Of a stretch of 64,000 nt of DNA, positions 1 through 64,000 are shown piece by piece (positions within the stretch are counted from its first letter, which is position 1; every line of letters begins with the position of its first letter). The notes beneath the pieces are model-generated. The model was not told the origin of the DNA. It worked only from the letters and a program-made list of their open reading frames with translations, and searched no databases. The position numbers and the translations under genes are program-made. The stretch is from an uncultured Pseudomonadota bacterium (GTDB taxonomy: Bacteria > Vulcanimicrobiota > Vulcanimicrobiia > Eremiobacterales > Eremiobacteraceae), in assembly GCA_963736005.1 (NCBI GenBank), contig CAVTNB010000001.1, positions 416,001-480,000 of the forward strand, given 5' to 3'.

Positions 1-728
1 GTCAACAAAATGCCGGCGATGGCGGCAAGAAATCCTGATATCCCATACACGGTCAGGATCGTCGCACCTACATTGATCCCGGCACGCCGCGCGCTCTCCA
101 GGTTGCTCCCAACCGCGTACATATAGCGCCCGCGCCGCGTTTGGTGGAGCACGAACGCCGACACAAGGCAGATGCCCAGAAATACCCAAAAAATATTGGG
201 TACTCCGAAGGTCGAGTTGACCGCAAAGTTGGTGAACGCCGGAGCATTGTACGCCACTTGTTGTCCGTTGCCGGAGATCTGGGTCAGGCCCCGCAGGATC
301 CCGAGCATGCCCAAGGTGACGATAAATGGTGGCAGCGCCGCAGCGTTGATCAACCCACCGTTGACCAGGCCGACGATCGTTCCCACAGCGAGGACGATCG
401 CGATGGCGCCCGCGATAGGCAAGCCGTGCGCTAAACTGAGCGCAATGAGGATGCCTCCGAATCCAAGCAGCGACCCAACGGAAAGGTCGATTCCGGCGGT
501 GATGATGACGAACGTCTCTGCCACCGCCAGAATGCCGACCACCGCCATCTGGCGTGCGTTGTTGTCCAAATTTTGCAGCGTCAAGAATCCGGAAGCGGTG
601 AACGAAAACACAATGACGAGCAGCGCGATGATGCCCAACAGACCCAGGCGCATGACGAGATCCCAACGCGTACTCGCAGCCTGTCCGCGTGCGGGCATGG
701 CTGGCGGCGCGTGCTGCGGCCCGGTCAT
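1..728 (-). CDS. Sugar ABC transporter permease (RbsC family), 3' end runs off the window
   Basis: Manual translation: ATG 728 after GGAG; MTGPQH...GLLGIIALLVIVFS...ETFVIITAGIDLSVGS (RbsC-type GIDLSVGS motif); absent from ORF track because truncated. Confidence 0.9.
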   Translation of the reverse strand, partial: MTGPQHAPPAMPARGQAASTRWDLVMRLGLLGIIALLVIVFSFTASGFLTLQNLDNNARQMAVVGILAVAETFVIITAGIDLSVGSLLGFGGILIALSLAHGLPIAGAIAIVLAVGTIVGLVNGGLINAAALPPFIVTLGMLGILRGLTQISGNGQQVAYNAPAFTNFAVNSTFGVPNIFWVFLGICLVSAFVLHQTRRGRYMYAVGSNLESARRAGINVGATILTVYGISGFLAAIAGILL

Positions 729-775
729 TCTTGCGCTCTCCAAAGTCTGCGACACGGCCTAACGATACGTTACCT

Positions 776-3550
776 TTACTTGATCTTCACGGAATAGTTG
801 AAATCGATCGTTCGAAGGGGCAAGCCGAAACGCTCCGTCGCCTGCGCCCCGAAGAACGGCTGGTAATCGGTGGGCTGCGCGAAACTGTTGAGGGGCTGCG
901 GATAACCTTCGCCGATGAGACCACGATAGTCCGCATAATTCTGCCACAGATTGTCAACGTTGGTGGTGAAGGTGCCCTGGCCCACGGGCACGCTGATACT
1001 TAGATCCGAATACGTGTAGGCCGGCAAATCACTGGGATTGTTCTCGGATACATGATAGGTTGTGAGTTGGGCCTCAATGTCGCGCCAAAACGTATAGTCG
1101 AGGGTGTAGGACCATTTGTGCAGCGGAACCGCAGGAATCTGCGAGTTGGGGATGAGGATGAGGCTGCCTCCGAAATTGGGGTTGATGAGTGCTGGGTCGC
1201 TGGATTTGAGTTCGGTGGATTCAGTCGCGTACGTGTAGTCGATAAAGAACGGACGGGTTATTCTGACCCTGCCGGTAAGGTCGATGCCGCGCGCAAGTGT
1301 ATGGCCGATGTTGACCGCACCGTTGACCCCGATGAGCGTCAACGCTTGCGCCGCTGAGATACCGCACACGTTTTTGACCGCGTTGACGTAAGGTGTCGGG
1401 TCAAAGGGAACGGTCAGCACCGAAAGCGGCAGGTTGAGATTTTCATAAATTTGTTCGAAGATGTTTTGATTATAGATCGTCAACTGGGCCGTAGTATCGC
1501 CGGCGAAACGGTGCCCGATGCTAAACTCTTGGTCAACACCTTGTTCGGGTTTTAACAATGATGACGGGACGCTGCCCACCGCGTTCGAGAGGTTACCAGA
1601 ACACGAGACATGCCCAAGGAACGTTCCGACCGCCGACGGGATAAACGACGATTCGACATCGGCGGGGAACGGCTCGGTCGACGTCTCTCCGCCGGCCAGA
1701 CGGAACACGTTGTTTCCTTGTGCGTACACAAAGGCTAGACGAGGGTCGACGAACGACGAGTGCGTGATGGTGGCATTCTTGAACCAGATATTGCCGTAGG
1801 TCGTGAGATGAGAGTTGATCGGGTGCCAGGCGTCGCGCAGGAAATAAGAGGTCTCGTGAACGACAGGAGCCGGTTGTTGGGCCCCATTTTGTTGAAAATA
1901 GTAGGCCGAGTTCTCCCAGAAGTAGCCGAACCCGAACTCGTTGTTTTTTCCAAGAAGATCATCGGACAGCGTTACGCCCGTGTTGCTTGCCTGCTCGAAC
2001 GTCCAAGCAGCATTGTCCGTGGGGACGGCTGTGAACGGAAGCTGAGCCGTGCGGTCGGTAGAGTCTCTGTACGTGTTCGTGAAACTGTTGATCGTGAACG
2101 TGCTCGCGCCGACAGTCTGCTCGTAGCGTAGACCATAGTCATTGGCACGAAGCGCTTGCCACGAGGTGCCCGCGCCCTGCCAGCCGTCGTTGAGATTTGC
2201 ATATTGTTGCGGCGTGACGCACACGGGTGGAGTGCCCGGCGGTGGCGTTGGCACATCGGGCTGGCCGTTGGGGCCGGTACCCGGCGTGCTTCCATTGGCA
2301 TTCGTGCCAGGCTGAAACTTCTTTTTGTTGATAGTATTGCAGGGGTCTGTGCCGGATGCCGCGGCGGCCGCCAGTTGATTCTGTCCGCTCGCAAGGGCAA
2401 CTTCGTACGGCAAGTAATCGTTGTCGCCGTTCCCGGTCTTGTCATCCCACCACGCGCTGCTGAGCCACGTGAACGTCAGATGCGACGCGTCGCTGAAGTT
2501 CATTTGCCCCTTCAAGAGCGTACTCTTCAACGTCAGCGAACTGTCATCCGGATAGTATCCGAGCGCCCGAACCGCGGGATCAGTCGCATACGGATCGAAC
2601 GCGGCCGACGCTTGGTACATGTAATCGTGCTTGAAGAAGCCTTCCTGGCCTTGCGTTCCAAGAGCCAAAGCGTAGCCGAACTTGCCCCCTTGCGTCGAGC
2701 CCGTGGCCGTGATGGCACTGCTCAGGTTGTCCCACGTGCCATAGCCTTGCGTGAATGTCGCGGTCGGATGCAGCGTGGGGTTGAGCGTCTGCATGTCGAC
2801 GACGCCACCGATGGCGTCGACGCCGTAAAGGTCCGAACCCGAGCCGTACAGCACCTTGACATCCTCGAGCCCGAACACCGGCGATAGTTGAAACTGGTAG
2901 GCGCCGCTGAAACCTGGTCCTATGGGGTTGCCATCGATCAGGGTCGTCGTCTCCAATTCCCCAATGCCTCTGATGTCAATGGTTTGCGAGTCCCCTGCCG
3001 TCGCGCCGTCGGATCCCCCGTTCACGATCCCCGGCAGTTTTCGTAGCGCGTCTCCGGCTTTGTAGATGCCTTGGCTCGATAGAGATTGAGCCGAAAGCGA
3101 TGTTGAGATGACAGCCGCGGTCTGCAGCGAAGCGGAACCGTGTATCGTCGTCCGCCCTAGCAGTTTGACTCCCGACGTCACGCCCTGCGAACGAGCGAGC
3201 ACGAGCGTCACGTTTTGGATCTGTCCGCTCGCAAGCGGAAATCGATCCGAAGCCGTGGTCACGTATCCGGTCAAACTGATGATGAGCTCGTACGATCCCG
3301 GCAACAAGTTCTCAAGAGTGAAATTCCCATGCGTGTCGGTAAGCGTCTTCGCCATCGTCGGCCCATCGGCCACGACCCTCACCCCGAGAAGTGGCAAGCC
3401 GCTGCCACCTTCGATAACTTGGCCGCTGATCGAAGCCGTGTCGGTCGTTGCCGCGCCGGCGGCCGCGGAAAATGTCAGAATGCAAAGCACCAAGCTGGAG
3501 ATGAAGAAGACGTTTATCAGAAAAGTGGAATGGCATCGTCGCATCTTCAC
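776..3550 (-). CDS. TonB-dependent receptor with N-terminal carboxypeptidase-regulatory-like domain
   Basis: Signal peptide, ISGQV...TDTHGNFTLENLLPGSY domain, plug motifs (DALRKLPGI, IDIRG, LIDGNPI, YGVDAIGGVVDMQT), LLKPE, beta-barrel-like C-terminus. Confidence 0.9.
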   Translation of the reverse strand: MKMRRCHSTFLINVFFISSLVLCILTFSAAAGAATTDTASISGQVIEGGSGLPLLGVRVVADGPTMAKTLTDTHGNFTLENLLPGSYELIISLTGYVTTASDRFPLASGQIQNVTLVLARSQGVTSGVKLLGRTTIHGSASLQTAAVISTSLSAQSLSSQGIYKAGDALRKLPGIVNGGSDGATAGDSQTIDIRGIGELETTTLIDGNPIGPGFSGAYQFQLSPVFGLEDVKVLYGSGSDLYGVDAIGGVVDMQTLNPTLHPTATFTQGYGTWDNLSSAITATGSTQGGKFGYALALGTQGQEGFFKHDYMYQASAAFDPYATDPAVRALGYYPDDSSLTLKSTLLKGQMNFSDASHLTFTWLSSAWWDDKTGNGDNDYLPYEVALASGQNQLAAAAASGTDPCNTINKKKFQPGTNANGSTPGTGPNGQPDVPTPPPGTPPVCVTPQQYANLNDGWQGAGTSWQALRANDYGLRYEQTVGASTFTINSFTNTYRDSTDRTAQLPFTAVPTDNAAWTFEQASNTGVTLSDDLLGKNNEFGFGYFWENSAYYFQQNGAQQPAPVVHETSYFLRDAWHPINSHLTTYGNIWFKNATITHSSFVDPRLAFVYAQGNNVFRLAGGETSTEPFPADVESSFIPSAVGTFLGHVSCSGNLSNAVGSVPSSLLKPEQGVDQEFSIGHRFAGDTTAQLTIYNQNIFEQIYENLNLPLSVLTVPFDPTPYVNAVKNVCGISAAQALTLIGVNGAVNIGHTLARGIDLTGRVRITRPFFIDYTYATESTELKSSDPALINPNFGGSLILIPNSQIPAVPLHKWSYTLDYTFWRDIEAQLTTYHVSENNPSDLPAYTYSDLSISVPVGQGTFTTNVDNLWQNYADYRGLIGEGYPQPLNSFAQPTDYQPFFGAQATERFGLPLRTIDFNYSVKIK

Positions 3551-3590
3551 ACTTGCCTCCTCGCCCAGCGAGAAATCCCGTGCGACTGAC

Positions 3591-4658
3591 TCATTGCGTT
3601 GCGTGGAGCCCCACGCGATGCTTGTTGATGGGGTCTAAGAGCCCCTGAATATCCGGCGAATTCACGTTAGCCGGCGTGGCTGCCGTGACGCCGGTGTTGA
3701 TAAATCTTGGCGTGCTTATGCCGGCTGCGGCGAGGACACCATAGGCCACGCCGCCATAGCCCATTTGAAATGGATCCTGCAAGATGATGCCATCGACGAC
3801 ACCTGCTCGCAGCTCGCCGACAAGTTGCGGTGATGGGTCGAAGCCAACCAGTGAGACCTTGGTCGACTCTACGTGGTTCTCACGAAACGCCGTGACTGCG
3901 CCTTGAAGGGTCACGAGAGAATCGGCAAAGTAGCCGGCCAACTTGGGAAAGCGTGTCAAGGTGTCGGCGACGATGCCGATCGGCTTGACTGATTGATCGC
4001 CTGCTGCGTCTTTGTGCGCGACGAGTTGAAGTCCGGGATATTTCTTGAGGCCTTCCAAGAAACCCGAATCGCGGAGCGTCAGCGATCCAACGCCGCTCAA
4101 GAAGGTCGAATACGCGACCTGGCCCGCGGCGGTGCCAGTTTTCCGCTTGATCGCGGCGGCGAGAGTGTCTGCTGCCAAGAGTCCACCGGCGTGATTGTCA
4201 GTAGCCAGAAAGGTTGTGTAGGCATTCGTATTGGCCGCCGAGTCAATGAGGATCACCTTGATGCCGGCCGCCGTAACCTTTTCGATTGTGGCATCCAACG
4301 CGGTGACACTTGTCGGGGCGAGGACGAGAAAGTCCGGCTTCTTTGCCAAGGCGTCTTCGACGAGGGCAATCTGCCCTTGAATATTGGCCTCCGAATTTGC
4401 GCCTGTAAACTGCAATCCGCGCAGGCCAAGCTGTCCGTTTGCGAGGTGTCCCCCCGCGAGGACAGTCTGCCAATAATCCGAGTTTGGCGTCTTTACAATG
4501 AAGAGAAAGCGCAATGCGCCGAGGGAAGACGTCTTCGTTGGGGTCGAACATCCGGGCAAACTCAAACTGCCCGCGGCACTTACCGCAAGGCCAGCAAGGG
4601 CTCCGGTTGCTAAGAGCTTTCGGCGACTTATCCTAGATCGGTTTTGGAAACCCGCCAC
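3591..4658 (-). CDS. Sugar ABC transporter substrate-binding protein, Tat signal and probable lipobox
   Basis: SRRKLL twin-arginine, LPGC lipobox, RbsB-like motifs (VILIDS, ATDN, VGFD, LQDPFQMGY). Confidence 0.9.
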   Translation of the reverse strand: MAGFQNRSRISRRKLLATGALAGLAVSAAGSLSLPGCSTPTKTSSLGALRFLFIVKTPNSDYWQTVLAGGHLANGQLGLRGLQFTGANSEANIQGQIALVEDALAKKPDFLVLAPTSVTALDATIEKVTAAGIKVILIDSAANTNAYTTFLATDNHAGGLLAADTLAAAIKRKTGTAAGQVAYSTFLSGVGSLTLRDSGFLEGLKKYPGLQLVAHKDAAGDQSVKPIGIVADTLTRFPKLAGYFADSLVTLQGAVTAFRENHVESTKVSLVGFDPSPQLVGELRAGVVDGIILQDPFQMGYGGVAYGVLAAAGISTPRFINTGVTAATPANVNSPDIQGLLDPINKHRVGLHATQ

Positions 4659-4719
4659 GCGATGTCACCGCCGGTTTCGTTTCACAAAGAGAGGATGCAC
4701 GAACCCTGAGAGAGCATCA

Positions 4720-4806
4720 TTGCAAGGTTGCCAATACTATTGCAGAATGCGCACTACCTGCATCTGCAATCTCAGCAACTTAGGTGATATCTTGCGCATA
4801 GCGCAA
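4720..4806. promoter_or_regulatory. Four TTGC-N7-GCAA-like boxes in the divergent promoter region, candidate IclR operators
   Basis: 4720-4734 TTGCAAGGTTGCCAA; 4740-4754 TTGCAGAATGCGCAC; 4764-4778 CTGCAATCTCAGCAA; 4792-4806 TTGCGCATAGCGCAA. Confidence 0.55.
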
Positions 4807-4815
4807 AACAACTAA

Positions 4816-5628
4816 ATGGCTGTTCGAACGAGAAGCAATGGGAGACTCATAAACTCCCTTTCGCGCGGCGTCGACATCTTGCGCATGCTCGCGCAAGCGC
4901 AAGCCCCACTGGGCGTCACTGACCTGGGCGAACGCCTGCACGTGGATCCAAGCACCGCATACCGACTCCTCGCAACGTTGGAGGCCCAGGGACTCGTCAA
5001 GCAAGAGCTCGATTCGAGGAAATACTCAGTCGGGTACGGAGTACTCGAATTTGCAAACGCTTTGCTGCGCCGGATGAGTGTCGTCGCGCTTGCCGATCCA
5101 TTTCTTGTTTCGATCACGGCTGATACCGGAGAGAGCACTCACGTAGCGGTGCTCGAGGGCGCGAGAGCGGTTTTTGTGGCGCGTCAGTCAGGCGCCGGAA
5201 TTTTGAGAGTCGAAACGACGGTTGGCAGTTCGGAGCCGGCTTACTGCACAGCGGTCGGCAAAGCGCTGCTCATCGATCACCCCGACGCCGACCTCCAGAC
5301 GCTTTTTCCAAAGGAATCCCTAACGCGTCATACCCCGCAGACAATCACGACCATTGAAGATCTCACTGCGGAACTCGAGCGGATTCGGCGCAACGGCTAC
5401 GCGTACGACGACGAAGAATTGCATCCGGGGGTGCGTTGTCTCGCTTTTCCCATTCGAGATCATCGCGGGCGCGTTACCGCGTCCTTTGGCCTCTCCGCCC
5501 CCGCAGCGCGTCTCACGCGCGAGCACCTACCAACGCTCGTGAAGGTGGTCAGCGCTGCCGCGGACAGCATTTCATTTCAACTCGGCTACCGCACAGAACA
5601 GGTTCCAAAGACGTCTAGAGGCAGGTAA
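4816..5628 (+). CDS. IclR-family transcriptional regulator
   Basis: SLSRGVDIL...STAYRLLATL HTH; CTAVGKALL; GYAYDDEELHPGVRCLA signature. Confidence 0.95.
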   Translation: MAVRTRSNGRLINSLSRGVDILRMLAQAQAPLGVTDLGERLHVDPSTAYRLLATLEAQGLVKQELDSRKYSVGYGVLEFANALLRRMSVVALADPFLVSITADTGESTHVAVLEGARAVFVARQSGAGILRVETTVGSSEPAYCTAVGKALLIDHPDADLQTLFPKESLTRHTPQTITTIEDLTAELERIRRNGYAYDDEELHPGVRCLAFPIRDHRGRVTASFGLSAPAARLTREHLPTLVKVVSAAADSISFQLGYRTEQVPKTSRGR

Positions 5629-5631
5629 GTC

Positions 5632-7440
5632 ATGCGCATGACCGGTGGACAAATTGTCGCAGAGTACCTGATCCGCGAGGGAATGCCGTATCTTTTCGGC
5701 GTCCCTGGGCACGGCAACACCGCACTGCTTGACGCCTTCGTGGACCATCGCGACAAAATCACGGTGATGCAGGCAATCCACGAACAAGGCGCCGCTCACA
5801 TGGCTGACGCCTACTATCGAGTCGCCCGCCGGGCATGCGGCGTGTTTACCTCGATTGGACCTGGCGCTGCGAACACAGCCATGGGCGTGGCGAACGCGTA
5901 CATTGACTCCATCCCTCTTCTTCTCTTGACGGGTTCGGTGCATACCTACATGCGCGGCCGCGGTGTCTTGCAGGAACTCGAGCGCACGCACTGGGCTAAC
6001 TTTGCTCGTATGATGGAGCCCGTCGTCAAACGTTGGTGGCAACCGAGCCGCGTTGACCAATTACCCAACGTGCTCCATTTGGCGTTCAACGTGATGCTCG
6101 AAGGTCGGCGAGGCCCCGCGTACATCGACCTGCCGATGGACGTCCAAGCCGAGGCTGCCGAAATCGAATCGCTTCCAGAGCCGCGCGCGCGCCGGCCGAG
6201 TGGGCGCGTTCACGGCGACCCTGAACTCATCGATCGCGCCGCAAAGCTCTTGCTCGAAGCCAAACGTCCGCTGCTGATCGTTGGCGGCGGCGCTATTGCC
6301 TCTCAAGCAGAATCTGAGGTAGCCGCCGTTGCGGAATTCCTCGGTGCGCCTGTGACCGTCACGTGGATGGGCAAAGGCGTCATCCCAGAGGATCATCCGT
6401 TGTATGCATGGCCATGCGGCGATCTCGGCTCGATTTCGGGGAACACCTTGGCGCGCGAAGCCGACGTTATCTTGAGCGTTGGGTGCCGCTTCACCGATCG
6501 CAGCGCTTCCTCGTTCCGCCGAGACGTCACGTTTAACATTCCCCCCACAAAACTCGTCCACATCGACCTCGATCCCTACGAGATTGGCAAGAATTATCCG
6601 GTTGAGATCGGCATCGTCGGCGACGCCAAGGCAACGCTTGCCGGACTTTTAAGTTCGCTGCATGACTACGCCAAGCCAAATGATTATCGAAATTCAAAAT
6701 ACTTTGCGCACCTGACCGAACTGAAGCGCGCGTGGGATGAGGCGTTGCGGCCCATGCGGGAGAGCAATAACTCGCCAATGACGATTTCGCGAGCGCTCGC
6801 CGAGACTCGTCGCGTCCTTGACCGCGACGCCATCGTTGTCACCGGTGCGGGCAATCCTCAAAGCCAGGTATTCACAGAGTTTCCGGTCTACGGTTCCGCG
6901 CAGCATATCACCGCCGGCGGCTTCTCGGCAATGGGATTTGAAGTGCCAGGGGCCATCGGTGCGAAACTGGCCGCACCAAATCGTCAGGTCGTGGCGATCG
7001 TCGGCGACGGCAGCTTCTTGCAGACGATTCAAGAGCTCTCGATGGCCGCTCAATACGATATTCCGGCCGTCTTCCTCGTCATGAATAACTTCGGGTGGGA
7101 GTGCATCAAGAATCTGCAAATGACGCAGTTCGGACCAGATCGCGTCCTCGCAACAAATTTCAAAAAACGCGATGGCACGCCGTTCTCCGCAAACCTCGCC
7201 AAAGTTGCCGAGGGCTTTGGCTGCTTCGGCGAACGCGTGGAGCAACCGGAGCAGCTTGCCCCAGCGTTGAAACGCGCGCTCGCGTCAGGTCGCCCCGCGG
7301 TGGTCGAGGCGTTGTGTAGCCGGGAACTCCCGTATAGCGGGCTGACGACCACCGGTTGGTGGGACGTCACCGTGCCTGCATATCACAAGGACAAACGCGC
7401 CGCCTACGAAGCTGCCCGATCGGAAGAGGCACTCACCTAA
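5632..7440 (+). CDS. ThDP-dependent enzyme, IolD-like (trihydroxycyclohexanedione acylhydrolase / acetolactate synthase family)
   Basis: GVPGHGN, HEQGAAHMAD, SIGPG, GDGSF..NN ThDP motif, C-terminal WWDV as in IolD; iol gene context. Confidence 0.75.
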   Translation: MRMTGGQIVAEYLIREGMPYLFGVPGHGNTALLDAFVDHRDKITVMQAIHEQGAAHMADAYYRVARRACGVFTSIGPGAANTAMGVANAYIDSIPLLLLTGSVHTYMRGRGVLQELERTHWANFARMMEPVVKRWWQPSRVDQLPNVLHLAFNVMLEGRRGPAYIDLPMDVQAEAAEIESLPEPRARRPSGRVHGDPELIDRAAKLLLEAKRPLLIVGGGAIASQAESEVAAVAEFLGAPVTVTWMGKGVIPEDHPLYAWPCGDLGSISGNTLAREADVILSVGCRFTDRSASSFRRDVTFNIPPTKLVHIDLDPYEIGKNYPVEIGIVGDAKATLAGLLSSLHDYAKPNDYRNSKYFAHLTELKRAWDEALRPMRESNNSPMTISRALAETRRVLDRDAIVVTGAGNPQSQVFTEFPVYGSAQHITAGGFSAMGFEVPGAIGAKLAAPNRQVVAIVGDGSFLQTIQELSMAAQYDIPAVFLVMNNFGWECIKNLQMTQFGPDRVLATNFKKRDGTPFSANLAKVAEGFGCFGERVEQPEQLAPALKRALASGRPAVVEALCSRELPYSGLTTTGWWDVTVPAYHKDKRAAYEAARSEEALT

Positions 7441-8457
7441 ATGCCAGCGCAGCCTATCGGTCTGGCGGTGTTCGGCGCCGGGCGGATTGGCACGGTCCAC
7501 GCCCACAACGCGGCCAACCTGCCGGACGTCAAGCTCGTCGGCGTGGCTGATATCGATCGCACCGCGGCCCAGCGGTTGATCGATACAACCAACGCAGGGC
7601 GGGTCGATAGCACCGCCGCCTTTTTGACCGATCCGAGCGTTTCGGGCGTCGTCATCGCCACCCCAACCGCCTCGCATGCCGCGCTCATCGAGCAGGCCGC
7701 CGTTTCGGGCAAACACGTTTTGTGCGAGAAACCAATCTCACTTGACCTCGCCACCACCCAAGGCGCGATCGCCCGGGCCCAGCAGGCGTCAATTATCCTC
7801 CAGGTGGGGTTTCAGAGACGCTTCGATGCGCAATTTCAGCTTGCTCGGCGCAGTGTCGAGTCTGGGGAACTCGGCACCCCACGCTTTCTGCGCTTGGTAG
7901 GCCGCGATCATCGGATGCCTTCTCTCGACTATCTCCGCACGAGCGGCGGACAGTTCAAAGATCAAATGATTCACGAGTTCGATCTCGCTCGATGGCTCAT
8001 GGCTCCTGCATCCGTCATCCAGGTTTTCGCGGAGGGCTCAGCGGTTATCGAACCCGCGCTTGCCCAGTTCGGCGACGCCGATACCACCGTGGTCGTCTTG
8101 CGCTTTGACAGCGGTGCGTTAGGGATCATTGACGGCTCGCGAGAGGCGGTGTACGGGTACGATGTGCGTGGCGAAATTGTCGGATCGAAGGGCATGGTGC
8201 TCTTTGGGGACGAGCGTCTCACGAGCGGCAAGGTGCTCGATACGAGTGCAGCGACGGCAGAGGTGGAATCATTTGTCGAACGCTTCGAGGTTGCGTACCG
8301 AGCAGAACTCGCCGATTTCGTCGACGCTATTGCCGGCGCACGCGCCCCTCGGGTTGGCGGCAACGACGCATTGGAAGCGCTGCGACTCGCCGAAGCGGCG
8401 ACGCGCTCGTTTCAGGAGCATCGCCCTATCACGCTGTCAGAGACAACTGATGGCTAG
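7441..8457 (+). CDS. iolG: Inositol 2-dehydrogenase (Gfo/Idh/MocA)
   Basis: GAGRIG, CEKP, VGFQRRFD, SGG.F.D.MIH, YGYDVRGE. Confidence 0.85.
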   Translation: MPAQPIGLAVFGAGRIGTVHAHNAANLPDVKLVGVADIDRTAAQRLIDTTNAGRVDSTAAFLTDPSVSGVVIATPTASHAALIEQAAVSGKHVLCEKPISLDLATTQGAIARAQQASIILQVGFQRRFDAQFQLARRSVESGELGTPRFLRLVGRDHRMPSLDYLRTSGGQFKDQMIHEFDLARWLMAPASVIQVFAEGSAVIEPALAQFGDADTTVVVLRFDSGALGIIDGSREAVYGYDVRGEIVGSKGMVLFGDERLTSGKVLDTSAATAEVESFVERFEVAYRAELADFVDAIAGARAPRVGGNDALEALRLAEAATRSFQEHRPITLSETTDG

Positions 8458-8467
8458 TGGAGGGCGA

Positions 8468-9274
8468 ATGTCGCCGCTGTTGGTTCGCGGCGCCGATATA
8501 CCCGAGGGCGAGCTCGTTTCGATCGCTCCAAGCGGCCAAGCGTGGCGCTACATCCGGTTTCGCGCGACCAGACTGCGCACCGACGGCATTATCCGCGGCG
8601 AAACCGCGGGCAACGAAATGGCCCTCGTGGTTATTTCGGGCAGCGTGCATGTGGCTTCTCCCGAGGGATCGTGGAAAAATGTCGGTCAACGCGCCGATCC
8701 TTTCTCAGGCCCACCATCGGCCGTGTACCTGCCGTCGTCGACAAGCTATGAAATCGTCGCAGCCAGTCACGCGGAGATCGCCATCTGCGAGGCGCCGGGC
8801 CCGAAGCCTTATCCCGCTCGGAGGATCGAGCTGGCCAGCGATGCGGGCTACCTTCGTGGAGAAGGGCACGCGCAGCGGCGCATTTACAACATTCTCATGG
8901 ATGAGGATGGTGCCAATAGCCTCTTCTTGACCGAAGTGATAACGTTTCCAGGCAACTGGTCGAGCTATCCGCCGCACAAGCACGATACCGACAATCCTCC
9001 GGTCGAGTCTCAACTCGAAGAACTCTACTACTATCGCGCGCAACCACAGCAAGGCTTTGCTTTTCAACGCATTTACACTGAATCCGGCGATCTTGACGAA
9101 ACGATCACGGCACACAACACCGACGTTGTCCTCGTGCCTCGCGGTTACCATGTGTGTGCCGCCGCCGCCCAGTATTCGATCTATTATCTCAACGTGCTCG
9201 CCGGTCCAAGACACGTCTACCACATGACCTTCGATCCGGCGCATGCCTGGATTAAAGAAGGCTGGACGTGGTAG
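8468..9274 (+). CDS. iolB: 5-deoxy-glucuronate isomerase
   Basis: GNWSSYPPHKHD, LEELYYY, VPRGYH, YYLNVLAGP; ATG 8468 after GGAGG. Confidence 0.93.
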   Translation: MSPLLVRGADIPEGELVSIAPSGQAWRYIRFRATRLRTDGIIRGETAGNEMALVVISGSVHVASPEGSWKNVGQRADPFSGPPSAVYLPSSTSYEIVAASHAEIAICEAPGPKPYPARRIELASDAGYLRGEGHAQRRIYNILMDEDGANSLFLTEVITFPGNWSSYPPHKHDTDNPPVESQLEELYYYRAQPQQGFAFQRIYTESGDLDETITAHNTDVVLVPRGYHVCAAAAQYSIYYLNVLAGPRHVYHMTFDPAHAWIKEGWTW

Positions 9275-10155
9275 ACGAGATTGAAGTGGGCACGGCGGCG
9301 GTCAACTGGGGTTTCGATCCGCTCTACACATGGGTGACGACCCCAAGGTTTGACGACCTGCTCGATCAGATGGCAGCAGCAGGTTACGCGGGCACGGAAA
9401 TCGGCGACAATTTCCCACGCGACCTCGATACAGTGCGCGGTCAGCTAGATGCACACCGCCTGCGGGCCGCCGCTTCATTTCAAGCGGTGGACTTGCGGGA
9501 TCGCCAGACGCACGAACTGGTTGTGCGCGATGTCCTCAAGGTCGCCGACCGTTTGGCGGCACTCGGCTCAAACGTTCTCATTCTTTCGGATAAGCCGTCG
9601 GCCGCGCGTCTTGAAATTGCCGGCCGAGTCGCCGCAGATGGGAGCGACGGCTTGAGCGGAACGCAATGGCGCGTGCTGTGCGATGGACTCAATCGCGCCG
9701 GCGAGCGCCTCGCGAACCAGGCGATCCGCGCGGTCTTTCATCCTCATGTCGGCACGTTCGTGGAGACACGCTCGGAAATCGACCAGCTCTGCGAGCTCAC
9801 CGATCCGGCGTTCCTCGGCCTGTGTCCGGATACCGGGCACTTAGCGTATGCTGGCGTCGATCCCGAAGCCATCTTTCACGACTACGCTGCTCGCATTGGA
9901 TACGTTCATCTCAAGGACGTGGATCGCGTCAAGCTCGAGGCCGTACGGTCCCAAGGCATCGACTTCGTGGCGGCGGTGCGCATGGGACTTTTTGTGGAAC
10001 TCGGCACGGGGATCGTGCCGATCGAACGCATCGTGCGCCACCTGCGCGAAGCGCGCTACGCAGGCTGGATCATCGTGGAACAAGATGCGCCAAGCGACCC
10101 CAACACCGCGGCGCGACGCAATCGAGAATACCTGCGCCGAGAGTTTGGCTTATGA
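9268..10155 (+). CDS. iolE: Myo-inosose-2 dehydratase-like TIM-barrel protein
   Basis: AGYAGTE, FHPHVGT, DTGH, HLKD, GWIIVEQD; iol context. Confidence 0.75.
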   Translation: MVDEIEVGTAAVNWGFDPLYTWVTTPRFDDLLDQMAAAGYAGTEIGDNFPRDLDTVRGQLDAHRLRAAASFQAVDLRDRQTHELVVRDVLKVADRLAALGSNVLILSDKPSAARLEIAGRVAADGSDGLSGTQWRVLCDGLNRAGERLANQAIRAVFHPHVGTFVETRSEIDQLCELTDPAFLGLCPDTGHLAYAGVDPEAIFHDYAARIGYVHLKDVDRVKLEAVRSQGIDFVAAVRMGLFVELGTGIVPIERIVRHLREARYAGWIIVEQDAPSDPNTAARRNREYLRREFGL

Positions 10156-11009
10156 ACGTACGCGAGCTGCGGCGCACCGGCAACGAAATCCGCCGTCTGA
10201 CTCTGCAGGCTGTGCATCACGCGGGCGCAGGACACATCGGTGGGGTGTTTTCGGCAGCGGATATGCTTTCGGCGCTGTACTTTTCCGAACTTCGTATCGA
10301 TCCAACGAAACCACTCTGGCCGGATCGGGACCGATTCGTTCTCTCGAAGGGGCACGCCGCAATCGGGCTCTATGCCACCCTGGCGCTGCGCGGTTATTTC
10401 CCCATCAAGGAGCTCGCGACGTTTGACGCGATCAATTCGCGCCTGCAAGGCCATCCAGATATGACAAAATTGCCCGGACTCGACATGTCGACCGGCTCGC
10501 TTGGCCAGGGTCTCTCCCCCGGCGTCGGGATGGCGCTCGGCGCGCGTCTGCTCGGCAAGGATTTTCAAACGTGGGTGATGCTTGGGGATGGCGAAATTCA
10601 AGAGGGCCAAATTTGGGAAGCTGCATTTACGGCAGCTCGGTATCAACTGGAGAACCTTATCGCAATCTTAGACTGGAATCATTTGCAGCAGTTCGGATGG
10701 GCGACTGCAGAGGGGTACGGGAGCACGGCGCGGCTCGATCCGGTCGCTGCGCCGCAGGAAAAATGGCGCGCGTTCGGCTGGCGCGTCCTCGAGTGCGATG
10801 GCCATAACATTGAGGATTTTCTCCGCGCATGTCGCGGCGCGAGGGAGCCCGCAGGTCGTCCGTCGATCATCATCGCGCGCACAATAAAAGGAAAGGGCGT
10901 CTCGTTCATGGAGAATGAGTTCGCCTGGCACTCAAAGCCCTTCGGTGATGAGGAGTTCGCGCGAGCACTGGCTGAACTGCACGCTGCCGACGCAGCGGCA
11001 GCGGTTTAA
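10152..11009 (+). CDS. Transketolase, N-terminal (ThDP-binding) subunit
   Basis: AGHIGG, DRFVLSKGHA, LQGHP, STGSLGQG, GDGEIQEG; ATGA overlap with iolE. Confidence 0.93.
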   Translation: MNVRELRRTGNEIRRLTLQAVHHAGAGHIGGVFSAADMLSALYFSELRIDPTKPLWPDRDRFVLSKGHAAIGLYATLALRGYFPIKELATFDAINSRLQGHPDMTKLPGLDMSTGSLGQGLSPGVGMALGARLLGKDFQTWVMLGDGEIQEGQIWEAAFTAARYQLENLIAILDWNHLQQFGWATAEGYGSTARLDPVAAPQEKWRAFGWRVLECDGHNIEDFLRACRGAREPAGRPSIIIARTIKGKGVSFMENEFAWHSKPFGDEEFARALAELHAADAAAAV

Positions 11010-11012
11010 CCT

Positions 11013-11957
11013 ATGGCTATTTCAAAGGCGCTGGCGCAGCGCGACGTCTTCGGCGACACGATGATCGAGTTGTGTGCCAAAGACGAGCGGGTCGTCCTCC
11101 TTGACGGCGACCTCGCAAATTCGACGAAGTCGGATAAACTGGCCGCGGCGAATCCGAGTCGCTTCTTCATGATGGGCATCGCAGAGCAAAATCTCGCTGG
11201 GGTTGCCGCCGGGCTCGCGAGCGTTGGGCTCAAGCCCTGGATCGCATCCTTTGCCGCCTTCTTAGCAACGCGCGATCTCGACCAAATCCGAGTGGTCATC
11301 GCTCAACCGAAACTCAACGTTCGGCTTGCCGCGCATTATAGTGGCATCCTGACCGGATTCACAGGCAAGACGCATCAAGTCGTCAATGACATCGCGATCA
11401 TGCGCTCGCTGCCCAACATGGCGGTGGTCGCGCCGTGCGACGGTATCGAAGCGCGCGCGGCGATGCTGGTGCTCAACGAATACGTTGGCCCGGTCTACTT
11501 GCGGCTGACGCGCGATGCCATCGCAACCATCTTGCCGCAAGATTACACATTCGCACTTGGCCGAACATTGTTACTGCGGGAGGGCTCGGACATCGCTCTC
11601 ATTTCGACCGGTTCGCAAACGGTTCGCACGCTGGAAGCGGCGGGCGATCTTGCCTCGTTGGGGATTTCGGCGAGCGTGCTCCACGTTCCGACCATCAAGC
11701 CAATCGACGCCGACGCCATCGTTGCGGCGGCCTCGCACGTACCATGCGTGTTGACCTGCGAAGAGCACTCCATTCTCGGCGGCCTTGGTGGCGCCGTCGC
11801 CGAGATTCTCAGCGAGCGCCACCCCATGCCCGTGATCAGACTCGGATTGCGCGACGTCGATGGCGAAAGTGCCCCCAACGATCAGCTCATCAAAAAGTAT
11901 GGGTTGAGCTCAGCGCATGTCGTGCAAGCCGCGCTGGACCTCGTGCGCAAACCGTGA
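11013..11957 (+). CDS. Transketolase, C-terminal subunit
   Basis: GIAEQN, GKTHQ, PVYLRL, TIKPID, EEHSILGGLG. Confidence 0.93.
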   Translation: MAISKALAQRDVFGDTMIELCAKDERVVLLDGDLANSTKSDKLAAANPSRFFMMGIAEQNLAGVAAGLASVGLKPWIASFAAFLATRDLDQIRVVIAQPKLNVRLAAHYSGILTGFTGKTHQVVNDIAIMRSLPNMAVVAPCDGIEARAAMLVLNEYVGPVYLRLTRDAIATILPQDYTFALGRTLLLREGSDIALISTGSQTVRTLEAAGDLASLGISASVLHVPTIKPIDADAIVAAASHVPCVLTCEEHSILGGLGGAVAEILSERHPMPVIRLGLRDVDGESAPNDQLIKKYGLSSAHVVQAALDLVRKP

Positions 11958-13024
11958 CGACCATTGCCGTCTTGCCCGGAGACGGTATCGGCCCCGAGGT
12001 GACGCGGGCTGCGGTGCAGGTCTTACGCTTCGTGCGCCCCGATCTCGAGTGCATCGAGGCTGACGTGGGCGCAGCCGCTCTGCGCGCTGGAAAAGCTCCG
12101 CTCCCGCAACAAACGCGCGATCTGTGCGCGCGAAGCGCCGCCATCTTATTCGGTGCAGTCGGGCTCCCCGAGTACGAGAATCTGCCACTGAGCAAGCGGC
12201 CGGAAAGCGCGCTCTTTACGCTGCGTCACGACTTCGAGCTTTTCGCAAACCTGCGCCCAGTTCGAGTCTTTCCTGGCCTGGAGACTGCGTCAAGCCTGCG
12301 CCCCGACCTCGTGACCGGTTTGGATCTAATCGTCGTTCGCGAGCTGACCAGCGGTATCTACTTCGGGCAACCCAAAGAGCGGCGCGTCGTCTCAGGAATC
12401 GAAGAAGCCGTCGATACGATGTATTACAGCGCTCCGCAGATCGAGCGCATCGCGCGCGTCGCATTCGCCCTGGCGCGAGGACGGCGTCAACACGTGACGT
12501 CGGTGGACAAACACAATATCTTGGAGACGTCCGGCCTGTGGCGAGAGGTCGTGACAAAAGTTGCGCGCGACTATGCGGACGTTTGCGTCGAGCATCTCCT
12601 GGTTGACAACGCGTCGATGCAGCTGATCCGCCGTCCGAAAGACTTCGACGTCATCCTCACCGAGAACATGTTCGGCGACATTCTGTCGGACGAAGCGGCG
12701 ATGCTAACGGGTTCTGTCGGAAATCTGCCGAGTGCCAGTCTTGGCACGAGAGCTTACGCCGATCGTCAATTCGGCATGTACGAGCCGATCAGCGGCACCG
12801 CGCCCGATATTGCCGGCAAGGGAATTGCTAACCCGACAGCGGCCATTCTTTCTGCGGCGATGCTCTTGCGGCACAGCCTCGCCGATCAGCTCGCAGCACT
12901 GCGAATCGAGACAGCCGTCGCGAAAGTTTTTCAACAAGGAGCGCGCACCGCCGAACTGGCGTCTCGCGGGGCAGCCTTCTACAACACGCAGGAATTTACG
13001 GAGCTGATCGTGTCGAAGCTCTGA
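11954..13024 (+). CDS. leuB: 3-isopropylmalate dehydrogenase family beta-decarboxylating dehydrogenase
   Basis: LPGDGIGPEV, FANLRP, VRELTSGIYFG, NMFGDILSD, APDIAGKGIANP; GTGA overlap with transketolase. Confidence 0.85.
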   Translation: MTTIAVLPGDGIGPEVTRAAVQVLRFVRPDLECIEADVGAAALRAGKAPLPQQTRDLCARSAAILFGAVGLPEYENLPLSKRPESALFTLRHDFELFANLRPVRVFPGLETASSLRPDLVTGLDLIVVRELTSGIYFGQPKERRVVSGIEEAVDTMYYSAPQIERIARVAFALARGRRQHVTSVDKHNILETSGLWREVVTKVARDYADVCVEHLLVDNASMQLIRRPKDFDVILTENMFGDILSDEAAMLTGSVGNLPSASLGTRAYADRQFGMYEPISGTAPDIAGKGIANPTAAILSAAMLLRHSLADQLAALRIETAVAKVFQQGARTAELASRGAAFYNTQEFTELIVSKL

Positions 13025-13049
13025 CGATCTCTGTCGACGAGTCTGGCGC

Positions 13050-13496
13050 CTAAAACACTTCCACCGGAAAGGCGCCGGCTCCAGAGAAAAGGCTCTTCAC
13101 CTGATCGACTTTGCCGCTTGCGTTATAGCCCGCGATACTTCGCCCCTCCGAGAGCGCCCGCGTGAAATCCTCAACGCGAGTATCTGGGATGTCGAGTTCG
13201 CTGAGCAACTCAGCCGTCGACGGCTCGTGGAAAGCCCCGACGCGAGGAATGTTTTGGGTCAGACCGGGAACCCCGGTTCCGCCGAACCCCGTGATGATGC
13301 CGCCCTGCGTCCCTATGGTGGCCGCTTCAGCATCTCCGGAGACGAATTGCGCACCACTGTTAATCAAGTCATCTGCAGGCGTTTCTGGCGTAATGACGCG
13401 CAGTCGCTCGATGTCGAGTCCACTGGATTTCAGGGCGCCTGTGAGTTTCGAAAGGCCATCATGGTCAGCGAAAATACCAACCACCACACTACCCAT
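13050..13496 (-). CDS. Hypothetical protein (general-stress-protein-like, Gly-rich middle)
   Basis: 148-aa ORF with AAGGA RBS; VVVGIF N-terminal strand; family not certain. Confidence 0.65.
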   Translation of the reverse strand: MGSVVVGIFADHDGLSKLTGALKSSGLDIERLRVITPETPADDLINSGAQFVSGDAEAATIGTQGGIITGFGGTGVPGLTQNIPRVGAFHEPSTAELLSELDIPDTRVEDFTRALSEGRSIAGYNASGKVDQVKSLFSGAGAFPVEVF

Positions 13497-13588
13497 GCTC
13501 GTGTCCTTTCTTTACGAAAGAGCCCGAAGCGATTCGCCGCAACCCCAGGCGCGGCCTAGCAGGGCGATTGTCCCGAAAAATACGAGCC

Positions 13589-14464
13589 TTACGTGTGCCA
13601 ATAGACGAGCACCGAACGCAAAATGCTCTCGAGACCGGTTTCCTTACGATCCGGTATCAAATTTGCATATCGCTCGGCACCGCTGCGCTGCGACACCCGA
13701 TACAAACCGGCGGCGAGCATCGGTGTCACCAGGCTCAGCACCCACACCGCAAACGCCCCTTTCGGCGCTTCGCAATCTTTGAGCGGGTGGAGTTCCGGGT
13801 ATCGCGTTGTGGCTGAGGAGATCACCAGCGCCGCGTCTTGGACCGCCTGCACCACGTCGTGGGGGTTTGTGGCACATGCAGCTCGCAGCTGTGTAAAGAT
13901 ACGTTCCCTATCGACTGCGGGAGCAAGCGATGAAGAGAATGCCTTGTCTGGCGGCGTTGGCGCTTCACCGAGGCTTTTGACCGGGAGCCGAGTCCAATCC
14001 AAGAACTCTGGCGTGATGATCCCTAGCCACCGCCGGCGCGGACCGGGTTTCTTATTCTCCCATGTCGTGCGAAAGTACATGATAAACGCGGTGGCAAGCA
14101 GTTGTCGGCATGCAACGTATGAGGTCGCAATCAGAAGCGGATAATCTCGCAGCACTGCTTTAGCCATGGCGTCGGCGAGTTTGCGCTCGCCGAAGGCTCC
14201 AATGCACGCTGGTTTGCGTTCCAGCCTGCGCAGCATGCCCTCGCCGACGACGAAGAATTTTGTGAAGCTCGCCTCGATATAGCTGCCGATCAAGACGGCC
14301 GGCACTTCTTGGACACCGGCAATTGCCAGATAGAAAGCAAGTTTATCCACCGGCACACCCGGCGGAAGACGCTTCTCCACCTCTAAGATGGCGCGAATTC
14401 GGTCTTCCATCGCATGCGGAATCTGGCAGTCGTAGGAGGGCGCGGGCGGGAGCCCAACGAGCAA
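13589..14464 (-). CDS. Hypothetical protein, start uncertain
   Basis: Long protein-like ORF co-oriented behind the pilin cluster; no recognised motif. Confidence 0.55.
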   Translation of the reverse strand: MLVGLPPAPSYDCQIPHAMEDRIRAILEVEKRLPPGVPVDKLAFYLAIAGVQEVPAVLIGSYIEASFTKFFVVGEGMLRRLERKPACIGAFGERKLADAMAKAVLRDYPLLIATSYVACRQLLATAFIMYFRTTWENKKPGPRRRWLGIITPEFLDWTRLPVKSLGEAPTPPDKAFSSSLAPAVDRERIFTQLRAACATNPHDVVQAVQDAALVISSATTRYPELHPLKDCEAPKGAFAVWVLSLVTPMLAAGLYRVSQRSGAERYANLIPDRKETGLESILRSVLVYWHT

Positions 14465-14579
14465 TCCGGCGTTAACCAGCGACTCCCACTTGGCAAGGTC
14501 GAATGTGTAACCTCGCAGCGTAAGACGCTCGAAGAGCTGGAGGAGCGGAATAAATCCGCTCGAGCGTTCCGCCGCGTCG

Positions 14580-15878
14580 TTAGTCTTGATTGTAAGCAGT
14601 GTAGGTCATCGTCCCCGTGGTCATCGTTGTGTTCGCTTGACCGGCGTCGTAGAGTATTCCCGATCCAGACCCACCGTCGATGTCGACGTTAATGCCGCCG
14701 TCGAAGGCTCCCTGCACCGTGCCCGTTCCCCCGACCGAGATGGAACCGTTCGGCGCGAAGGCAGTTGCGACAGGCTCGATGCCGGCGCTTGGAGCCAGTG
14801 ACAGCGCGTCGGCCGCGCTGACTCCACAAGGATTGATCGCACCCGGATCGTTGCCCAAGGCAATGAGCAGCGTATTCGCGGGAAGAGTGACTGCATAGCC
14901 GCCCGTGCCGCTCGAGGAAACCACTCCGGTCACCACCATGACCCCTTGGTTCGCGTCTGTGTTCAAAACCGATCCAGTGCCGCTAATGCAGAGGTTGCCA
15001 TTAATGTAGACGTCGCTGCCCGAGGTAAAGGTGACTGTTCCCGATGTGATGTCAACGTCTCCGTTGACGTACATATTGCCGCTGTAGGTCGCCGTGCCGG
15101 CGCCCGAGATGGTCGCGCCGGTCACGGTCGTTCCAGCCTGTGCGATCAATCGTGCATTCTGCGCCGCTTGGGTCACCTGCGTCGGAGAAGGGAAATACAC
15201 AGGCGACGCACCTGAGGTATTGGTGGTTCCCGTGTTCAGGGCATCCGTCCCCACCGCTTGCGTGCTGCCCTGCACCGTGCTCGGGGCACTGCTCATCGTA
15301 ATATTGTTATTTGCCGCAATGTTCGCGTCATTTGTGTGAAGCGGATCCTGCTTGACCGGCTCGGGCGCTCGGTCGTTGATGTTTTGCGCAGCGTTCACCA
15401 CGCCGGATGGCATGGTGAGAGGCGGGGCAGGCTCGGCGATCGCTTCCACGTAGACTTTTCGGCTGCCGTTGTTTGTCGACTCACCGTAGATATAGGCGGT
15501 TCCCTGGGGCACCCACAACTGTTGCCCGTTCGCGTAGTCGGTGGCTAGCGCGGGAGCCGTCCCGTTCAGATTATTGTCGCCCATACACGAGCGGTAGTTC
15601 ATACCGTTGAGGCTGCCGGTGACGCACCCTACGGGTTCGTTCGGATTTTCCGCCAAACGGTTCAGCGCGAGATTTGCGGCTGCCTCGGCAGAGTTCATCA
15701 CTCCATACTTGACGCCGACTGCTTGCGCCTGATCCACCGCGTTGAAAGCGCCGGTGACGACTAAGATTGCGATGAGCAGCAGCAGCGCAATGAGGACGAA
15801 GACGAAGGCCATCGCAAATCCACGCTCTGCGCCCTTGGCTTGCAATGTTGCAATGACCCGAGGCTTAGTTGCGCGCAT
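14580..15878 (-). CDS. PilX-like minor pilin with long Gly/Thr/Asn-rich C-terminal domain
   Basis: ERG/FAMAFVFVLIALLLL class III signal lacking Glu5; NSAEAA motif; ATG 15878 overlaps upstream gene. Confidence 0.75.
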   Translation of the reverse strand: MRATKPRVIATLQAKGAERGFAMAFVFVLIALLLLIAILVVTGAFNAVDQAQAVGVKYGVMNSAEAAANLALNRLAENPNEPVGCVTGSLNGMNYRSCMGDNNLNGTAPALATDYANGQQLWVPQGTAYIYGESTNNGSRKVYVEAIAEPAPPLTMPSGVVNAAQNINDRAPEPVKQDPLHTNDANIAANNNITMSSAPSTVQGSTQAVGTDALNTGTTNTSGASPVYFPSPTQVTQAAQNARLIAQAGTTVTGATISGAGTATYSGNMYVNGDVDITSGTVTFTSGSDVYINGNLCISGTGSVLNTDANQGVMVVTGVVSSSGTGGYAVTLPANTLLIALGNDPGAINPCGVSAADALSLAPSAGIEPVATAFAPNGSISVGGTGTVQGAFDGGINVDIDGGSGSGILYDAGQANTTMTTGTMTYTAYNQD

Positions 15879-16545
15879 AGGTGTCGCTCTCGAAATCCGT
15901 GAGCGTCCGATCGACGCCGCCGGTCGAGCCGGCGAGTAAATCGAACGTGATCGTGCTTTGGCTTGGATTATCACCCAAGCTCATGGACGCGATATAATTG
16001 GTGAGAACGGGCGGCGGCGAAATCAAGAGCGCCTTGATCACATCCGGCACGACGAGTGCGGCTGTCACGTTCTTCGGGACTCCGTTAATCGCGGTTATTG
16101 CCGCCGGTTCAAAAGCTCGCATCAGCTGAAACGACGTCCCGTTCGAGTTGGGCTCAAGCCAGTAGACGTCAAATCCTTGCCAAGCCGGGTAGCCTTTATT
16201 TGGATCTGTCGGGTTTGTGACGACGTGGAATTGGCCGGTTCCGTCATCCGCGGTCGCGACCACCAGCGCTTGGACACTGGTCGGCGAGCTCCCAGGAGCA
16301 CTGCAGATGACCACGGGCGTGATCGAGCAGCCCATCACGCCGCTCGTATCTCCTTGGCTGAAGTCCTTGCGAATCTCGTACAGCGCGACGGCGGCCATAT
16401 TGACCTCATCGACTTGCGACTGCACTTGCATCGGAGCCTTGAGCATCAACGGCAGGATCATGACCATGGAGGTCATGATGACCCCAAGGATCACGGCGAC
16501 GGTGAGCACCTCTGCAATTGAGAAACCGCGTTGCGTGCGCGTCAT
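15865..16545 (-). CDS. PilW-like prepilin-type minor pilin
   Basis: QRG/FSIAEVL N-methylation motif; ATGA overlap at 16542-16545. Confidence 0.8.
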   Translation of the reverse strand: MTRTQRGFSIAEVLTVAVILGVIMTSMVMILPLMLKAPMQVQSQVDEVNMAAVALYEIRKDFSQGDTSGVMGCSITPVVICSAPGSSPTSVQALVVATADDGTGQFHVVTNPTDPNKGYPAWQGFDVYWLEPNSNGTSFQLMRAFEPAAITAINGVPKNVTAALVVPDVIKALLISPPPVLTNYIASMSLGDNPSQSTITFDLLAGSTGGVDRTLTDFESDTYARN

Positions 16546-16973
16546 GACACTTGTTGCGTCGCGAAGCTTTGGACGCTGTACGTGCGCAGAAACCCGTCCT
16601 CCACCCACTGCACGGTAACCGTACATTGCTGAAGCCTGGTATATGGAGCGACGTTGACGCAGGTCCCGTTGAGGCTGAAGTTACCCGGAGAGGCATTGGT
16701 CGCGCCGGAGCCCGTTACTGAAAGACCGCCGTCGATCGGGATGGTCGGCGCCGCCGGCAGCGAGCGTCCTTGCTCGATGGACGATCGGAGCGCGTCCATA
16801 TATTGCTGACCCGCACTGACGGCTTGCAGGTAGACGTTTGCGTGCCGTATTTCGTGGATTGAATATGGGAAAAGCCCGAAGAAGGTAGACAGCCCGATGC
16901 CAAAGATAGCTATCGAGATCAGCGCCTCGAGTAACGTGAATCCCCGACCATTCCCGCGGTTAGGTCTACCCAT
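16542..16973 (-). CDS. PilV-like prepilin-type minor pilin
   Basis: RG/FTLLEALISIAIF motif; C-terminal TVTVQW; alternative GTG start at 17039. Confidence 0.8.
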   Translation of the reverse strand: MGRPNRGNGRGFTLLEALISIAIFGIGLSTFFGLFPYSIHEIRHANVYLQAVSAGQQYMDALRSSIEQGRSLPAAPTIPIDGGLSVTGSGATNASPGNFSLNGTCVNVAPYTRLQQCTVTVQWVEDGFLRTYSVQSFATQQVS

Positions 16974-17035
16974 CCAGCTAGTGACCCCGACCTTGGTCCC
17001 CCAAATAGTCAATGCCCAAATCCCCGTGACTCTCG

Positions 17036-18520
17036 TCACCCAACCGCCGCGGGCGTCTTGCGCCGTTCAATATGATTTGCTATGTCTCGATACGTCGGCT
17101 CGATGCCAATCAGTTTCTCGCGCCAAGCGGTCGCAGCTCGGAGGTCGCCCTTGTTCTCAGCCAGACGCCCTAGGTTGTAGAGCGTTTCATTGTAGTGCAG
17201 CTTGCTCAGACCTGGCATCGTCAGTGCCTGAGCGAGTTTGCTCTCCGCTTCGTCGTAGTGCCGGCTGCCGGCAAGGTGCAGCGCCTCGATGTTCTGAGCG
17301 AGAGCTTTGCCATGTTTGGTCCGGCTGAGCCCCGCGGCAATGCGCAGCACGTCAACGTACCGTTTCATCTCGAGCAGCGCCAAGGCGACGAGGTAGGCAA
17401 TGAAGGGATCGGTTTGTTTCCCCTCCATTGCCCGGTTGAGAAATGTCAGCGCTCCCTTGGTATCACCTGATTCGCCTAGGCTCTGACCGATCACCAGCCG
17501 ATAGTAGCCCGGTGTTGGGCTCGCCATCGCTCGCGACCACCACGACCGAACGAGCTTGTCGACTCCACCTGTGTGCAGCAGCTGGGCCGCTTCGACAGCT
17601 TCGGTGGACGACAAGAGGCCCTGCGCGGCCAAAAGCTCGAGCATCGCGAGCGTTCCCTCATAACGCGCCGGCGCATCGGAAGGGGTCACAGGGGCATCGG
17701 GTTGCTTCTGGTGCGCGCTCGCGACACCTGCGCCCGATGCGACGGCGTTCGCTACCTCCGCCGAACCCGTGCACAGTTGGTCGATCCTCGCAAGCTGCTT
17801 CGCAATCGTCTCAGCGCTGCGCTCGCGATCCTTGGCCAATTGTTCCAGGGCATTTGCCGCAGACTCCACCTGCGCTTTGCGAGTCTGAAGACCCGCCACG
17901 AGCTCGCGCAGCTCGTCCGCGCCCATAATGTGCTGCTTGTCTTTTTCCGCGCGGTCGACCGCCTCGGCGATGCGACACACCCGCGCGGCCATGCCATCGG
18001 CTGCTGTGTCAAGGTCCTTGGCCTTCGATCCGATGTCGGCAAGCTGCGCGTCCGCTCCAGCCGCGGATTGACGGATCGAGTCGAGCACCGTGCGCAAACT
18101 TGTCGCTTCGCGCGCGATGGAAGCGAAAAGTCCCTTCACCGTGCGCACTTCTTCTTCAATCGCGCTCAACGCCAAACGAGAAGAATCAATTTCGGTCCCT
18201 AAACTGCTCGCCGCGCGTTCTCTTTCCCCCGCGAACGCATCGACGTGCGCGAGCAGGTCTTCCATCTGAGCAAACGCTTCCGCACGTTTGGTTGCCAGTT
18301 CCTCAAGCGCGTCATCCTCGCGAAGCTTTGCCTGGAGAGTCTCCTCGAGTTGTCTGCGCAGATCGAGAACGCTCGATTCAAGCGAAACACTTTGCTCCTG
18401 CAGCGAAGCAATTGCCTCGGTAGCTACTGCAAGTTCGTCTTGCAGTAGCTGTCGCCGCCGCTGCGTCTCAATAACTGAAGCCGCCACCCGCTCAAGAGCG
18501 GGCGTTAGTTCGGTGTCCAT
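17036..18520 (-). CDS. Coiled-coil plus TPR-repeat hypothetical protein
   Basis: About 250 aa of heptad-rich helix, then TPR-like helices (YNETLYNLGRLAE...IEPTYRD). Confidence 0.75.
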   Translation of the reverse strand: MDTELTPALERVAASVIETQRRRQLLQDELAVATEAIASLQEQSVSLESSVLDLRRQLEETLQAKLREDDALEELATKRAEAFAQMEDLLAHVDAFAGERERAASSLGTEIDSSRLALSAIEEEVRTVKGLFASIAREATSLRTVLDSIRQSAAGADAQLADIGSKAKDLDTAADGMAARVCRIAEAVDRAEKDKQHIMGADELRELVAGLQTRKAQVESAANALEQLAKDRERSAETIAKQLARIDQLCTGSAEVANAVASGAGVASAHQKQPDAPVTPSDAPARYEGTLAMLELLAAQGLLSSTEAVEAAQLLHTGGVDKLVRSWWSRAMASPTPGYYRLVIGQSLGESGDTKGALTFLNRAMEGKQTDPFIAYLVALALLEMKRYVDVLRIAAGLSRTKHGKALAQNIEALHLAGSRHYDEAESKLAQALTMPGLSKLHYNETLYNLGRLAENKGDLRAATAWREKLIGIEPTYRDIANHIERRKTPAAVG

Positions 18521-18579
18521 TGTGTATATCTAACCATAGCGTGACGGACCGGAACAGCCCGAGCCGTCTGATTTGAGTC

Positions 18580-19791
18580 TTAAGACCTAACGGCCTGCGG
18601 CTGGGGCTGCACCTGCACGCCGAGTCGCACAATCGCCGGAGCTAGCGCCAGACCCTGCACGATAATCGTGAAAAGCACGACCGAAAAGACCATCGAGACG
18701 AGTAAATCGCGTTGCGGGAACCCGCTCGGCAGGCTCAGGGCGAGAGCCATGGAGAGCGCGCCGCGGAGGCCGCCTAAGGCGAAGATGTGCTGCCAGGACG
18801 CAGCCAGCCGGTGCCCGAGGAGCGCGGAAAGACCGCTGAGCCCATAGACCGAGATAACGCGTGAGAGCGCCACGGCGGCGATGGCCCAACCAGTCGCTAC
18901 CCGCGTCGAGTACATCTCAGCCAGATTGAGCGAGAGTCCGACGAGCAAGAAGAGCATGGAGTTTGCCGCGAAAGCGATGAATTCCCAAAGCTGATTGACT
19001 GACCGCCTCGTGGTGGTAAAGGAGCCCATCTGGGTACCCACCCGAGAGACGAGCATTCCGGCCACGATGACCGCGATGAGCCCCGAGACTCCCAACCTAT
19101 CCGCCACATAATAGGACCCGTAGGCAACGATCAGCGTTCCCATGGCCTCGACCATGTAATCGTCGGTGAGTCGGAGCACGAGCAGGCCGCCCAGCCCCAC
19201 GACCACGCCGACCAAAGCACCTCCGACAAGCAATTCGAGGAATTCGATGAACGGTTGCGCTGCGGATGCGTGCGTCGTCGCGATGGACACCAAGAGAGTT
19301 ACTTTGAAAGCCACGACTGCTGTCGCGTCGTTAAAGAGGCTCTCTCCTTCGACGATGGCTGCGAGTTGACGATTTGCATTGAGAGAGCGAAAGACGGCGA
19401 GAACCGCCACGGGATCGGTCGCGGAAACCATGGCGCCAAACAGAAGCGCAGTCTGCCATGGAAGTCCCGCAAACCGCACGAGCACAATCCACGACACGGC
19501 CATGCAAATCAACACGCCGAGCGTGGCGAGGAGCGCGATCGGAAGCCAGTGCCTTCGCATCTCGCTCAGTGGGGCGGTCCAAGCTCCCGCAAACAAAAGC
19601 GCAGGTAAGAAAACGAGCATCACGAGGTCGGGCGTCAGGGCGATCCTCGGGTGACCGGGCACCAGACCAATGATAAGGCCCGCAATCACCAAACCAACAG
19701 TATACGGCACGCGCGAGTGCCGCGCGCCGATCGCCACCGCGAGGACGACAATGAAGAGAACGAGCAGGTCCGCAAAGGTTGAGCCGTGCGT
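18580..19791 (-). CDS. CPA1-family Na+/H+ antiporter
   Basis: FLPALLF, SATDPVAV, EGESLFND, GLRGALS; frame open to an ACG at 19791 after GAGGA (ORF track starts at 19737). Confidence 0.92.
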   Translation of the reverse strand, partial: THGSTFADLLVLFIVVLAVAIGARHSRVPYTVGLVIAGLIIGLVPGHPRIALTPDLVMLVFLPALLFAGAWTAPLSEMRRHWLPIALLATLGVLICMAVSWIVLVRFAGLPWQTALLFGAMVSATDPVAVLAVFRSLNANRQLAAIVEGESLFNDATAVVAFKVTLLVSIATTHASAAQPFIEFLELLVGGALVGVVVGLGGLLVLRLTDDYMVEAMGTLIVAYGSYYVADRLGVSGLIAVIVAGMLVSRVGTQMGSFTTTRRSVNQLWEFIAFAANSMLFLLVGLSLNLAEMYSTRVATGWAIAAVALSRVISVYGLSGLSALLGHRLAASWQHIFALGGLRGALSMALALSLPSGFPQRDLLVSMVFSVVLFTIIVQGLALAPAIVRLGVQVQPQPQAVRS

Positions 19792-19795
19792 TTGA

Positions 19796-19987
19796 CTATC
19801 CTCGAAGCGTCTTTACAAAAACGTAAACGACGAGTCCCACAGCCGCGATCGAATAGATTCGCAAGATCCAGAGCGCGACCATCGCCAAGAGCCCAAGACG
19901 CGCCCGAGGCAGGGGTTGGCGCAGTGCGGCGCTGCGCTGTTCTGGCTCGAGGACGGAGGTATCGATATTCCCTCGGTCTTTTGTCAT
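19796..19987 (-). CDS. Small membrane protein
   Basis: 63 aa with C-terminal hydrophobic segment, tightly packed between NRAMP and antiporter. Confidence 0.7.
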   Translation of the reverse strand: MTKDRGNIDTSVLEPEQRSAALRQPLPRARLGLLAMVALWILRIYSIAAVGLVVYVFVKTLRG

Positions 19988-19989
19988 GA

Positions 19990-21342
19990 TCAGGTTCCTA
20001 ACAGATGAGGAAAGACGGTGAGCAGACCATACAACGCTCCCACGAGGGTAATGCCAACGACAATTGCCCCTGCAACGAGATTTTGGCCGACCGTGTTTGC
20101 CAAGCTCCCGACAATAGCGCGATCGTTGCTGAGGAGGAGCAAGAGCAACAATGCCGGCGCCATGAGCATCGTCGCGATGACGTTCACGGTAATCGTAATG
20201 GCAATCAAGGGCGCGTGGGGCAAGAGGACGACCGCCGCCGCAAGTATGGTAGACGCGATGGCGGTGGCATAGAATAAGGATCCTTGCGGGAAGTCGAGAT
20301 TAAGGCTGTGGCCGCGGTGGAACACCTCGCCGAATGCGTACGCTGAACTGGTGGAGATCGTCATCGCAGCTACGAGACCAGCTTCCATCAGAGCGAGCGC
20401 AAAGAGCGAGGCGCCCACCGAACCGATGAACGGGCGTAGAGCCGAGGCAAAATCTGCGCCTCCGTTGATCTGAGATGCCTGGACGCCGTGCTGGTGGAGG
20501 ACGGCGCACGTCACGAGACAGGCGACTGCTGCTATTGCCGCAAGAACCGCGCCAAGGGCCGTGTCCACGCGACCTTGCGGTATGTCGACGCGCGTCATTC
20601 CCTTGTCGGCGGTGGCGCTTTGCTGGAAGAACAGCATCCACGGGGTTACCGTTGCGCCGATGTTTGCCATGATCAGCGTAAAAAACGCTAGGCTGGCACC
20701 CCCGGGGATTGGCTGCCAAGTAATGAGCGCTCTTTGCAGAGCGTGGTAATCTGGGTGGGCAAGCAAGGCGGTCGGGACGAAGAGCAAATTGGCAAGAGCC
20801 AAAAGCAAGACGCTACGTTCCCACGTGCGGTAGCGCCTGGTCGACATCGCGACCGCAACAATCGCCACGCCAACCGCAACGGCAATCCATCCCGGTATAC
20901 CAAAATATGCGGCACCAGCCCGGATTGCGATGAACTCCGTGATCAGCGTCAGGATGTTCCCCACCACGAGATCGGACATCGCGAAGTATCCCCAAAATGG
21001 GCCAAAGCGGTCGAAGATAAGCTCAGCGTGCCCGCGGTGAGTCGCGGCCCCCAGGCGCACGGTCATTTCCTGGACCACAAAGGCCATAACAAACGTGAGC
21101 AGGATGAACGGAACGAAAAAACCGATGCCGTACGACACGCCCGTCACGGCGTACGAGAGCATGCTTGGGCCATCGTTCTCGCCCAGCATGACTAAAATGC
21201 CCGGCCCAATCAGCAGAATAAGCAGCCGCACCACGTGTCCGCCCGAGCGGGCGTCTCGCACACCGACCCGATCCCTCGCGCGCAGGAGATCTTCGCGGCT
21301 TGGGACCCACGCTTGATCCGAGCGGCCGGCGACGTCTGCCAC
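19990..21342 (-). CDS. NRAMP-family divalent metal transporter
   Basis: GPGILVMLGENDGPS, VQEMTVRLG, GATVTPWMLFFQQS; about 11 TM segments. Confidence 0.88.
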   Translation of the reverse strand: MADVAGRSDQAWVPSREDLLRARDRVGVRDARSGGHVVRLLILLIGPGILVMLGENDGPSMLSYAVTGVSYGIGFFVPFILLTFVMAFVVQEMTVRLGAATHRGHAELIFDRFGPFWGYFAMSDLVVGNILTLITEFIAIRAGAAYFGIPGWIAVAVGVAIVAVAMSTRRYRTWERSVLLLALANLLFVPTALLAHPDYHALQRALITWQPIPGGASLAFFTLIMANIGATVTPWMLFFQQSATADKGMTRVDIPQGRVDTALGAVLAAIAAVACLVTCAVLHQHGVQASQINGGADFASALRPFIGSVGASLFALALMEAGLVAAMTISTSSAYAFGEVFHRGHSLNLDFPQGSLFYATAIASTILAAAVVLLPHAPLIAITITVNVIATMLMAPALLLLLLLSNDRAIVGSLANTVGQNLVAGAIVVGITLVGALYGLLTVFPHLLGT

Positions 21343-21345
21343 GCG

Positions 21346-22038
21346 CTACCTTGTGGGTCTTTCGCGCTTGCCGCGCGCGCAACGAATGCCATCCACTGCG
21401 CGGCGCGACAATCCAATCTCGTCCCGACCGACGCGAACGCGTAAGCCATCTTGGCGGCGACCGATCACGGTCACGCACTGGCCCGGCAACACCCCATGCG
21501 CCGATAACTCGCGCACGACACGCGCATCGCGGTCATCAATGCTCGTGACCGTCACGCGTTCGCCAATCTTTGCTCGTGCGAGGACATCGTCCGCTACCGG
21601 TGTCTTTCGGATTCCGGCCGGGATTCGATGACCGTGGGGATCGGCCACCGGATACGCAAGAAACGTCGCCAAACGCGCAGATACATCATCGGAAATCGCA
21701 TGCTCGATGCGCTCCGCTTCGGAATGAACGCGATCCAACGGCATTTGTAAAGTCCTATAGAGAAAGGTCTCTACCAACCGATGACGTCGCACCATGCGCA
21801 CCGCCAGTGCTTTGCCTTTCTTGGTCAAGCGCAAGGCATCGTTGCGCGCGACCGAGTGCTCGAGCAACTTTTCCTGTTCGAGCATGCGCTTGAACTTGCT
21901 GACGGAAGCGCGGCTAACGCCGAGAGAGCGGGCCAGATCTGCCGCGCGGACGGCCTTGCGCTCGCCAAGTTGGTAAATGCCTTTGATATAATCCTGGCGC
22001 GCTCGTTCCGGCGAACGATCTCCGCCAATGTTAACCAT
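21346..22038 (-). CDS. DtxR/MntR-family metal-dependent regulator with FeoA domain
   Basis: QDYIKGIY, RRHRLVETFL, EAERIEH, DPHGHRIP, C-terminal GVLPG FeoA/SH3 domain. Confidence 0.92.
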   Translation of the reverse strand: MVNIGGDRSPERARQDYIKGIYQLGERKAVRAADLARSLGVSRASVSKFKRMLEQEKLLEHSVARNDALRLTKKGKALAVRMVRRHRLVETFLYRTLQMPLDRVHSEAERIEHAISDDVSARLATFLAYPVADPHGHRIPAGIRKTPVADDVLARAKIGERVTVTSIDDRDARVVRELSAHGVLPGQCVTVIGRRQDGLRVRVGRDEIGLSRRAVDGIRCARGKRERPTR

Positions 22039-22046
22039 GGTTGACA
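22029..22046. promoter_or_regulatory. 18-bp palindrome over the DtxR-family start codon, candidate autoregulatory operator
   Basis: TGTTAACCATGGTTGACA; TAAATT -10-like hexamer at 22051-22046 on minus strand. Confidence 0.65.
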
Positions 22047-22151
22047 ATTTAAGCGCTTCCCCACCCGCATCCTGCGAATCGAAAAGCCACTGGAAGGGAG
22101 AGCTTGCGGTTGCCAAGGGGACCTGGCCCGCGCGTCGTACTCTGTTGTGAC

Positions 22152-23222
22152 GTGGATCAGCAGCTCGTGCACTCGGTACGGCGATTTTTGTTGGCTGTCG
22201 TGCCGGACGCAGCTGCCAACCTCAAACGTCTTGCCCGTCGCGCTCGGCGCATCGAAGATGCGCAAGCGCGACATGAAGCGCTCTCCAGCATCGCCCTCAA
22301 GGATTTCCACGTCCACGGTGGCTGCATACTCGCGACGTTTCTGCCCAAGGCCGAGGCGCACCATTATGTCGAGCTTGTGGCCACCTTCGAAACAGCGGTC
22401 GACTATTTAGATAATTTGTGCGATCGCACGGGCAGCATCGATGAAATGGATTTCCGAGCGCTGCATGAGTCCTTGCTTGACGCCGTACGACCCAACGCAC
22501 CATTGCGCAATTACTTCCGCTATCGCGCTGCCGACGACAGCGGTTATTTGCACGAGCTCGTTGCACGATCGCAGCGCCTCTTTGCGCAGCTTCCTTCGTA
22601 TCACGTGATCGCCGCCTTTGTCGAGGAGGTGACGGCCCGCTATTGCGAGCTGCAGTCGATCAAACATCTGCCGGCCGGTGAACGAGAGGAGCGCTGCCGC
22701 GCGGCCTTTGGAGCCATTGCCTCAGACATGAGCTGGTGGGAAGGAGCGGCCGCGTGTGGTTCGACGATGCCAACCTTCGCGTTGGCTTTTGGCGCGATCC
22801 GATCGTGCGATGCGGCGCGCGCGAGAGAGCTCTATGAAGCCTACTTTCCTTGGATCTCGGGCTTCCATATCTTGCTAGATTATTTCATCGACCAAGAGGA
22901 AGACCGCGAGCACGGCGAGCTGAACTTTGTTGCCTGCTATGGCGACCGGCAATCAGCTCGAGAAGGAATGCAGCGTGTGGGCGCGCAGTCGCTTGCGCGC
23001 GCGCGAGCGACGTCCGATCCCGAGCATCATACATTTGCAGTCCGCGCGATGTGTGGCTTCTACTGCACGCGCAAGAGAGTTGCCGATCAGGGCCTTGGCG
23101 ATGATGCCGCGGCCATCGCGTCTGCGGTGAATATCGATCTTGGCGAGATGCCTTGGCGACCCGGCGGCAACTCGGTCCTTGGCCCCTTGCTTTCCCTGTA
23201 TCAAAGGATGATTCGCGTCTGA
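22152..23222 (+). CDS. DUF2600 / YtpB-like tetraprenyl-beta-curcumene synthase family protein
   Basis: ALSSIALKDFHVHGG, DYLDNLCDR, FRALH, Y.ELQSIKH, WWE.AAACGST, YFPWISGFHILLDYFIDQEED..GELNF. Confidence 0.82.
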   Translation: MDQQLVHSVRRFLLAVVPDAAANLKRLARRARRIEDAQARHEALSSIALKDFHVHGGCILATFLPKAEAHHYVELVATFETAVDYLDNLCDRTGSIDEMDFRALHESLLDAVRPNAPLRNYFRYRAADDSGYLHELVARSQRLFAQLPSYHVIAAFVEEVTARYCELQSIKHLPAGEREERCRAAFGAIASDMSWWEGAAACGSTMPTFALAFGAIRSCDAARARELYEAYFPWISGFHILLDYFIDQEEDREHGELNFVACYGDRQSAREGMQRVGAQSLARARATSDPEHHTFAVRAMCGFYCTRKRVADQGLGDDAAAIASAVNIDLGEMPWRPGGNSVLGPLLSLYQRMIRV

Positions 23223-23241
23223 CGCGTGCTTTTCGCCTTCA

Positions 23242-23250
23242 TGGTATAAT
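23242..23250 (+). promoter_or_regulatory. Extended -10 promoter of rnpB
   Basis: TGGTATAAT (TGnTATAAT) a few nt upstream of the RNase P RNA 5' stem. Confidence 0.75.
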
Positions 23251-23254
23251 GAGG

Positions 23255-23632
23255 TGCCGAGCGCGCTGGGCGACCGCGGGTGGCGAGCAATCGCAGCCTG
23301 AGGAAAGTCCGGGCTCCGCAGGGCAAGGGTGCCAGCTAACGGCTGGTCGGGGCGACTCGAAGGAAAGTGCCACAGAAACAAACCGCCGCAGAGCGTTTGC
23401 TGTGCGGTAAGGGTGAAATGGTGCGGTAAGAGCGCACCGGCGGGATCGAGAGATGCCGGCCGGGCAAACCCCACCCGGAGCAAGACCGTCGGGAATTGCT
23501 GGCAACAGCACGGGCGGCCCGCCTGAACCGACAACACGTCGCACGAGGTACTTGGCAACGGGTACCCAGAGAGAGATGGTCGCCATCGCTCTTGTAGCGT
23601 TACAGAATCCGGCTTACAGGCGCGCCTCGGCA
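23255..23632 (+). ncRNA. rnpB: RNase P RNA (type A)
   Basis: GAGGAAAGTCCGGGCTCC, GGAAAGTGCCACAGAAA, GGGTGAAATGGTGCGGTAAGAGCGCAC, ACAGAATCCGGCTTA; ends pair (TGCCGAG..CTCGGCA). Confidence 0.95.
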
Positions 23633-23642
23633 TGTTCGCGCA

Positions 23643-23693
23643 CGCGCGAATAAATTCGCGCGACCATGGGGCGATTTTCCAATCGCCCTCTAC
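23643..23693 (-). repeat. Two REP-like hairpins (class A 23668-23693, class B 23643-23665)
   Basis: GTAGAGGGCGATTGGAAAATCGCCCC and CGCGCGAATTTATTCGCGCG, both recurring elsewhere in the window. Confidence 0.85.
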
Positions 23694-24091
23694 GCACCGG
23701 GATGTGTTAGCTCATCGATGGGTTTGCGCCAGGCAAAGCCCTCGTCCATGCGGTGCCAGTATTCGATCGACGGCTCTCCAAACTTCCAACACAGGTTGAT
23801 CAACGCTCCATTGGCGATCGATGGAAAGTCGACCAGTCCTAAGTCCACGTCTTTGACGACGCATCCTAATGTGTGGAGCTTTTCAATCAGCGCAATCACT
23901 CGCTCTTGTAAGACGCCTGCGTTTTGCGCCAGCGTTGTTTGCAAACGCCCTGAGGTTGACCGCTCGCGTTGCAGCGCTTCCAGCTCGAGGTGCGCCACGG
24001 CCGTCTCACGACGCACCTGAAGCAGTTCGCCCATAAGCGAACTTACCTTGGGAAGGAGCGCGTTTGCTTGGGCGAGCCCAAAGGTCCTCAT
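23690..24091 (-). CDS. DUF2203-family protein
   Basis: ANALLP...GCVVKDVDLGLVDFP...LCWKFGEPSIEYWH..EGFAWRKP. Confidence 0.85.
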   Translation of the reverse strand: MRTFGLAQANALLPKVSSLMGELLQVRRETAVAHLELEALQRERSTSGRLQTTLAQNAGVLQERVIALIEKLHTLGCVVKDVDLGLVDFPSIANGALINLCWKFGEPSIEYWHRMDEGFAWRKPIDELTHPGA

Positions 24092-24199
24092 ACGACGCTG
24101 TCTTTGGCCCGCGCCCCGTTGGAGGCCTGCGGATGCGGTCAAACCGTGCTGCGCACGTAGCCAGCGGGGTCGGCGAGTAACAAGCGCCAATACTAGATC

Positions 24200-25111
24200 G
24201 TGGACCCTTCGACCACTGCGCGCGCACCTCACCACCTCCCGAAACCAGCACCCGCCGGAGTTCACTTTGTCATTGTCACCGGACTCTCGGGCGCCGGCAA
24301 GAGCCAAGCCGCAAAATGCCTCGAGGACCTCGGGTACTTTTGTGTCGACAACCTCCCGCCCAGCCTGATCCCAAAGTTCGCCGAGCTTTGTCGCGTCAGC
24401 CCAAATCTGCGCAACGTCGCCGTCGTTTTGGACATTCGTGGCGAAGAGATGTTTGGCGATTTGCTCGGGAACTTGAGGATGCTCGAACGCGATCACATTC
24501 CGCACCGGGTTGTCTTTCTCGATGCGAGCGACGCCGTCTTGGTCAGACGTTTTTCGGAGACGCGCCGAAAGCATCCGCTCTCCGATCGCGGCCGCGTGAG
24601 CGATAGCATCGCCGCCGAGCGGGAAGAACTCAAACCCATCCGCGACGCAGCCGACGTGATTATCGATACCTCTGCTCTGACGCTCTCGGCGCTCAAAGAA
24701 AAGCTCGCTCACGCAGTCAGCGGCATCGCGGACGAACGCATGATGAGCGCGTCGGTTGTCGCCTTCGGCTACAAATATGGCGTGCCGCTCGATGCGGACC
24801 TTGTGTTTGACGTGCGCTTTTTGCCGAACCCGAATTACGTGCCCGAGCTGCAGCCACTCACCGGCGACCATCAGGCCGTGATCGACTATCTCGACAAGTC
24901 ACCCGAGGTGACGGCGTTCAAAGAGAAGCTCAATCAGTTCTTGGACTTCTTATTGCCGCAGTTCTTGCACGAAGGCAAGTCCCATCTGACGATTGGCATT
25001 GGGTGCACTGGCGGACGCCACCGCTCCGTGTACATCGCCAACGAACTCGCGCGTCATTTGCACGCGCAAAGGATTAAAGCGTTTGTCGAACGCCGCGACG
25101 CGCAGCGCTGA
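24200..25111 (+). CDS. rapZ: RNase adapter RapZ/YvcJ
   Basis: TGLSGAGKS, CVDNLP, RRFSETRRKHPL, FDVRFLPNP, GCTGGRHRSV. Confidence 0.95.
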   Translation: MDPSTTARAPHHLPKPAPAGVHFVIVTGLSGAGKSQAAKCLEDLGYFCVDNLPPSLIPKFAELCRVSPNLRNVAVVLDIRGEEMFGDLLGNLRMLERDHIPHRVVFLDASDAVLVRRFSETRRKHPLSDRGRVSDSIAAEREELKPIRDAADVIIDTSALTLSALKEKLAHAVSGIADERMMSASVVAFGYKYGVPLDADLVFDVRFLPNPNYVPELQPLTGDHQAVIDYLDKSPEVTAFKEKLNQFLDFLLPQFLHEGKSHLTIGIGCTGGRHRSVYIANELARHLHAQRIKAFVERRDAQR

Positions 25112-25124
25112 ACAACTGCCGCAG

Positions 25125-26459
25125 GTGCGGCGGTTCTTGACCTGGATGCGCCCGGGCATGAAGCTCAAGCGCTGGATCTTGGTCGCGCTGTTCGGGGCGA
25201 TTCTCATTCTCGATGGGTTCGGGCGAGTGCTCAGGCATTATAATTTTAACTTCCACCTCAACGAGAAGATCGACACCCTCGTTGCCGGCCACGTCCCCGC
25301 CTTTGCGGTGGAAGTCATCTTCATTCTCGGTGGGAGCGCACTCGTTTACTATGGGATCCGCCAATGGATGCGGTCGATCGTCGCGGTCATCAGTCCCAAA
25401 GACGGTAACCGGCTGATCGAAGTCATCTACGAGCGACGGCACCTGGATCGGGGATACCGGCTTGTCGCCATCGGGGGCGGCACAGGGCTGAGCACGATCC
25501 TGCGCGGCCTCAAGCAATACTCGACCAACCTCACGGCGATCGTCACGGTGACCGACGACGGCGGCAGCAGCGGTCGCTTGCGCTCGGAACTTGGAGTTCT
25601 CCCGCCTGGCGACATCCGCAACTGTTTAGTCGCGCTGGCCGACAGTGAATCGATGATGGCGGAGCTCTTCCAGTACCGCTTCAATGAAGGCGACGGTTTG
25701 GTGGGTCATTCCTTTGGCAACCTTTTCATCGCCGCGATGTGCGGCATCGCTGGTGATTTCGATCGCGCCATCAAGGAGAGTAGCCGCGTCCTGGCGATCA
25801 AAGGAAGAGTTCTGCCATCAACGCTCGCTAATGTGTCGCTGGAAGCGACGCTCGAAGATGGAACAACGGTAACGGGCGAGACATCGATTTCTAAATCGTC
25901 GCGTCCGATTCGGCGCGTGCGACTGGTGCCGAGTGCCTGTCAGGCACTCCCCGAAGCACTCGAAGCCATTCTCGCGGCCGATCTCATTATTTTAGGCCCG
26001 GGCAGTCTCTTCACGAGCATCATGCCAAATTTGCTCGTTCCAGGCATTGCCGAAGCCATCGAGCGTTCCAATGCCGCGAAGGTTTTTGTCTGCAACATCA
26101 TGACGCAACCTGGAGAAACCTCGGGGATGACGGCGAGCGATCACGCGCGGGCCATCTTCGAGACGACCGGCCGCGAACTGTTTGACCGAATGCTCATCAA
26201 CACCGGTCAAGCAAATCGCTTGCTGCCGCTGTACGAACGCGATGGGGCATTTCAAGTTTCAGCCGATCTCGAAGCCGTACGGACTCTTGGCTACGTCCCG
26301 CTCACCGGGGATTTCGTAGCCGAAGGACATCAGGTGCGGCACGATACGAACAAGCTCGCGGCTGCGTTGTTCAAAATTCTGGATGAACGCAACGAGCGCT
26401 ATGGGCTCAATGCGCTTCTTGGTACCGCTCCCCGACGCACGTCTCCGATCGGGAGATAG
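25125..26459 (+). CDS. yvcK: YvcK/GlmR family protein with N-terminal TM segments
   Basis: IGGGTGL, DDGGSSGRLR, PPGDIRNC, GHSFGNL, GPGSLFTS, NIMTQPGET; start approximate. Confidence 0.92.
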   Translation: MRRFLTWMRPGMKLKRWILVALFGAILILDGFGRVLRHYNFNFHLNEKIDTLVAGHVPAFAVEVIFILGGSALVYYGIRQWMRSIVAVISPKDGNRLIEVIYERRHLDRGYRLVAIGGGTGLSTILRGLKQYSTNLTAIVTVTDDGGSSGRLRSELGVLPPGDIRNCLVALADSESMMAELFQYRFNEGDGLVGHSFGNLFIAAMCGIAGDFDRAIKESSRVLAIKGRVLPSTLANVSLEATLEDGTTVTGETSISKSSRPIRRVRLVPSACQALPEALEAILAADLIILGPGSLFTSIMPNLLVPGIAEAIERSNAAKVFVCNIMTQPGETSGMTASDHARAIFETTGRELFDRMLINTGQANRLLPLYERDGAFQVSADLEAVRTLGYVPLTGDFVAEGHQVRHDTNKLAAALFKILDERNERYGLNALLGTAPRRTSPIGR

Positions 26460-26463
26460 AAGA

Positions 26464-26489
26464 GGGGCGATTTTCCAATCGCCCCCTAC
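26464..26489 (-). repeat. REP-like hairpin class A
   Basis: GTAGGGGGCGATTGGAAAATCGCCCC; its TAG is the glycerate kinase stop codon. Confidence 0.85.
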
Positions 26490-27616
26490 AGTTTTAGGGT
26501 AAGGGCGCGAGCGAGCGTTTCCGCTGCCCGCAGCAGCAACTCAGGCGCTCGGCGCAGTGCCTCCTCGAGCGGCATCGGCCCCAACACAATCGGCAAGGCG
26601 AAAGCGATCCCGGCTTCTTCGAGCTCCTGCGCAGAGCAGTCGATACTGCCCGCGAGCGCCACCGTGGGGATGGTGCGCTTCTTGGCGGCTTGAGCCACAG
26701 CGAAGGGAGCCTTACCAGAGAACGTTTGTCGATCGAGGCGCCCTTCGCCCGTGACAACGAGCGACACGCCTTCAAGTCGCCGGGAAAAACCTAAGACGTC
26801 GAGCACGAGGTCGGCTCCCGGTCGCAGCGTGGCATGAGCCAGTCCCAGAAACCCTGCCCCCGCGCCGCCCGCCGCACCCGCACCCGGCACGTCGCTCACA
26901 TCCACGCCAACCGTTTGCTTCGCGACGTCGGCAAAATGGCGCAGTGCAGCGTCGAGCTTCGCAACGTCCGATGGAGAGGCGCCCTTTTGCGGTCCGTAGA
27001 CCGCGGACGCGCCTGAAGGGCCACACAACGGATTGCGCACGTCGCTTGCGATCTCAAGACTCACGCCCCTCAGGCGACGCTCCAAGGCCGTTGTGTCGAT
27101 GCGCCCGAGACGGGAGAGTGCGGCACCCCCCGGCGGCAACGGGTTGTCCGCTGCGTCGAGAAACACGGCGCCGAGCGCGCTGAGCGCACCAGTGCCCGCG
27201 TCGTTGGTGGCGCTGCCCCCGATCGCGAGGATAATTCGCTGCGCGCCTTCCTCGATCGCTGTTGCGATCAACTCGCCAGTGCCTCGCGTCGTTGCCGTCA
27301 GCGGATCGTTCTTTCCGTCAGGAACTAGCGCCAGGCCGCTTGCTTGCGCGAGCTCGATGACCGCGACGTTCCCTGGGAGCTGCCCATACAGCGCGGATAC
27401 GGCTTTGCCATCGGGGCCAGTCACCGTTTTCTTCACCATCCGACCGCCCAGCGAGTCGACGATCGTCTGCGCCGTTCCCTCACCCCCATCCGCAACAGGA
27501 ACGATCTCGAGGCGCGCATCCGGAAGCCAACGGGCCATGCCCTGGGCTATCGCGCGAGCGGCCTCACGAGCGCTGAGGCTTCCCTTGAATTTGTCAGGTG
27601 CGATACAAATGCGCAA
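26486..27616 (-). CDS. glxK: Glycerate kinase
   Basis: APDKFKGSL, ADGGEGT, GGSATNDAG, YGPQKGA, TGEGRLD. Confidence 0.93.
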   Translation of the reverse strand: MRICIAPDKFKGSLSAREAARAIAQGMARWLPDARLEIVPVADGGEGTAQTIVDSLGGRMVKKTVTGPDGKAVSALYGQLPGNVAVIELAQASGLALVPDGKNDPLTATTRGTGELIATAIEEGAQRIILAIGGSATNDAGTGALSALGAVFLDAADNPLPPGGAALSRLGRIDTTALERRLRGVSLEIASDVRNPLCGPSGASAVYGPQKGASPSDVAKLDAALRHFADVAKQTVGVDVSDVPGAGAAGGAGAGFLGLAHATLRPGADLVLDVLGFSRRLEGVSLVVTGEGRLDRQTFSGKAPFAVAQAAKKRTIPTVALAGSIDCSAQELEEAGIAFALPIVLGPMPLEEALRRAPELLLRAAETLARALTLKL

Positions 27617-27627
27617 GCGGCAAAGCT

Positions 27628-28617
27628 CTACCGCCGCGCGGAGGCGAGCACCTCTGGATTGAGAGCAGTCGGCGGGGTGTCGCCGGCAAAGAAGGAGATG
27701 ACGTTGCGGGCAGCAATTTCCGCCATTTTCGAACGGGTAGCTATGCTCGCGCTTCCGATGTGTGGCAGCACGACGACGTTGGCCAAGTTGGCTAGTCCCG
27801 GCGCAAGTTTGGGCTCGTGCTCGTAAACGTCGAGTCCGGCGCCGGCTATCGTTCCCGCCTTGAGCGCGTCGACGAGCGCCACCTCGTCGATGACGGGCCC
27901 GCGCGACGTATTGATGAGAATCGCGGAGCTCTTCATGGCCCGCAATGCCTTCGCATTGATCAGATGGTGGGTTTCCGGCATGAGGGGAACGTGCAAACTG
28001 ATAAAATCGCTCTCAGCCAGCAACCGATCAAATGGCACGAAGCTTGCGCCGAGCTCGCGCTCCACTTCGGGCGACGCACGCACCGCGTCATGGTAAGAGA
28101 CGTGCATAGAAAAACCGCTCGCCCGCTTCGCGACGCCGCGACCAATCCGCCCAAACCCAACGATTCCAAGCTGTGCGTGGTGAACGTCATGACCGAGGAG
28201 CTGCATGATTCCCCATCCGGTCCACGTGCCGCTGCGCACGAGCTTGTCCCCCTCCGCCAGGCGCCGCGCCGTGGCCATGAGCAAGGCAAACGCAAGGTCG
28301 GCGGTTGTATCGTCGAGCACGCCCGGCGTGTTCGTCATAACCACGCCGGCTTGGGTGGCTGCGGCGACGTCAAAATTGTCAAAACCCACGGCAACATTCG
28401 CGACGATGCGCAGCGTCGGGGCCGCGCTGAGCACAGATGCGTCAATCTTTTCGGTCAGAAGGCAGACAAGCGCATCTCTGCCACGGCAATTCTCAATAAG
28501 TTCTTCGGGCGTCGGCGCTCGGTCGTGCGGCCACACGGTAACATCGCAATGGTCGCGCAACAACACAAGCCCCGCTTCGGGTATCGCGCGACTGACAAAG
28601 ACGCTAGGCTTGCTCAA
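27628..28617 (-). CDS. D-glycerate dehydrogenase / glyoxylate reductase
   Basis: AVGFDN, NTPGVL, GFGRIG, NTSRGPV, GLDVYEHEP, PHIGSA. Confidence 0.9.
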   Translation of the reverse strand: MSKPSVFVSRAIPEAGLVLLRDHCDVTVWPHDRAPTPEELIENCRGRDALVCLLTEKIDASVLSAAPTLRIVANVAVGFDNFDVAAATQAGVVMTNTPGVLDDTTADLAFALLMATARRLAEGDKLVRSGTWTGWGIMQLLGHDVHHAQLGIVGFGRIGRGVAKRASGFSMHVSYHDAVRASPEVERELGASFVPFDRLLAESDFISLHVPLMPETHHLINAKALRAMKSSAILINTSRGPVIDEVALVDALKAGTIAGAGLDVYEHEPKLAPGLANLANVVVLPHIGSASIATRSKMAEIAARNVISFFAGDTPPTALNPEVLASARR

Positions 28618-28618
28618 C

Positions 28619-29449
28619 TTAGCCGAGGGGCGCCGTCTTGGGCCGTCCGCTGTATCCCATCTTTGCGGAAATCTCCGTGGCTGCCGCAACAACGGCTTTG
28701 CTCAAACGGTCCTTGGCGATTGTCTGTTGACCGATTTTTGGCACGGAAACCGACAATGCCGCCACCGGTTTGCCCGAGTAATTGAACAGGGCCGCGCCGA
28801 CGCAGTAGAGGCCGTCTTCAGTTTCCTCGTTGTCCTCGGCGTAGCCCTGACGACGAATGCGCTCGAGCTCGGCGCGGAGCGCCTCGGGATCGGTAAAGGT
28901 GTTCTTGGTGAATCGGGCGAGCTGCTTGGCCGCGATGATGCGGTCGGAATCCGCACGGTCGAGATTGGCTAAGAGGGCCTTCCCGATCGCGGTGCTGTGC
29001 AATGGGTGGCGGCTGCCGATGTCGGCTTGCATGTGGACAGATCGCCGGACGTCAATCTTGTCGATGAAGACGACCTCAGTATCGTCAAGAACGCCCAGAA
29101 AGACAGTTTCCCCAAGGCTATTGGCGAGCTGCTCGAGGTAGGGTTTAGCGACGGAGTGGGCCTCCATCGAACGAAGGATGCCACAGCCAACTTCAAACGC
29201 GCGCATGCCAAGCGAGTAGCGCGCGTTGTCTGGATTCCAGCGAACGAAGCCGCGCGCTCGCAGCGTCTGCAAGATGCGGTGCACGCTGCTTTTTGAAAGG
29301 CCGATCGCCTGCCCAAGCTCTCGAACGCCGACTTCTTTTGTCTGCGTTCCAAGATACTCCAAGATCACAAGCGCGCGGTCGACGGAATTGACTTTCGACT
29401 CGCCCCGCGGCTTCGCCGGGGCGGTGACTTCACCTGAACTTATCGCCAC
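28619..29449 (-). CDS. IclR-family transcriptional regulator
   Basis: SVDRALVIL, KSSVHRIL, STAIGKA, GYAEDNEE; GTG 29449 after GGAGG. Confidence 0.93.
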   Translation of the reverse strand: MAISSGEVTAPAKPRGESKVNSVDRALVILEYLGTQTKEVGVRELGQAIGLSKSSVHRILQTLRARGFVRWNPDNARYSLGMRAFEVGCGILRSMEAHSVAKPYLEQLANSLGETVFLGVLDDTEVVFIDKIDVRRSVHMQADIGSRHPLHSTAIGKALLANLDRADSDRIIAAKQLARFTKNTFTDPEALRAELERIRRQGYAEDNEETEDGLYCVGAALFNYSGKPVAALSVSVPKIGQQTIAKDRLSKAVVAAATEISAKMGYSGRPKTAPLG

Positions 29450-29563
29450 GGATTCCTCCACTCGGCCTTTCACCAACCCTTTGGGTGAGCGAGTCTGCAC
29501 CGGCACAAGAAAGAGCAGTGACCGTTAGACTTCGGTACACCTCGGCGAACACGGGACGAACCC

Positions 29564-29590
29564 GGCTCCGGGACAAGTTTTCCCGGAGCC
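29564..29590. terminator. 10-bp GC-rich hairpin downstream of the lipoprotein gene
   Basis: GGCTCCGGGA-CAAGTTT-TCCCGGAGCC; no clear U-tract on minus strand. Confidence 0.4.
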
Positions 29591-29617
29591 AAAGAGCGGT
29601 TCCTGGTGGCGAAACGG

Positions 29618-29980
29618 CTAGCCCGGCGTTAGAACAAAGTTCACGTTCGAGGTTGTCTGACCAGCCTTCACCTGAACGTTGGTCTGTGGGGCGGGCGCAG
29701 CATAGCCCCTCGGTACGGAGCTTCCCTCGATCGCGACCGTATCGGGTGACAGGGCATCCGTGACAGGGACGTATTGAATCGAATAGGTCCCATCTGGGCC
29801 GCTTGTGCCGGATGGCCCAGAATCCACTTGGACCACAACGCCGGCGATGGGCTGCCCAGAGGATGACGTAATTTTGCCCGAGATGGAACCGTAATTTCCC
29901 GGTGGCGCCGCCGGGTTGGTGCACGCCACCAGCGCGCAAGCCACTGAAATCGCTGCAAGCCACACGGCAATGCGCTTCAT
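29618..29980 (-). CDS. Lipoprotein with carboxypeptidase-regulatory-like domain
   Basis: MKRIAVW...LVAC lipobox; GSISGKITSSSGQPIAGV. Confidence 0.8.
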   Translation of the reverse strand: MKRIAVWLAAISVACALVACTNPAAPPGNYGSISGKITSSSGQPIAGVVVQVDSGPSGTSGPDGTYSIQYVPVTDALSPDTVAIEGSSVPRGYAAPAPQTNVQVKAGQTTSNVNFVLTPG

Positions 29981-30042
29981 GTGCGTTCCCGCCTCCAGCA
30001 GGGATGGTGGAGTACTGTGCGCGCTTCTTCGCTTCCTTGCGG

Positions 30043-30801
30043 TCAGATCCGGCGTTGCATCCAGGCGAGAATGAAAATCCCGCTGCCAACGAGCAGCACA
30101 GACGCGAGCACGTCCAGGATGCCCGATGCGGTCTTGTACGATCCTCCACAGAATTGCGCTACGGCGCTCGTGAGCGCAAAATCTGCTCTTCCAAGAAGAC
30201 TGCCGGATTTTCCGGCAACGTGCCTTACTTCGGCGACAACTGTTGCCGGGTCCCACGCAACCAGCTCGTCGACGTCCGCGAGCCTTCCCTGCGGGTCGAC
30301 GATGAGCAACCTCGCATTGTGAATGAGCTCGTCCGTGCCATTATCGATCACCGAAACGCCTGAAGAACGCACGAAGTTCTCGACCCGCTGCGGACTGCCA
30401 GTGAGAATGCGCCAGCGCGATGACGTCGCGCCAAATTTCCGCGCATATGCCCGGACGACGGGCGGCGTGTCATGAGACGGATCGATGGAAATCTCAACCA
30501 ATTGATATGGTCCGGGCCCAAGCAGGCGATCGAGCACGCCGAATTTTTGCGTGATGATCGGGCAATCATCGGCGCAGCGGGTGTAGATGAAACCAACAAC
30601 CGTCGTTTGGCCGCGGGCGTCTTGGAAGGTGAAGTGCGCACCGCGCTGGTCCACAAAAGTGGTGGGCGGCATGGTCGCGCCGACCTCAATTGGCGCGAGC
30701 TGCAGATCGAAAGGATTCGCCTGCGCCGCAGCCGGTCTGATCAAAAGACATGCAAACGCGAGGGCGCTGGCAAGGACTCGGGGAGCCGCAACGGTTTTCA
30801 T
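30043..30801 (-). CDS. SCO-family copper chaperone
   Basis: FIYTRCADDCP (CxxxC), ISIDP..D, IHN; signal peptide and C-terminal TM. Confidence 0.9.
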   Translation of the reverse strand: MKTVAAPRVLASALAFACLLIRPAAAQANPFDLQLAPIEVGATMPPTTFVDQRGAHFTFQDARGQTTVVGFIYTRCADDCPIITQKFGVLDRLLGPGPYQLVEISIDPSHDTPPVVRAYARKFGATSSRWRILTGSPQRVENFVRSSGVSVIDNGTDELIHNARLLIVDPQGRLADVDELVAWDPATVVAEVRHVAGKSGSLLGRADFALTSAVAQFCGGSYKTASGILDVLASVLLVGSGIFILAWMQRRI

Positions 30802-30814
30802 CGAATGCAATCTT

Positions 30815-31417
30815 GTGCTCGAACCTTCTCCTTCGGCAGGGCCGTTAACTCCAGATACGCGCCGGCGTTTGCTTGCCATGCGACGGTGGGCGCCTGACGA
30901 GCGCCAAGTCGTCGTCCGTGGCCTATTTGGGAGGCTCGCAATCGCGATCGAGCCGGCGGCAATAGCACTGTTGTTTGGCATCTTCACGGTGAGCTTACTC
31001 CGGCTGGCCGCTGACGGCACCGAGGAGCACGCCGGTCTTCAACTGCTGGCGCCCATCTTCGGGCTCGGTGCGGCTGCGTTTGCCATCTATGCGCTTTTCC
31101 TTCTTCGCGCTCCCTTGCGAGCGCTTCGCGAAACGTACCAACCGATTTTCGTCGTCGACGGCTTTCTGCGCACTCGCGCTCGCGACGATCTGTCACCCCG
31201 CGGCTTCAACGGTTACGTCGCCGTCCTCACGGTTGATCGGCGCGTGGCATGCGAGTGGCCCACGATTGGGGATGGCGATCTGGCCGCCGTGGAAACTCCG
31301 GCGCTTCTGGAATTTAGCGAATACGGCGGGATTCACAGGATCGATGGTCAGCCCACCGGGGTACTGCCCTTGGGTTTTCAAAACATCGGCGTCGGCAGTA
31401 ACAAACCCGGCCGCTAA
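30815..31417 (+). CDS. Hypothetical membrane protein (2 TM)
   Basis: Protein-like ORF with two hydrophobic helices; start uncertain (30815 or 30878). Confidence 0.6.
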   Translation: MLEPSPSAGPLTPDTRRRLLAMRRWAPDERQVVVRGLFGRLAIAIEPAAIALLFGIFTVSLLRLAADGTEEHAGLQLLAPIFGLGAAAFAIYALFLLRAPLRALRETYQPIFVVDGFLRTRARDDLSPRGFNGYVAVLTVDRRVACEWPTIGDGDLAAVETPALLEFSEYGGIHRIDGQPTGVLPLGFQNIGVGSNKPGR

Positions 31418-31430
31418 CGCGCGACAAAAA

Positions 31431-31625
31431 CTAGAATTTTCCTAAAAGCTCCGCCTTGGCACTTTTGATCGCAGGCCAAACGTGAAATTCGCCTGCGTAG
31501 TAGACCGAAACGAAGCCCATAAAGAAGATCACGACCAAGCAGACCAAGAAAAGATAGCGCACAACTGGCGGTATACCGCGGCTTTTTGGTATTTCGTACT
31601 GAGATTCGCCATACCCGATTGCCAT
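31431..31625 (-). CDS. Small single-TM protein in the oxidase operon
   Basis: 64 aa, GGAGG RBS, one TM helix. Confidence 0.7.
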   Translation of the reverse strand: MAIGYGESQYEIPKSRGIPPVVRYLFLVCLVVIFFMGFVSVYYAGEFHVWPAIKSAKAELLGKF

Positions 31626-31638
31626 GTTGGTCCTCCCT

Positions 31639-31836
31639 TTAAACCCGGCCCCAGACGCCCAACGCCACCAAAATCACCTCCGCGCAGCCCAGCGCGAGGA
31701 GCACCATCATGATCTTCGTGACGTGATCTTCGAGGGCGGTCTTCTTCCATTCAGCGCGCAAGGCCACGAGCGCGACGATGCCCACGACGATCGCTCCGAC
31801 CAGTGCAATACCCCTGAGAATGTGGTCGAGATCCAT
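31639..31836 (-). CDS. Small 2-TM protein, possible oxidase subunit IV
   Basis: 65 aa directly after subunit III. Confidence 0.65.
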   Translation of the reverse strand: MDLDHILRGIALVGAIVVGIVALVALRAEWKKTALEDHVTKIMMVLLALGCAEVILVALGVWGRV

Positions 31837-31848
31837 GTGCCTTCGCCT

Positions 31849-32433
31849 CTAGTAGATGTAAAACATGAAGAACAGCGCTACCCAAATGACGTCGACAAAG
31901 TGCCAGTACAGCGTGGCCGCCGTGAGCCCGAAATGTCGTTCCTGCGTGTACGTTCCGCGCAAGGTCTGAATCAGCACGGTGATCAGAAAGATCACCCCGA
32001 TGAAGACGTGAAATCCGTGGAGGCCTGTCAACGTGAAGAACGAGGCGCCGAACGTGCTTCCCGCCCACGTATCGTGGAGATGCGTGTACTCGTATGCTTG
32101 ACCGCTCAAGAACATCGATCCCAAAATAATCGTCGCGACCGTGAACCACACAAACTGCCGAATCCTGTTGTGGCGCATGCCTTCCATGGCATAGTGCATG
32201 GTAGCACCACTGCCGAACAGGACGATGGAGTTGACCGCCGCGAGATAGAGATACGGACGTTCGATGCCCGCAGGCGGCCAGATGGGCGCGGCCGTGCGCA
32301 AATACAGATACGAAAAGATGAAATCGCCGAAGATGACGCAGTCACTGATGAGGAAAAAGAGGAAGCCGAGAAGCCGCTGGCCGCGTACTTCTTGATACTC
32401 CGCGTCGCTGATTGCGTGGACGTTTGCTGCCAT
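31849..32433 (-). CDS. ctaE: Cytochrome c oxidase subunit III
   Basis: FFTLTGLHGFHV, YWHFVDVIW. Confidence 0.93.
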   Translation of the reverse strand: MAANVHAISDAEYQEVRGQRLLGFLFFLISDCVIFGDFIFSYLYLRTAAPIWPPAGIERPYLYLAAVNSIVLFGSGATMHYAMEGMRHNRIRQFVWFTVATIILGSMFLSGQAYEYTHLHDTWAGSTFGASFFTLTGLHGFHVFIGVIFLITVLIQTLRGTYTQERHFGLTAATLYWHFVDVIWVALFFMFYIY

Positions 32434-32435
32434 GA

Positions 32436-34093
32436 TTAATGCATCGGCACCTTCGCCAGCTCTTGACTGACGTTCGCATAGGGCAGCGGTTTGCCATAAT
32501 CATATGGGCCTGAAAGGACGATGGGGATGTCCTTGAAGTTGTAATACGGGAGCGGGGGACGGAATCATCCACTCGAGGGTCCGGCCTCCCCAAGGATTTG
32601 GACCTGCAATCTCGCCGTGTTTCGCGCTGCGCAAGGCGTTGTAGAGAAAGATCAGCATCGAGGCTCCCAGCACGAACGCCGAGATCGAAACGAAGAGGTT
32701 GGTACCCGCATACGGCTGGATCGTACGTGGCCACGCGGCGCGGCATGCCGAGCAGCCCAATCCAGTGCATCGGCAAGAACGTCGCGTTGAAACTAATGAA
32801 CATCAGCCAGAAATGCCACTTGGCAAGGCGCTCGTCGAGCAAGCGGCCCGTCATTTTCGGCCACCAATAATAGAGTCCGGCAAAAATGCCGAACACGCTG
32901 CCTCCGAAGAGCACGTAGTGCAGGTGCGCCACGACGAAGTACGACGCATGTTCGTGCACGTCGATCGGCACCGACGCAAGCAGTATCCCCGTGAAGCCTC
33001 CGAACGTGAACGTCGACAAGAAGCCCAGCACGAAGAGAAGCGGGCTGTCGAGGCGGACCTTGCCACCCCACAGCGTCGCCACCCAACTGAAGATCTTGAT
33101 CCCGGTGGGCACGGCGATCGTCATCGTGAGGATCATGAAGAGAAATTGTTCCCAATGCTGCAGGCCGCTCGTAAACATGTGGTGCGCCCATACCATGAAC
33201 GACAGCAAGCCGATGGTAGCGGATGAATACGCGATTGCCTTATAGCCGAAGATCGGCCGGCGCACGAAGGTTGGAATGATTTCAGACACAAGCCCAAAGG
33301 CGGGCAAAATCATGATATAGACTGCAGGGTGCGAATAAAACCAAAAGACATGCTGCCACAACACCGGTGCCCCGCCCTTTGCGACATCGTAAAACGGTAC
33401 GCCAAAGGTCCGTGCGATAAAGAGACCCGCAAGCGCAGCGGACAGATTCGCCGTGGCAATCATCGAAAGAAACGCCGTGGTCGCGGTCGCCCAGACGAAC
33501 AGTGGCATGCGCGTATACGTCATGCCGGGCGCTCGCATTTTGACCACGGTCACGAGGAAGTTCAACCCCGTGATGGTCGCGGACACGCCGATCAGGAAGA
33601 TCGCCATGCACCACATGCTCGTGCCAAACGGCATTTGCAGCGTAATGGGCGGATACTCGGTCCAACCGGCCTGGGGTGCGCCATAGAGGAAACTGGCGAA
33701 CAGCAAGATGCCAGCCGGCGGGAAGAGCCAGAAGCTGATCATGTTCAACCATGGAAAGGCGACGTCTCGCGCACCGATTTGCAACGGCATGACCAGGTTG
33801 CCAAAACCGCCCGTGAGCAGCGGGATGATCACGAGCCACACCATGGCCGAGCCGTGAACGCTGTACGCTTCATTGTAGGTGGTGACGCTAAGCACGTGAT
33901 TGTTCGGTCCAGCCAGTTGCGCCCGCATGATTTCAGCGAGCAAACCCGCCAAAATGAAGAACAGGCCGCCGGTGAGGAAGTATTGCACGGCGATCACTTT
34001 GTGGTCGAGGCTGAAGACGTACTTCTTGATGAACGTGTCCGGAGGCGGGTGGATGTGGCCGCCCGCGGCTGCCCCGACTTCAGCTACTGACAT
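32436..34093 (-). CDS. ctaD: Cytochrome c oxidase subunit I (two apparent +1 indels near 32720 and 32550)
   Basis: DHKVI, WFYSHPAVYI, VWAHHMF, VAHLHY, GMPRR; C-terminus NPWGGRTLEW...YNFKDIP continues in shifted frames. Confidence 0.93.
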
Positions 34094-34121
34094 TGCTCTG
34101 CTCCATCAATAGTCTTCTTCT

Positions 34122-35231
34122 CTAGTGCAGCGTCTTAAGGTAAGCAATCAGATCGGAGATGTCTTGCGCGCTCAGCCCGTTTGCTTGCATGTCCGGCATG
34201 GTACCCATGTCGCCATGCGCGCCATGCTCCAAGATATCGGCGACGTTGTCCGGCGACGCCTTCTTGCCGGTGACGAGCGTCGGATGGCTCGGATCGTCAA
34301 ACAAATTCGCGAGTCCTGGACCAACTTTCCGCTGCGCAAAGGGGGCGGCATTGTGGCAAACAGTGCATTTTGTGTTGAAGAGAGCTTGGCCCCCACTGGC
34401 GTGCCCAGCGGCGAAGTTTATTGGAATCATCGCGCTCGTTCCCGCCAAGCCTGCGTGTTGCTGCGCCGCATACCACGCATCAAAAGCAGGTTTGCTTTGC
34501 ACAACGATGCTTCCCCACATGTGAGAATGGCCGAGGCCGCAAAACTCGGCACACACAATGCGGAACGTGCCAATCTCGCTTGGTGTGAAATGAATCGGCA
34601 CGACCATCCCGGGAATCATATCTTGCTTGAGCCGGAACTCGGGTACCCAAAACGAGTGTAAGACCGCGCCGGTGAGAACATCGGTTGTCTGCTCGGATGA
34701 CGTAATGTCAAGCGTCACTGGTACGCCGACAGGTAAGTGCATCTCGTTCATCACGGACTGGCGCAAACCGGGATAGCGAAACTCGAAATACCACTTGTGG
34801 CCGATTGCCTCCATCGTCACCGCGCTCGCGGCAGCCTGTCCAGTCGGATAATACATGGGAATGACGATGTAGCTCAAGACGGCGAGCACGACCATCAGAA
34901 TTGCTGGAACGACCGTCCAAGTGGTCTCGAGCGCCCGATTATCGTGAATCTCCGATCCAACTGCATCCATGGGTTCGTCTGGCCGGTGCCGGTAGCGAAT
35001 GGCAAAGTAGATCATCATGCCGTTCACGTACACGAGAATCGGCACACCGAAGAACCAGCAGAACTTGAAGAGCCTGTCGATCGGGACGCTGACGGTTGAC
35101 GCTTCCGGCAAGAAGCGCTCGATGGGAAAAATCACGACGACGTACATGAGCACCGCGCTGATCGCAGCCATGACGATCACGGCTCGCCAAAAGCCGGCAT
35201 CAAGCAGCGGTTGAGAACGCTCTTGTTTCAA
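34122..35231 (-). CDS. ctaC: Cytochrome c oxidase subunit II fused to C-terminal cytochrome c (caa3 type)
   Basis: VLHSFWVP, CAEFCGLGHSHM CuA motif, CTVCH heme-c motif. Confidence 0.93.
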   Translation of the reverse strand: MKQERSQPLLDAGFWRAVIVMAAISAVLMYVVVIFPIERFLPEASTVSVPIDRLFKFCWFFGVPILVYVNGMMIYFAIRYRHRPDEPMDAVGSEIHDNRALETTWTVVPAILMVVLAVLSYIVIPMYYPTGQAAASAVTMEAIGHKWYFEFRYPGLRQSVMNEMHLPVGVPVTLDITSSEQTTDVLTGAVLHSFWVPEFRLKQDMIPGMVVPIHFTPSEIGTFRIVCAEFCGLGHSHMWGSIVVQSKPAFDAWYAAQQHAGLAGTSAMIPINFAAGHASGGQALFNTKCTVCHNAAPFAQRKVGPGLANLFDDPSHPTLVTGKKASPDNVADILEHGAHGDMGTMPDMQANGLSAQDISDLIAYLKTLH

Positions 35232-35296
35232 ACTTTCTCCATCACGAAGCGTTGACGCCGACTTACACGCTCGTCGCGGCGCATCCTATCTTGATC

Positions 35297-35381
35297 TGCC
35301 GAAGGTGGGAGTCGAACCCACATGAGGGGTGACCTCGCGCGATTTTGAGTCGCGTGCGTCTGCCAGTTCCGCCACTCCGGC
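35297..35381 (-). tRNA. tRNA-Leu(CAA), CCA not encoded
   Basis: GCCGGAGTGGCGGAACTGGCAGACGCACGCGACTCAAAATCGCG...GTGGGTTCGACTCCCACCTTCGGCA, long variable arm. Confidence 0.95.
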
Positions 35382-35425
35382 GACAAATGTCGAAGTTTGA
35401 GTAAGAGCGCCCCGCATCCTCGCAA

Positions 35426-36853
35426 TCACGACTCGTTAAAGTGCGGCAAGAGGAGCGCAAGCGGCGCACAGGCGGCCGCGAGCGCGCACGAAAGCACGAA
35501 ATCCAAGCGAAAGCTTTGTGATGCCTGCGCGCCGCTGAAATGAAGGAAGGCGGTTACTGCGGCAGGGGCGGTAATCGCGCCGGTGCTCGAAAACATCGTC
35601 AGAAGTCCGTTTGCTGCGCCACTGCGCTGCTGGCTGACGTACCGGAGCATAAGCGCGTTTGGCGGGGCGCTGGCAAGCCCAACGCCGAGGCCAACGACAG
35701 CAAACGACAATAAGACGGCAAACATGCCATGCGCCGCTGCGAGAATACTCTCACCTATGGCAACCGTCACGACCCCTACGACCAAGAGCGATCGAAGGTC
35801 CATGCGTTTGGACAACCAGCCACCTAGGCCTTGACCGGCCCCGAGCGGCAGCGCCAACGCGAGCAACGCAACGCCCGCTTGCGCCGCGCTCGCATGAAAT
35901 TGCGTCATGTAATATGCAGCAGAATACATGGTGACCGAGAAGACCGGTATGCCAGTGATGGCTGCGATCAAATAGAGCAGCAGTGGCCCGCGGTTCGCGA
36001 AAAGCGCCGGTTCAAAAAATGGATCGGCAGTCTTGCTCTCCCAGAGCGCGAGTGCCACAAGCACTGCGATGGCGCCAAGAATCCAAATCCAGGTGCCGGG
36101 CGCCGACCCGTTCGCGGCGAGCATCACGCACAAAGCGGCAGCGGGCAACAAGACGATCGCTCCGGCATCCAGCCCCACGCGCTCCACCGGCCCGTCGTCT
36201 TGCGGTATTCGCAGGGCCAGCACGAGCGCGCCGACCGCGAGCGGAACGTTGATCCAAAAAATAAGGTGCCACGGGTAGGTGACGAGTTCGGCGTGCAAAG
36301 CGCCGGAAAGAAAGACTCCCTTGCCGAGCGCGTTGCCCCCGTCGATGAGAAGGCCGCCAAGGACAGCGCCGAGTGCGCCGGCAAGCGCGAACATGCCGTA
36401 GGTAAGGTATAACGCGCCGCTTTGCCGTTCTTTCGGTACCCGCTGACCGATGATCGCAATTGCGGCAGGCTGGAGCGCTCCGGCGCCGAGCGATTGCACC
36501 ACGCGTCCCAGCACGAGGCTGACGAGCGAGGTTGACAGCGCGCATGCGATCGATCCAAGTAAGAAAATTGCGAGCGCAGAAATGAAGACGGTGCGGCGAC
36601 CACGAGCATCCGACAGGCGCCCGGCAATGGGTTGCGCGATGAGCGAGCCCGTCGCGTAGATCGCCATGATCCATCCGACTTGCGCGAGCGTCGAGCCAAG
36701 CGATGTTGAGATGCTGACGAGCGAAGGAGCGATGACAGTCATCTGCAGCGCGCGCAAGAAAATGCCGAGCAGCAGCGGGGGCATGACGATGACCGGCCGG
36801 TAGCTAGTTGTGGCTTGGGTGTTCGTAGGGACCGGGATTACGGCTTCGCGCAC
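35426..36853 (-). CDS. MFS transporter (DHA2-like)
   Basis: GRLSDARGRR motif A, GRVVQSLGAG, FWINVP; start approximate. Confidence 0.88.
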   Translation of the reverse strand: MREAVIPVPTNTQATTSYRPVIVMPPLLLGIFLRALQMTVIAPSLVSISTSLGSTLAQVGWIMAIYATGSLIAQPIAGRLSDARGRRTVFISALAIFLLGSIACALSTSLVSLVLGRVVQSLGAGALQPAAIAIIGQRVPKERQSGALYLTYGMFALAGALGAVLGGLLIDGGNALGKGVFLSGALHAELVTYPWHLIFWINVPLAVGALVLALRIPQDDGPVERVGLDAGAIVLLPAAALCVMLAANGSAPGTWIWILGAIAVLVALALWESKTADPFFEPALFANRGPLLLYLIAAITGIPVFSVTMYSAAYYMTQFHASAAQAGVALLALALPLGAGQGLGGWLSKRMDLRSLLVVGVVTVAIGESILAAAHGMFAVLLSFAVVGLGVGLASAPPNALMLRYVSQQRSGAANGLLTMFSSTGAITAPAAVTAFLHFSGAQASQSFRLDFVLSCALAAACAPLALLLPHFNES

Positions 36854-36883
36854 GCTCAGAGGCAGGCTCCAAGAAGGGCGAAT

Positions 36884-36909
36884 GGGGCGATTTTCCAATC
36901 GCCCCCTAC
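36884..36909 (-). repeat. REP-like hairpin class A
   Basis: GTAGGGGGCGATTGGAAAATCGCCCC, 4 nt after the ctaB stop. Confidence 0.85.
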
Positions 36910-36913
36910 AGCC

Positions 36914-38710
36914 TTAGACATGGCCGAAACGATCGATAACCATGCCGCTGAATAGCAGCGCTAGGTACAGCATGGAGAATTTGTACATCGTCAATTCGCT
37001 CTTGCGCGTCCCAGCGGCGGCGACCCACAAGGCGCCCGCGAGGAACAGCGCATCAAGCACAAGGGTGATCGCCAGGTAGGTCAGGCCCATGAGATGCATG
37101 GGAACCATCACGAGCGTCAAGGCGATGAGCACCCACGAGTACAGCACGATCTGTTGCTTTGTGACGGCCTCACCCCGAACGGCGGGCAACATGGGGATGC
37201 CCACTTTGGCGTATTCATCCTTCTTCATCAGCGCGAGGCTCCAAAAATGTGGCGGTGTCCAAACGAACACGATCAAGAAGAGCAGATACGCGGTCACGTC
37301 GAGGTGATGAGTGACCGCAGCCCACCCGACAAGCGGTGGAATCGAACCTGCAGCGCCGCCAATCACGATGTTCTGCGGCGTGGTCCGTTTGAGCCACATC
37401 GTGTAAATGAAGACGTAGTAGAGAATCCCGATAGTCGAGAGGGTGGCTGCGAGCGGGTTTACAGCGACCCAAAGTTCGACAAACGCGAGCAGACCCAACA
37501 CGATGCCAAAAAACAGTGCGTTACGGGCGGGGACACGGCCGCTCGGAATCGGACGCAACTTGGTGCGCGACATCTGCGCGTCCAAATCGCGATCCAGATA
37601 CATGTTGATGCTCGCCGCCGACGCGGATGCAAGCGCGCCCCCTAGCAGCGTCCAAAAGACCAGTGACAGCGACGGCAGGCCGCCCGCGGCCATCATCATC
37701 GTCGCAAACGTGGTGAACAGTAGGAGTGACATGACGTTCGGTTTTGTCAGCTGCACGTAGCTTTTCGCCGTTGACCACGGCGCTGGATCAGCAGCCGCCG
37801 CGCGACCAAGCTGCGAGCGGTAGGTAACCAGTGCAAGAGTAGCAACGAAGAGCACGCCTGTTGCCTGGTGGACGGAACGCAGCAGGGGGACGAGCCCAGA
37901 CACCACCGTGAGGACTCCGAGCCCAACTTGCGCGATTGCCAAACCGAGCGCCAGCCACACGAGGCGCCGAAAATCCAAAGGCAACCTCTTGGTGGTGGCG
38001 GTCGCAATGGCGAGCGCCACGACGAGCGCAAAAGTCGCATACGCGGCAAAGCGGTGACCCATGTGAATCTCACCGGCGAGCGTCGTGGCGCCTGACCAGC
38101 CGTTGCATAGTGGAAAACCGGTACAAGCGCCCCCCGCATGTGACGCACTCATGTACCCGCCAGCAATAACCGCGACCAACGCGACGATCGTGCTCAAGAG
38201 CGCGAGAGCCGCGAGCGCTGGTGCTACCGCGACCTTGGTCTGCAAGATCTTCCGGTCATCGAGCTCTTCCCATGCACAATATGAGAGCAGCAGTAAGCTG
38301 ACAAACGTGCCGATCCCGACGACCAAGTGCGCCGCGACGCTCGGGGGACTATTCGCATACCGGATCGTGAGCGCGCCGATGATAATCTGCACCGCTACCA
38401 TTGCAAGAGAGACCCACGCAAAGCGCATTGCTTCGGGGAGTTCGCGTCGAGAGCGAAAGGCCAGCACGAACGCGGCGACGATGAGCAGGGTGAGAATTGG
38501 CGCGCCCAGCCGGTGCGCCCATTCGTAGAATACGGTTCCATTGAGGTTCGGAAACCAGACGCCCCGACAGCGTGGCCAATCAGGACAGGTCATCCCGGCG
38601 CCATTGATGCGAACGATCGCGCCCCAAACCACCAAAGCAAAGGCAAACACCGCTGCAACCGTGCTCGTCAGCTTGAGGCCTACAAAGCGTGTTGTCGTTG
38701 TGCTCGACAT
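36914..38710 (-). CDS. ctaB: Fused heme A synthase (CtaA/COX15) - heme O synthase (CtaB/CyoE)
   Basis: N-half GAGMTCPDWPRC, EWAHR, HMGHR; C-half LTKP, DRDLDAQMSRTKLRP, NIVIGG, WTPPHFWSLA. Confidence 0.9.
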   Translation of the reverse strand: MSSTTTTRFVGLKLTSTVAAVFAFALVVWGAIVRINGAGMTCPDWPRCRGVWFPNLNGTVFYEWAHRLGAPILTLLIVAAFVLAFRSRRELPEAMRFAWVSLAMVAVQIIIGALTIRYANSPPSVAAHLVVGIGTFVSLLLLSYCAWEELDDRKILQTKVAVAPALAALALLSTIVALVAVIAGGYMSASHAGGACTGFPLCNGWSGATTLAGEIHMGHRFAAYATFALVVALAIATATTKRLPLDFRRLVWLALGLAIAQVGLGVLTVVSGLVPLLRSVHQATGVLFVATLALVTYRSQLGRAAAADPAPWSTAKSYVQLTKPNVMSLLLFTTFATMMMAAGGLPSLSLVFWTLLGGALASASAASINMYLDRDLDAQMSRTKLRPIPSGRVPARNALFFGIVLGLLAFVELWVAVNPLAATLSTIGILYYVFIYTMWLKRTTPQNIVIGGAAGSIPPLVGWAAVTHHLDVTAYLLFLIVFVWTPPHFWSLALMKKDEYAKVGIPMLPAVRGEAVTKQQIVLYSWVLIALTLVMVPMHLMGLTYLAITLVLDALFLAGALWVAAAGTRKSELTMYKFSMLYLALLFSGMVIDRFGHV

Positions 38711-38818
38711 TGATATGGCGGTTTCCATCCAAGCTTCAGCTTTTTCCTGTGGCCCAGCAGCGTGGCATTTCCTCGTATCCCCCAAAGTCGCAGAGCATGC
38801 AGAGAGGTTGCCTCCGCT

Positions 38819-40120
38819 GTGAGCGCGCATCAGCTCGTCGTGGACCGTTTGCATCTCCCCGCTCCTGCCGCCCGGCGCGCAACCCTTGTGCTGCCCGGAG
38901 ACAAATCGGTATCGCACCGCGCCTTCATGCTCGCTGCGATTGCCACCGGCAAGACCACGATCAGGGGCGCAAATGCCGGCGCGGACGTGCACGCGACCAT
39001 TGCCGCGTTGCGCCAAGTCGGCGTCAGGATCAACCGAACCCGCAATGGATTTGTGGTGCACGGCGACAGCACATTTCGCGCTCCTCACGACACGATCGAC
39101 TGCGGCAATTCCGGAACAACGATGCGATTGCTCGCGGGGCTACTCGCCGGCCGCGTTCACGCCGTGCTCGACGGCAATGCGAGTCTGCGCCGACGGCCGA
39201 TGCTCCGCGTGGCGCAGCCCCTCAACGAAATGGGCGCGGATATCCGCACCAGTTCGCACGGCCGGCCACCCTTGCGTCTTCGCGGGTGCGGGCAGCTGCA
39301 TGGCGCTCGCGTTCGGGTGGACGTTGCGTCTGCCCAGGTCAAATCGGCAATCTTGCTGGCCGCGGTGCACGCCTCCAGCCCAACGACCATTCGATTGAAG
39401 TTCGACTCACGCGATCACACAGAACGGATGCTTCGGGCATTTGGGGGCAAGATTGCCGTTCGCGGACGAACCATCCAGGTGCAGCCTTCGCCGCTTACGT
39501 CGCCGCGCAGCCTTGAGATCTTCGGCGATCTGTCCGCCGCGGTCTATTTCGCCTGTGCTGGCGCGCTCGTCCGAGGGTCCCACTTGCGCTTGCAAAAAGT
39601 AGGCGTAAATCCCACTCGCACCGCCATCCTCGATGTGCTCCGCGCTATGGGCGTGCATGTCGACATCATCCCCTCGCGCGGAAGCGCTGGCGAGCCCGCA
39701 GCCGATCTCGTGATTCACGGAGGCTATCCGCTGCGCTGCGTGCCAATCAAACAGAACATCGTGCCGGAAATCATCGATGAAATACCTGCATTGTGCGCGC
39801 TCGCTGCCACTGCGGTTGGGGTGTTACGCATTCGCGGTGCAATGGAGTTACGCCATAAGGAATCCGACCGAATCGCCACAATAGTCGCGCTACTGAAGCA
39901 ATTTGGTGTGCGCGCGGAGGCGAAACATGATGGCATCGAGCTGCGCGGCGGTCAAACCCTACGGGCGCCGACGACGATTGATACGCGCGGAGATCATCGC
40001 ATCGGAATGGCGGCGGCAATCTTAGCGGTTGCGACACGCGCACCACTCATCATCGAGCACAGCGCGTGTATTGCAACATCTTTTCCTGGATTTGCCCGCG
40101 CATGGCGGGCGGCATTCTAG
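38819..40120 (+). CDS. aroA: EPSP synthase
   Basis: PGDKSVSHRA, DCGNSGTT, ASAQVKSA, RDHTERML, ELRHKESDRI, DHRIGM. Confidence 0.95.
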   Translation: MSAHQLVVDRLHLPAPAARRATLVLPGDKSVSHRAFMLAAIATGKTTIRGANAGADVHATIAALRQVGVRINRTRNGFVVHGDSTFRAPHDTIDCGNSGTTMRLLAGLLAGRVHAVLDGNASLRRRPMLRVAQPLNEMGADIRTSSHGRPPLRLRGCGQLHGARVRVDVASAQVKSAILLAAVHASSPTTIRLKFDSRDHTERMLRAFGGKIAVRGRTIQVQPSPLTSPRSLEIFGDLSAAVYFACAGALVRGSHLRLQKVGVNPTRTAILDVLRAMGVHVDIIPSRGSAGEPAADLVIHGGYPLRCVPIKQNIVPEIIDEIPALCALAATAVGVLRIRGAMELRHKESDRIATIVALLKQFGVRAEAKHDGIELRGGQTLRAPTTIDTRGDHRIGMAAAILAVATRAPLIIEHSACIATSFPGFARAWRAAF

Positions 40121-40135
40121 TGTTTGAGCGTCGCG

Positions 40136-40492
40136 CTAGTCGTCAGCCATCGAACCTTGGAGCGTGGGTACGAACGTCCTCAGAAAAAGAAGGGTGGCAA
40201 ACGCAACTCGGTCCACACTCAAACCAAGAAGCGCCGCGCTCGCGGCGATGTCGGCAATCCGCAGTCCGATGCGAGCGACGCGTTCTTGCGAGTCGCTCAG
40301 TTTTTGAGCGACGCCTTGGAATTGTTCTCCGCTTTGCGCTTTGCGCAAGGCAATCAAGGTTAGATGCGAACCTAAGGCACGTGCCCGCCTGGCAAGTGCT
40401 GATGCCCGCAGCCCAAACACAACGATCGCAGTCAGCGTGCCGAGGAACGCTGCGGCGCACACCGACAATCCGGCGATGCTGGCCGGACTCAC
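40136..40492 (-). CDS. Hypothetical membrane-anchored protein
   Basis: 118 aa, N-terminal TM, GTGA overlap with upstream gene. Confidence 0.55.
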   Translation of the reverse strand: MSPASIAGLSVCAAAFLGTLTAIVVFGLRASALARRARALGSHLTLIALRKAQSGEQFQGVAQKLSDSQERVARIGLRIADIAASAALLGLSVDRVAFATLLFLRTFVPTLQGSMADD

Positions 40493-40824
40493 GATGACTT
40501 CTTCGAATCAGAGGGCTTTGGATCGCTGCTCTTCGGTTTCGCTTCGCTTGCCGGCTTGCTCTCGCTCGACTTGCCCTCAGCCGGCTTGCCGTCCGTCTTT
40601 TGGGGCTCCGGTTTGGACTGGTCGGCCGGATCCTTGCGAACCCCGGACGTTGAGTAGTCGGTCTTGTGGAACCCTGAACCCTTAAAAACCACCCCAACAG
40701 GGTGAAAGACCCGCACGAGCTGCCCACCGCAGGCCGAGCATTTGGTTGGCCGCGCGTCGTTAAATCCGTGCTCGATTTCGTGCGTGCGCCCGCACGCTTT
40801 GCAGCGATATTCGTAGACAGGCAT
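40489..40824 (-). CDS. FmdB-family zinc-ribbon protein
   Basis: MPVYEYRCKAC...CSACGG...VVFKGSGFHKTDY plus low-complexity tail. Confidence 0.9.
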   Translation of the reverse strand: MPVYEYRCKACGRTHEIEHGFNDARPTKCSACGGQLVRVFHPVGVVFKGSGFHKTDYSTSGVRKDPADQSKPEPQKTDGKPAEGKSSESKPASEAKPKSSDPKPSDSKKSS

Positions 40825-40851
40825 TGGGATTGCTCATTTCGCCGAGCCGCT

Positions 40852-41391
40852 CTACCCTACCCGCACGCTTGGCGCAGCCACGACCGCCTTGACTTCTCCT
40901 ATGGCGCTGTCAAGGCGCCCATAGTCTTCGGCGGCAGCGGTTTCGCCGGCCCGTTCTTCGAGGATATTCTTTAGGTGCACGAGCGAGTCACGGAGTGCTT
41001 TGCGCAAACGCCCCCGCCCGACGATTGCGTGATACACGGCTGGCAGGCTGCCCCCATACACAGGGTAGCCTATCGAACAGGCGAGTCGCGTCATTTGTCC
41101 ACGCCGCTCGAATCGGAAATCGATTCGACGCGCAGTGGAAAAAAACGACTCAAATGAAAGGAACGCGTTTCGTATGAAGCGCGTCACTTCGAAGCTTTCC
41201 TGCCAACGCCGCCGGCCGGCGTGCATGCACACGTGCACCTCGACGCCCTGCGCCAGAGGTTTGTCCTCTGGCGCCGCGGCTGAGACGACGCAGGTGAACC
41301 ACGTCGGCCAACGAGCGAGGTCCGACACGTAGTCGAAGACGGACTCTGCAGGAGCGCGCACGTCCGCGTGCTCGCTCGCCAGGCATTTCAT
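40852..41391 (-). CDS. SRPBCC-family protein
   Basis: VRAPAESVFDYVSDLARWPTW...LVHLKNILE. Confidence 0.8.
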   Translation of the reverse strand: MKCLASEHADVRAPAESVFDYVSDLARWPTWFTCVVSAAAPEDKPLAQGVEVHVCMHAGRRRWQESFEVTRFIRNAFLSFESFFSTARRIDFRFERRGQMTRLACSIGYPVYGGSLPAVYHAIVGRGRLRKALRDSLVHLKNILEERAGETAAAEDYGRLDSAIGEVKAVVAAPSVRVG

Positions 41392-41406
41392 CGCCCGCGA
41401 GTACCC

Positions 41407-42471
41407 CTACCGATGATAGCGCAAGAACGCGGGCACTTCGATCTCGTCCATGCTGACCGGAGCGACCTTCTCGATTTCACCAACGCCGATGACCCTTTGG
41501 CGATCGCGCGCCCGAGAGCCAAAGCCGGTGGCGAGCACGGTGACCCGCACCTCATTTTGCAACCGGTCGTCGATCGTGGCGCCGAAGATAACCTCGGCGT
41601 CGGGATCGACAGCTTTGCTGATGAGCTCGGCAGCTTCGTTCGACCTCGAACATCGAGAGATCGGGTCCGCCGTAGATGTTGAAGATAACACCGCGTGCGC
41701 CGTCGATCGTGGCCTCGAGCAACGGGCTTGAGATGGCTTTGTGCGCCGCGTCGGCAGCCCGATGCTCGCCCGTGCCGGTCCCAATCCCCATGAGCGCAGA
41801 GCCAGCGTCGGTCATGACGCGCCGCACATCGGCGAAATCAAGATTGATGAGGCCTGGTTGCGTGATCAGATCGGTGATGCCCTGAATGCCTTGGCGCAGC
41901 ACGTCATCGGCGTACGAGAACGCTTCGAGCAAGGGCGTGCGCTTTTCGATAACCGTCAAGAGCCGGTCGTTCGGTATGACGATCAGCGTGTCGACCTTCT
42001 GCTCGAGTTCGGCGATGCCGCGATCGGCGATCTGCGCTCGTCTGCGCAATTCGAACCCGAAGGGCTTGGTCACCACACCCACCGTCAAGGCGCCGGCGGC
42101 GCGAGCCAGTTCGGCGAGAATCGGCGAGGCACCCGTGCCCGTGCCGCCGCCCATGCCCGCAGTGATGAACACGAGGTCGGTACCTTCGACGAGCATCGCC
42201 AAGATCGTCGCTAGATTCTTCTGCGGCTTGGCGGCCGATCTCCGGATCGGCTCCCGCGCCGAGCCCTCGCGTAAGATTTTGGCCGATCTGCAGCGTGTTC
42301 TCCGTGCGTGAAGATCTTCAGCGCCTGAACGTCCGTATTGACGGCGAAGAAATCCGCGCCTTTGATTCCGGCATCGACCATGCGGTTAATTGCGTTACAA
42401 CCTCCGCCACCAATGCCGATGACTTTGATGGTTGCCATGTGCTCGGGAACGTAACGGCGCTCTGCGGTCAT
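41407..42471 (-). CDS. ftsZ: Cell division protein FtsZ (three apparent +1 indels)
   Basis: [30 protein letters not shown]-terminal EVPAFLR; split across frames near 42315, 42200, 41640. Confidence 0.93.
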
Positions 42472-42526
42472 TGCTTCTCCCTTCTCTGGATGAATTGAAC
42501 GAGGTGTAGAAATGTTCTCGGGGTTG

Positions 42527-43799
42527 TCATTTTTTGTGTCGCCAGGCTTTGGGCGCTTGCGCTGGGTTGTCATCCCACACTTCCGAAAACCACGAACTGA
42601 CTTTGTGCCACATGCCTTTGCCGTTCGTGCGCACGGGTTCGCCGCGATTTCAGACTTCTCGCCAAAAAGAACAAGCCCAACAAGCGCTGCGTAGGCTGGG
42701 TGCTTGATGGCTTCAGTGAGACCACCAACGTGCATCGGCATGCCGATGCGCGCCGGCAGATCGAAGAGATCGGCAGCAAGCGAGTCCACGCCCGTCAGCT
42801 GTGCGCCTCCGCCCGTGAGGACGAGTTCGGCGAGCATGACTTCGGGCGGGCAGTTCTCGGCAAGGTTCGAACGCACGATCTTGAAGATCTCCGACATCCG
42901 CGCAACGATAATCTGGCGCAAGAAATGCTTGGCGGCGGGCCGCAGTCGTGCGCCCGGACAATGCCTTCACTTCGAACGTTTCTTCACCAAGGTCGAGCCG
43001 CAAGGTCGGCGGTGCCATACGCGACTTTGATGTTCTCTGCCTCGCCAAAGCTCGTCTTGAGACCTAACGCGATGTCGTTGGTCACGATGTCGCCGCCGAC
43101 GGGCACAGTCCAGGTATGGTAAACGCCGCCACCCCAATACACCGCTACATCTGTTGTGCCGCCGCCAATGTCCAAAAGCACGACTCCTGCGTTTCGTTCG
43201 TCCGGCAACAAGACGGCAATGCCGACTGCGAGGGGCTCGAAGATGACGCCTGCGGGTTCGATTCCAGCGCGGTGCACGCACTTGAGGACGTTCGCGATGA
43301 ATGACGAGCCAGCGGTGACGATGTGCGTGTCGACCTCGAGGCGCATCGCGGACATGCCGACGGGGTCCGTGATCCCGTTCTGACCGTCAACCGTGTACTC
43401 GCGCGGCAGCGTGTGGATGAGCTGGCGTTCGGCCGGCAGCGTAATGATCGTACTTGCGTCAACGACGCGTTTGACGTCGAGCGGCGCCGACTTCGTGGTC
43501 CTCGCCACTGACAGCGACGATCCCATGCGAATTCAGGGAGCTTGCACATGTTCGCCCGTCACGCCCACGAAGGCGCTTGACACATGCAAGCCAGCCATGC
43601 GTTCCGCGCTCTCCATGGCAGCTTCGATTGATTTGACCGTCTCTTCTAAATCGGTGACGACGCCTTTGCGCAGCCCCGAGGAAGGGGCGACGCCAAAACC
43701 GATGAGGTCGATTGGCCCGCCTGGGTTGACGCTTGCGATCACCGCCGCCGTTTTCGTCGTACCGATGTCGAGCCCGCAAACTACGTCGCTACGTGCCAA
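42527..43799 (-). CDS. ftsA: Cell division protein FtsA (several apparent indels; 3' end approximate)
   Basis: [37 protein letters not shown] spread over frames. Confidence 0.9.
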
Positions 43800-43906
43800 C
43801 GCCTACCTCTCTTTAATTAATGGCGACCGATGGTGAAGCGAATCAGCCGGGCGAACGTTGTGCCATTCCAACTGCGCGCGAACATACCTTTTGCAACCAC
43901 GACGCT

Positions 43907-44698
43907 TCATCTGTAGAGCACGGTCGGTGCGCGCACGCTGCGAACGTCCACGTACGCGATCCGTTCGGGTGTGGATATCTTGGCGACGATTGCTTCAAAG
44001 AGCTGCGCTTTTTTCGCCAACTCCTCGTCGTCACCAAACAACACGCGCAAATTCCGGTTGGCGGTGACGCTGATGCCTGTGGAAGGGGCAATGCCGACCG
44101 CCGAGATTGGAAGTCCCAGTGTGCGCAACTCGCGTAACGCCCGCAGCGCCTGCGTTACGTCCGAGTTCGCAAGGGTATCGCCGGCGCTCACGGGGCCGAC
44201 TGGCGGGGGCAGGACCACAATGCGAGGGAGCTCGGCATGTTCGTCTCGCGCGGTTGTCACTGCGAGTACCCGCTGTGTCTCGTCGATGATAGCGGCTGCC
44301 CTTCGCGGAGGCTGCGTCGTATCTTGCGAGAGGTCCACCGTCGCCATTGGGGTTCGCTCGATAACGTCAATGGTAACCTCGTTTGGCCACGTGACATGCA
44401 GCGATGCGCGTCCAACCCACGGCAGCCGCTCGATGCGCCACTCGGCCGCACGACGGTTGATGAGCCACGCATTTTGGTCAGGTGCCAGCGCCAGCGCGCC
44501 GAGAACTTCGCCTTCGCTTTCGTGAGCAAGTCCTGTAACCGTCCCAATATTGGCGGCGAAGTGGGGATCTCGCGCTTGCGCGTAGAGTTCGTAGCCAATG
44601 GCGCCGAGTGCGATCAGCAACCAAGCCAAGAACACAAGACGCTGGTTCGTGGCCGCCTGTTTGACGACGTGGCGTCGAACGGGCTCAGGCCGGCTCAT
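43907..44698 (-). CDS. ftsQ: Cell division protein FtsQ/DivIB
   Basis: Single TM, POTRA (LPWV...WPNEVTIDVIERTP), YVDVR; upstream of ftsA. Confidence 0.85.
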   Translation of the reverse strand: MSRPEPVRRHVVKQAATNQRLVFLAWLLIALGAIGYELYAQARDPHFAANIGTVTGLAHESEGEVLGALALAPDQNAWLINRRAAEWRIERLPWVGRASLHVTWPNEVTIDVIERTPMATVDLSQDTTQPPRRAAAIIDETQRVLAVTTARDEHAELPRIVVLPPPVGPVSAGDTLANSDVTQALRALRELRTLGLPISAVGIAPSTGISVTANRNLRVLFGDDEELAKKAQLFEAIVAKISTPERIAYVDVRSVRAPTVLYR

Positions 44699-45518
44699 GG
44701 GCCACTCCTTGTTCCAGCTTGCGCAACGCGTCGGCGACGCCACTGCCAAGGGGCGATACGAGGGTGCTCGCGGCACGTTTGGCAGCTTCAGTCGCATTGG
44801 CGACGGCAAAGGATGTTTGGGCGGCCTCAAACATTGAAACGTCGTTGTCGGAGTCCCCAATCGCCGCCGTCGCACTCATGTCGATGTCCAGGAGGGTGGC
44901 GATCCGCTTCAACGCCTCGCCTTTGGTTGCGTGGGGATCTGTTATTTCAAGGAAGACAGGCATGCTTCGGAAGACGTTCGCGCAGCCAGCGTAAGCTTCC
45001 GAAAGCACTGGTATCGTTTTCCTGACGTGCTCTTCGCTTGCGATGCCGAGCACTTTGATCGGTCCAGGCTCTGCCGGCGCACTCCCGGTCAAGAGCGCTC
45101 GCAGATCTGGCACCATCACGGGTTCGACTCTCGAAATGCGCAGATAGTAGCGGGCCGCTTCGTTGAGTGTGTCAAGATACAAGCTATCTCCGTAGTAGAG
45201 CTGGAGGTGAAAGCCGCGGCGGCGCAGGTCGTCGTACGCTTGCAGCGCCGTCGGAACAGCGAGCGGTGTGCAAAACAGGCGCTGTTCGGTGCGCAGGTCG
45301 TACGCGGCAGCGCCCTGCAGCGCGATGATGGGGCCATGCAAATCGAGCTGCACGGCAAAAGGACGCGACGCAGCGTACAGCCGGCCGCTCGCGAGACAGA
45401 TCACGTTCCCCGCTGCTTGTGACGCGGCAATAGCTGCCTTGTCTTGTGCGCTGATTGTCAGCGTTTCGCCGATAAGCGTACCATCCAAGTCGATGGCGAT
45501 CAGCAGGCGGCCTCTCAC
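44685..45518 (-). CDS. Cof-type HAD-IIB hydrolase
   Basis: IDLDGTL, ASGR, KGEAL, GDSDNDVSM. Confidence 0.92.
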   Translation of the reverse strand: MRGRLLIAIDLDGTLIGETLTISAQDKAAIAASQAAGNVICLASGRLYAASRPFAVQLDLHGPIIALQGAAAYDLRTEQRLFCTPLAVPTALQAYDDLRRRGFHLQLYYGDSLYLDTLNEAARYYLRISRVEPVMVPDLRALLTGSAPAEPGPIKVLGIASEEHVRKTIPVLSEAYAGCANVFRSMPVFLEITDPHATKGEALKRIATLLDIDMSATAAIGDSDNDVSMFEAAQTSFAVANATEAAKRAASTLVSPLGSGVADALRKLEQGVAHEPA

Positions 45519-48500
45519 CGGTCCCCCATCCAAACATTGTCCGCGCCGAAAACCGAGGCGAAGTCTTCGCGCAATGCTGGGGTCAATTGCACGGGCTGGC
45601 GCAGCGGACGCGAATCGCCGTTGCTGTTCGCATGGAGGTACACGCGGTCGCAGCCGGTTTGGGCATTTTTGATCAGCTCGCGGAGTCGTTCGAGGCGTAC
45701 GCCATCCTCGGCATCGCCATGGAGTCGAATGTGTACCGCAAGCGCCGATTCATCGCGCGCCTCCTGCGGCAGGCGAGAACCGCCTGAAATAACTGGTGCC
45801 AGACCCAGCGGCGATGCCTCGATCGCCTGGAGGCTCACTTCCGGGCGCTCTTGTTTTTCTTCGTCCGCGGATTGCGGCTCGATGTAGCCGGGTGGCTTGC
45901 CGATCGCCCGGCGCTCCTTGACCTTGCCTTTGACGACCACAATGGCTTCGTCAAGCAACAGCGGTGACAGCTCCGGGTACCACTTGGGAAACACGACGAC
46001 TTCGATGGCTCCCGTGAGATCTTCGAGCTTTGCGACAAGCATCTGCCCGCCGGCCTTGGTCACAACCCGCCGACTCGCCGTCACGACGCCGCCAACCGAG
46101 ACTGTCTCGTCTTCAGGCAGCTCGCGCAGTCTCGCAATCGTGTGGCTCGTGCGTCGCGCGAGGTCTACCGTCTTGTCAGCCAGCGGGTGCCCGGAGATGT
46201 AAACGCCGATGGCTTCTTTTTCTTGCGCGAGCCGAAGTGCCGAACTTGGCGGCTCGCGCTGCGGCAAGACTGGTGCGGGAAGTCCACCGGACTCATCAGA
46301 GCCAAAAAGCGAGGCCTGCCCCATGGCGCGCTGCGTGGCCCCGTGTTGGCCGTACTCGAGCGCGGCGTCCAGCCCCGCGAGCTTTTCGCTGCGGTTGCCC
46401 GGAAGGCTGTCGAGCGCGCCAGCTTTGATCAGCGACTCTAGGACTCGCCGGTTAACGATGCGGCAATCCAGACGCGCGCAAATATCGGCCAGTGAGGCAA
46501 AACCGCTGCCGCGTTTCTCGATGAGTTCTCGCACCGCGCCCTCGCCAACATTTTTTACTGCGGTCAGGCCAAAACGAATCGCGTTGCCGACGACCGTAAA
46601 GTTCGGACCGCTCTCGTTCACATCCGGCGCAAGGATCAACAACTTGCGCTGCGCGCAATCGGCGAGATACTCAACGAGCTTGTCGGTATTCTGTTTGACC
46701 GACGTGAGCAGCGCCGCCATAAAAGCAAGTGGGTGATTCGCCTTGAGCCAGGCAGTGCGATACGCGAGCAAGCCATAACAGACGGAGTGCGCCTTGTTGA
46801 ACCCGTATCCGGCAAACGGTTCGACGAATTGCCATATCTTCGTTGCGAGCGCTTCGTCGATGCCGTTGCGCACGCAGCCATCGATGAATTTTTTTCGTTC
46901 GGATGGTATTTTTTCTTTAATTTTCTTTCCGATGACTTTGCGCATCGCGTCGGCCTGCCCAAATGTGTAACCGGCAAGGTCGCGGCACATCTGCGTGATT
47001 TGTTCTTGGTAGACGGCGATACCGTAGGTCTCCTGGAGAATGGGCTCGAGTTTGGGATGCAGATACGTTATGGCGCGCCGGCCATGTTTGCCCGCAATGA
47101 AATTGCCAATCCAATCCATGGGACCGGGCCGATAGAGCGCAACCATGGCGATGACGTCCTCAATGCGCGTGGGTCGCAGCTCGGCGATGTAGCGGCGCAT
47201 GCCGGCGCTTTCCAGCTGGAAGACGCCCGTGGTCTGGCCGGCCGATAACATTGCGAATGTTTTTGCATCGTCGAGTGGGATGCCATCCAGGCTAAACGCC
47301 GGTTCTGCCGTCCGGCAGATTTCTTCGGCGGCTGCGGCCAGCACCGTGAGCGTACGAAGGCCAAGGAAATCCATCTTGAGCAAGCCGACGCGCTCGACCC
47401 ACTCCATCGAATACTGAGTGTTGACGTCGTTGTCGCCCAGCCGAACGAGCGGTGCATAGTCTGTGATTGGTCCAGGCGCGATCACGACGCCAGCGGCATG
47501 CGTGGAAGCATGGCGCGCCAAACCTTCGACCCGCTTGGCCGTGTCAAGGAGCTTGCGGGCTTGCCCGTCGCGCTGATAGATCGATGCGAGCTCAGGCACC
47601 GCGTCGATCGCTTGCTGAATGGACATCGGATTCGTTGGGGTGTTCGGAATCAACTTGGCGATCTTGTCGACGTCTCCGAGCGGCACGCCCATGACTCGGC
47701 CAACATCGCGGACGGCTGCGCGCGCCGCCATCGTTCCAAAAGTGACGATTTGCGCGACCCGATCAGCACCGTACTTCTTCGTTACATATTCGATGACTTC
47801 GTCGCGCCGCTCGAAGCAAAAATCCGTGTCGATATCGGGCATCGAAATGCGCTCTGGGTTGAGGAAGCGCTCGAAAAACAGATTGTAGCGCAGCGGATCC
47901 ACGTCGGAGATGTGCAGTGCGTATGCAACGATGCTTCCTGCCGCTGAACCACGCCCTGGGCCAACCGGTATGCGCTGCTCGCGGGCGTATCGAATGAAAT
48001 CCCACACGATCAGGAAGTAGGAGGCGTATCCCATGCGTCCGATGGTGTCGAGCTCGTACGCCAGGCGGCTGCGCTGCTCGGCGGTCGGCTCGCCATATCG
48101 CTCGCGCAGCCCTTCTTCGCATAACGATTGCAAATAGGCTTGGTCGCTTTGATGGCCTAGCGGCACGGGAAAAGCTGGGATGGCAAACGAGGTCGCCTCG
48201 AGGTTCGAGATCGACGATCTGCGCGATATCTAATGTAGCCTCGCAGGCATCCGGCACCTCTGCAAACAGCTCGCGCATTTCCTCCGCGGACTTGAAATAG
48301 AATTGATCGTTTTCAAAGCGCAACCGATCCGTATCCGAAACCATTTTGCCGGTCCCGATGCACAGGAGCACATCGTGCGCCGACGCGTCATCGCGGCGCA
48401 AGTAATGGAAGTCGTTGGTTGCGACCGCGCGTAACCCGAGCTCCCGCGCGAGGCCGAAGAGAGCCGGGCGGATGCGGTCCTCCAGCGGGTGATGATGGTG

Positions 48501-49019
48501 GTGAACTTCGATGAAATAGCGATCCCCGAATACCGCCTGAAAGTCCCTCGCGGTCTTGGTCGCGCGGTCCACCTCGCCTTTCACGAGGGCTTGGGCAATC
48601 GACCCACCGAGACAGCCCGACAGAACGATGAGCCCCTCGGCATGTTCGGCGAGCAACTCAAGATCGACGCGCGGCTTGTAATAATAGCCGTCAATGAAGC
48701 CGATCGAAACAAGTTTCAGAAGATTGCGATAGCCCGCTTTGTTCGCTGCCAAAACCGTCAGGTGATGTTCGTCGCGGGCGCTGCGATCGCGATGGCCCCG
48801 GGGCGCCACATACATCTCGCACCCGATGATAGGCTTGATCCCCTTGGCTTTTGCTTCGAAGTAGAACTCAAGAGCCCCATACAAGACGCCGTGATCGGTG
48901 AGCGCAATTGCCGGCATGCCAAACTCGGCTGCGCTGGCAACCATTTCTTTCGTGCGACACGCGCCGTCAAGCAGCGAGTATTCGCTGTGGGTGTGAAGGT
49001 GAACGAAGCTGCGCGCCAT
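45515..49019 (-). CDS. dnaE: DNA polymerase III alpha subunit (one apparent +1 indel near 48205)
   Basis: HLHTHSEYSLLDG PHP, GRGSAAGS, MPDIDTDF, KMDFLGL, YGFNKAHS, OB fold; two ORFs join by one frameshift. Confidence 0.95.
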
Positions 49020-49038
49020 TCCAATCCTATAGTGCGGG

Positions 49039-49052
49039 CAAACATATGTTTG
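49039..49052. promoter_or_regulatory. Perfect palindrome CAAACATATGTTTG upstream of dnaE, LexA-box-like
   Basis: Two substitutions from CGAAC-N4-GTTCG, 20 nt from the dnaE ATG. Confidence 0.4.
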
Positions 49053-49198
49053 TATGCCCGACCAGGATACTCTTCTTCCGCGGCCTGTGGATTGACTTGC
49101 GAACCGCCTGCGAACGACGGTGGGTAGTTACGAAAAAGTTGTGGATTACCGCGCGTCAAACTAGCGACGCTTACCAGGGCCCCGTGAGGTGAACCCCA

Positions 49199-50164
49199 GT
49201 GTCAAAGGAAGTCTTAAGCCTTGCGTCACGCATCGAAGCGGCCGCCCAGCGCATCCGTCCTCATGTGCTCGAAACACCCCTTGAGCACTCACAAGCTCTG
49301 AGCGAGCTCGCCGGGACGAACGTGTTCTGCAAGCTCGAGAATCTCCAACATACGGGTTCGTTCAAGACGCGCGGCGCGTTCAACAAGATTCTGTCTCTCC
49401 CCCATGCGGAGCGCGCCCGCGGCGTGGTCGCAGCCTCTACCGGCAACCACGGAGCGGCAGTGGCCTACGCTCTTGCCAAACTCGAGTTGCCTGGCACGAT
49501 CTTCGTGCCCGAAGGCGCCTCAAAGGTAAAAGTCGCGAACATCGCCCGGCTGGGAGGGTCAGTGCGCTACGCAGGCACGGAAAGTGCCGCAACGGAGCAC
49601 TTCGCTCGAAGTTTCGCGCAAGACAATGGACTAACGTATGTCTCGCCCTACAACGATTGGGACGTCGTCGCAGGACAAGGCACGATTGGGATGGAGCTCC
49701 TTGCGTCGTTACCCAAGATGGACGTGGTCGTCGCCTCGCTCGGCGGCGGGGGAATGATCGGCGGGATCGGGGGTTACATAAAAAGCGTCAATCCGGGGGC
49801 GCGCATTATTGCAGCTTCACCTCGCAACTCTAAAGCCATGATCGAATCGATACGCGCTGGAAAAATTGTGGAGGTCGAACATCACCCAACGCTCTCCGAC
49901 GCAACTGCGGGAGGTGTGGAACCAGGGGCGATTACCCTCGATCTTTGCCGCCAGGTGGTGGATGAGTGTGTCGAGGTCAGCGAGGACGAAATCCGCGCTG
50001 CGATGCGCCTTTTTATCGAAACCCACCATATGCTCTTGGAAGGCTCGGCGGCAGTCGCTATTGCGGCATTGTCGTATGCGAAGGGTCTCTCGCCAAATGC
50101 CCGAGTTGCGCTCATCATTTGTGGCGCGAATATCTCGGCGGATACCCTCAAAGCCGCGCTCTAG
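49199..50164 (+). CDS. PLP-dependent threonine/serine dehydratase family protein
   Basis: KLENLQHTGSFKTRGA, STGNHG, AGQGT, GGGGM, CGAN. Confidence 0.9.
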   Translation: MSKEVLSLASRIEAAAQRIRPHVLETPLEHSQALSELAGTNVFCKLENLQHTGSFKTRGAFNKILSLPHAERARGVVAASTGNHGAAVAYALAKLELPGTIFVPEGASKVKVANIARLGGSVRYAGTESAATEHFARSFAQDNGLTYVSPYNDWDVVAGQGTIGMELLASLPKMDVVVASLGGGGMIGGIGGYIKSVNPGARIIAASPRNSKAMIESIRAGKIVEVEHHPTLSDATAGGVEPGAITLDLCRQVVDECVEVSEDEIRAAMRLFIETHHMLLEGSAAVAIAALSYAKGLSPNARVALIICGANISADTLKAAL

Positions 50165-50297
50165 CACCTGGTTTGTCCCGGGTGCGCGTTTTCTCGCAGC
50201 GCGTAAAGTCGAAGCTTAGCGCCCCAGCGCAGGAAGCGCTAAAACGCCTTTGTAAGCGCCTAAAAACACTCCATTACCTAAGGAGACGTTTCAATCC

Positions 50298-51902
50298 ATG
50301 GCTTTGCTCGCCAGCGACCTTGAGAGCGCAGGTTTTGAATCCTACGGGTTTGGCTTGGTCCGTAAGGCCACGCACAATCTCACGACCGCACCCCTCTTTG
50401 AGGAAGCGATCAAGCGCGGAGAGGGCCTCGCGGCGGTGGCGGGACCTCTCGTCGTGCGAACCGGCAAACACACCGGCCGCTCGCCCAACGACAAGTTTTT
50501 CGTCCGCGAGCCTGGCAGCGAAGCTCGTATCGATTGGGGTAAGACGAACAAGCCCTTCGACCGCACCAAATTCAATGCGCTCCTCGCAAGGGTCGACCAG
50601 TATTTGCGCGACAAGGAAGTTTACGTTCTGGATGCATTTGCCGGAGCAGATCCCAACTATCGGCTTCCGGTGCGCGTGGTCACCGAGCTTGCCTGGCACA
50701 ACCTTTTCGCTCGGAATCTCTTTATTCCAGCGACTGCTCAGGGACTCCAAGGTTTCGAGCCGGAGTTTGCGGTGGTCGACGCTTGCAATTTCCTCGCCGT
50801 TCCCGAACGCGATGGCACGCGTTCGGAAACGTTTATTATTGTCGATTTTGCGCGTCATCTCGTGCTCATCGGGGGAACCACGTACGCAGGCGAGATCAAG
50901 AAGTCGGTCTTCACGATCATGAACTACTTGCTCCCCCTGCGAAACGTCATGCCCATGCATTGCTCGGCCAACGTCGGTGCCGCCGGCGATGTTGCGATCT
51001 TTTTCGGTCTTTCGGGCACGGGTAAAACGACGCTTTCCGCGGATCCAAACCGGGCGCTCATCGGCGACGACGAGCATGGCTGGAGCGACGCGGGCGTGTT
51101 CAACTTCGAAGGCGGCTGCTACGCGAAGGCCATTCATCTTTCAGCCGAACTCGAGCCGCAGATCTATCCAACCACCCGCACGTTTGGCACGGTGCTTGAA
51201 AACGTGGTCATCGACCCTGTGACTCGCGAACTTGACCTGGACGATGCTTCGCTGACGGAAAACACGCGCGCCGCGTATCCGCTGACCTCGGTGCCGAACG
51301 TGGCGCCTGGCGGGGTAGCGGGCCACCCGCAGAATATCGTCATGCTAACGGCTGACGCGTTCGGGGTGATGCCGCCGATCGCTCGCATGACTCCGGCGCA
51401 AGCCATGTATCACTTTCTCTCCGGCTATACGGCCAAAGTGGCCGGCACAGAAAAGGGCGTCACCGAACCGCAAACGACCTTCTCCCACTGCTTTGGTGCG
51501 CCGTTTATGGTCCATGAGCCCACCGTCTACGCGCATATGCTGGGCGAGCGCATCGCCAAGCACAACGTGCGCTGCTGGCTCGTGAATACCGGTTGGAGCG
51601 GAGGACCGGTTGGCGTTGGCAAGCGCATGAAGCTGCCATACACGCGCGCCATGGTGAATGCGGCGCTGAGCGGCAAACTCGATCATGCGACCTTCGTGCC
51701 ACATCCGGTATTCAAGGTCGGCGTTCCAACCGAAGTCCCCGGGGTGCCCAAGGAAGTTTTGGATGCGCGTTCCACGTGGCCCGATGCGGCTGCCTACGAT
51801 GCCAAAGCCAAGGAACTTGCCCGCAAATTTGCGGAAAACTTCGAGCGCTTCGCCGCCACCGCGTCGCCCGAAGTGCTCGCCGCCGCCCCCAATATCGACT
51901 AA
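50298..51902 (+). CDS. pckA: Phosphoenolpyruvate carboxykinase (ATP)
   Basis: TGRSPNDKF, GLSGTGKTTLS, LIGDDEHGW, NFEGGCYAK, TENTRAAYP. Confidence 0.97.
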   Translation: MALLASDLESAGFESYGFGLVRKATHNLTTAPLFEEAIKRGEGLAAVAGPLVVRTGKHTGRSPNDKFFVREPGSEARIDWGKTNKPFDRTKFNALLARVDQYLRDKEVYVLDAFAGADPNYRLPVRVVTELAWHNLFARNLFIPATAQGLQGFEPEFAVVDACNFLAVPERDGTRSETFIIVDFARHLVLIGGTTYAGEIKKSVFTIMNYLLPLRNVMPMHCSANVGAAGDVAIFFGLSGTGKTTLSADPNRALIGDDEHGWSDAGVFNFEGGCYAKAIHLSAELEPQIYPTTRTFGTVLENVVIDPVTRELDLDDASLTENTRAAYPLTSVPNVAPGGVAGHPQNIVMLTADAFGVMPPIARMTPAQAMYHFLSGYTAKVAGTEKGVTEPQTTFSHCFGAPFMVHEPTVYAHMLGERIAKHNVRCWLVNTGWSGGPVGVGKRMKLPYTRAMVNAALSGKLDHATFVPHPVFKVGVPTEVPGVPKEVLDARSTWPDAAAYDAKAKELARKFAENFERFAATASPEVLAAAPNID

Positions 51903-51913
51903 CCCGGACTTGG

Positions 51914-51992
51914 TCCGCTCCTCTTTGCATGTAGCAGCGGACCTTTCGTTCCGCTCCTCTCGGCATGTAGCAGCGGACCTTTAGGTCCGCTC
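51914..51992 (+). repeat. 36-bp tandem repeat carrying REP-like hairpin class D
   Basis: GTAGCAGCGGACCTTT(C/A)G(T/G)TCCGC at 51931 and 51967, plus a partial copy before. Confidence 0.8.
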
Positions 51993-52031
51993 TCGCTGGA
52001 GTCAGAGCCACGTTCACCGAACACAAGCAGT

Positions 52032-52721
52032 GTGGATCTCGTTATCGTCGGCGGACCGCATTCCGGTGTGGGCAAGACGCTCGCGTCTGAAGTGGCGATT
52101 CGTGTGCTGAGTTCGCGCCGAGTAGGCGCCATCAAACTCACCGTTGCGGACGGGGAGCGAGATCCTCACGATCATGGGGCATCCGCACTTGCAGTCGCCG
52201 ACGCAGCCGGGATCTGCGGCCGGGGGGCATCGTGCGGCGTTTGCGAGACAGTTTCGACCCGAATCCCTAGCCGTCTCATTACGAGCCGCCGCGCCATTCG
52301 CAAATCCGGCACCGACACATGCCGGCTCTCCGAGGCCGGGGCAATAGCGGTAGCATGGGTAATAGCGCTACGGAGCGGCGCTCCGCAATCCATAGAAGCT
52401 GCGCTTGCGTTTCTGCGCGACGCGGGCGCCCAGATGACGCTGATCGAGGGAACCACGGCGCTCGAGTGGCTCACCCCAAAAGCTTCTATCATGGTAGCGA
52501 CTGACCCGGGGAAAAAATGGAAAGCCGTCGCGCTAGAGTCCGTAGGTTCGTGCGACATCGTCTTGCGCAATCACGTGCCCGTGCCTTCTGGCGACCTGCC
52601 AGCACCAGTTGAGTTTGCGCTCGCCGAACCGATCGATTGCGACTTAGGCAATCCTGCCGATCCCGGCGTCAAAGCATACGTGCATCGATTACAGGCGCTG
52701 GTTGGCCCGGAGCGGACCTAA
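52032..52721 (+). CDS. P-loop protein, MobB-like, with Cys-rich insert
   Basis: GGPHSGVGKT, GAIK, DT.RL..AGA, LIEG. Confidence 0.6.
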   Translation: MDLVIVGGPHSGVGKTLASEVAIRVLSSRRVGAIKLTVADGERDPHDHGASALAVADAAGICGRGASCGVCETVSTRIPSRLITSRRAIRKSGTDTCRLSEAGAIAVAWVIALRSGAPQSIEAALAFLRDAGAQMTLIEGTTALEWLTPKASIMVATDPGKKWKAVALESVGSCDIVLRNHVPVPSGDLPAPVEFALAEPIDCDLGNPADPGVKAYVHRLQALVGPERT

Positions 52722-52737
52722 GGATCCGTTGCGAGAT

Positions 52738-52753
52738 GGGGCGATTTTCCAAT
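52738..52753 (-). repeat. Truncated class A REP-like element
   Basis: GGGGCGATTTTCCAAT on plus strand, second arm lost. Confidence 0.6.
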
Positions 52754-52763
52754 GGTGTGTTCT

Positions 52764-53765
52764 TTAGCGCAGAGTGGCGAGGCTACGACGGGGTGCGCGT
52801 GGGGCATTGACGGCATGGAGCGGAGGCTCGCCGCGCGCATACTTTTCCAAGTTTCGCGCGACCTCGCGCGCTATGCCCTCATACGAAAGGTCCGTCACGC
52901 CTGCGATGTGCGGCGTGACGATGACGTTGTGTCTCAACAGAGAGCTCGTCGGGTCGATCGGCTCGTCGGCAACCACATCCAACCCAGCTCCAGCAAGATG
53001 CCCGGCGGTAAGTGCTGCCTCGAGTGCGGACGTGTCGACGAGACCGCCACGAGCCACATTGATCAGGAATGCACCTCGTTTCATCGCCCGCAACGCACTG
53101 CTGTCGATGAGGTTTCGATTCGAGGCATCCATCGTCGCACACACGATGACAAAATCCGAGTCTGTCAGCGCTGCATGAAGCTGCCCTGAACCGAAGATTT
53201 TCATCCCGACGCCAGCCGGCGCACCCAGGAGCGCCCGAGCTCGGACGCCATGAAGCCTCATGTCGAAGGCCTGCAGTCTCCGTGCGAGAGCCGAACCAAC
53301 ACCCCCTAGACCAATGATGCACGCCGTCTTTCGCGCAAGAGCGCTCCCTGGGGGATCGCCGACGATGCGCTGAGCAAGAGAGCCTTCGAGTTCGGACAGT
53401 CTGCGCGCTAGCGCCAGCATCATTAAAATAGCGTGCTCCGCCACTGACTCGGCGTTGCCGGTTTGTGCGCTGGCGACGCGCGCAACCCACACGCCTCGAT
53501 CGGTGGCCGCCTCAATGTCGACACTTTCTAAACCGACGCCAAACTGCTGGATGAGCCCGAAGGAACCGCGCTCGATGACGGTACGGTTGATCTGGGCCCC
53601 GTACGGTACCACAACGTCAACGCCGGCGAGCGACGACAGCACATCGTCCTTCGCGCACGTCAACAATTCGTGCGCGGGAGCGACGGTGGCCAAGCGGCGC
53701 CGGCTTTCCGAATAGCCCGTCTCGCAAAAAAGAATTCTCAATAGTGCATCACGTTCGACTCTCAC
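52764..53765 (-). CDS. D-isomer-specific 2-hydroxyacid dehydrogenase
   Basis: GVGLESVD, SVAEHA, GLGGVG, NVARGGLVD, GLDV..EP, TPHIAG. Confidence 0.9.
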   Translation of the reverse strand: MRVERDALLRILFCETGYSESRRRLATVAPAHELLTCAKDDVLSSLAGVDVVVPYGAQINRTVIERGSFGLIQQFGVGLESVDIEAATDRGVWVARVASAQTGNAESVAEHAILMMLALARRLSELEGSLAQRIVGDPPGSALARKTACIIGLGGVGSALARRLQAFDMRLHGVRARALLGAPAGVGMKIFGSGQLHAALTDSDFVIVCATMDASNRNLIDSSALRAMKRGAFLINVARGGLVDTSALEAALTAGHLAGAGLDVVADEPIDPTSSLLRHNVIVTPHIAGVTDLSYEGIAREVARNLEKYARGEPPLHAVNAPRAPRRSLATLR

Positions 53766-53826
53766 CCGAGCGCGAGCGACCTAAGGGTCGCCGGTTAGAA
53801 GGTCTTGTGCGCGCCGCGCCTCGTGC

Positions 53827-54180
53827 TTACTGAAGAAGTTCCAGTTGAGCAAGCGGGGCCGCGTCGCCTTTGCGAATTCGGGTGCGCACGACTCGCGTGT
53901 ACCCGCCATTGCGGCCAGCCAAACTGGGTGCGATGACATCGAAGAGCTTTTTCACTACGTCATCCGAGTTCAAGTACGCCGCAACGAGGCGCCGGCTGTG
54001 CAAGTCTCCCTTTTTTGCTCGCGTGATCATCCGAGCTGCAGTCCGCGAGACTTCCTTTGCGCGCGTCGCCGTTGTCTCGATCGTGCCGTGGGTAAAGAGC
54101 GCAGTCGTCAGATTGCGCAGCATGGCGCGCCGGTGGTCATCGTTGCGGCCGAGACGTTTATCGGCTTTTCCATGGCGCAT
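53827..54180 (-). CDS. rplQ: 50S ribosomal protein L17
   Basis: MRHGKADKRLGR...RNGGYTR. Confidence 0.97.
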   Translation of the reverse strand: MRHGKADKRLGRNDDHRRAMLRNLTTALFTHGTIETTATRAKEVSRTAARMITRAKKGDLHSRRLVAAYLNSDDVVKKLFDVIAPSLAGRNGGYTRVVRTRIRKGDAAPLAQLELLQ

Positions 54181-54184
54181 TGCG

Positions 54185-55120
54185 TTAGGAACCTCGCAGC
54201 GACAGGTTTCGCTCGGCAAGCTTTTCCTTGATCTCATCGACCGACTTCTTGCCAAGGTTGCGCATGTTCATGATCTCGTCTTCGGTCTTCTGCAAGAGCT
54301 CGGAGATCTTCGTGATTCCCGCGCGCTTGAGGCAGTTGTAGGACCGGACGGAGAGGTCGAGTTCGTCAACCGGGATATCCCAGTTCGCGAATGGCTTAGC
54401 CTCTTCCACGGGAGCTTCAACTTCCGTGCGTCCGCTAAAGTTCACGAGCAACGTCAACTGATCCGCGAGGATCTTGGCGGCCGTACTCAGTGCTTCGTCA
54501 GGCGTGATGCTGCCATTCGTCTCGAGCTCGATGATGAGCCGGTCGTAATCCGTCGTCTGGCCGACGCGCGTGTCCTCGATATGATACGAGACTTTGCGGA
54601 TGGGCGAAAAGATCGAATCGACCGGGATCAAGCCGATAATGTGCTCGACGTTGCGTTGCTTCTCCGCGGTCACGTAGCCGCGCCATTTCTCGACGCCGAT
54701 CTCCATGTACAGTCGCGCCTTCTTGTCCGAAAGCGTCGCGATATGATAATTGGGATCCAAGAGCTCGACGTCCGCATCTGGAACGATGTCCTGTGCCGTT
54801 ACTTCGCGCTCGCCAGAAGCTTCGATGCGAAGTACTTTGGGCTCATCGGTCGCCAAGCGCAACGGCAAGCCCTTGAGGTTGAGAATGATATTCGTGACAT
54901 CCTCAACGACGCCAGGGATCGTTGCGAACTCGTGCAGTACACCGTCGATCTTGACATACGTCACGGCTGCGCCTGGGAGCGATGAGAGCAGCATGCGCCG
55001 AAGCGCATTGCCCAAGGTGATGCCGAAGCCGCGCTCGAGCGGCTCGATCACAAAGGTCGCGCTGCTGTCGCGCCGCTCGCGCACTTCAATTGAGGCTCTT
55101 TGAAATTCCAGAACTGACAT
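54185..55120 (-). CDS. rpoA: RNA polymerase alpha subunit
   Basis: [30 protein letters not shown]. Confidence 0.98.
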
Positions 55121-55194
55121 ACCTACCCCGTGGGAGGCATTCGGCCACCCTGTTGGATTTGTGGCAGCTTGCGGCTGCCCAAGTTGATGAATCA

Positions 55195-55854
55195 TTAGCG
55201 AGAATAATACTCCACGATTAGCTGTTCTTCGACATTAGTGTCGATATCGGCCCGCGTCGGGGCCTGCAAAACCTTCGCCTTATTGCTTTGTTCGTCGTAC
55301 TCTAGCCAGCTCGGCACGCGCCGACCTTTGGCATATTCCAGCAATGCGGCAAAGAGGTTGGACTTCGCGCTTGTCTCGACGATGGCGATTTCGTCGCCGG
55401 GACGGACTTGCATGGACGGTATGTTCACTCGTTTGCCATTGAGGAAAAAATGCCGATGCCGAACGAGCTGGCGTGCCTGGGCACGAGATGTTGCCAAATT
55501 AAGCCGGTAGATGACGTTGTCAAGGCGCATCTCGAGCAGCGCGAGCAGCGCGGTGCCCGTCTGCCCTTTGCGCGCGGTTGCCTTTTTGAAGTAGTTTTCG
55601 AACTGCTTCTCAAGAACGCCATAAATCCGGCGCATTTTTTGCTTCTCGCGAAGCTGGCGCCCGAACTCCGACACCTTTGGCCGGTTCTTCGTGTTGGCTT
55701 TTTGACCAGGCGCCGCAGTGCGCCGCTCGACCGCGCACTTTTTGGACAAGCAGCGCTCGCCTTTGAGGAAAAGCTTGACCTTCTCGCCAGGCTTTGCACC
55801 GCTCGCGCTTTCGCGGCGGCACATCCGGCAAACGGGTCCAGTGTATCGGGCCAT
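55195..55854 (-). CDS. rpsD: 30S ribosomal protein S4
   Basis: [35 protein letters not shown]. Confidence 0.97.
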
Positions 55855-55874
55855 TGTTCTTGTAATTCTCCCCT

Positions 55875-56270
55875 TTAGACGCGGCGCCGCTTGGGCGGCC
55901 GGCAACCGTTATGTGGAATCGGTGTGACATCTTTGATGAGCGTAATTTCAAGGCCAGCCGCCTGCAGCGCTCGGATTGCCGCTTCGCGACCAGCTCCCGG
56001 TCCCTTCACATACACTTCGACTTGCTTCATCCCATGTTCCATGGATTTGCGCGCGGCGCTTTCGGCCGCCATCTGGGCAGCAAACGGCGTCGACTTCTTG
56101 CTTCCCTTGAAGCCCATACCGCCTGCGCTCGCCCAGGCGATGGCGCCGCCGGTCGTGTCGCTGATGGAGACGAGCGTGTTGTTGAAGCTCGAGTGAATGT
56201 GTGCGATGCCTTGCGAGACATGTTTGGCTTCGCGCTTCTTCCGGGATCGAGCTTTCTTTGCTACTGGCAT
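55875..56270 (-). CDS. rpsK: 30S ribosomal protein S11
   Basis: [27 protein letters not shown]. Confidence 0.98.
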
Positions 56271-56285
56271 TCTTGATTCCTCAAT

Positions 56286-56364
56286 GGGGCGATTTTCCAA
56301 TCGCCCCCTACTTGGGCGACTTGACAGTCGCCCGCTACACGCGCGAATAAATTCGCGCGACTAC
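56286..56364 (-). repeat. Three different GTAG REP-like hairpins in tandem between rpsM and rpsK
   Basis: B GTAGTCGCGCGAATTTATTCGCGCG (56340-56364), C GTAGCGGGCGACTGTCAAGTCGCCC (56314-56338), A GTAGGGGGCGATTGGAAAATCGCCCC (56286-56311). Confidence 0.88.
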
Positions 56365-56366
56365 AT

Positions 56367-56759
56367 TTACTTACCAATGCCGGGACCCTTGGCTTTCTTG
56401 CGCCCGGCAACTGTCTTCTTTGGCCCCTTGCGGGTGCGCGCATTGGTCTTGGTTCGCTGTCCACGCACCGGCAAGCCGCGGCGGTGCCGCAAGCCGCGAT
56501 AGCAGCCGATGTCCATCAACCGCTTGATCGCGCTCGAGATCTCTCGACGCAGGTCACCCTCGACCTTCAAATTCCTTTCGATCTGCTCGCGTAACTTCTG
56601 GATGTCCTCATCCTTAAGATCCTTCACGCGCGTGTCCGGGTTGACTTTCGTGGCAGCCAACAGCTTGTTTGCCGTAGGCCGTCCAATACCGAAGATGTAC
56701 GTCAGCGCCACTTCCACACGCTTGTCGCGCGGTAGATCGATTCCGGCTATCCGGGCCAT
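56367..56759 (-). CDS. rpsM: 30S ribosomal protein S13
   Basis: [28 protein letters not shown]. Confidence 0.98.
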
Positions 56760-56773
56760 TCATTTCTCCTTTT

Positions 56774-56798
56774 GGGCGATTTGACAGTCGCCCGTTAC
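56774..56798 (-). repeat. Class C REP-like hairpin between rpmJ and rpsM
   Basis: GTAACGGGCGACTGTCAAATCGCCC, 2 differences from the 56314 copy. Confidence 0.8.
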
Positions 56799-56799
56799 A

Positions 56800-56913
56800 C
56801 TAACCTTGCGCTTGCTTGTGTTTTGGGTTCTCGCAGATCACTCGCGTGCGGCCAGCACGCTTGATGATCTTGCATTTTGCGCAAATTTTCTTGACACTGG
56901 GTCGAACCTTCAT
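56800..56913 (-). CDS. rpmJ: 50S ribosomal protein L36
   Basis: Manual translation [37 protein letters not shown]. Confidence 0.97.
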
Positions 56914-56930
56914 TGTTTGGTTTCGTTTCC

Positions 56931-57227
56931 TTATTTATAGCGATACGTGATCCGGCCTTGCGTGAGGTCGTAAGGCGAGAGCTCCACGAGCACCCGATCG
57001 CCCGGCAGAATCCTGATAAAATTCATCCGAATCTTGCCCGAGACGCGCGCCAGCACCTTATGGCCGTTGCTCAGCTCGACGCGGAAGAAGGCGTTGGGCA
57101 AGGGCTCGACGACGGTCCCCTCGACCTCGATTGCCTCTTCCTTGGTGGACCCTATTTGTTCGACACGATCGGTTTTTTTCTTTTTATCCGACCGCTGCCG
57201 TCCGTTGCGACGTCTGCGTGGCGCCAA
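56931..57227 (-). CDS. infA: Translation initiation factor IF-1 with N-terminal basic extension
   Basis: [18 protein letters not shown]...[17 protein letters not shown]. Confidence 0.95.
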
Positions 57228-58029
57228 GCTTGCCTCCTCTCATGTCCTGCGAGTCTGGAATCACGTTGCGCAACGGTTCTTCGTTGGTCAGCGTGAGAAT
57301 CTCAAAGCCGTCGTCTGTGACGGCAACCGTGTGCTCGAAGTGCGCCGAAAGCTTTCCGTCGCCCGTCACCACGGTCCAGCGGTCCTCGAGCGTCTTGACT
57401 CGCCAGGTACCGGCATTCACCATGGGTTCCACCGCAAGAACCATGCCGGGCTTCAACACGACACCCATCCCTGGACGGCCGTAATTGGGCACAGGCGGGT
57501 CCTCGTGCAGGGCCAATCCGATGCCGTGTCCCACAAGGGCACGAACGACCGAATAGCCGCGGCCTTCAACGAACGCTTGCACCGCGTGGCCAATGTCAGA
57601 GACGTGCACGCCAGGCTTCGTATGCTGGATCGCAAGCGTAAGCGCTTCCTGCGTCACGCTGACCAGCCGCTGCGCTTCCTGGCTGACCTGCCCCACGCCA
57701 ACGGTCGCCGCCATGTCGGAAAACCAGCCATCAACGAGCGAACCAATATCGATCTTGAAAAGATCCCCTTCGCGAAGCACGCGTTTGCTCGGGATGCCGT
57801 GGACGATCTCATCGTTGAGCGACGTGCAGATCGAACCTGTGAAGCCGTGATAGCCAAGAAATGCTGGCGTTCCGCCTTGCGCCCGGATCAACTCGTCGGC
57901 ATACGCGTTGACGTCTTGGGTCGTGACCCCTGGGCGAACGGCCGCCTTGAGCTTTTCGAGCACCCGCGCTGTCACGCGTCCACTCCGCCGCATTTTCTCG
58001 ATTTCTCGTGCGCTCTTGCAGGTAATCAT
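57184..58029 (-). CDS. map: Methionine aminopeptidase type I
   Basis: [33 protein letters not shown]. Confidence 0.96.
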
Positions 58030-58703
58030 GCGGTGTGGCTCACTGGCGCTTCGAGCGCGTTGATGATGCGATGAAACACCGAGTTCACGTCACCGTTGCC
58101 GTCGATTACCTTGAGTACGCCCGCAGCACGATAATATTCGGTCAGCGGTGCCGTCTTGCGCTGGTACTCGTCGAGGCGCTTCAGCACGGTCGCTTCGTCA
58201 TCGTCTGGACGCTGGATCAACGGACCACCACAGCGATCGCACACGCCCGGCAACCGGCTGGGGGCCGATTCCAAATGGTACGTGGTTTGGCAGACGGCAC
58301 AGAGGCGGCGACCGGTCAACCGCCTGACCACCTCGGTCGGCTCCACGGTGATCTCGATAACGGCATCTAGATGAAGGTCATTGCGATGAACCAGCGCATC
58401 GAGCGCGGTGGCTTGCTGCGCGGTCCTTGGGAATCCGTCGAGAATGAAGCCCTTCTGCGCGTCATTGGCTCGCAGGCGTTCTTCGACCAGGCCGATCGTG
58501 ACGTCGTCAGGCACAAGCTTGCCGGCATCCATGTACGTTTTCGCTGCGATCCCCATCGGGGTTCGCTCTCTCACAGCGTTTCGGAAAATCTCGCCCGTAC
58601 CGATCTCAGGTATGCCAAACGCCTGCGAAAGAAGCTGTCCTTGGGTGCCTTTGCCGACGCCCGGGGGACCAAGGAGCACGAGGCGCCATGTTCGTGCGGT
58701 CAT
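58026..58703 (-). CDS. adk: Adenylate kinase (Zn-lid)
   Basis: GPPGVGKGTQ, GFILDGFPRT, CxxC..CxxC lid. Confidence 0.96.
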   Translation of the reverse strand: MTARTWRLVLLGPPGVGKGTQGQLLSQAFGIPEIGTGEIFRNAVRERTPMGIAAKTYMDAGKLVPDDVTIGLVEERLRANDAQKGFILDGFPRTAQQATALDALVHRNDLHLDAVIEITVEPTEVVRRLTGRRLCAVCQTTYHLESAPSRLPGVCDRCGGPLIQRPDDDEATVLKRLDEYQRKTAPLTEYYRAAGVLKVIDGNGDVNSVFHRIINALEAPVSHTA

Positions 58704-59995
58704 TGCTTGATAAACCCTCGATAGTCGCGCATGGCAAGGCGAGCTTCAATCTGCGTCATCGTGTCGAGGGCGACGCCAACGACAATCAGCAGCGACGTGC
58801 TCCCCAGATAGAACGTCGTGATGTGCGTCAGACTCTGGGTCACGTTGGGCAGGATCGCCAAAATACCAAGATAAACTGCCGCCACCGCGGTAATTCGCAC
58901 CAAGATCTTCTGCAAGTAGTCGGTCGTGGGCTTGCCTGGACGGATCCCAGGGATAAAGCCGCCCTGCTTCTTCAGCGATTCCCCGATATCTTGAATCTGC
59001 AACACGACACTGCTATAGAAGAACGTGAACAGCACGACTAAGACAAAGTAGGCGACGTTGTAGAGCACGCTGCCGTAGTTAAAATACAGTGCGATCCACT
59101 GCACGATCGGCTGCATCCAGGGAATGCCTCCCTGCTGAGCCCAGGAAGAAATCTGCTGCGGCAGCAGCAGGATTGAAATTGCAAAGATAATCGAAATGAC
59201 TCCGGCGTTGTTCAGGCGCAGCGGGATGTACGTGCTGCGGCCGCCGTACACTTTGCGGCCAACCACCCGTTTGGCGTATTGAACCGGCACGCGCCGCTGC
59301 CCTTGGTACATGAAGATAATCGAAATAAGCGACAGGACCGCAATCAGCCCAAAGATGACAAGCCCCAAAACGTTGAGGCCACCCTTCTCTCCCAACTGCA
59401 GCGTCTGGCTGAAGTAGGTCGGATATCGCAAGATGATGCCAACGAAGATGATCAAAGAAACTCCATTACCGATTCCTTTGTCGGTAATTTGCTCGCCCAG
59501 CCACATCAACCACACCGTGCCCGCCGTGAGCGTGATCACGACCATGACGAGATAGAACACATCGGTACGCAAGAACACGTGCGCCCGGTTGAGCATGTAG
59601 ACCATGGCGGTGGCCTGCAAGATGGCTAGGATGATCGTCAGCCAGCGCGTATACAACCCGACTATTCGACGGCCTTCCTCGCCGCCATGCTGCATCATCT
59701 CTTTGATATTCGGAAAAACGATGGTCATGAGCTGCATAATAATGCTGGCGTTGATGTACGGCGTGATGCCCATAGCGATCACCGAAAAGTGCTGCAGCGC
59801 GCCGCCTGACAAGAAGCCGATGAAATTCAGAAACTGACCACTCGCCAGAATTCCCTGCCAGGCCGTAATGTCGACGTACGGCACTTGCACGTACACCATG
59901 AGGACGAACACCGCGAACGCACCAAAGATGAACAGCACGCGGTTGCGGATCTCTGGAACCACGAGTGCGTTCGCGAGGTTGCGCCAAATATTCAT
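58700..59995 (-). CDS. secY: Preprotein translocase SecY
   Basis: GITPYINASII, WLGEQITDKGIGNG, PGIRPG, TSLLIVVGV. Confidence 0.98.
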   Translation of the reverse strand: MNIWRNLANALVVPEIRNRVLFIFGAFAVFVLMVYVQVPYVDITAWQGILASGQFLNFIGFLSGGALQHFSVIAMGITPYINASIIMQLMTIVFPNIKEMMQHGGEEGRRIVGLYTRWLTIILAILQATAMVYMLNRAHVFLRTDVFYLVMVVITLTAGTVWLMWLGEQITDKGIGNGVSLIIFVGIILRYPTYFSQTLQLGEKGGLNVLGLVIFGLIAVLSLISIIFMYQGQRRVPVQYAKRVVGRKVYGGRSTYIPLRLNNAGVISIIFAISILLLPQQISSWAQQGGIPWMQPIVQWIALYFNYGSVLYNVAYFVLVVLFTFFYSSVVLQIQDIGESLKKQGGFIPGIRPGKPTTDYLQKILVRITAVAAVYLGILAILPNVTQSLTHITTFYLGSTSLLIVVGVALDTMTQIEARLAMRDYRGFIKQ

Positions 59996-60004
59996 CGAGC
60001 GCGC

Positions 60005-60463
60005 CTACTCCTCAAATGTCGCGCCTGCGGCTTGCAGTTTCGACCGCGCCGCGACGGAAAAACGAACGTTTCGAAAGCGCAATCCTGCGGGGGCTTCGCC
60101 CGTGCCAAGAATCTTCACGCCGTCTTTGCGCTGTGCAACGTAGCCAGCTTGCTCGAGCGACTCCGGTGTAATGAGCACCTTTGCATCCCAATCCGCAAGA
60201 TCTCCAACATTGACGACCGAGAACTCAGTGCGAAAGATCTTTGTCGATCGCGCCTTTTGCGACACGCCGCGACGTTGTGGCAGTCTGCGAAACCACGGGG
60301 TCTGTCCCCCCTCGAAGTTTGGCCCCTTGCCACCGCCCGAGCGCGCCGTTTGTCCCTTGCCGCCCTTGCCTGAGGTTTTCACGAGCCCACTGCCATGCCC
60401 GCGCCCGACGCGGACGCGCTTGCTGGCCGAACCGTGTGCGGGTCTAAGATCCGACAGCTTCAC
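60005..60463 (-). CDS. rplO: 50S ribosomal protein L15
   Basis: [16 protein letters not shown]. Confidence 0.97.
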
Positions 60464-60971
60464 CGTTGACCACTCTCCCTAAGATTTCGTCCACCGTTTT
60501 CCCGCGGGAGGCCGCCACGTCTTCGACCGTACGCAGCTGACGCAGCCCCGCGATCGTCGCGGCGATCACGTTAATCGGATTATTCGAGCCAAGTGATTTC
60601 GTCAAGATGTCGTGCACGCCCGCAAGCTCCAGCACCGCGCGCATCGCACCGCCGGCGATCACGCCCGTACCTTTCATCGCCGGCTTCATGAGCACTTTGC
60701 CCGAACCGGCGCGCGAGGTAATCGGATGAGGAATCGTGCGGCCGACCATTGGCACGGTCACAAGCGACCTGCGTGCGTCCTCGACGCCCTTGCGAATGGC
60801 TTCGGGCACTTCGCGAGCTTTTCCAATGCCGTAACCGACGCGTCCTTGGCGATCGCCCACCACAACCAGCGCCGAAAACGAGAACCGCTTGCCGCCCTTG
60901 ACGACTTTCGCAACGCGATTCACGCGTACGACTTGCTCTTCCAGTCCCGAGCCGTCCGTAATGCGCGCCAT
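60444..60971 (-). CDS. rpsE: 30S ribosomal protein S5
   Basis: [22 protein letters not shown]. Confidence 0.97.
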
Positions 60972-60974
60972 GCG

Positions 60975-61343
60975 CTAGAACTCCAATCCGGCGCCGCGCG
61001 CCGCGTCCGCGAGTGCTTTGATTTTGCCATGATACTTGTAGCCCCCGCGATCGAAGACCACAGCCGTGATGCCTTTGTCACGGGCGCGCTTGGCGATCTC
61101 CTGGCCAACCTTTTCCGCTGCGCCCACGCTTTTCGATGATGGGAGGCCCTGGGAGAGTTCTTTCTCTCGAGTCGAAGCCGCGGCGAGCGTGGTGCCGGTC
61201 GTGTCGTCGATGAGCTGCACGTAGATGTGATGCAGGCTTCGGAAAACCGAAAGACGCGGGCGTCCGGAGTTGCCCGCAATGCGCGTGCGTACGCGCGCAT
61301 GCCGCCTGATTCGTAATTTTTTTCTGCTGAGCGAGCTTGCCAT
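60975..61343 (-). CDS. rplR: 50S ribosomal protein L18
   Basis: [20 protein letters not shown]. Confidence 0.97.
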
Positions 61344-61351
61344 GGATGTAC

Positions 61352-61909
61352 CTACTTCTTCGCCGCGCCGGCTGTCTTACCGGCCTTGCCGAGTTTGCGT
61401 CGCACGCGCTCCCCTTCGTAGCGAATGCCCTTGCCCTTATATGGTTCAGGTGGGCGGATGCTCCGGATTTGCGCCGCGACCTGACCGACATGTTGCTTGT
61501 CGGCACCGCTAATCTGAATCTTGTTTTGGCCTTCAACTTTGATCTCGATGCCGGTGGGCGGTTCGAACACAACCGGGTGGGCGAATCCCAATTGCAGACC
61601 AAGCTTTTTGCCTTGGAGTTGGGCGCGATAGCCCACGCCCAAAATCTCGAGGTTCTTGCTGAACCCTTTGGTCACGCCTTCTACCATGTTGGCGATGAGG
61701 GTCCGCGTCAGGCCGTGCAGAGCTCGACTGCGCTTGTCGTCGCCCGGCCGAGCGACATTCACTGCAGCACCCTCCACCTGAACCGTAATCGGCTCGACAT
61801 ACACCAGTTTCAATTGCCCCCGCGGACCTTTCACCGCAACCTCGTGGTCGGTGACCGAAACCGTCACGCCACTGGGCACGGCGATGGGCAAGCGCCCTAT
61901 TCTGCTCAT
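61352..61909 (-). CDS. rplF: 50S ribosomal protein L6
   Basis: [19 protein letters not shown]. Confidence 0.97.
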
Positions 61910-61913
61910 GTCC

Positions 61914-62315
61914 TCACCACACAAACGCCACGACTTCGCCGCCACAATGGAGGCGTTTTGCCTGACGCCCGCTCATGATGCCCCTTGACGTCGACATGAT
62001 GACCAGGCCCAGGCCACCCATGCACTTGGGGATGTCGCTCTTGGGCGTGTAGATCCGCAACCCCGGCCGGCTGATGCGCTGCAGGCCGTTAATGACGCGC
62101 TCGCGGTGCTGCCCGTATTTTAGAGTGATGCGGATGAGCTCGCGCGGCTCGCCTTGCACAAACTCGAAGCTCTTAATAAAGCCTTCGTCCTTCAGCACCT
62201 TGGCGATTTCTTTTTTCAGACGCGACGCCGGCACGTCAACCCGCTCGTGGTGAGCAATGTTGGCGTTGCGAATTCGCGCGAGCATGTCCGCGACGGGATC
62301 GGTGATCACTGCCAT
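61914..62315 (-). CDS. rpsH: 30S ribosomal protein S8
   Basis: DPVADMLARIRNA, ISRPGLRIY, GGEVVAFVW. Confidence 0.97.
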   Translation of the reverse strand: MAVITDPVADMLARIRNANIAHHERVDVPASRLKKEIAKVLKDEGFIKSFEFVQGEPRELIRITLKYGQHRERVINGLQRISRPGLRIYTPKSDIPKCMGGLGLVIMSTSRGIMSGRQAKRLHCGGEVVAFVW

Positions 62316-62331
62316 ACGTTTGTTGCTACCT

Positions 62332-62517
62332 CTACCAAGATGCTTTGGTGACGCCCGGGATGTGCCCGCGATGCGCAAGCTCGCGGAAGCAGATCCGACA
62401 CAAACCAAACTTGCGCAGATAGCCGCGTGGGCGTCCGCAGCGCTGGCAGCGGTTGTGCTGCCGCACCGCAAACTTCTGCTTGCGCTTAGCCTTTTCGATC
62501 ATTGCCATCGTTGCCAT
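62332..62517 (-). CDS. rpsN: 30S ribosomal protein S14 type Z
   Basis: [25 protein letters not shown]. Confidence 0.96.
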
Positions 62518-62533
62518 ATCGTTTTGCCTGCGG

Positions 62534-63089
62534 TTATGCCGCAGCACCCTCCTTGCGAAGCGGCATTCCCATCTCACCGAGAAACGCGAGCGCTTGTTCG
62601 TCGCTCTGCGCCGTCGTGACGATGACGATGTCCATGCCACGGACCATATCGATTTTGTCGTAGTTGATTTCGGGAAACACTAATTGTTCGCTGCAGGCCG
62701 AGCGCGTAGTTGCCGCGGCCATCGAGCGAGCTGCGTGACATGCCGCGAAAATCGCGGATGCGCGGGAGTACGATGTTGACCAATTTGTCGAAGAACGCGT
62801 ACATGCGCTCCCCGCGCAACGTCACCTTCGCACCGATCTGCATGCCCGCGCGCAGTTTATAGGTCGCGACTGATTTGGCCGCCCGGGTGACCACCGGTTT
62901 CTGGCCGGTGATGGCCGTGAGGTCGGACACCGCGCCGTCGATCGCCTTTGGATTGGCGACCGCTTCGCCAACGCCCATATTAACCACAATCTTGACCAAG
63001 CGCGGCACCTGCATCATGTTACTCAGGCCGAGGCGCTTGCGCAGGGCGGGGGCGATTGTCTTGAGATAGCGTTCGTTGAGTCTGTTCAT
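62534..63089 (-). CDS. rplE: 50S ribosomal protein L5 (apparent indel near 62695)
   Basis: [32 protein letters not shown] continues in another frame. Confidence 0.93.
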
Positions 63090-63092
63090 CGC

Positions 63093-63424
63093 TTATGCCT
63101 TTACGGGCCGCTCAGCCGGTTCATCGCAGCGGCGGCAGATTCGTTCGCGCGCCCCTGCATTTTGTGAAACGCGAGCTTGGCCGGTTTATTGCATTTGGGG
63201 CAAACATACATCAGCTTGCCAATGGGCATCGGCAGCTCTTTTTCCACGATGCCGGCTTTGGCTTTAGGAGTCGCTTTGCGTGTGGCGCTTGACGACGTTG
63301 ACGCCTTCCACTTCGGCCATGCCGGCGTGCGGGAATCAGTTTGATCTTGCCTCGCTTGCCTTTATCTTTGCCGCCGAGCACAACGACCGTGTCGCCTGCG
63401 GCTAGATCGCAGTTTCGCCGCCAT
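63093..63424 (-). CDS. rplX: 50S ribosomal protein L24 (several apparent indels)
   Basis: [16 protein letters not shown] and [10 protein letters not shown] fragments in different frames. Confidence 0.85.
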
Positions 63425-63425
63425 G

Positions 63426-63795
63426 CTACAGCACCTCCGGAGCGAGCGAGATGATCTTCATAAAGTCGCGATCGCGTAAGTTCGCGCGCCACGGGGCCGA
63501 AGATGCGCGTGCCGCGCGGGTTCTTCTGGTCGTTGATGAGCACGGCCGCGTTCTCGTCGAAGCGGATGAACGAGCCGTCCGGCCGGCGCATCTTCTTCTT
63601 CTGGCGCACGATGACGGCTTTCACGACGTTGCCTTTCTTCACGGCGGCGCCGGGAATGGCGCTTTTGACCGTCGCCACGACGACGTCGCCCACGTATGCA
63701 TAGGGATGGCGCGAGCCCCCCTGACGTGGAAGACCATCAGCTCCCTTGCGCCGGAGTTGTCGGCGACCTTGAGCCGCGTCTGGGCGCTGGATCAC
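63426..63795 (-). CDS. rplN: 50S ribosomal protein L14 (apparent indels)
   Basis: [34 protein letters not shown]. Confidence 0.92.
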
Positions 63796-64000
63796 TTAGC
63801 CTTCTCCACAATCTCGACCAGCCGCCAACGCTTGCGCGCCGACATCGGTCGCGTCTCCACGATGCGCACGAGATCGCCGACCTTGGCCTCGTTGCTCTCA
63901 TCGTGCGCCATGAAGCGCGTGCGAGCGGCGCGTGGATTTTGCCATAGGTACGCGTCGCGCGGTGCGCATTCGGTGCACCACGACGATGCGTCTTGCGCAT
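63792..64000 (-). CDS. rpsQ: 30S ribosomal protein S17, 5' truncated, apparent indels
   Basis: [40 protein letters not shown]. Confidence 0.9.

Follow-up and report, generated by a model that had tools for sequence, protein, structure and literature searches.

How can an inositol-type operon complete its pathway when the genes for the upper steps are accompanied by neither the usual kinase nor the usual aldolase? This question is raised by a run of eight genes at positions 4816-13024, all on the plus strand, of the window, by which we mean the whole stretch of 64,000 nucleotides analyzed (genome C1:416001-480000). The run starts with iclR (4816-5628), encoding an IclR-family regulator (IclR_C PF01614, 155.7 bits; HTH_IclR PF09339, 59.3 bits), followed by genes for an acetolactate synthase (ALS)-like ThDP enzyme of 602 aa at the place of IolD (5632-7440), an inositol 2-dehydrogenase-like protein (iolG, 7441-8457), 5-deoxy-glucuronate isomerase (iolB, 8468-9274, alternative start at 8450), an enzyme with the xylose isomerase fold (iolE-like, 9268-10155), the N-terminal ThDP/PP-domain subunit of a transketolase (tktN, 10152-11009; PF00456, 185.7 bits), its C-terminal subunit with the Pyr and C domains (tktC, 11013-11957; PF02779 and PF02780), and, as last gene, a paralogue of LeuB-type isopropylmalate dehydrogenases (IPMDHs) (leuB-like, 11954-13024). 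An earlier note had described this run as tightly packed, and reading of the sequence bore this out for all eight genes, since every junction is either a gap of at most 10 nt or an overlap. Gaps of 3, 0, and 10 nt separate iclR from the ThDP enzyme gene, the latter from iolG, and iolG from iolB, respectively; the ATG of iolB at 8468 is preceded by GGAGGG, and its earlier start would result in an 8-nt overlap with iolG. The iolB and iolE-like genes overlap by 7 nt, iolE-like and tktN share an ATGA, tktN and tktC are 3 nt apart, and tktC and leuB-like overlap in a GTGA. The source is described as a soil bacterium.

We assign a probability of roughly 0.55 to the reading that this operon, under the control of IclR, serves to break down myo-inositol or a closely related cyclitol without a kinase, by way of the transketolase and the LeuB paralogue. 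The cyclitol would be converted to 5-dehydro-2-deoxy-D-gluconate (DKG) by IolG, the IolE-like dehydratase, the ALS-like ThDP enzyme in place of IolD, and IolB. Instead of phosphorylation by IolC and cleavage by IolJ, the dedicated two-subunit transketolase would take unphosphorylated DKG as ketol donor and transfer C6-C5 to an aldose acceptor, probably glyceraldehyde-3-phosphate, to give xylulose-5-phosphate. The C4 remnant released would be (3R)-3-hydroxy-4-oxobutanoate, the 2-deoxy analogue of tartaric semialdehyde, which an aldehyde dehydrogenase encoded elsewhere in the genome would oxidize to D-malate, and the LeuB paralogue of the operon would yield pyruvate by oxidative decarboxylation. 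The stereochemistry underlying this proposal held when worked through by hand, as a matter of reasoning: DKG has the configuration of a D-threo ketose when read from C6, and the four-carbon fragment left over is R as in D-malate. To our knowledge, and again by reasoning, the substrates oxidized by members of the LeuB/TTC/DmlA superfamily are all (2R)-hydroxy acids, in agreement with the configuration expected of the pathway product. We infer every substrate and product of this route from comparative evidence, which comprises the observed gene content, its conservation, the absence of IolC and DUF2090, the changes in the transketolase site, and the finding that the leuB-like gene is a paralogue. 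On this evidence, the interpretation that a split transketolase and a LeuB-family enzyme replace iolC, iolJ, and iolA is considered supported. We found no paper on this transketolase route of inositol breakdown.

Canonical myo-inositol catabolism, as represented by IolG/E/D/B/C/J/A of Bacillus subtilis and by the IolC-DUF2090 variant, shares with this cluster the IolG, IolE-like, and IolB families and an IolD/ALS-superfamily ThDP enzyme at the ring-opening position, and DKG is likely the common intermediate. The cluster differs in that it lacks IolC, DUF2090, and IolA and has the two-subunit transketolase and the LeuB paralogue as its lower pathway; whereas the canonical pathway splits the molecule 3+3 after phosphorylation, a 2+4 split without ATP is predicted here. 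The match to the upper-pathway models was uneven. IolB scored 280.4 bits on TIGR04378, above the equivalog cut-off of 205, and IolG aligned over its full length and was within 9 bits of the cut-off of TIGR04380 (346.3 against 355). The IolE-like protein aligned over positions 2-287 of the 290 of TIGR04379 but reached only 201.7 bits (cut-off 290); it is thus a related, sub-threshold family member, for which we propose the role of inosose dehydratase. A homologue of its gene lies immediately 5' of tktN in Eremiobacterota as well as in the L017/L018, L045/L055, and NC10 loci. The gene termed iolD-like in the earlier note does encode a ThDP enzyme at the place of IolD, but its assignment as canonical IolD was rejected: it scored 339.8 bits on the IolD model (TIGR04377, cut-off 715) and slightly higher, 387.7 bits, on the acetolactate synthase model (cut-off 538), and it is thus ALS-like by score. 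We propose that it acts as the ring-opening hydrolase. An enzyme sharing 52% identity with it is encoded between iolB and tktN in the Chloroflexia locus L036, and other clusters with this transketolase type contain a canonical IolD (896-965 bits) in the equivalent role.

The absence of the kinase and the aldolase was assessed by whole-genome searches, in which no match for IolC, DUF2090, or the aldehyde dehydrogenase/MMSDH family was located within the window. Because completeness of the window's genome is only 84%, the claim of absence rests on its relatives. No protein above the cut-off of the IolC model (TIGR04382, 300 bits) was detected in five Eremiobacterota carriers, one of which is a complete chromosome with a best match of 32.7 bits, nor in five carriers from Chloroflexia and Verrucomicrobia, so that canonical iolC was not found in any of these 10 carriers. 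The same was observed for Shouchella shacheensis, with a best match of 206 bits. The suggested lack of aldolase and iolA stood in part: the DUF2090 aldolase (PF09863) was absent from all five genomes with the cluster that were searched, and the cluster contains no IolA, but MMSDH-type genes above the cut-off were present in 5/5 genomes, in all cases far from the cluster (C1:1627442 in the window's genome). It would be conceivable that DKG is phosphorylated after all by an unrecognized kinase and that the split transketolase only reshuffles downstream pentose phosphate intermediates. Compatible with this are a PfkB kinase far from the cluster, which is the best IolC-model match of the window's genome with a sub-threshold 169.8 bits, and a PPi-phosphofructokinase-family gene that adjoins three Bacillaceae transketolase clusters. 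We nevertheless consider this explanation very improbable, given that the complete carrier chromosome lacks any PfkB match above 32.7 bits, that the DUF2090 aldolase is missing from 5/5 genomes, that a canonical transketolase is available in the genome anyway, and that the canonical phosphate-site His and GEDG are lost from the cluster enzyme. Furthermore, 6-phosphorylated DKG is, by the established mechanism, unable to serve as transketolase donor.

The kinase-free reading proposes a transketolase that is dedicated to this pathway. Dedicated split transketolases acting on non-standard ketoses are encoded in the catabolic clusters for sulfoquinovose (SqwGH) and apiose (AptAB). The enzyme studied here is likewise split and dedicated to a cluster, but the SqwGH and AptAB substrates carry a sulfonate or phosphate, whereas a carboxylate is proposed here. 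A separate full-length tkt is encoded elsewhere in the window's genome (TIGR00232, 875.6 bits); the split enzyme is thus not the only transketolase of this genome, and a housekeeping function was ruled out. The closest solved structure for both subunits is the split transketolase of Carboxydothermus hydrogenoformans (PDB 6yaj/6yak; 291.5 and 279 bits), which has the same two-chain architecture. Alignment to 6yak revealed that TktN conserves the catalytic His residues, the GDG motif, and Asn, positions that we take to be the ThDP-binding and catalytic residues of transketolase. TktC contains the cofactor-activating Glu of the Pyr domain (IAEQN) and retains the residues that correspond to human Arg318, Ser345, and Arg474 and contribute two Arg and one Ser to the substrate-phosphate site. 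In contrast, the canonical ..THAG..GEDGxSHQ, present as THAG...GEDGASHQ in 6yaj/6yak, which groups with the canonical motif class, is replaced by ..HYSG..GFTGKTHQ, such that a Tyr occupies the position of E. coli His461 and GEDG becomes GFTG, followed by a Lys. This non-canonical motif was found in 39 of the 82 TktC rows compared, which form one clade (SH-aLRT 87) that includes all iol-linked transketolases. The cluster enzyme is thus assigned by sequence to a distinct clade that lacks the canonical phosphate-site His and GEDG.

A natural enzyme with such a site can be compared with the cleavage of 5-keto-D-gluconate, as in the proposed grapevine tartrate route and in engineered TktA. According to PMC12016104, E. 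coli TktA with the substitutions R358I/H461S/R520Q converts 5-keto-D-gluconate to tartaric semialdehyde. The same bond, C4-C5 of a 5-keto-hexonate, would be broken in both cases, the substrate is unphosphorylated and acidic in both, DKG being the 2-deoxy analogue, and a semialdehyde dehydrogenase is proposed as the follow-up enzyme there as here. The position of H461 is also substituted in the natural enzyme, but the two Arg residues mutated in engineered TktA are retained. The activity described in that source belongs to a canonical transketolase, in which it is engineered or promiscuous, whereas here we are dealing with a natural, separate subfamily in catabolic operons.

The gene order is not due to chance, because the eight-gene arrangement recurs in 9/10 other Eremiobacterota loci that contain an orthologue of the ThDP enzyme; the tenth is located on a fragmented assembly, and leuB-like was not detected there. 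An IclR gene heads the cluster in all 10 of these loci. IolG, IolD, IolB, and IolE-like genes next to the same transketolase type were furthermore found in Chloroflexia, Verrucomicrobia, NC10, and cultured Bacillaceae, indicating that synteny without iolC, whose recurrence the earlier note had called for examining, is conserved between phyla as well as within this one. Scores above the cut-off were obtained for IolD and IolB, and for IolG where it was scored, in Chloroflexia L018, Verrucomicrobia L045/L055, NC10 L021, and the Bacillaceae Oceanobacillus caeni (L164) and Shouchella shacheensis (L165), the latter two being the only loci among these clusters with IolE above the cut-off. These scores, the near-threshold IolG and above-threshold IolB of the window, and the lack of another iol set in non-Bacillaceae carriers, 10/10 of which have no IolC above the cut-off, all argue against an alternative in which the transketolase route is real but serves a substrate other than DKG from myo-inositol. 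This could be a different cyclitol or sugar acid whose keto-acid intermediate has another stereochemistry or substitution, with the transketolase and LeuB acting on variants that lead, for example, to L-malate or an alkyl-malate. We consider this alternative unlikely, but several observations speak in its favor. O. caeni has a full canonical iolA-B-C-D-E operon approximately 20 kb from its transketolase-type cluster, with paralogues of the two sets sharing only 41-49% identity, which suggests that the second cluster may be used for another substrate. The Asp of GEDG, which reads the hydroxyl configuration in canonical transketolases, is a Thr here; neither the ThDP enzyme nor the IolE-like protein reaches the cut-off of its model, IolD and IolE, respectively; and the same transketolase clade occurs in non-inositol contexts, together with Zn-dehydrogenases and a TRAP transporter, cupins, or Dak kinases.

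The neighborhoods of this transketolase type also bear on the final steps proposed for the DKG route. In Bacillaceae, it is followed by an aldehyde dehydrogenase (ALDH), often with a tartrate/D-malate dehydrogenase that scores 494.9-556.5 bits on TIGR02089 and is thus of the true TTC type; this dehydrogenase type also adjoins the same transketolase type in the Chloroflexota locus L174 and the Acidimicrobiaceae locus L172. The tartrate/D-malate dehydrogenase branch was thus, as judged from these loci, recruited independently. The prediction of an IPMDH-family step hence found a counterpart in Bacillaceae, as did the aldehyde dehydrogenase that had been noted as necessary but missing from the window. 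No ALDH was present in the Eremiobacterota clusters examined, and no IPMDH-family gene in those of Chloroflexia and Verrucomicrobia. In a second scan, ALDH, IPMDH-family, and iol-like genes were observed at 28, 17, and 12 of 35 loci with the non-canonical motif, respectively, many of which derive from related Bacillaceae and are hence non-independent, as compared to none of the three at 29 loci with the canonical motif.

Both its score and its tree position class the product of the last gene as a LeuB. It reached 436.7 bits on TIGR00169 (cut-off 353.2), and all of its best-scoring solved relatives are bacterial IPMDHs; with 213.8 bits against the cut-off of 470.4 on TIGR02089, membership in the TTC family, to which the dehydrogenases of the Bacillaceae clusters belong, was rejected. 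It is nevertheless an extra copy and differs from the leucine-pathway copy of the genome: it is away from leuCD, and a second LeuB (NF002898, 437.5 bits, cut-off 393) is encoded approximately 500 nt downstream of leuC, a type present in 9/9 other family members. In these nine sampled genomes of the window's family, the cluster-type LeuB is confined to G112, the second cluster carrier besides the window's own genome. All six sampled genomes that carry the cluster-type TktN have a LeuB-type gene approximately 1 kb from tktN and another LeuB elsewhere, and leuB-like adjoins tktC in every Eremiobacterota cluster that could be scored (9/10 loci; 6/6 sampled genomes). These features identify it, at the level of sequence comparison, as a cluster-dedicated paralogue, and they weigh against the idea that it is a mere second isopropylmalate dehydrogenase hitch-hiking at the end of the operon without a catabolic part, as does the independent recruitment of the tartrate/D-malate dehydrogenase branch. 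That idea, which we regard as quite unlikely, gains from the above-threshold LeuB score, the exclusively IPMDH relatives, and the transketolase-type iol clusters of Chloroflexia and Verrucomicrobia that do without leuB-like. In addition, the nine cluster copies form one clade (85/95) nested within the housekeeping LeuB clade of a sister family, and comparison with the latter revealed seven discriminating columns, none of them catalytic, and no remodeling of the catalytic site or pocket; the sequence thus does not single out D-malate as substrate. We propose that the paralogue functions as a D-malate-type oxidative decarboxylase.

In soil and gut, the inositol of phytate and plant lipids represents a major source of carbon, and the genome-based prediction of inositol users depends on the detection of iolC and iolJ/DUF2090. 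The data point to an undescribed, apparently ATP-free split of a six-carbon acid as the lower branch of inositol breakdown, which, if true, would spare the ATP for DKG and deliver carbon as xylulose-5-phosphate and a C4 acid rather than as two C3 units. In the part of PMC9007349 accessible to us, IolJ and DUF2090 are the only aldolases named in the inositol pathway, and 8 of 26 inositol users have neither; such incomplete-looking clusters would be explained by the transketolase branch. More broadly, and tentatively, with the odds falling slightly short of even, the split transketolases with the Tyr/GxTGK signature may be natural "sugar-acid transketolases" that split unphosphorylated 5-keto-aldonates, namely inositol-derived DKG and the 5-keto-gluconate that arises from idonate or gluconate, to yield a C2 unit for transfer and an acid with a C4 semialdehyde, the latter then being processed by an ALDH and an IPMDH-superfamily dehydrogenase. 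If so, inositol and aldonate catabolism would have a lower branch independent of ATP in at least five phyla, nature would offer a counterpart of the enzyme for which engineers of the tartrate pathway had to resort to mutagenesis, and a natural transketolase for carboxylate sugars would be of direct use in tartrate and hydroxy-acid biocatalysis. Since the cluster type occurs in cultured Bacillaceae (S. shacheensis, without iolC, and O. caeni), the proposal can be tested at the bench without culturing Eremiobacterota.

A divergent unit on the minus strand may provide uptake. It consists of genes for a periplasmic sugar-binding protein (Peripla_BP_4; 3591-4658; PF13407, 151.8 bits), which is divergent from iclR and weakly matched proteins that bind allose, ribose, and rhizopine, a TonB-dependent receptor with a carboxypeptidase-regulatory-like N terminus (776-3550; Pfam Plug and CarboxypepD_reg), and, as last gene, an ABC permease (BPD_transp_2, PF02653; 3-755), which extends past the window start as an ORF of 374 aa (C1:415631-416755). 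No ABC ATPase was found further upstream. At the Verrucomicrobia locus L045, iolB is followed by a Peripla_BP_4 binding protein, a BPD_transp_2 permease, and an ABC ATPase, and the Peripla_BP_4 protein of the window is a candidate cyclitol uptake component. The divergent intergenic region contains two elements to which no strand was assigned. A conserved ATTGCA-repeat (4718-4745), recognizable by eye upstream of the clusters at L126, L127, L128, L129, and L133, is a candidate operator or promoter element. A perfect 15-nt palindrome, TTGCGC-ATA-GCGCAA (4792-4806), has no second exact copy in the genome and ends 10 nt before the iclR start; it occurs at the same place with one to three changes at L126, L127, L128, L129, and L135 and is a candidate IclR operator.

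Domain and family scoring of the window revealed eight genes on the + strand at 4816-13024, the first of which encodes an IclR regulator. It is followed by the genes for a ThDP enzyme of 602 amino acids, IolG (346.3 bits; cut-off, 355), IolB (280.4 bits; cut-off, 205), an IolE-like protein (201.7 bits; cut-off, 290), a transketolase split into an N-terminal and a C-terminal half (tktN and tktC), and a LeuB-type dehydrogenase (TIGR00169, 436.7 bits; cut-off, 353.2). The successive junctions are a gap of 3 nt, 0 nt, a gap of 10 nt (or an overlap of 8 nt), an overlap of 7 nt, an ATGA overlap, a gap of 3 nt, and a GTGA overlap, and the tightly packed eight-gene run described in the earlier note was thus accurate. 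The gene termed iolD-like in that note is indeed present in the run, but it reached only 339.8 bits with the IolD model (cut-off, 715) and slightly more, 387.7 bits, with the model for acetolactate synthase (ALS; cut-off, 538); it is here called the ALS-like ThDP enzyme. The genes transcribed divergently from iclR encode a periplasmic sugar-binding protein, a TonB-dependent receptor, and, extending past the window edge, an ABC permease. The assembly comprises 2.84 Mb in 6 contigs and is 84% complete.

The run is an inositol-type catabolic operon in which both the transketolase and the LeuB paralogue are genuine, conserved members, and its best-supported reading, to which we assign a probability of roughly 0.55 for the full scheme, is a kinase-free transketolase route. 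IolG would oxidize a cyclitol, the IolE-like enzyme would dehydrate the inosose, the ALS-like ThDP enzyme would open the diketone ring to give 5-deoxy-glucuronate, and IolB would isomerize the latter to 5-dehydro-2-deoxy-D-gluconate (DKG). Inspection of the Fischer projection agreed with the proposal that DKG, when read from C6 as CH2OH-CO-CHOH-CHOH-CH2-COO-, shares its D-threo configuration with fructose and xylulose, which is consistent with the fact that IolJ is a fructose-bisphosphate-aldolase homologue. The transketolase would then move C6-C5 to an aldose acceptor and free (3R)-3-hydroxy-4-oxobutanoate. Oxidation of this aldehyde would yield (R)-malate, which has the configuration that IPMDH-family enzymes all use, and the LeuB paralogue would convert it into pyruvate and CO2. 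Whereas the IolC/IolJ/IolA pathway provides dihydroxyacetone-P and acetyl-CoA, the proposed route would provide pentose phosphate and pyruvate, and no ATP would be spent. We place more confidence in the replacement of IolC/IolJ by the transketolase than in the use of D-malate by the LeuB paralogue. Full-text literature searches, with most subscription journals outside their coverage, retrieved no report of a transketolase in inositol catabolism, and nothing of use emerged for Shouchella shacheensis and inositol. IolJ and DUF2090 are named as the known aldolases in the available text of PMC9007349, and a Dysosmobacter study (PMC13311982) was discarded as a precedent because its available text describes a kinase-dependent variant.

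The search for iolC was extended from the run to entire genomes. No IolC match exceeded the cut-off in any of five Eremiobacterota carriers of the cluster, one of which, a complete chromosome, peaked at 32.7 bits, or in five Chloroflexia and Verrucomicrobia genomes with transketolase-type iol clusters. The best IolC-like match in the window's genome was a fructokinase-like PfkB (169.8 bits; cut-off, 300) located far from the cluster, and DUF2090 was found in none of the five Eremiobacterota carriers. The possibility that the split transketolase is the only, housekeeping enzyme of the genome did not hold, since a full-length transketolase (TIGR00232, 875.6 bits) is encoded at C1:1998331-2000358. 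Together with a second LeuB (NF002898, 437.5 bits; cut-off, 393) at C1:179667-180749, about 500 nt downstream of leuC, this indicates that the cluster's split transketolase and leuB-like gene are both distinct from the housekeeping copies.

The cluster was conserved beyond the window. A scan seeded with the window's TktN, using one genome per species, returned 80 loci, and all eight genes were present in the same order in four Eremiobacterota loci. When the ThDP enzyme served as the seed, this order was observed in 9 of 10 Eremiobacterota loci; the tenth belongs to a fragmented assembly in which the leuB-like gene was undetected at the coverage threshold used. In an even sample of the phylum, TktN was at least 66% identical in 6 of 151 genomes, including the window's own, and most other members possess a split transketolase of only 42-48% identity. 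Outside this phylum, iol genes accompany the transketolase in Chloroflexia (iolE-tktN-tktC-iolG(-iolB-iolD) in L017/L018) and Verrucomicrobia (iolD-iolE-tktN-tktC(-iolG-iolG-iolB-ABC transporter) in L045/L055). A further locus, L036, contains iolE-iolG-iolB, a ThDP enzyme 52% identical to that of the window, and tktN-tktC, and an IolE-like gene immediately precedes tktN-tktC in four NC10 loci. Outside Eremiobacterota, the partners scored as canonical family members, with 896-936 bits for IolD (cut-off, 715), 423 bits for IolG (cut-off, 355), and 251-299 bits for IolB (cut-off, 205).

The NC10/Methylomirabilota loci (L021, L026, L031, and L043) combine the IolE-like gene and the transketolase, which has the non-canonical motif described below, with a Zn-dehydrogenase, creatininase-family and metallo-beta-lactamase-fold proteins, and Dak1/Dak2 kinase subunits; L021 also harbors a canonical IolD 5 kb upstream. 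These loci may represent a related pathway whose kinase acts on the ketose product. In L030 and L049 (Chloroflexia and Dormibacterota), a small cupin adjoins the non-canonical transketolase, and L030 additionally has UPF0261 (Tm-1-like), PEP-hydrolase-like, and 2-phosphosulfolactate-phosphatase-like neighbors.

Analysis of the transketolase itself revealed a distinct clade. The N-subunit retains the ThDP motif and the catalytic histidines. For the C-subunit, the best alignments were to human transketolase and to the split transketolase structure solved for Carboxydothermus hydrogenoformans, and this subunit retains the equivalents of human Arg318, Ser345, and Arg474 plus the cofactor-activating Glu. 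A Tyr takes the place of the His at the phosphate site (residue 416 in human, 461 in E. coli), and GFTG followed by a new Lys replaces the invariant GEDG. This Tyr/GxTGK pattern was present in 39 of the 82 TktC sequences from the fetched loci, the other 43 being nearly all of the canonical His...GEDG type, and in a quick maximum-likelihood tree the 39 sequences formed one side of a branch with an SH-aLRT support of 87. All iol-linked transketolases fell within this clade, but not in one single subclade. We infer that the loss of two acidic residues and the gain of a Lys near the catalytic His would fit a donor with a carboxylate as its anionic group; in DKG, the carboxylate would be two atoms closer to the ketol than is the phosphate in xylulose-5-P. 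According to the available text of PMC12016104, the E. coli TktA variant R358I/H461S/R520Q splits 5-keto-D-gluconate between C4 and C5, yielding tartaric semialdehyde. DKG corresponds to this substrate without its 2-hydroxyl group.

The aldehyde dehydrogenase required by the route, missing from the window according to the earlier note, was likewise absent from the Eremiobacterota clusters examined, but it adjoins the same type of transketolase in other lineages. In Robertmurraya, 'Bacillus ndiopicus', and Psychrobacillus, a transketolase of this clade adjoins the genes for an aldehyde dehydrogenase and for a tartrate/D-malate dehydrogenase (TIGR02089, 496-556 bits; cut-off, 470), and the same loci encode a TRAP transporter as well as two Zn-dehydrogenases of idonate-5-dehydrogenase/IolM type. 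When the TktN of B. ndiopicus was used as the seed for a second scan, 80 loci were obtained, 78 of which had a classifiable TktC match; many of them are from related Bacillaceae, so that the figures are counts and not independent events. Among 35 loci with a non-canonical TktC, 28 had an aldehyde dehydrogenase within 9 kb, 17 an IPMDH-family gene, 12 iol-like genes, and 4 both IolB and IolD. All four values were zero for the 29 loci with a canonical TktC, and the 14 unclassified ones showed a single aldehyde dehydrogenase and none of the other partners. The tartrate/D-malate type was also paired with the transketolase in one Chloroflexota locus (L174) and one Acidimicrobiaceae locus (L172). 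An IPMDH-superfamily dehydrogenase thus accompanies this transketolase elsewhere as well, although it belongs to a different branch from the Eremiobacterota LeuB paralogue.

Several of these clusters carry iol genes, and the route can be tested in cultured Bacillaceae. In Oceanobacillus caeni (L164), the order is IolG (365.7 bits), IolD (950.3), IolB (355), IolE (379.4), IolG, an unassigned gene, TktN, TktC, aldehyde dehydrogenase, and chiro-inositol dehydrogenase. Shouchella shacheensis (L165) has LacI, IolG, IolD (965), TktN, TktC, IolB, IolG, IolG, IolE, an SSADH-type aldehyde dehydrogenase (675.4; cut-off, 646), and a PPi-phosphofructokinase-family gene, whereas Ectobacillus funiculus and Bacillus sp. 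FJAT-50079 have IolG, TktN, TktC, aldehyde dehydrogenase, and the tartrate/D-malate type (495 bits). The best IolC match in S. shacheensis fell short of the cut-off (206 bits), unlike those in O. caeni, O. polygoni, Oceanobacillus sp. Castelsardo, and E. funiculus, which exceeded it. On the contig that carries its transketolase-type cluster, O. caeni also has, about 20 kb away, a canonical iolA-B-C-D-E operon (C1:396000-403000), and the two share only 49% (IolD), 48% (IolB), and 41% (IolE) identity. The two types can thus coexist, as redundant routes or with the transketolase type acting on a different isomer or derivative.

A recurrent arrangement of LacI, two Zn-dehydrogenases, TRAP transporter, non-canonical transketolase, aldehyde dehydrogenase, and tartrate/D-malate dehydrogenase was observed in the Bacillaceae loci L037, L048/L139, L141-L145, L149, L151, L152, L155, L162, L166, and L167. 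It looks like a pathway that would convert idonate or gluconate into tartrate by way of 5-keto-gluconate and tartaric semialdehyde. The PPi-phosphofructokinase-family gene (NF010675) lies beside three differently arranged Bacillaceae transketolase clusters (L048:8763-9941, L164:785-1675, and L165:16275-17483) and may support pentose-phosphate rearrangement or phosphorylate the transketolase product. MMSDH-type aldehyde dehydrogenases were found in all five Eremiobacterota carriers, never near the cluster. The window's genome contains at least seven aldehyde dehydrogenase-family genes, none of them near the operon and none singled out as the pathway enzyme; the best shared 39% identity with the cluster enzyme of 'Bacillus ndiopicus'.

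Phylum-wide searches, used because a search seeded with the LeuB-like protein alone gave only 5 close relatives, revealed two LeuB types that are split by Eremiobacterota family. The actinobacterial-like type beside leuC (NF002898) was present in 9 of 9 other members of the window's family and in 0 of 71 members of the sister family. The cluster type (TIGR00169) was found in the window's genome and in 1 of the 9 other members, the other cluster carrier; omission of one genome flagged as unpublished (G137) changes these counts to 8 of 8 and 1 of 8. In the sister family, the cluster type occurs in 66 of 71 genomes as the single housekeeping copy, in some of them with a canonical ALS gene a few kb away. 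Four cluster-carrying sister-family genomes have two copies each, one about 1 kb from tktN, with tktC in between, and one elsewhere. In a tree of 26 sequences, the nine cluster copies formed one clade nested within the housekeeping clade of the sister family (ultrafast bootstrap, 85; SH-aLRT, 95; present in 80% of bootstrap trees), which indicates that the leuB-like gene arose by a single duplication of housekeeping leuB. It has stayed with the operon ever since, even after the operon entered a family in which a different LeuB type is in use. No new specificity is evident from its sequence, as the contrast between cluster and housekeeping copies gave only seven discriminating columns, none of which is catalytic. 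Leu-to-Phe and Val-to-Ile changes in the isopropyl pocket, seen in an alignment with PDB structures, were rejected as specificity marks; they are common to the sister-family housekeeping LeuB and thus uninformative on the cluster copy. One sister-family genome has its housekeeping LeuB after sepF and divIVA and before flagellar rod genes (L102:8001-8948); this reading frame stops early, at 315 amino acids, possibly due to a frameshift in a long-read assembly.

The cluster ThDP enzyme is the sole ALS-family gene in four of the five carrier genomes, as would be expected if it were the acetolactate synthase of the genome. This explanation, although possible, was not adopted, as canonical ALS is also missing from a relative without the cluster and the ThDP enzyme is linked to iol genes in two phyla. 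The enzyme may or may not have a second role in branched-chain amino acid synthesis; the role proposed for it here is ring opening in the inositol-type route. No ALS large subunit reached the cut-off in the window's genome or in G001, G003, G004, and G106, while other sister-family members do have canonical ALS, which suggests possible branched-chain amino acid auxotrophy in part of the phylum.

Scans of 4400-13400 gave no promoter-like sites and eight terminator-like sites (shuffled mean, 8.8), both scans being uninformative for this phylum. A look through public sequencing runs turned up no RNA data. Upstream of iclR, a perfect palindrome, TTGCGC-ATA-GCGCAA, was found at 4792-4806. It is the sole exact copy in the genome, and versions of it that differ by 1-3 changes occur in five related loci. 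This palindrome and a conserved ATTGCA-repeat element at 4718-4745 are candidate operators.

Downstream of the operon, the - strand at 13050-16626 has three open reading frames (148, 291, and 464 amino acids) that match no Pfam or NCBIfam family, and a fourth, of 253 amino acids (15865-16626), whose only match, weak and below the threshold, is to the prepilin N-terminal methylation motif. On the other side, upstream of the permease and outside the window, a phosphoesterase-family gene (PF04185, phospholipase C/acid phosphatase family) at C1:410300-412100 is broken into two open reading frames, close to a fragment that contains a TonB Plug domain. Both may reflect frameshifts or assembly errors, and it is speculation that the PF04185 gene is tied to the freeing of inositol from its phosphates.
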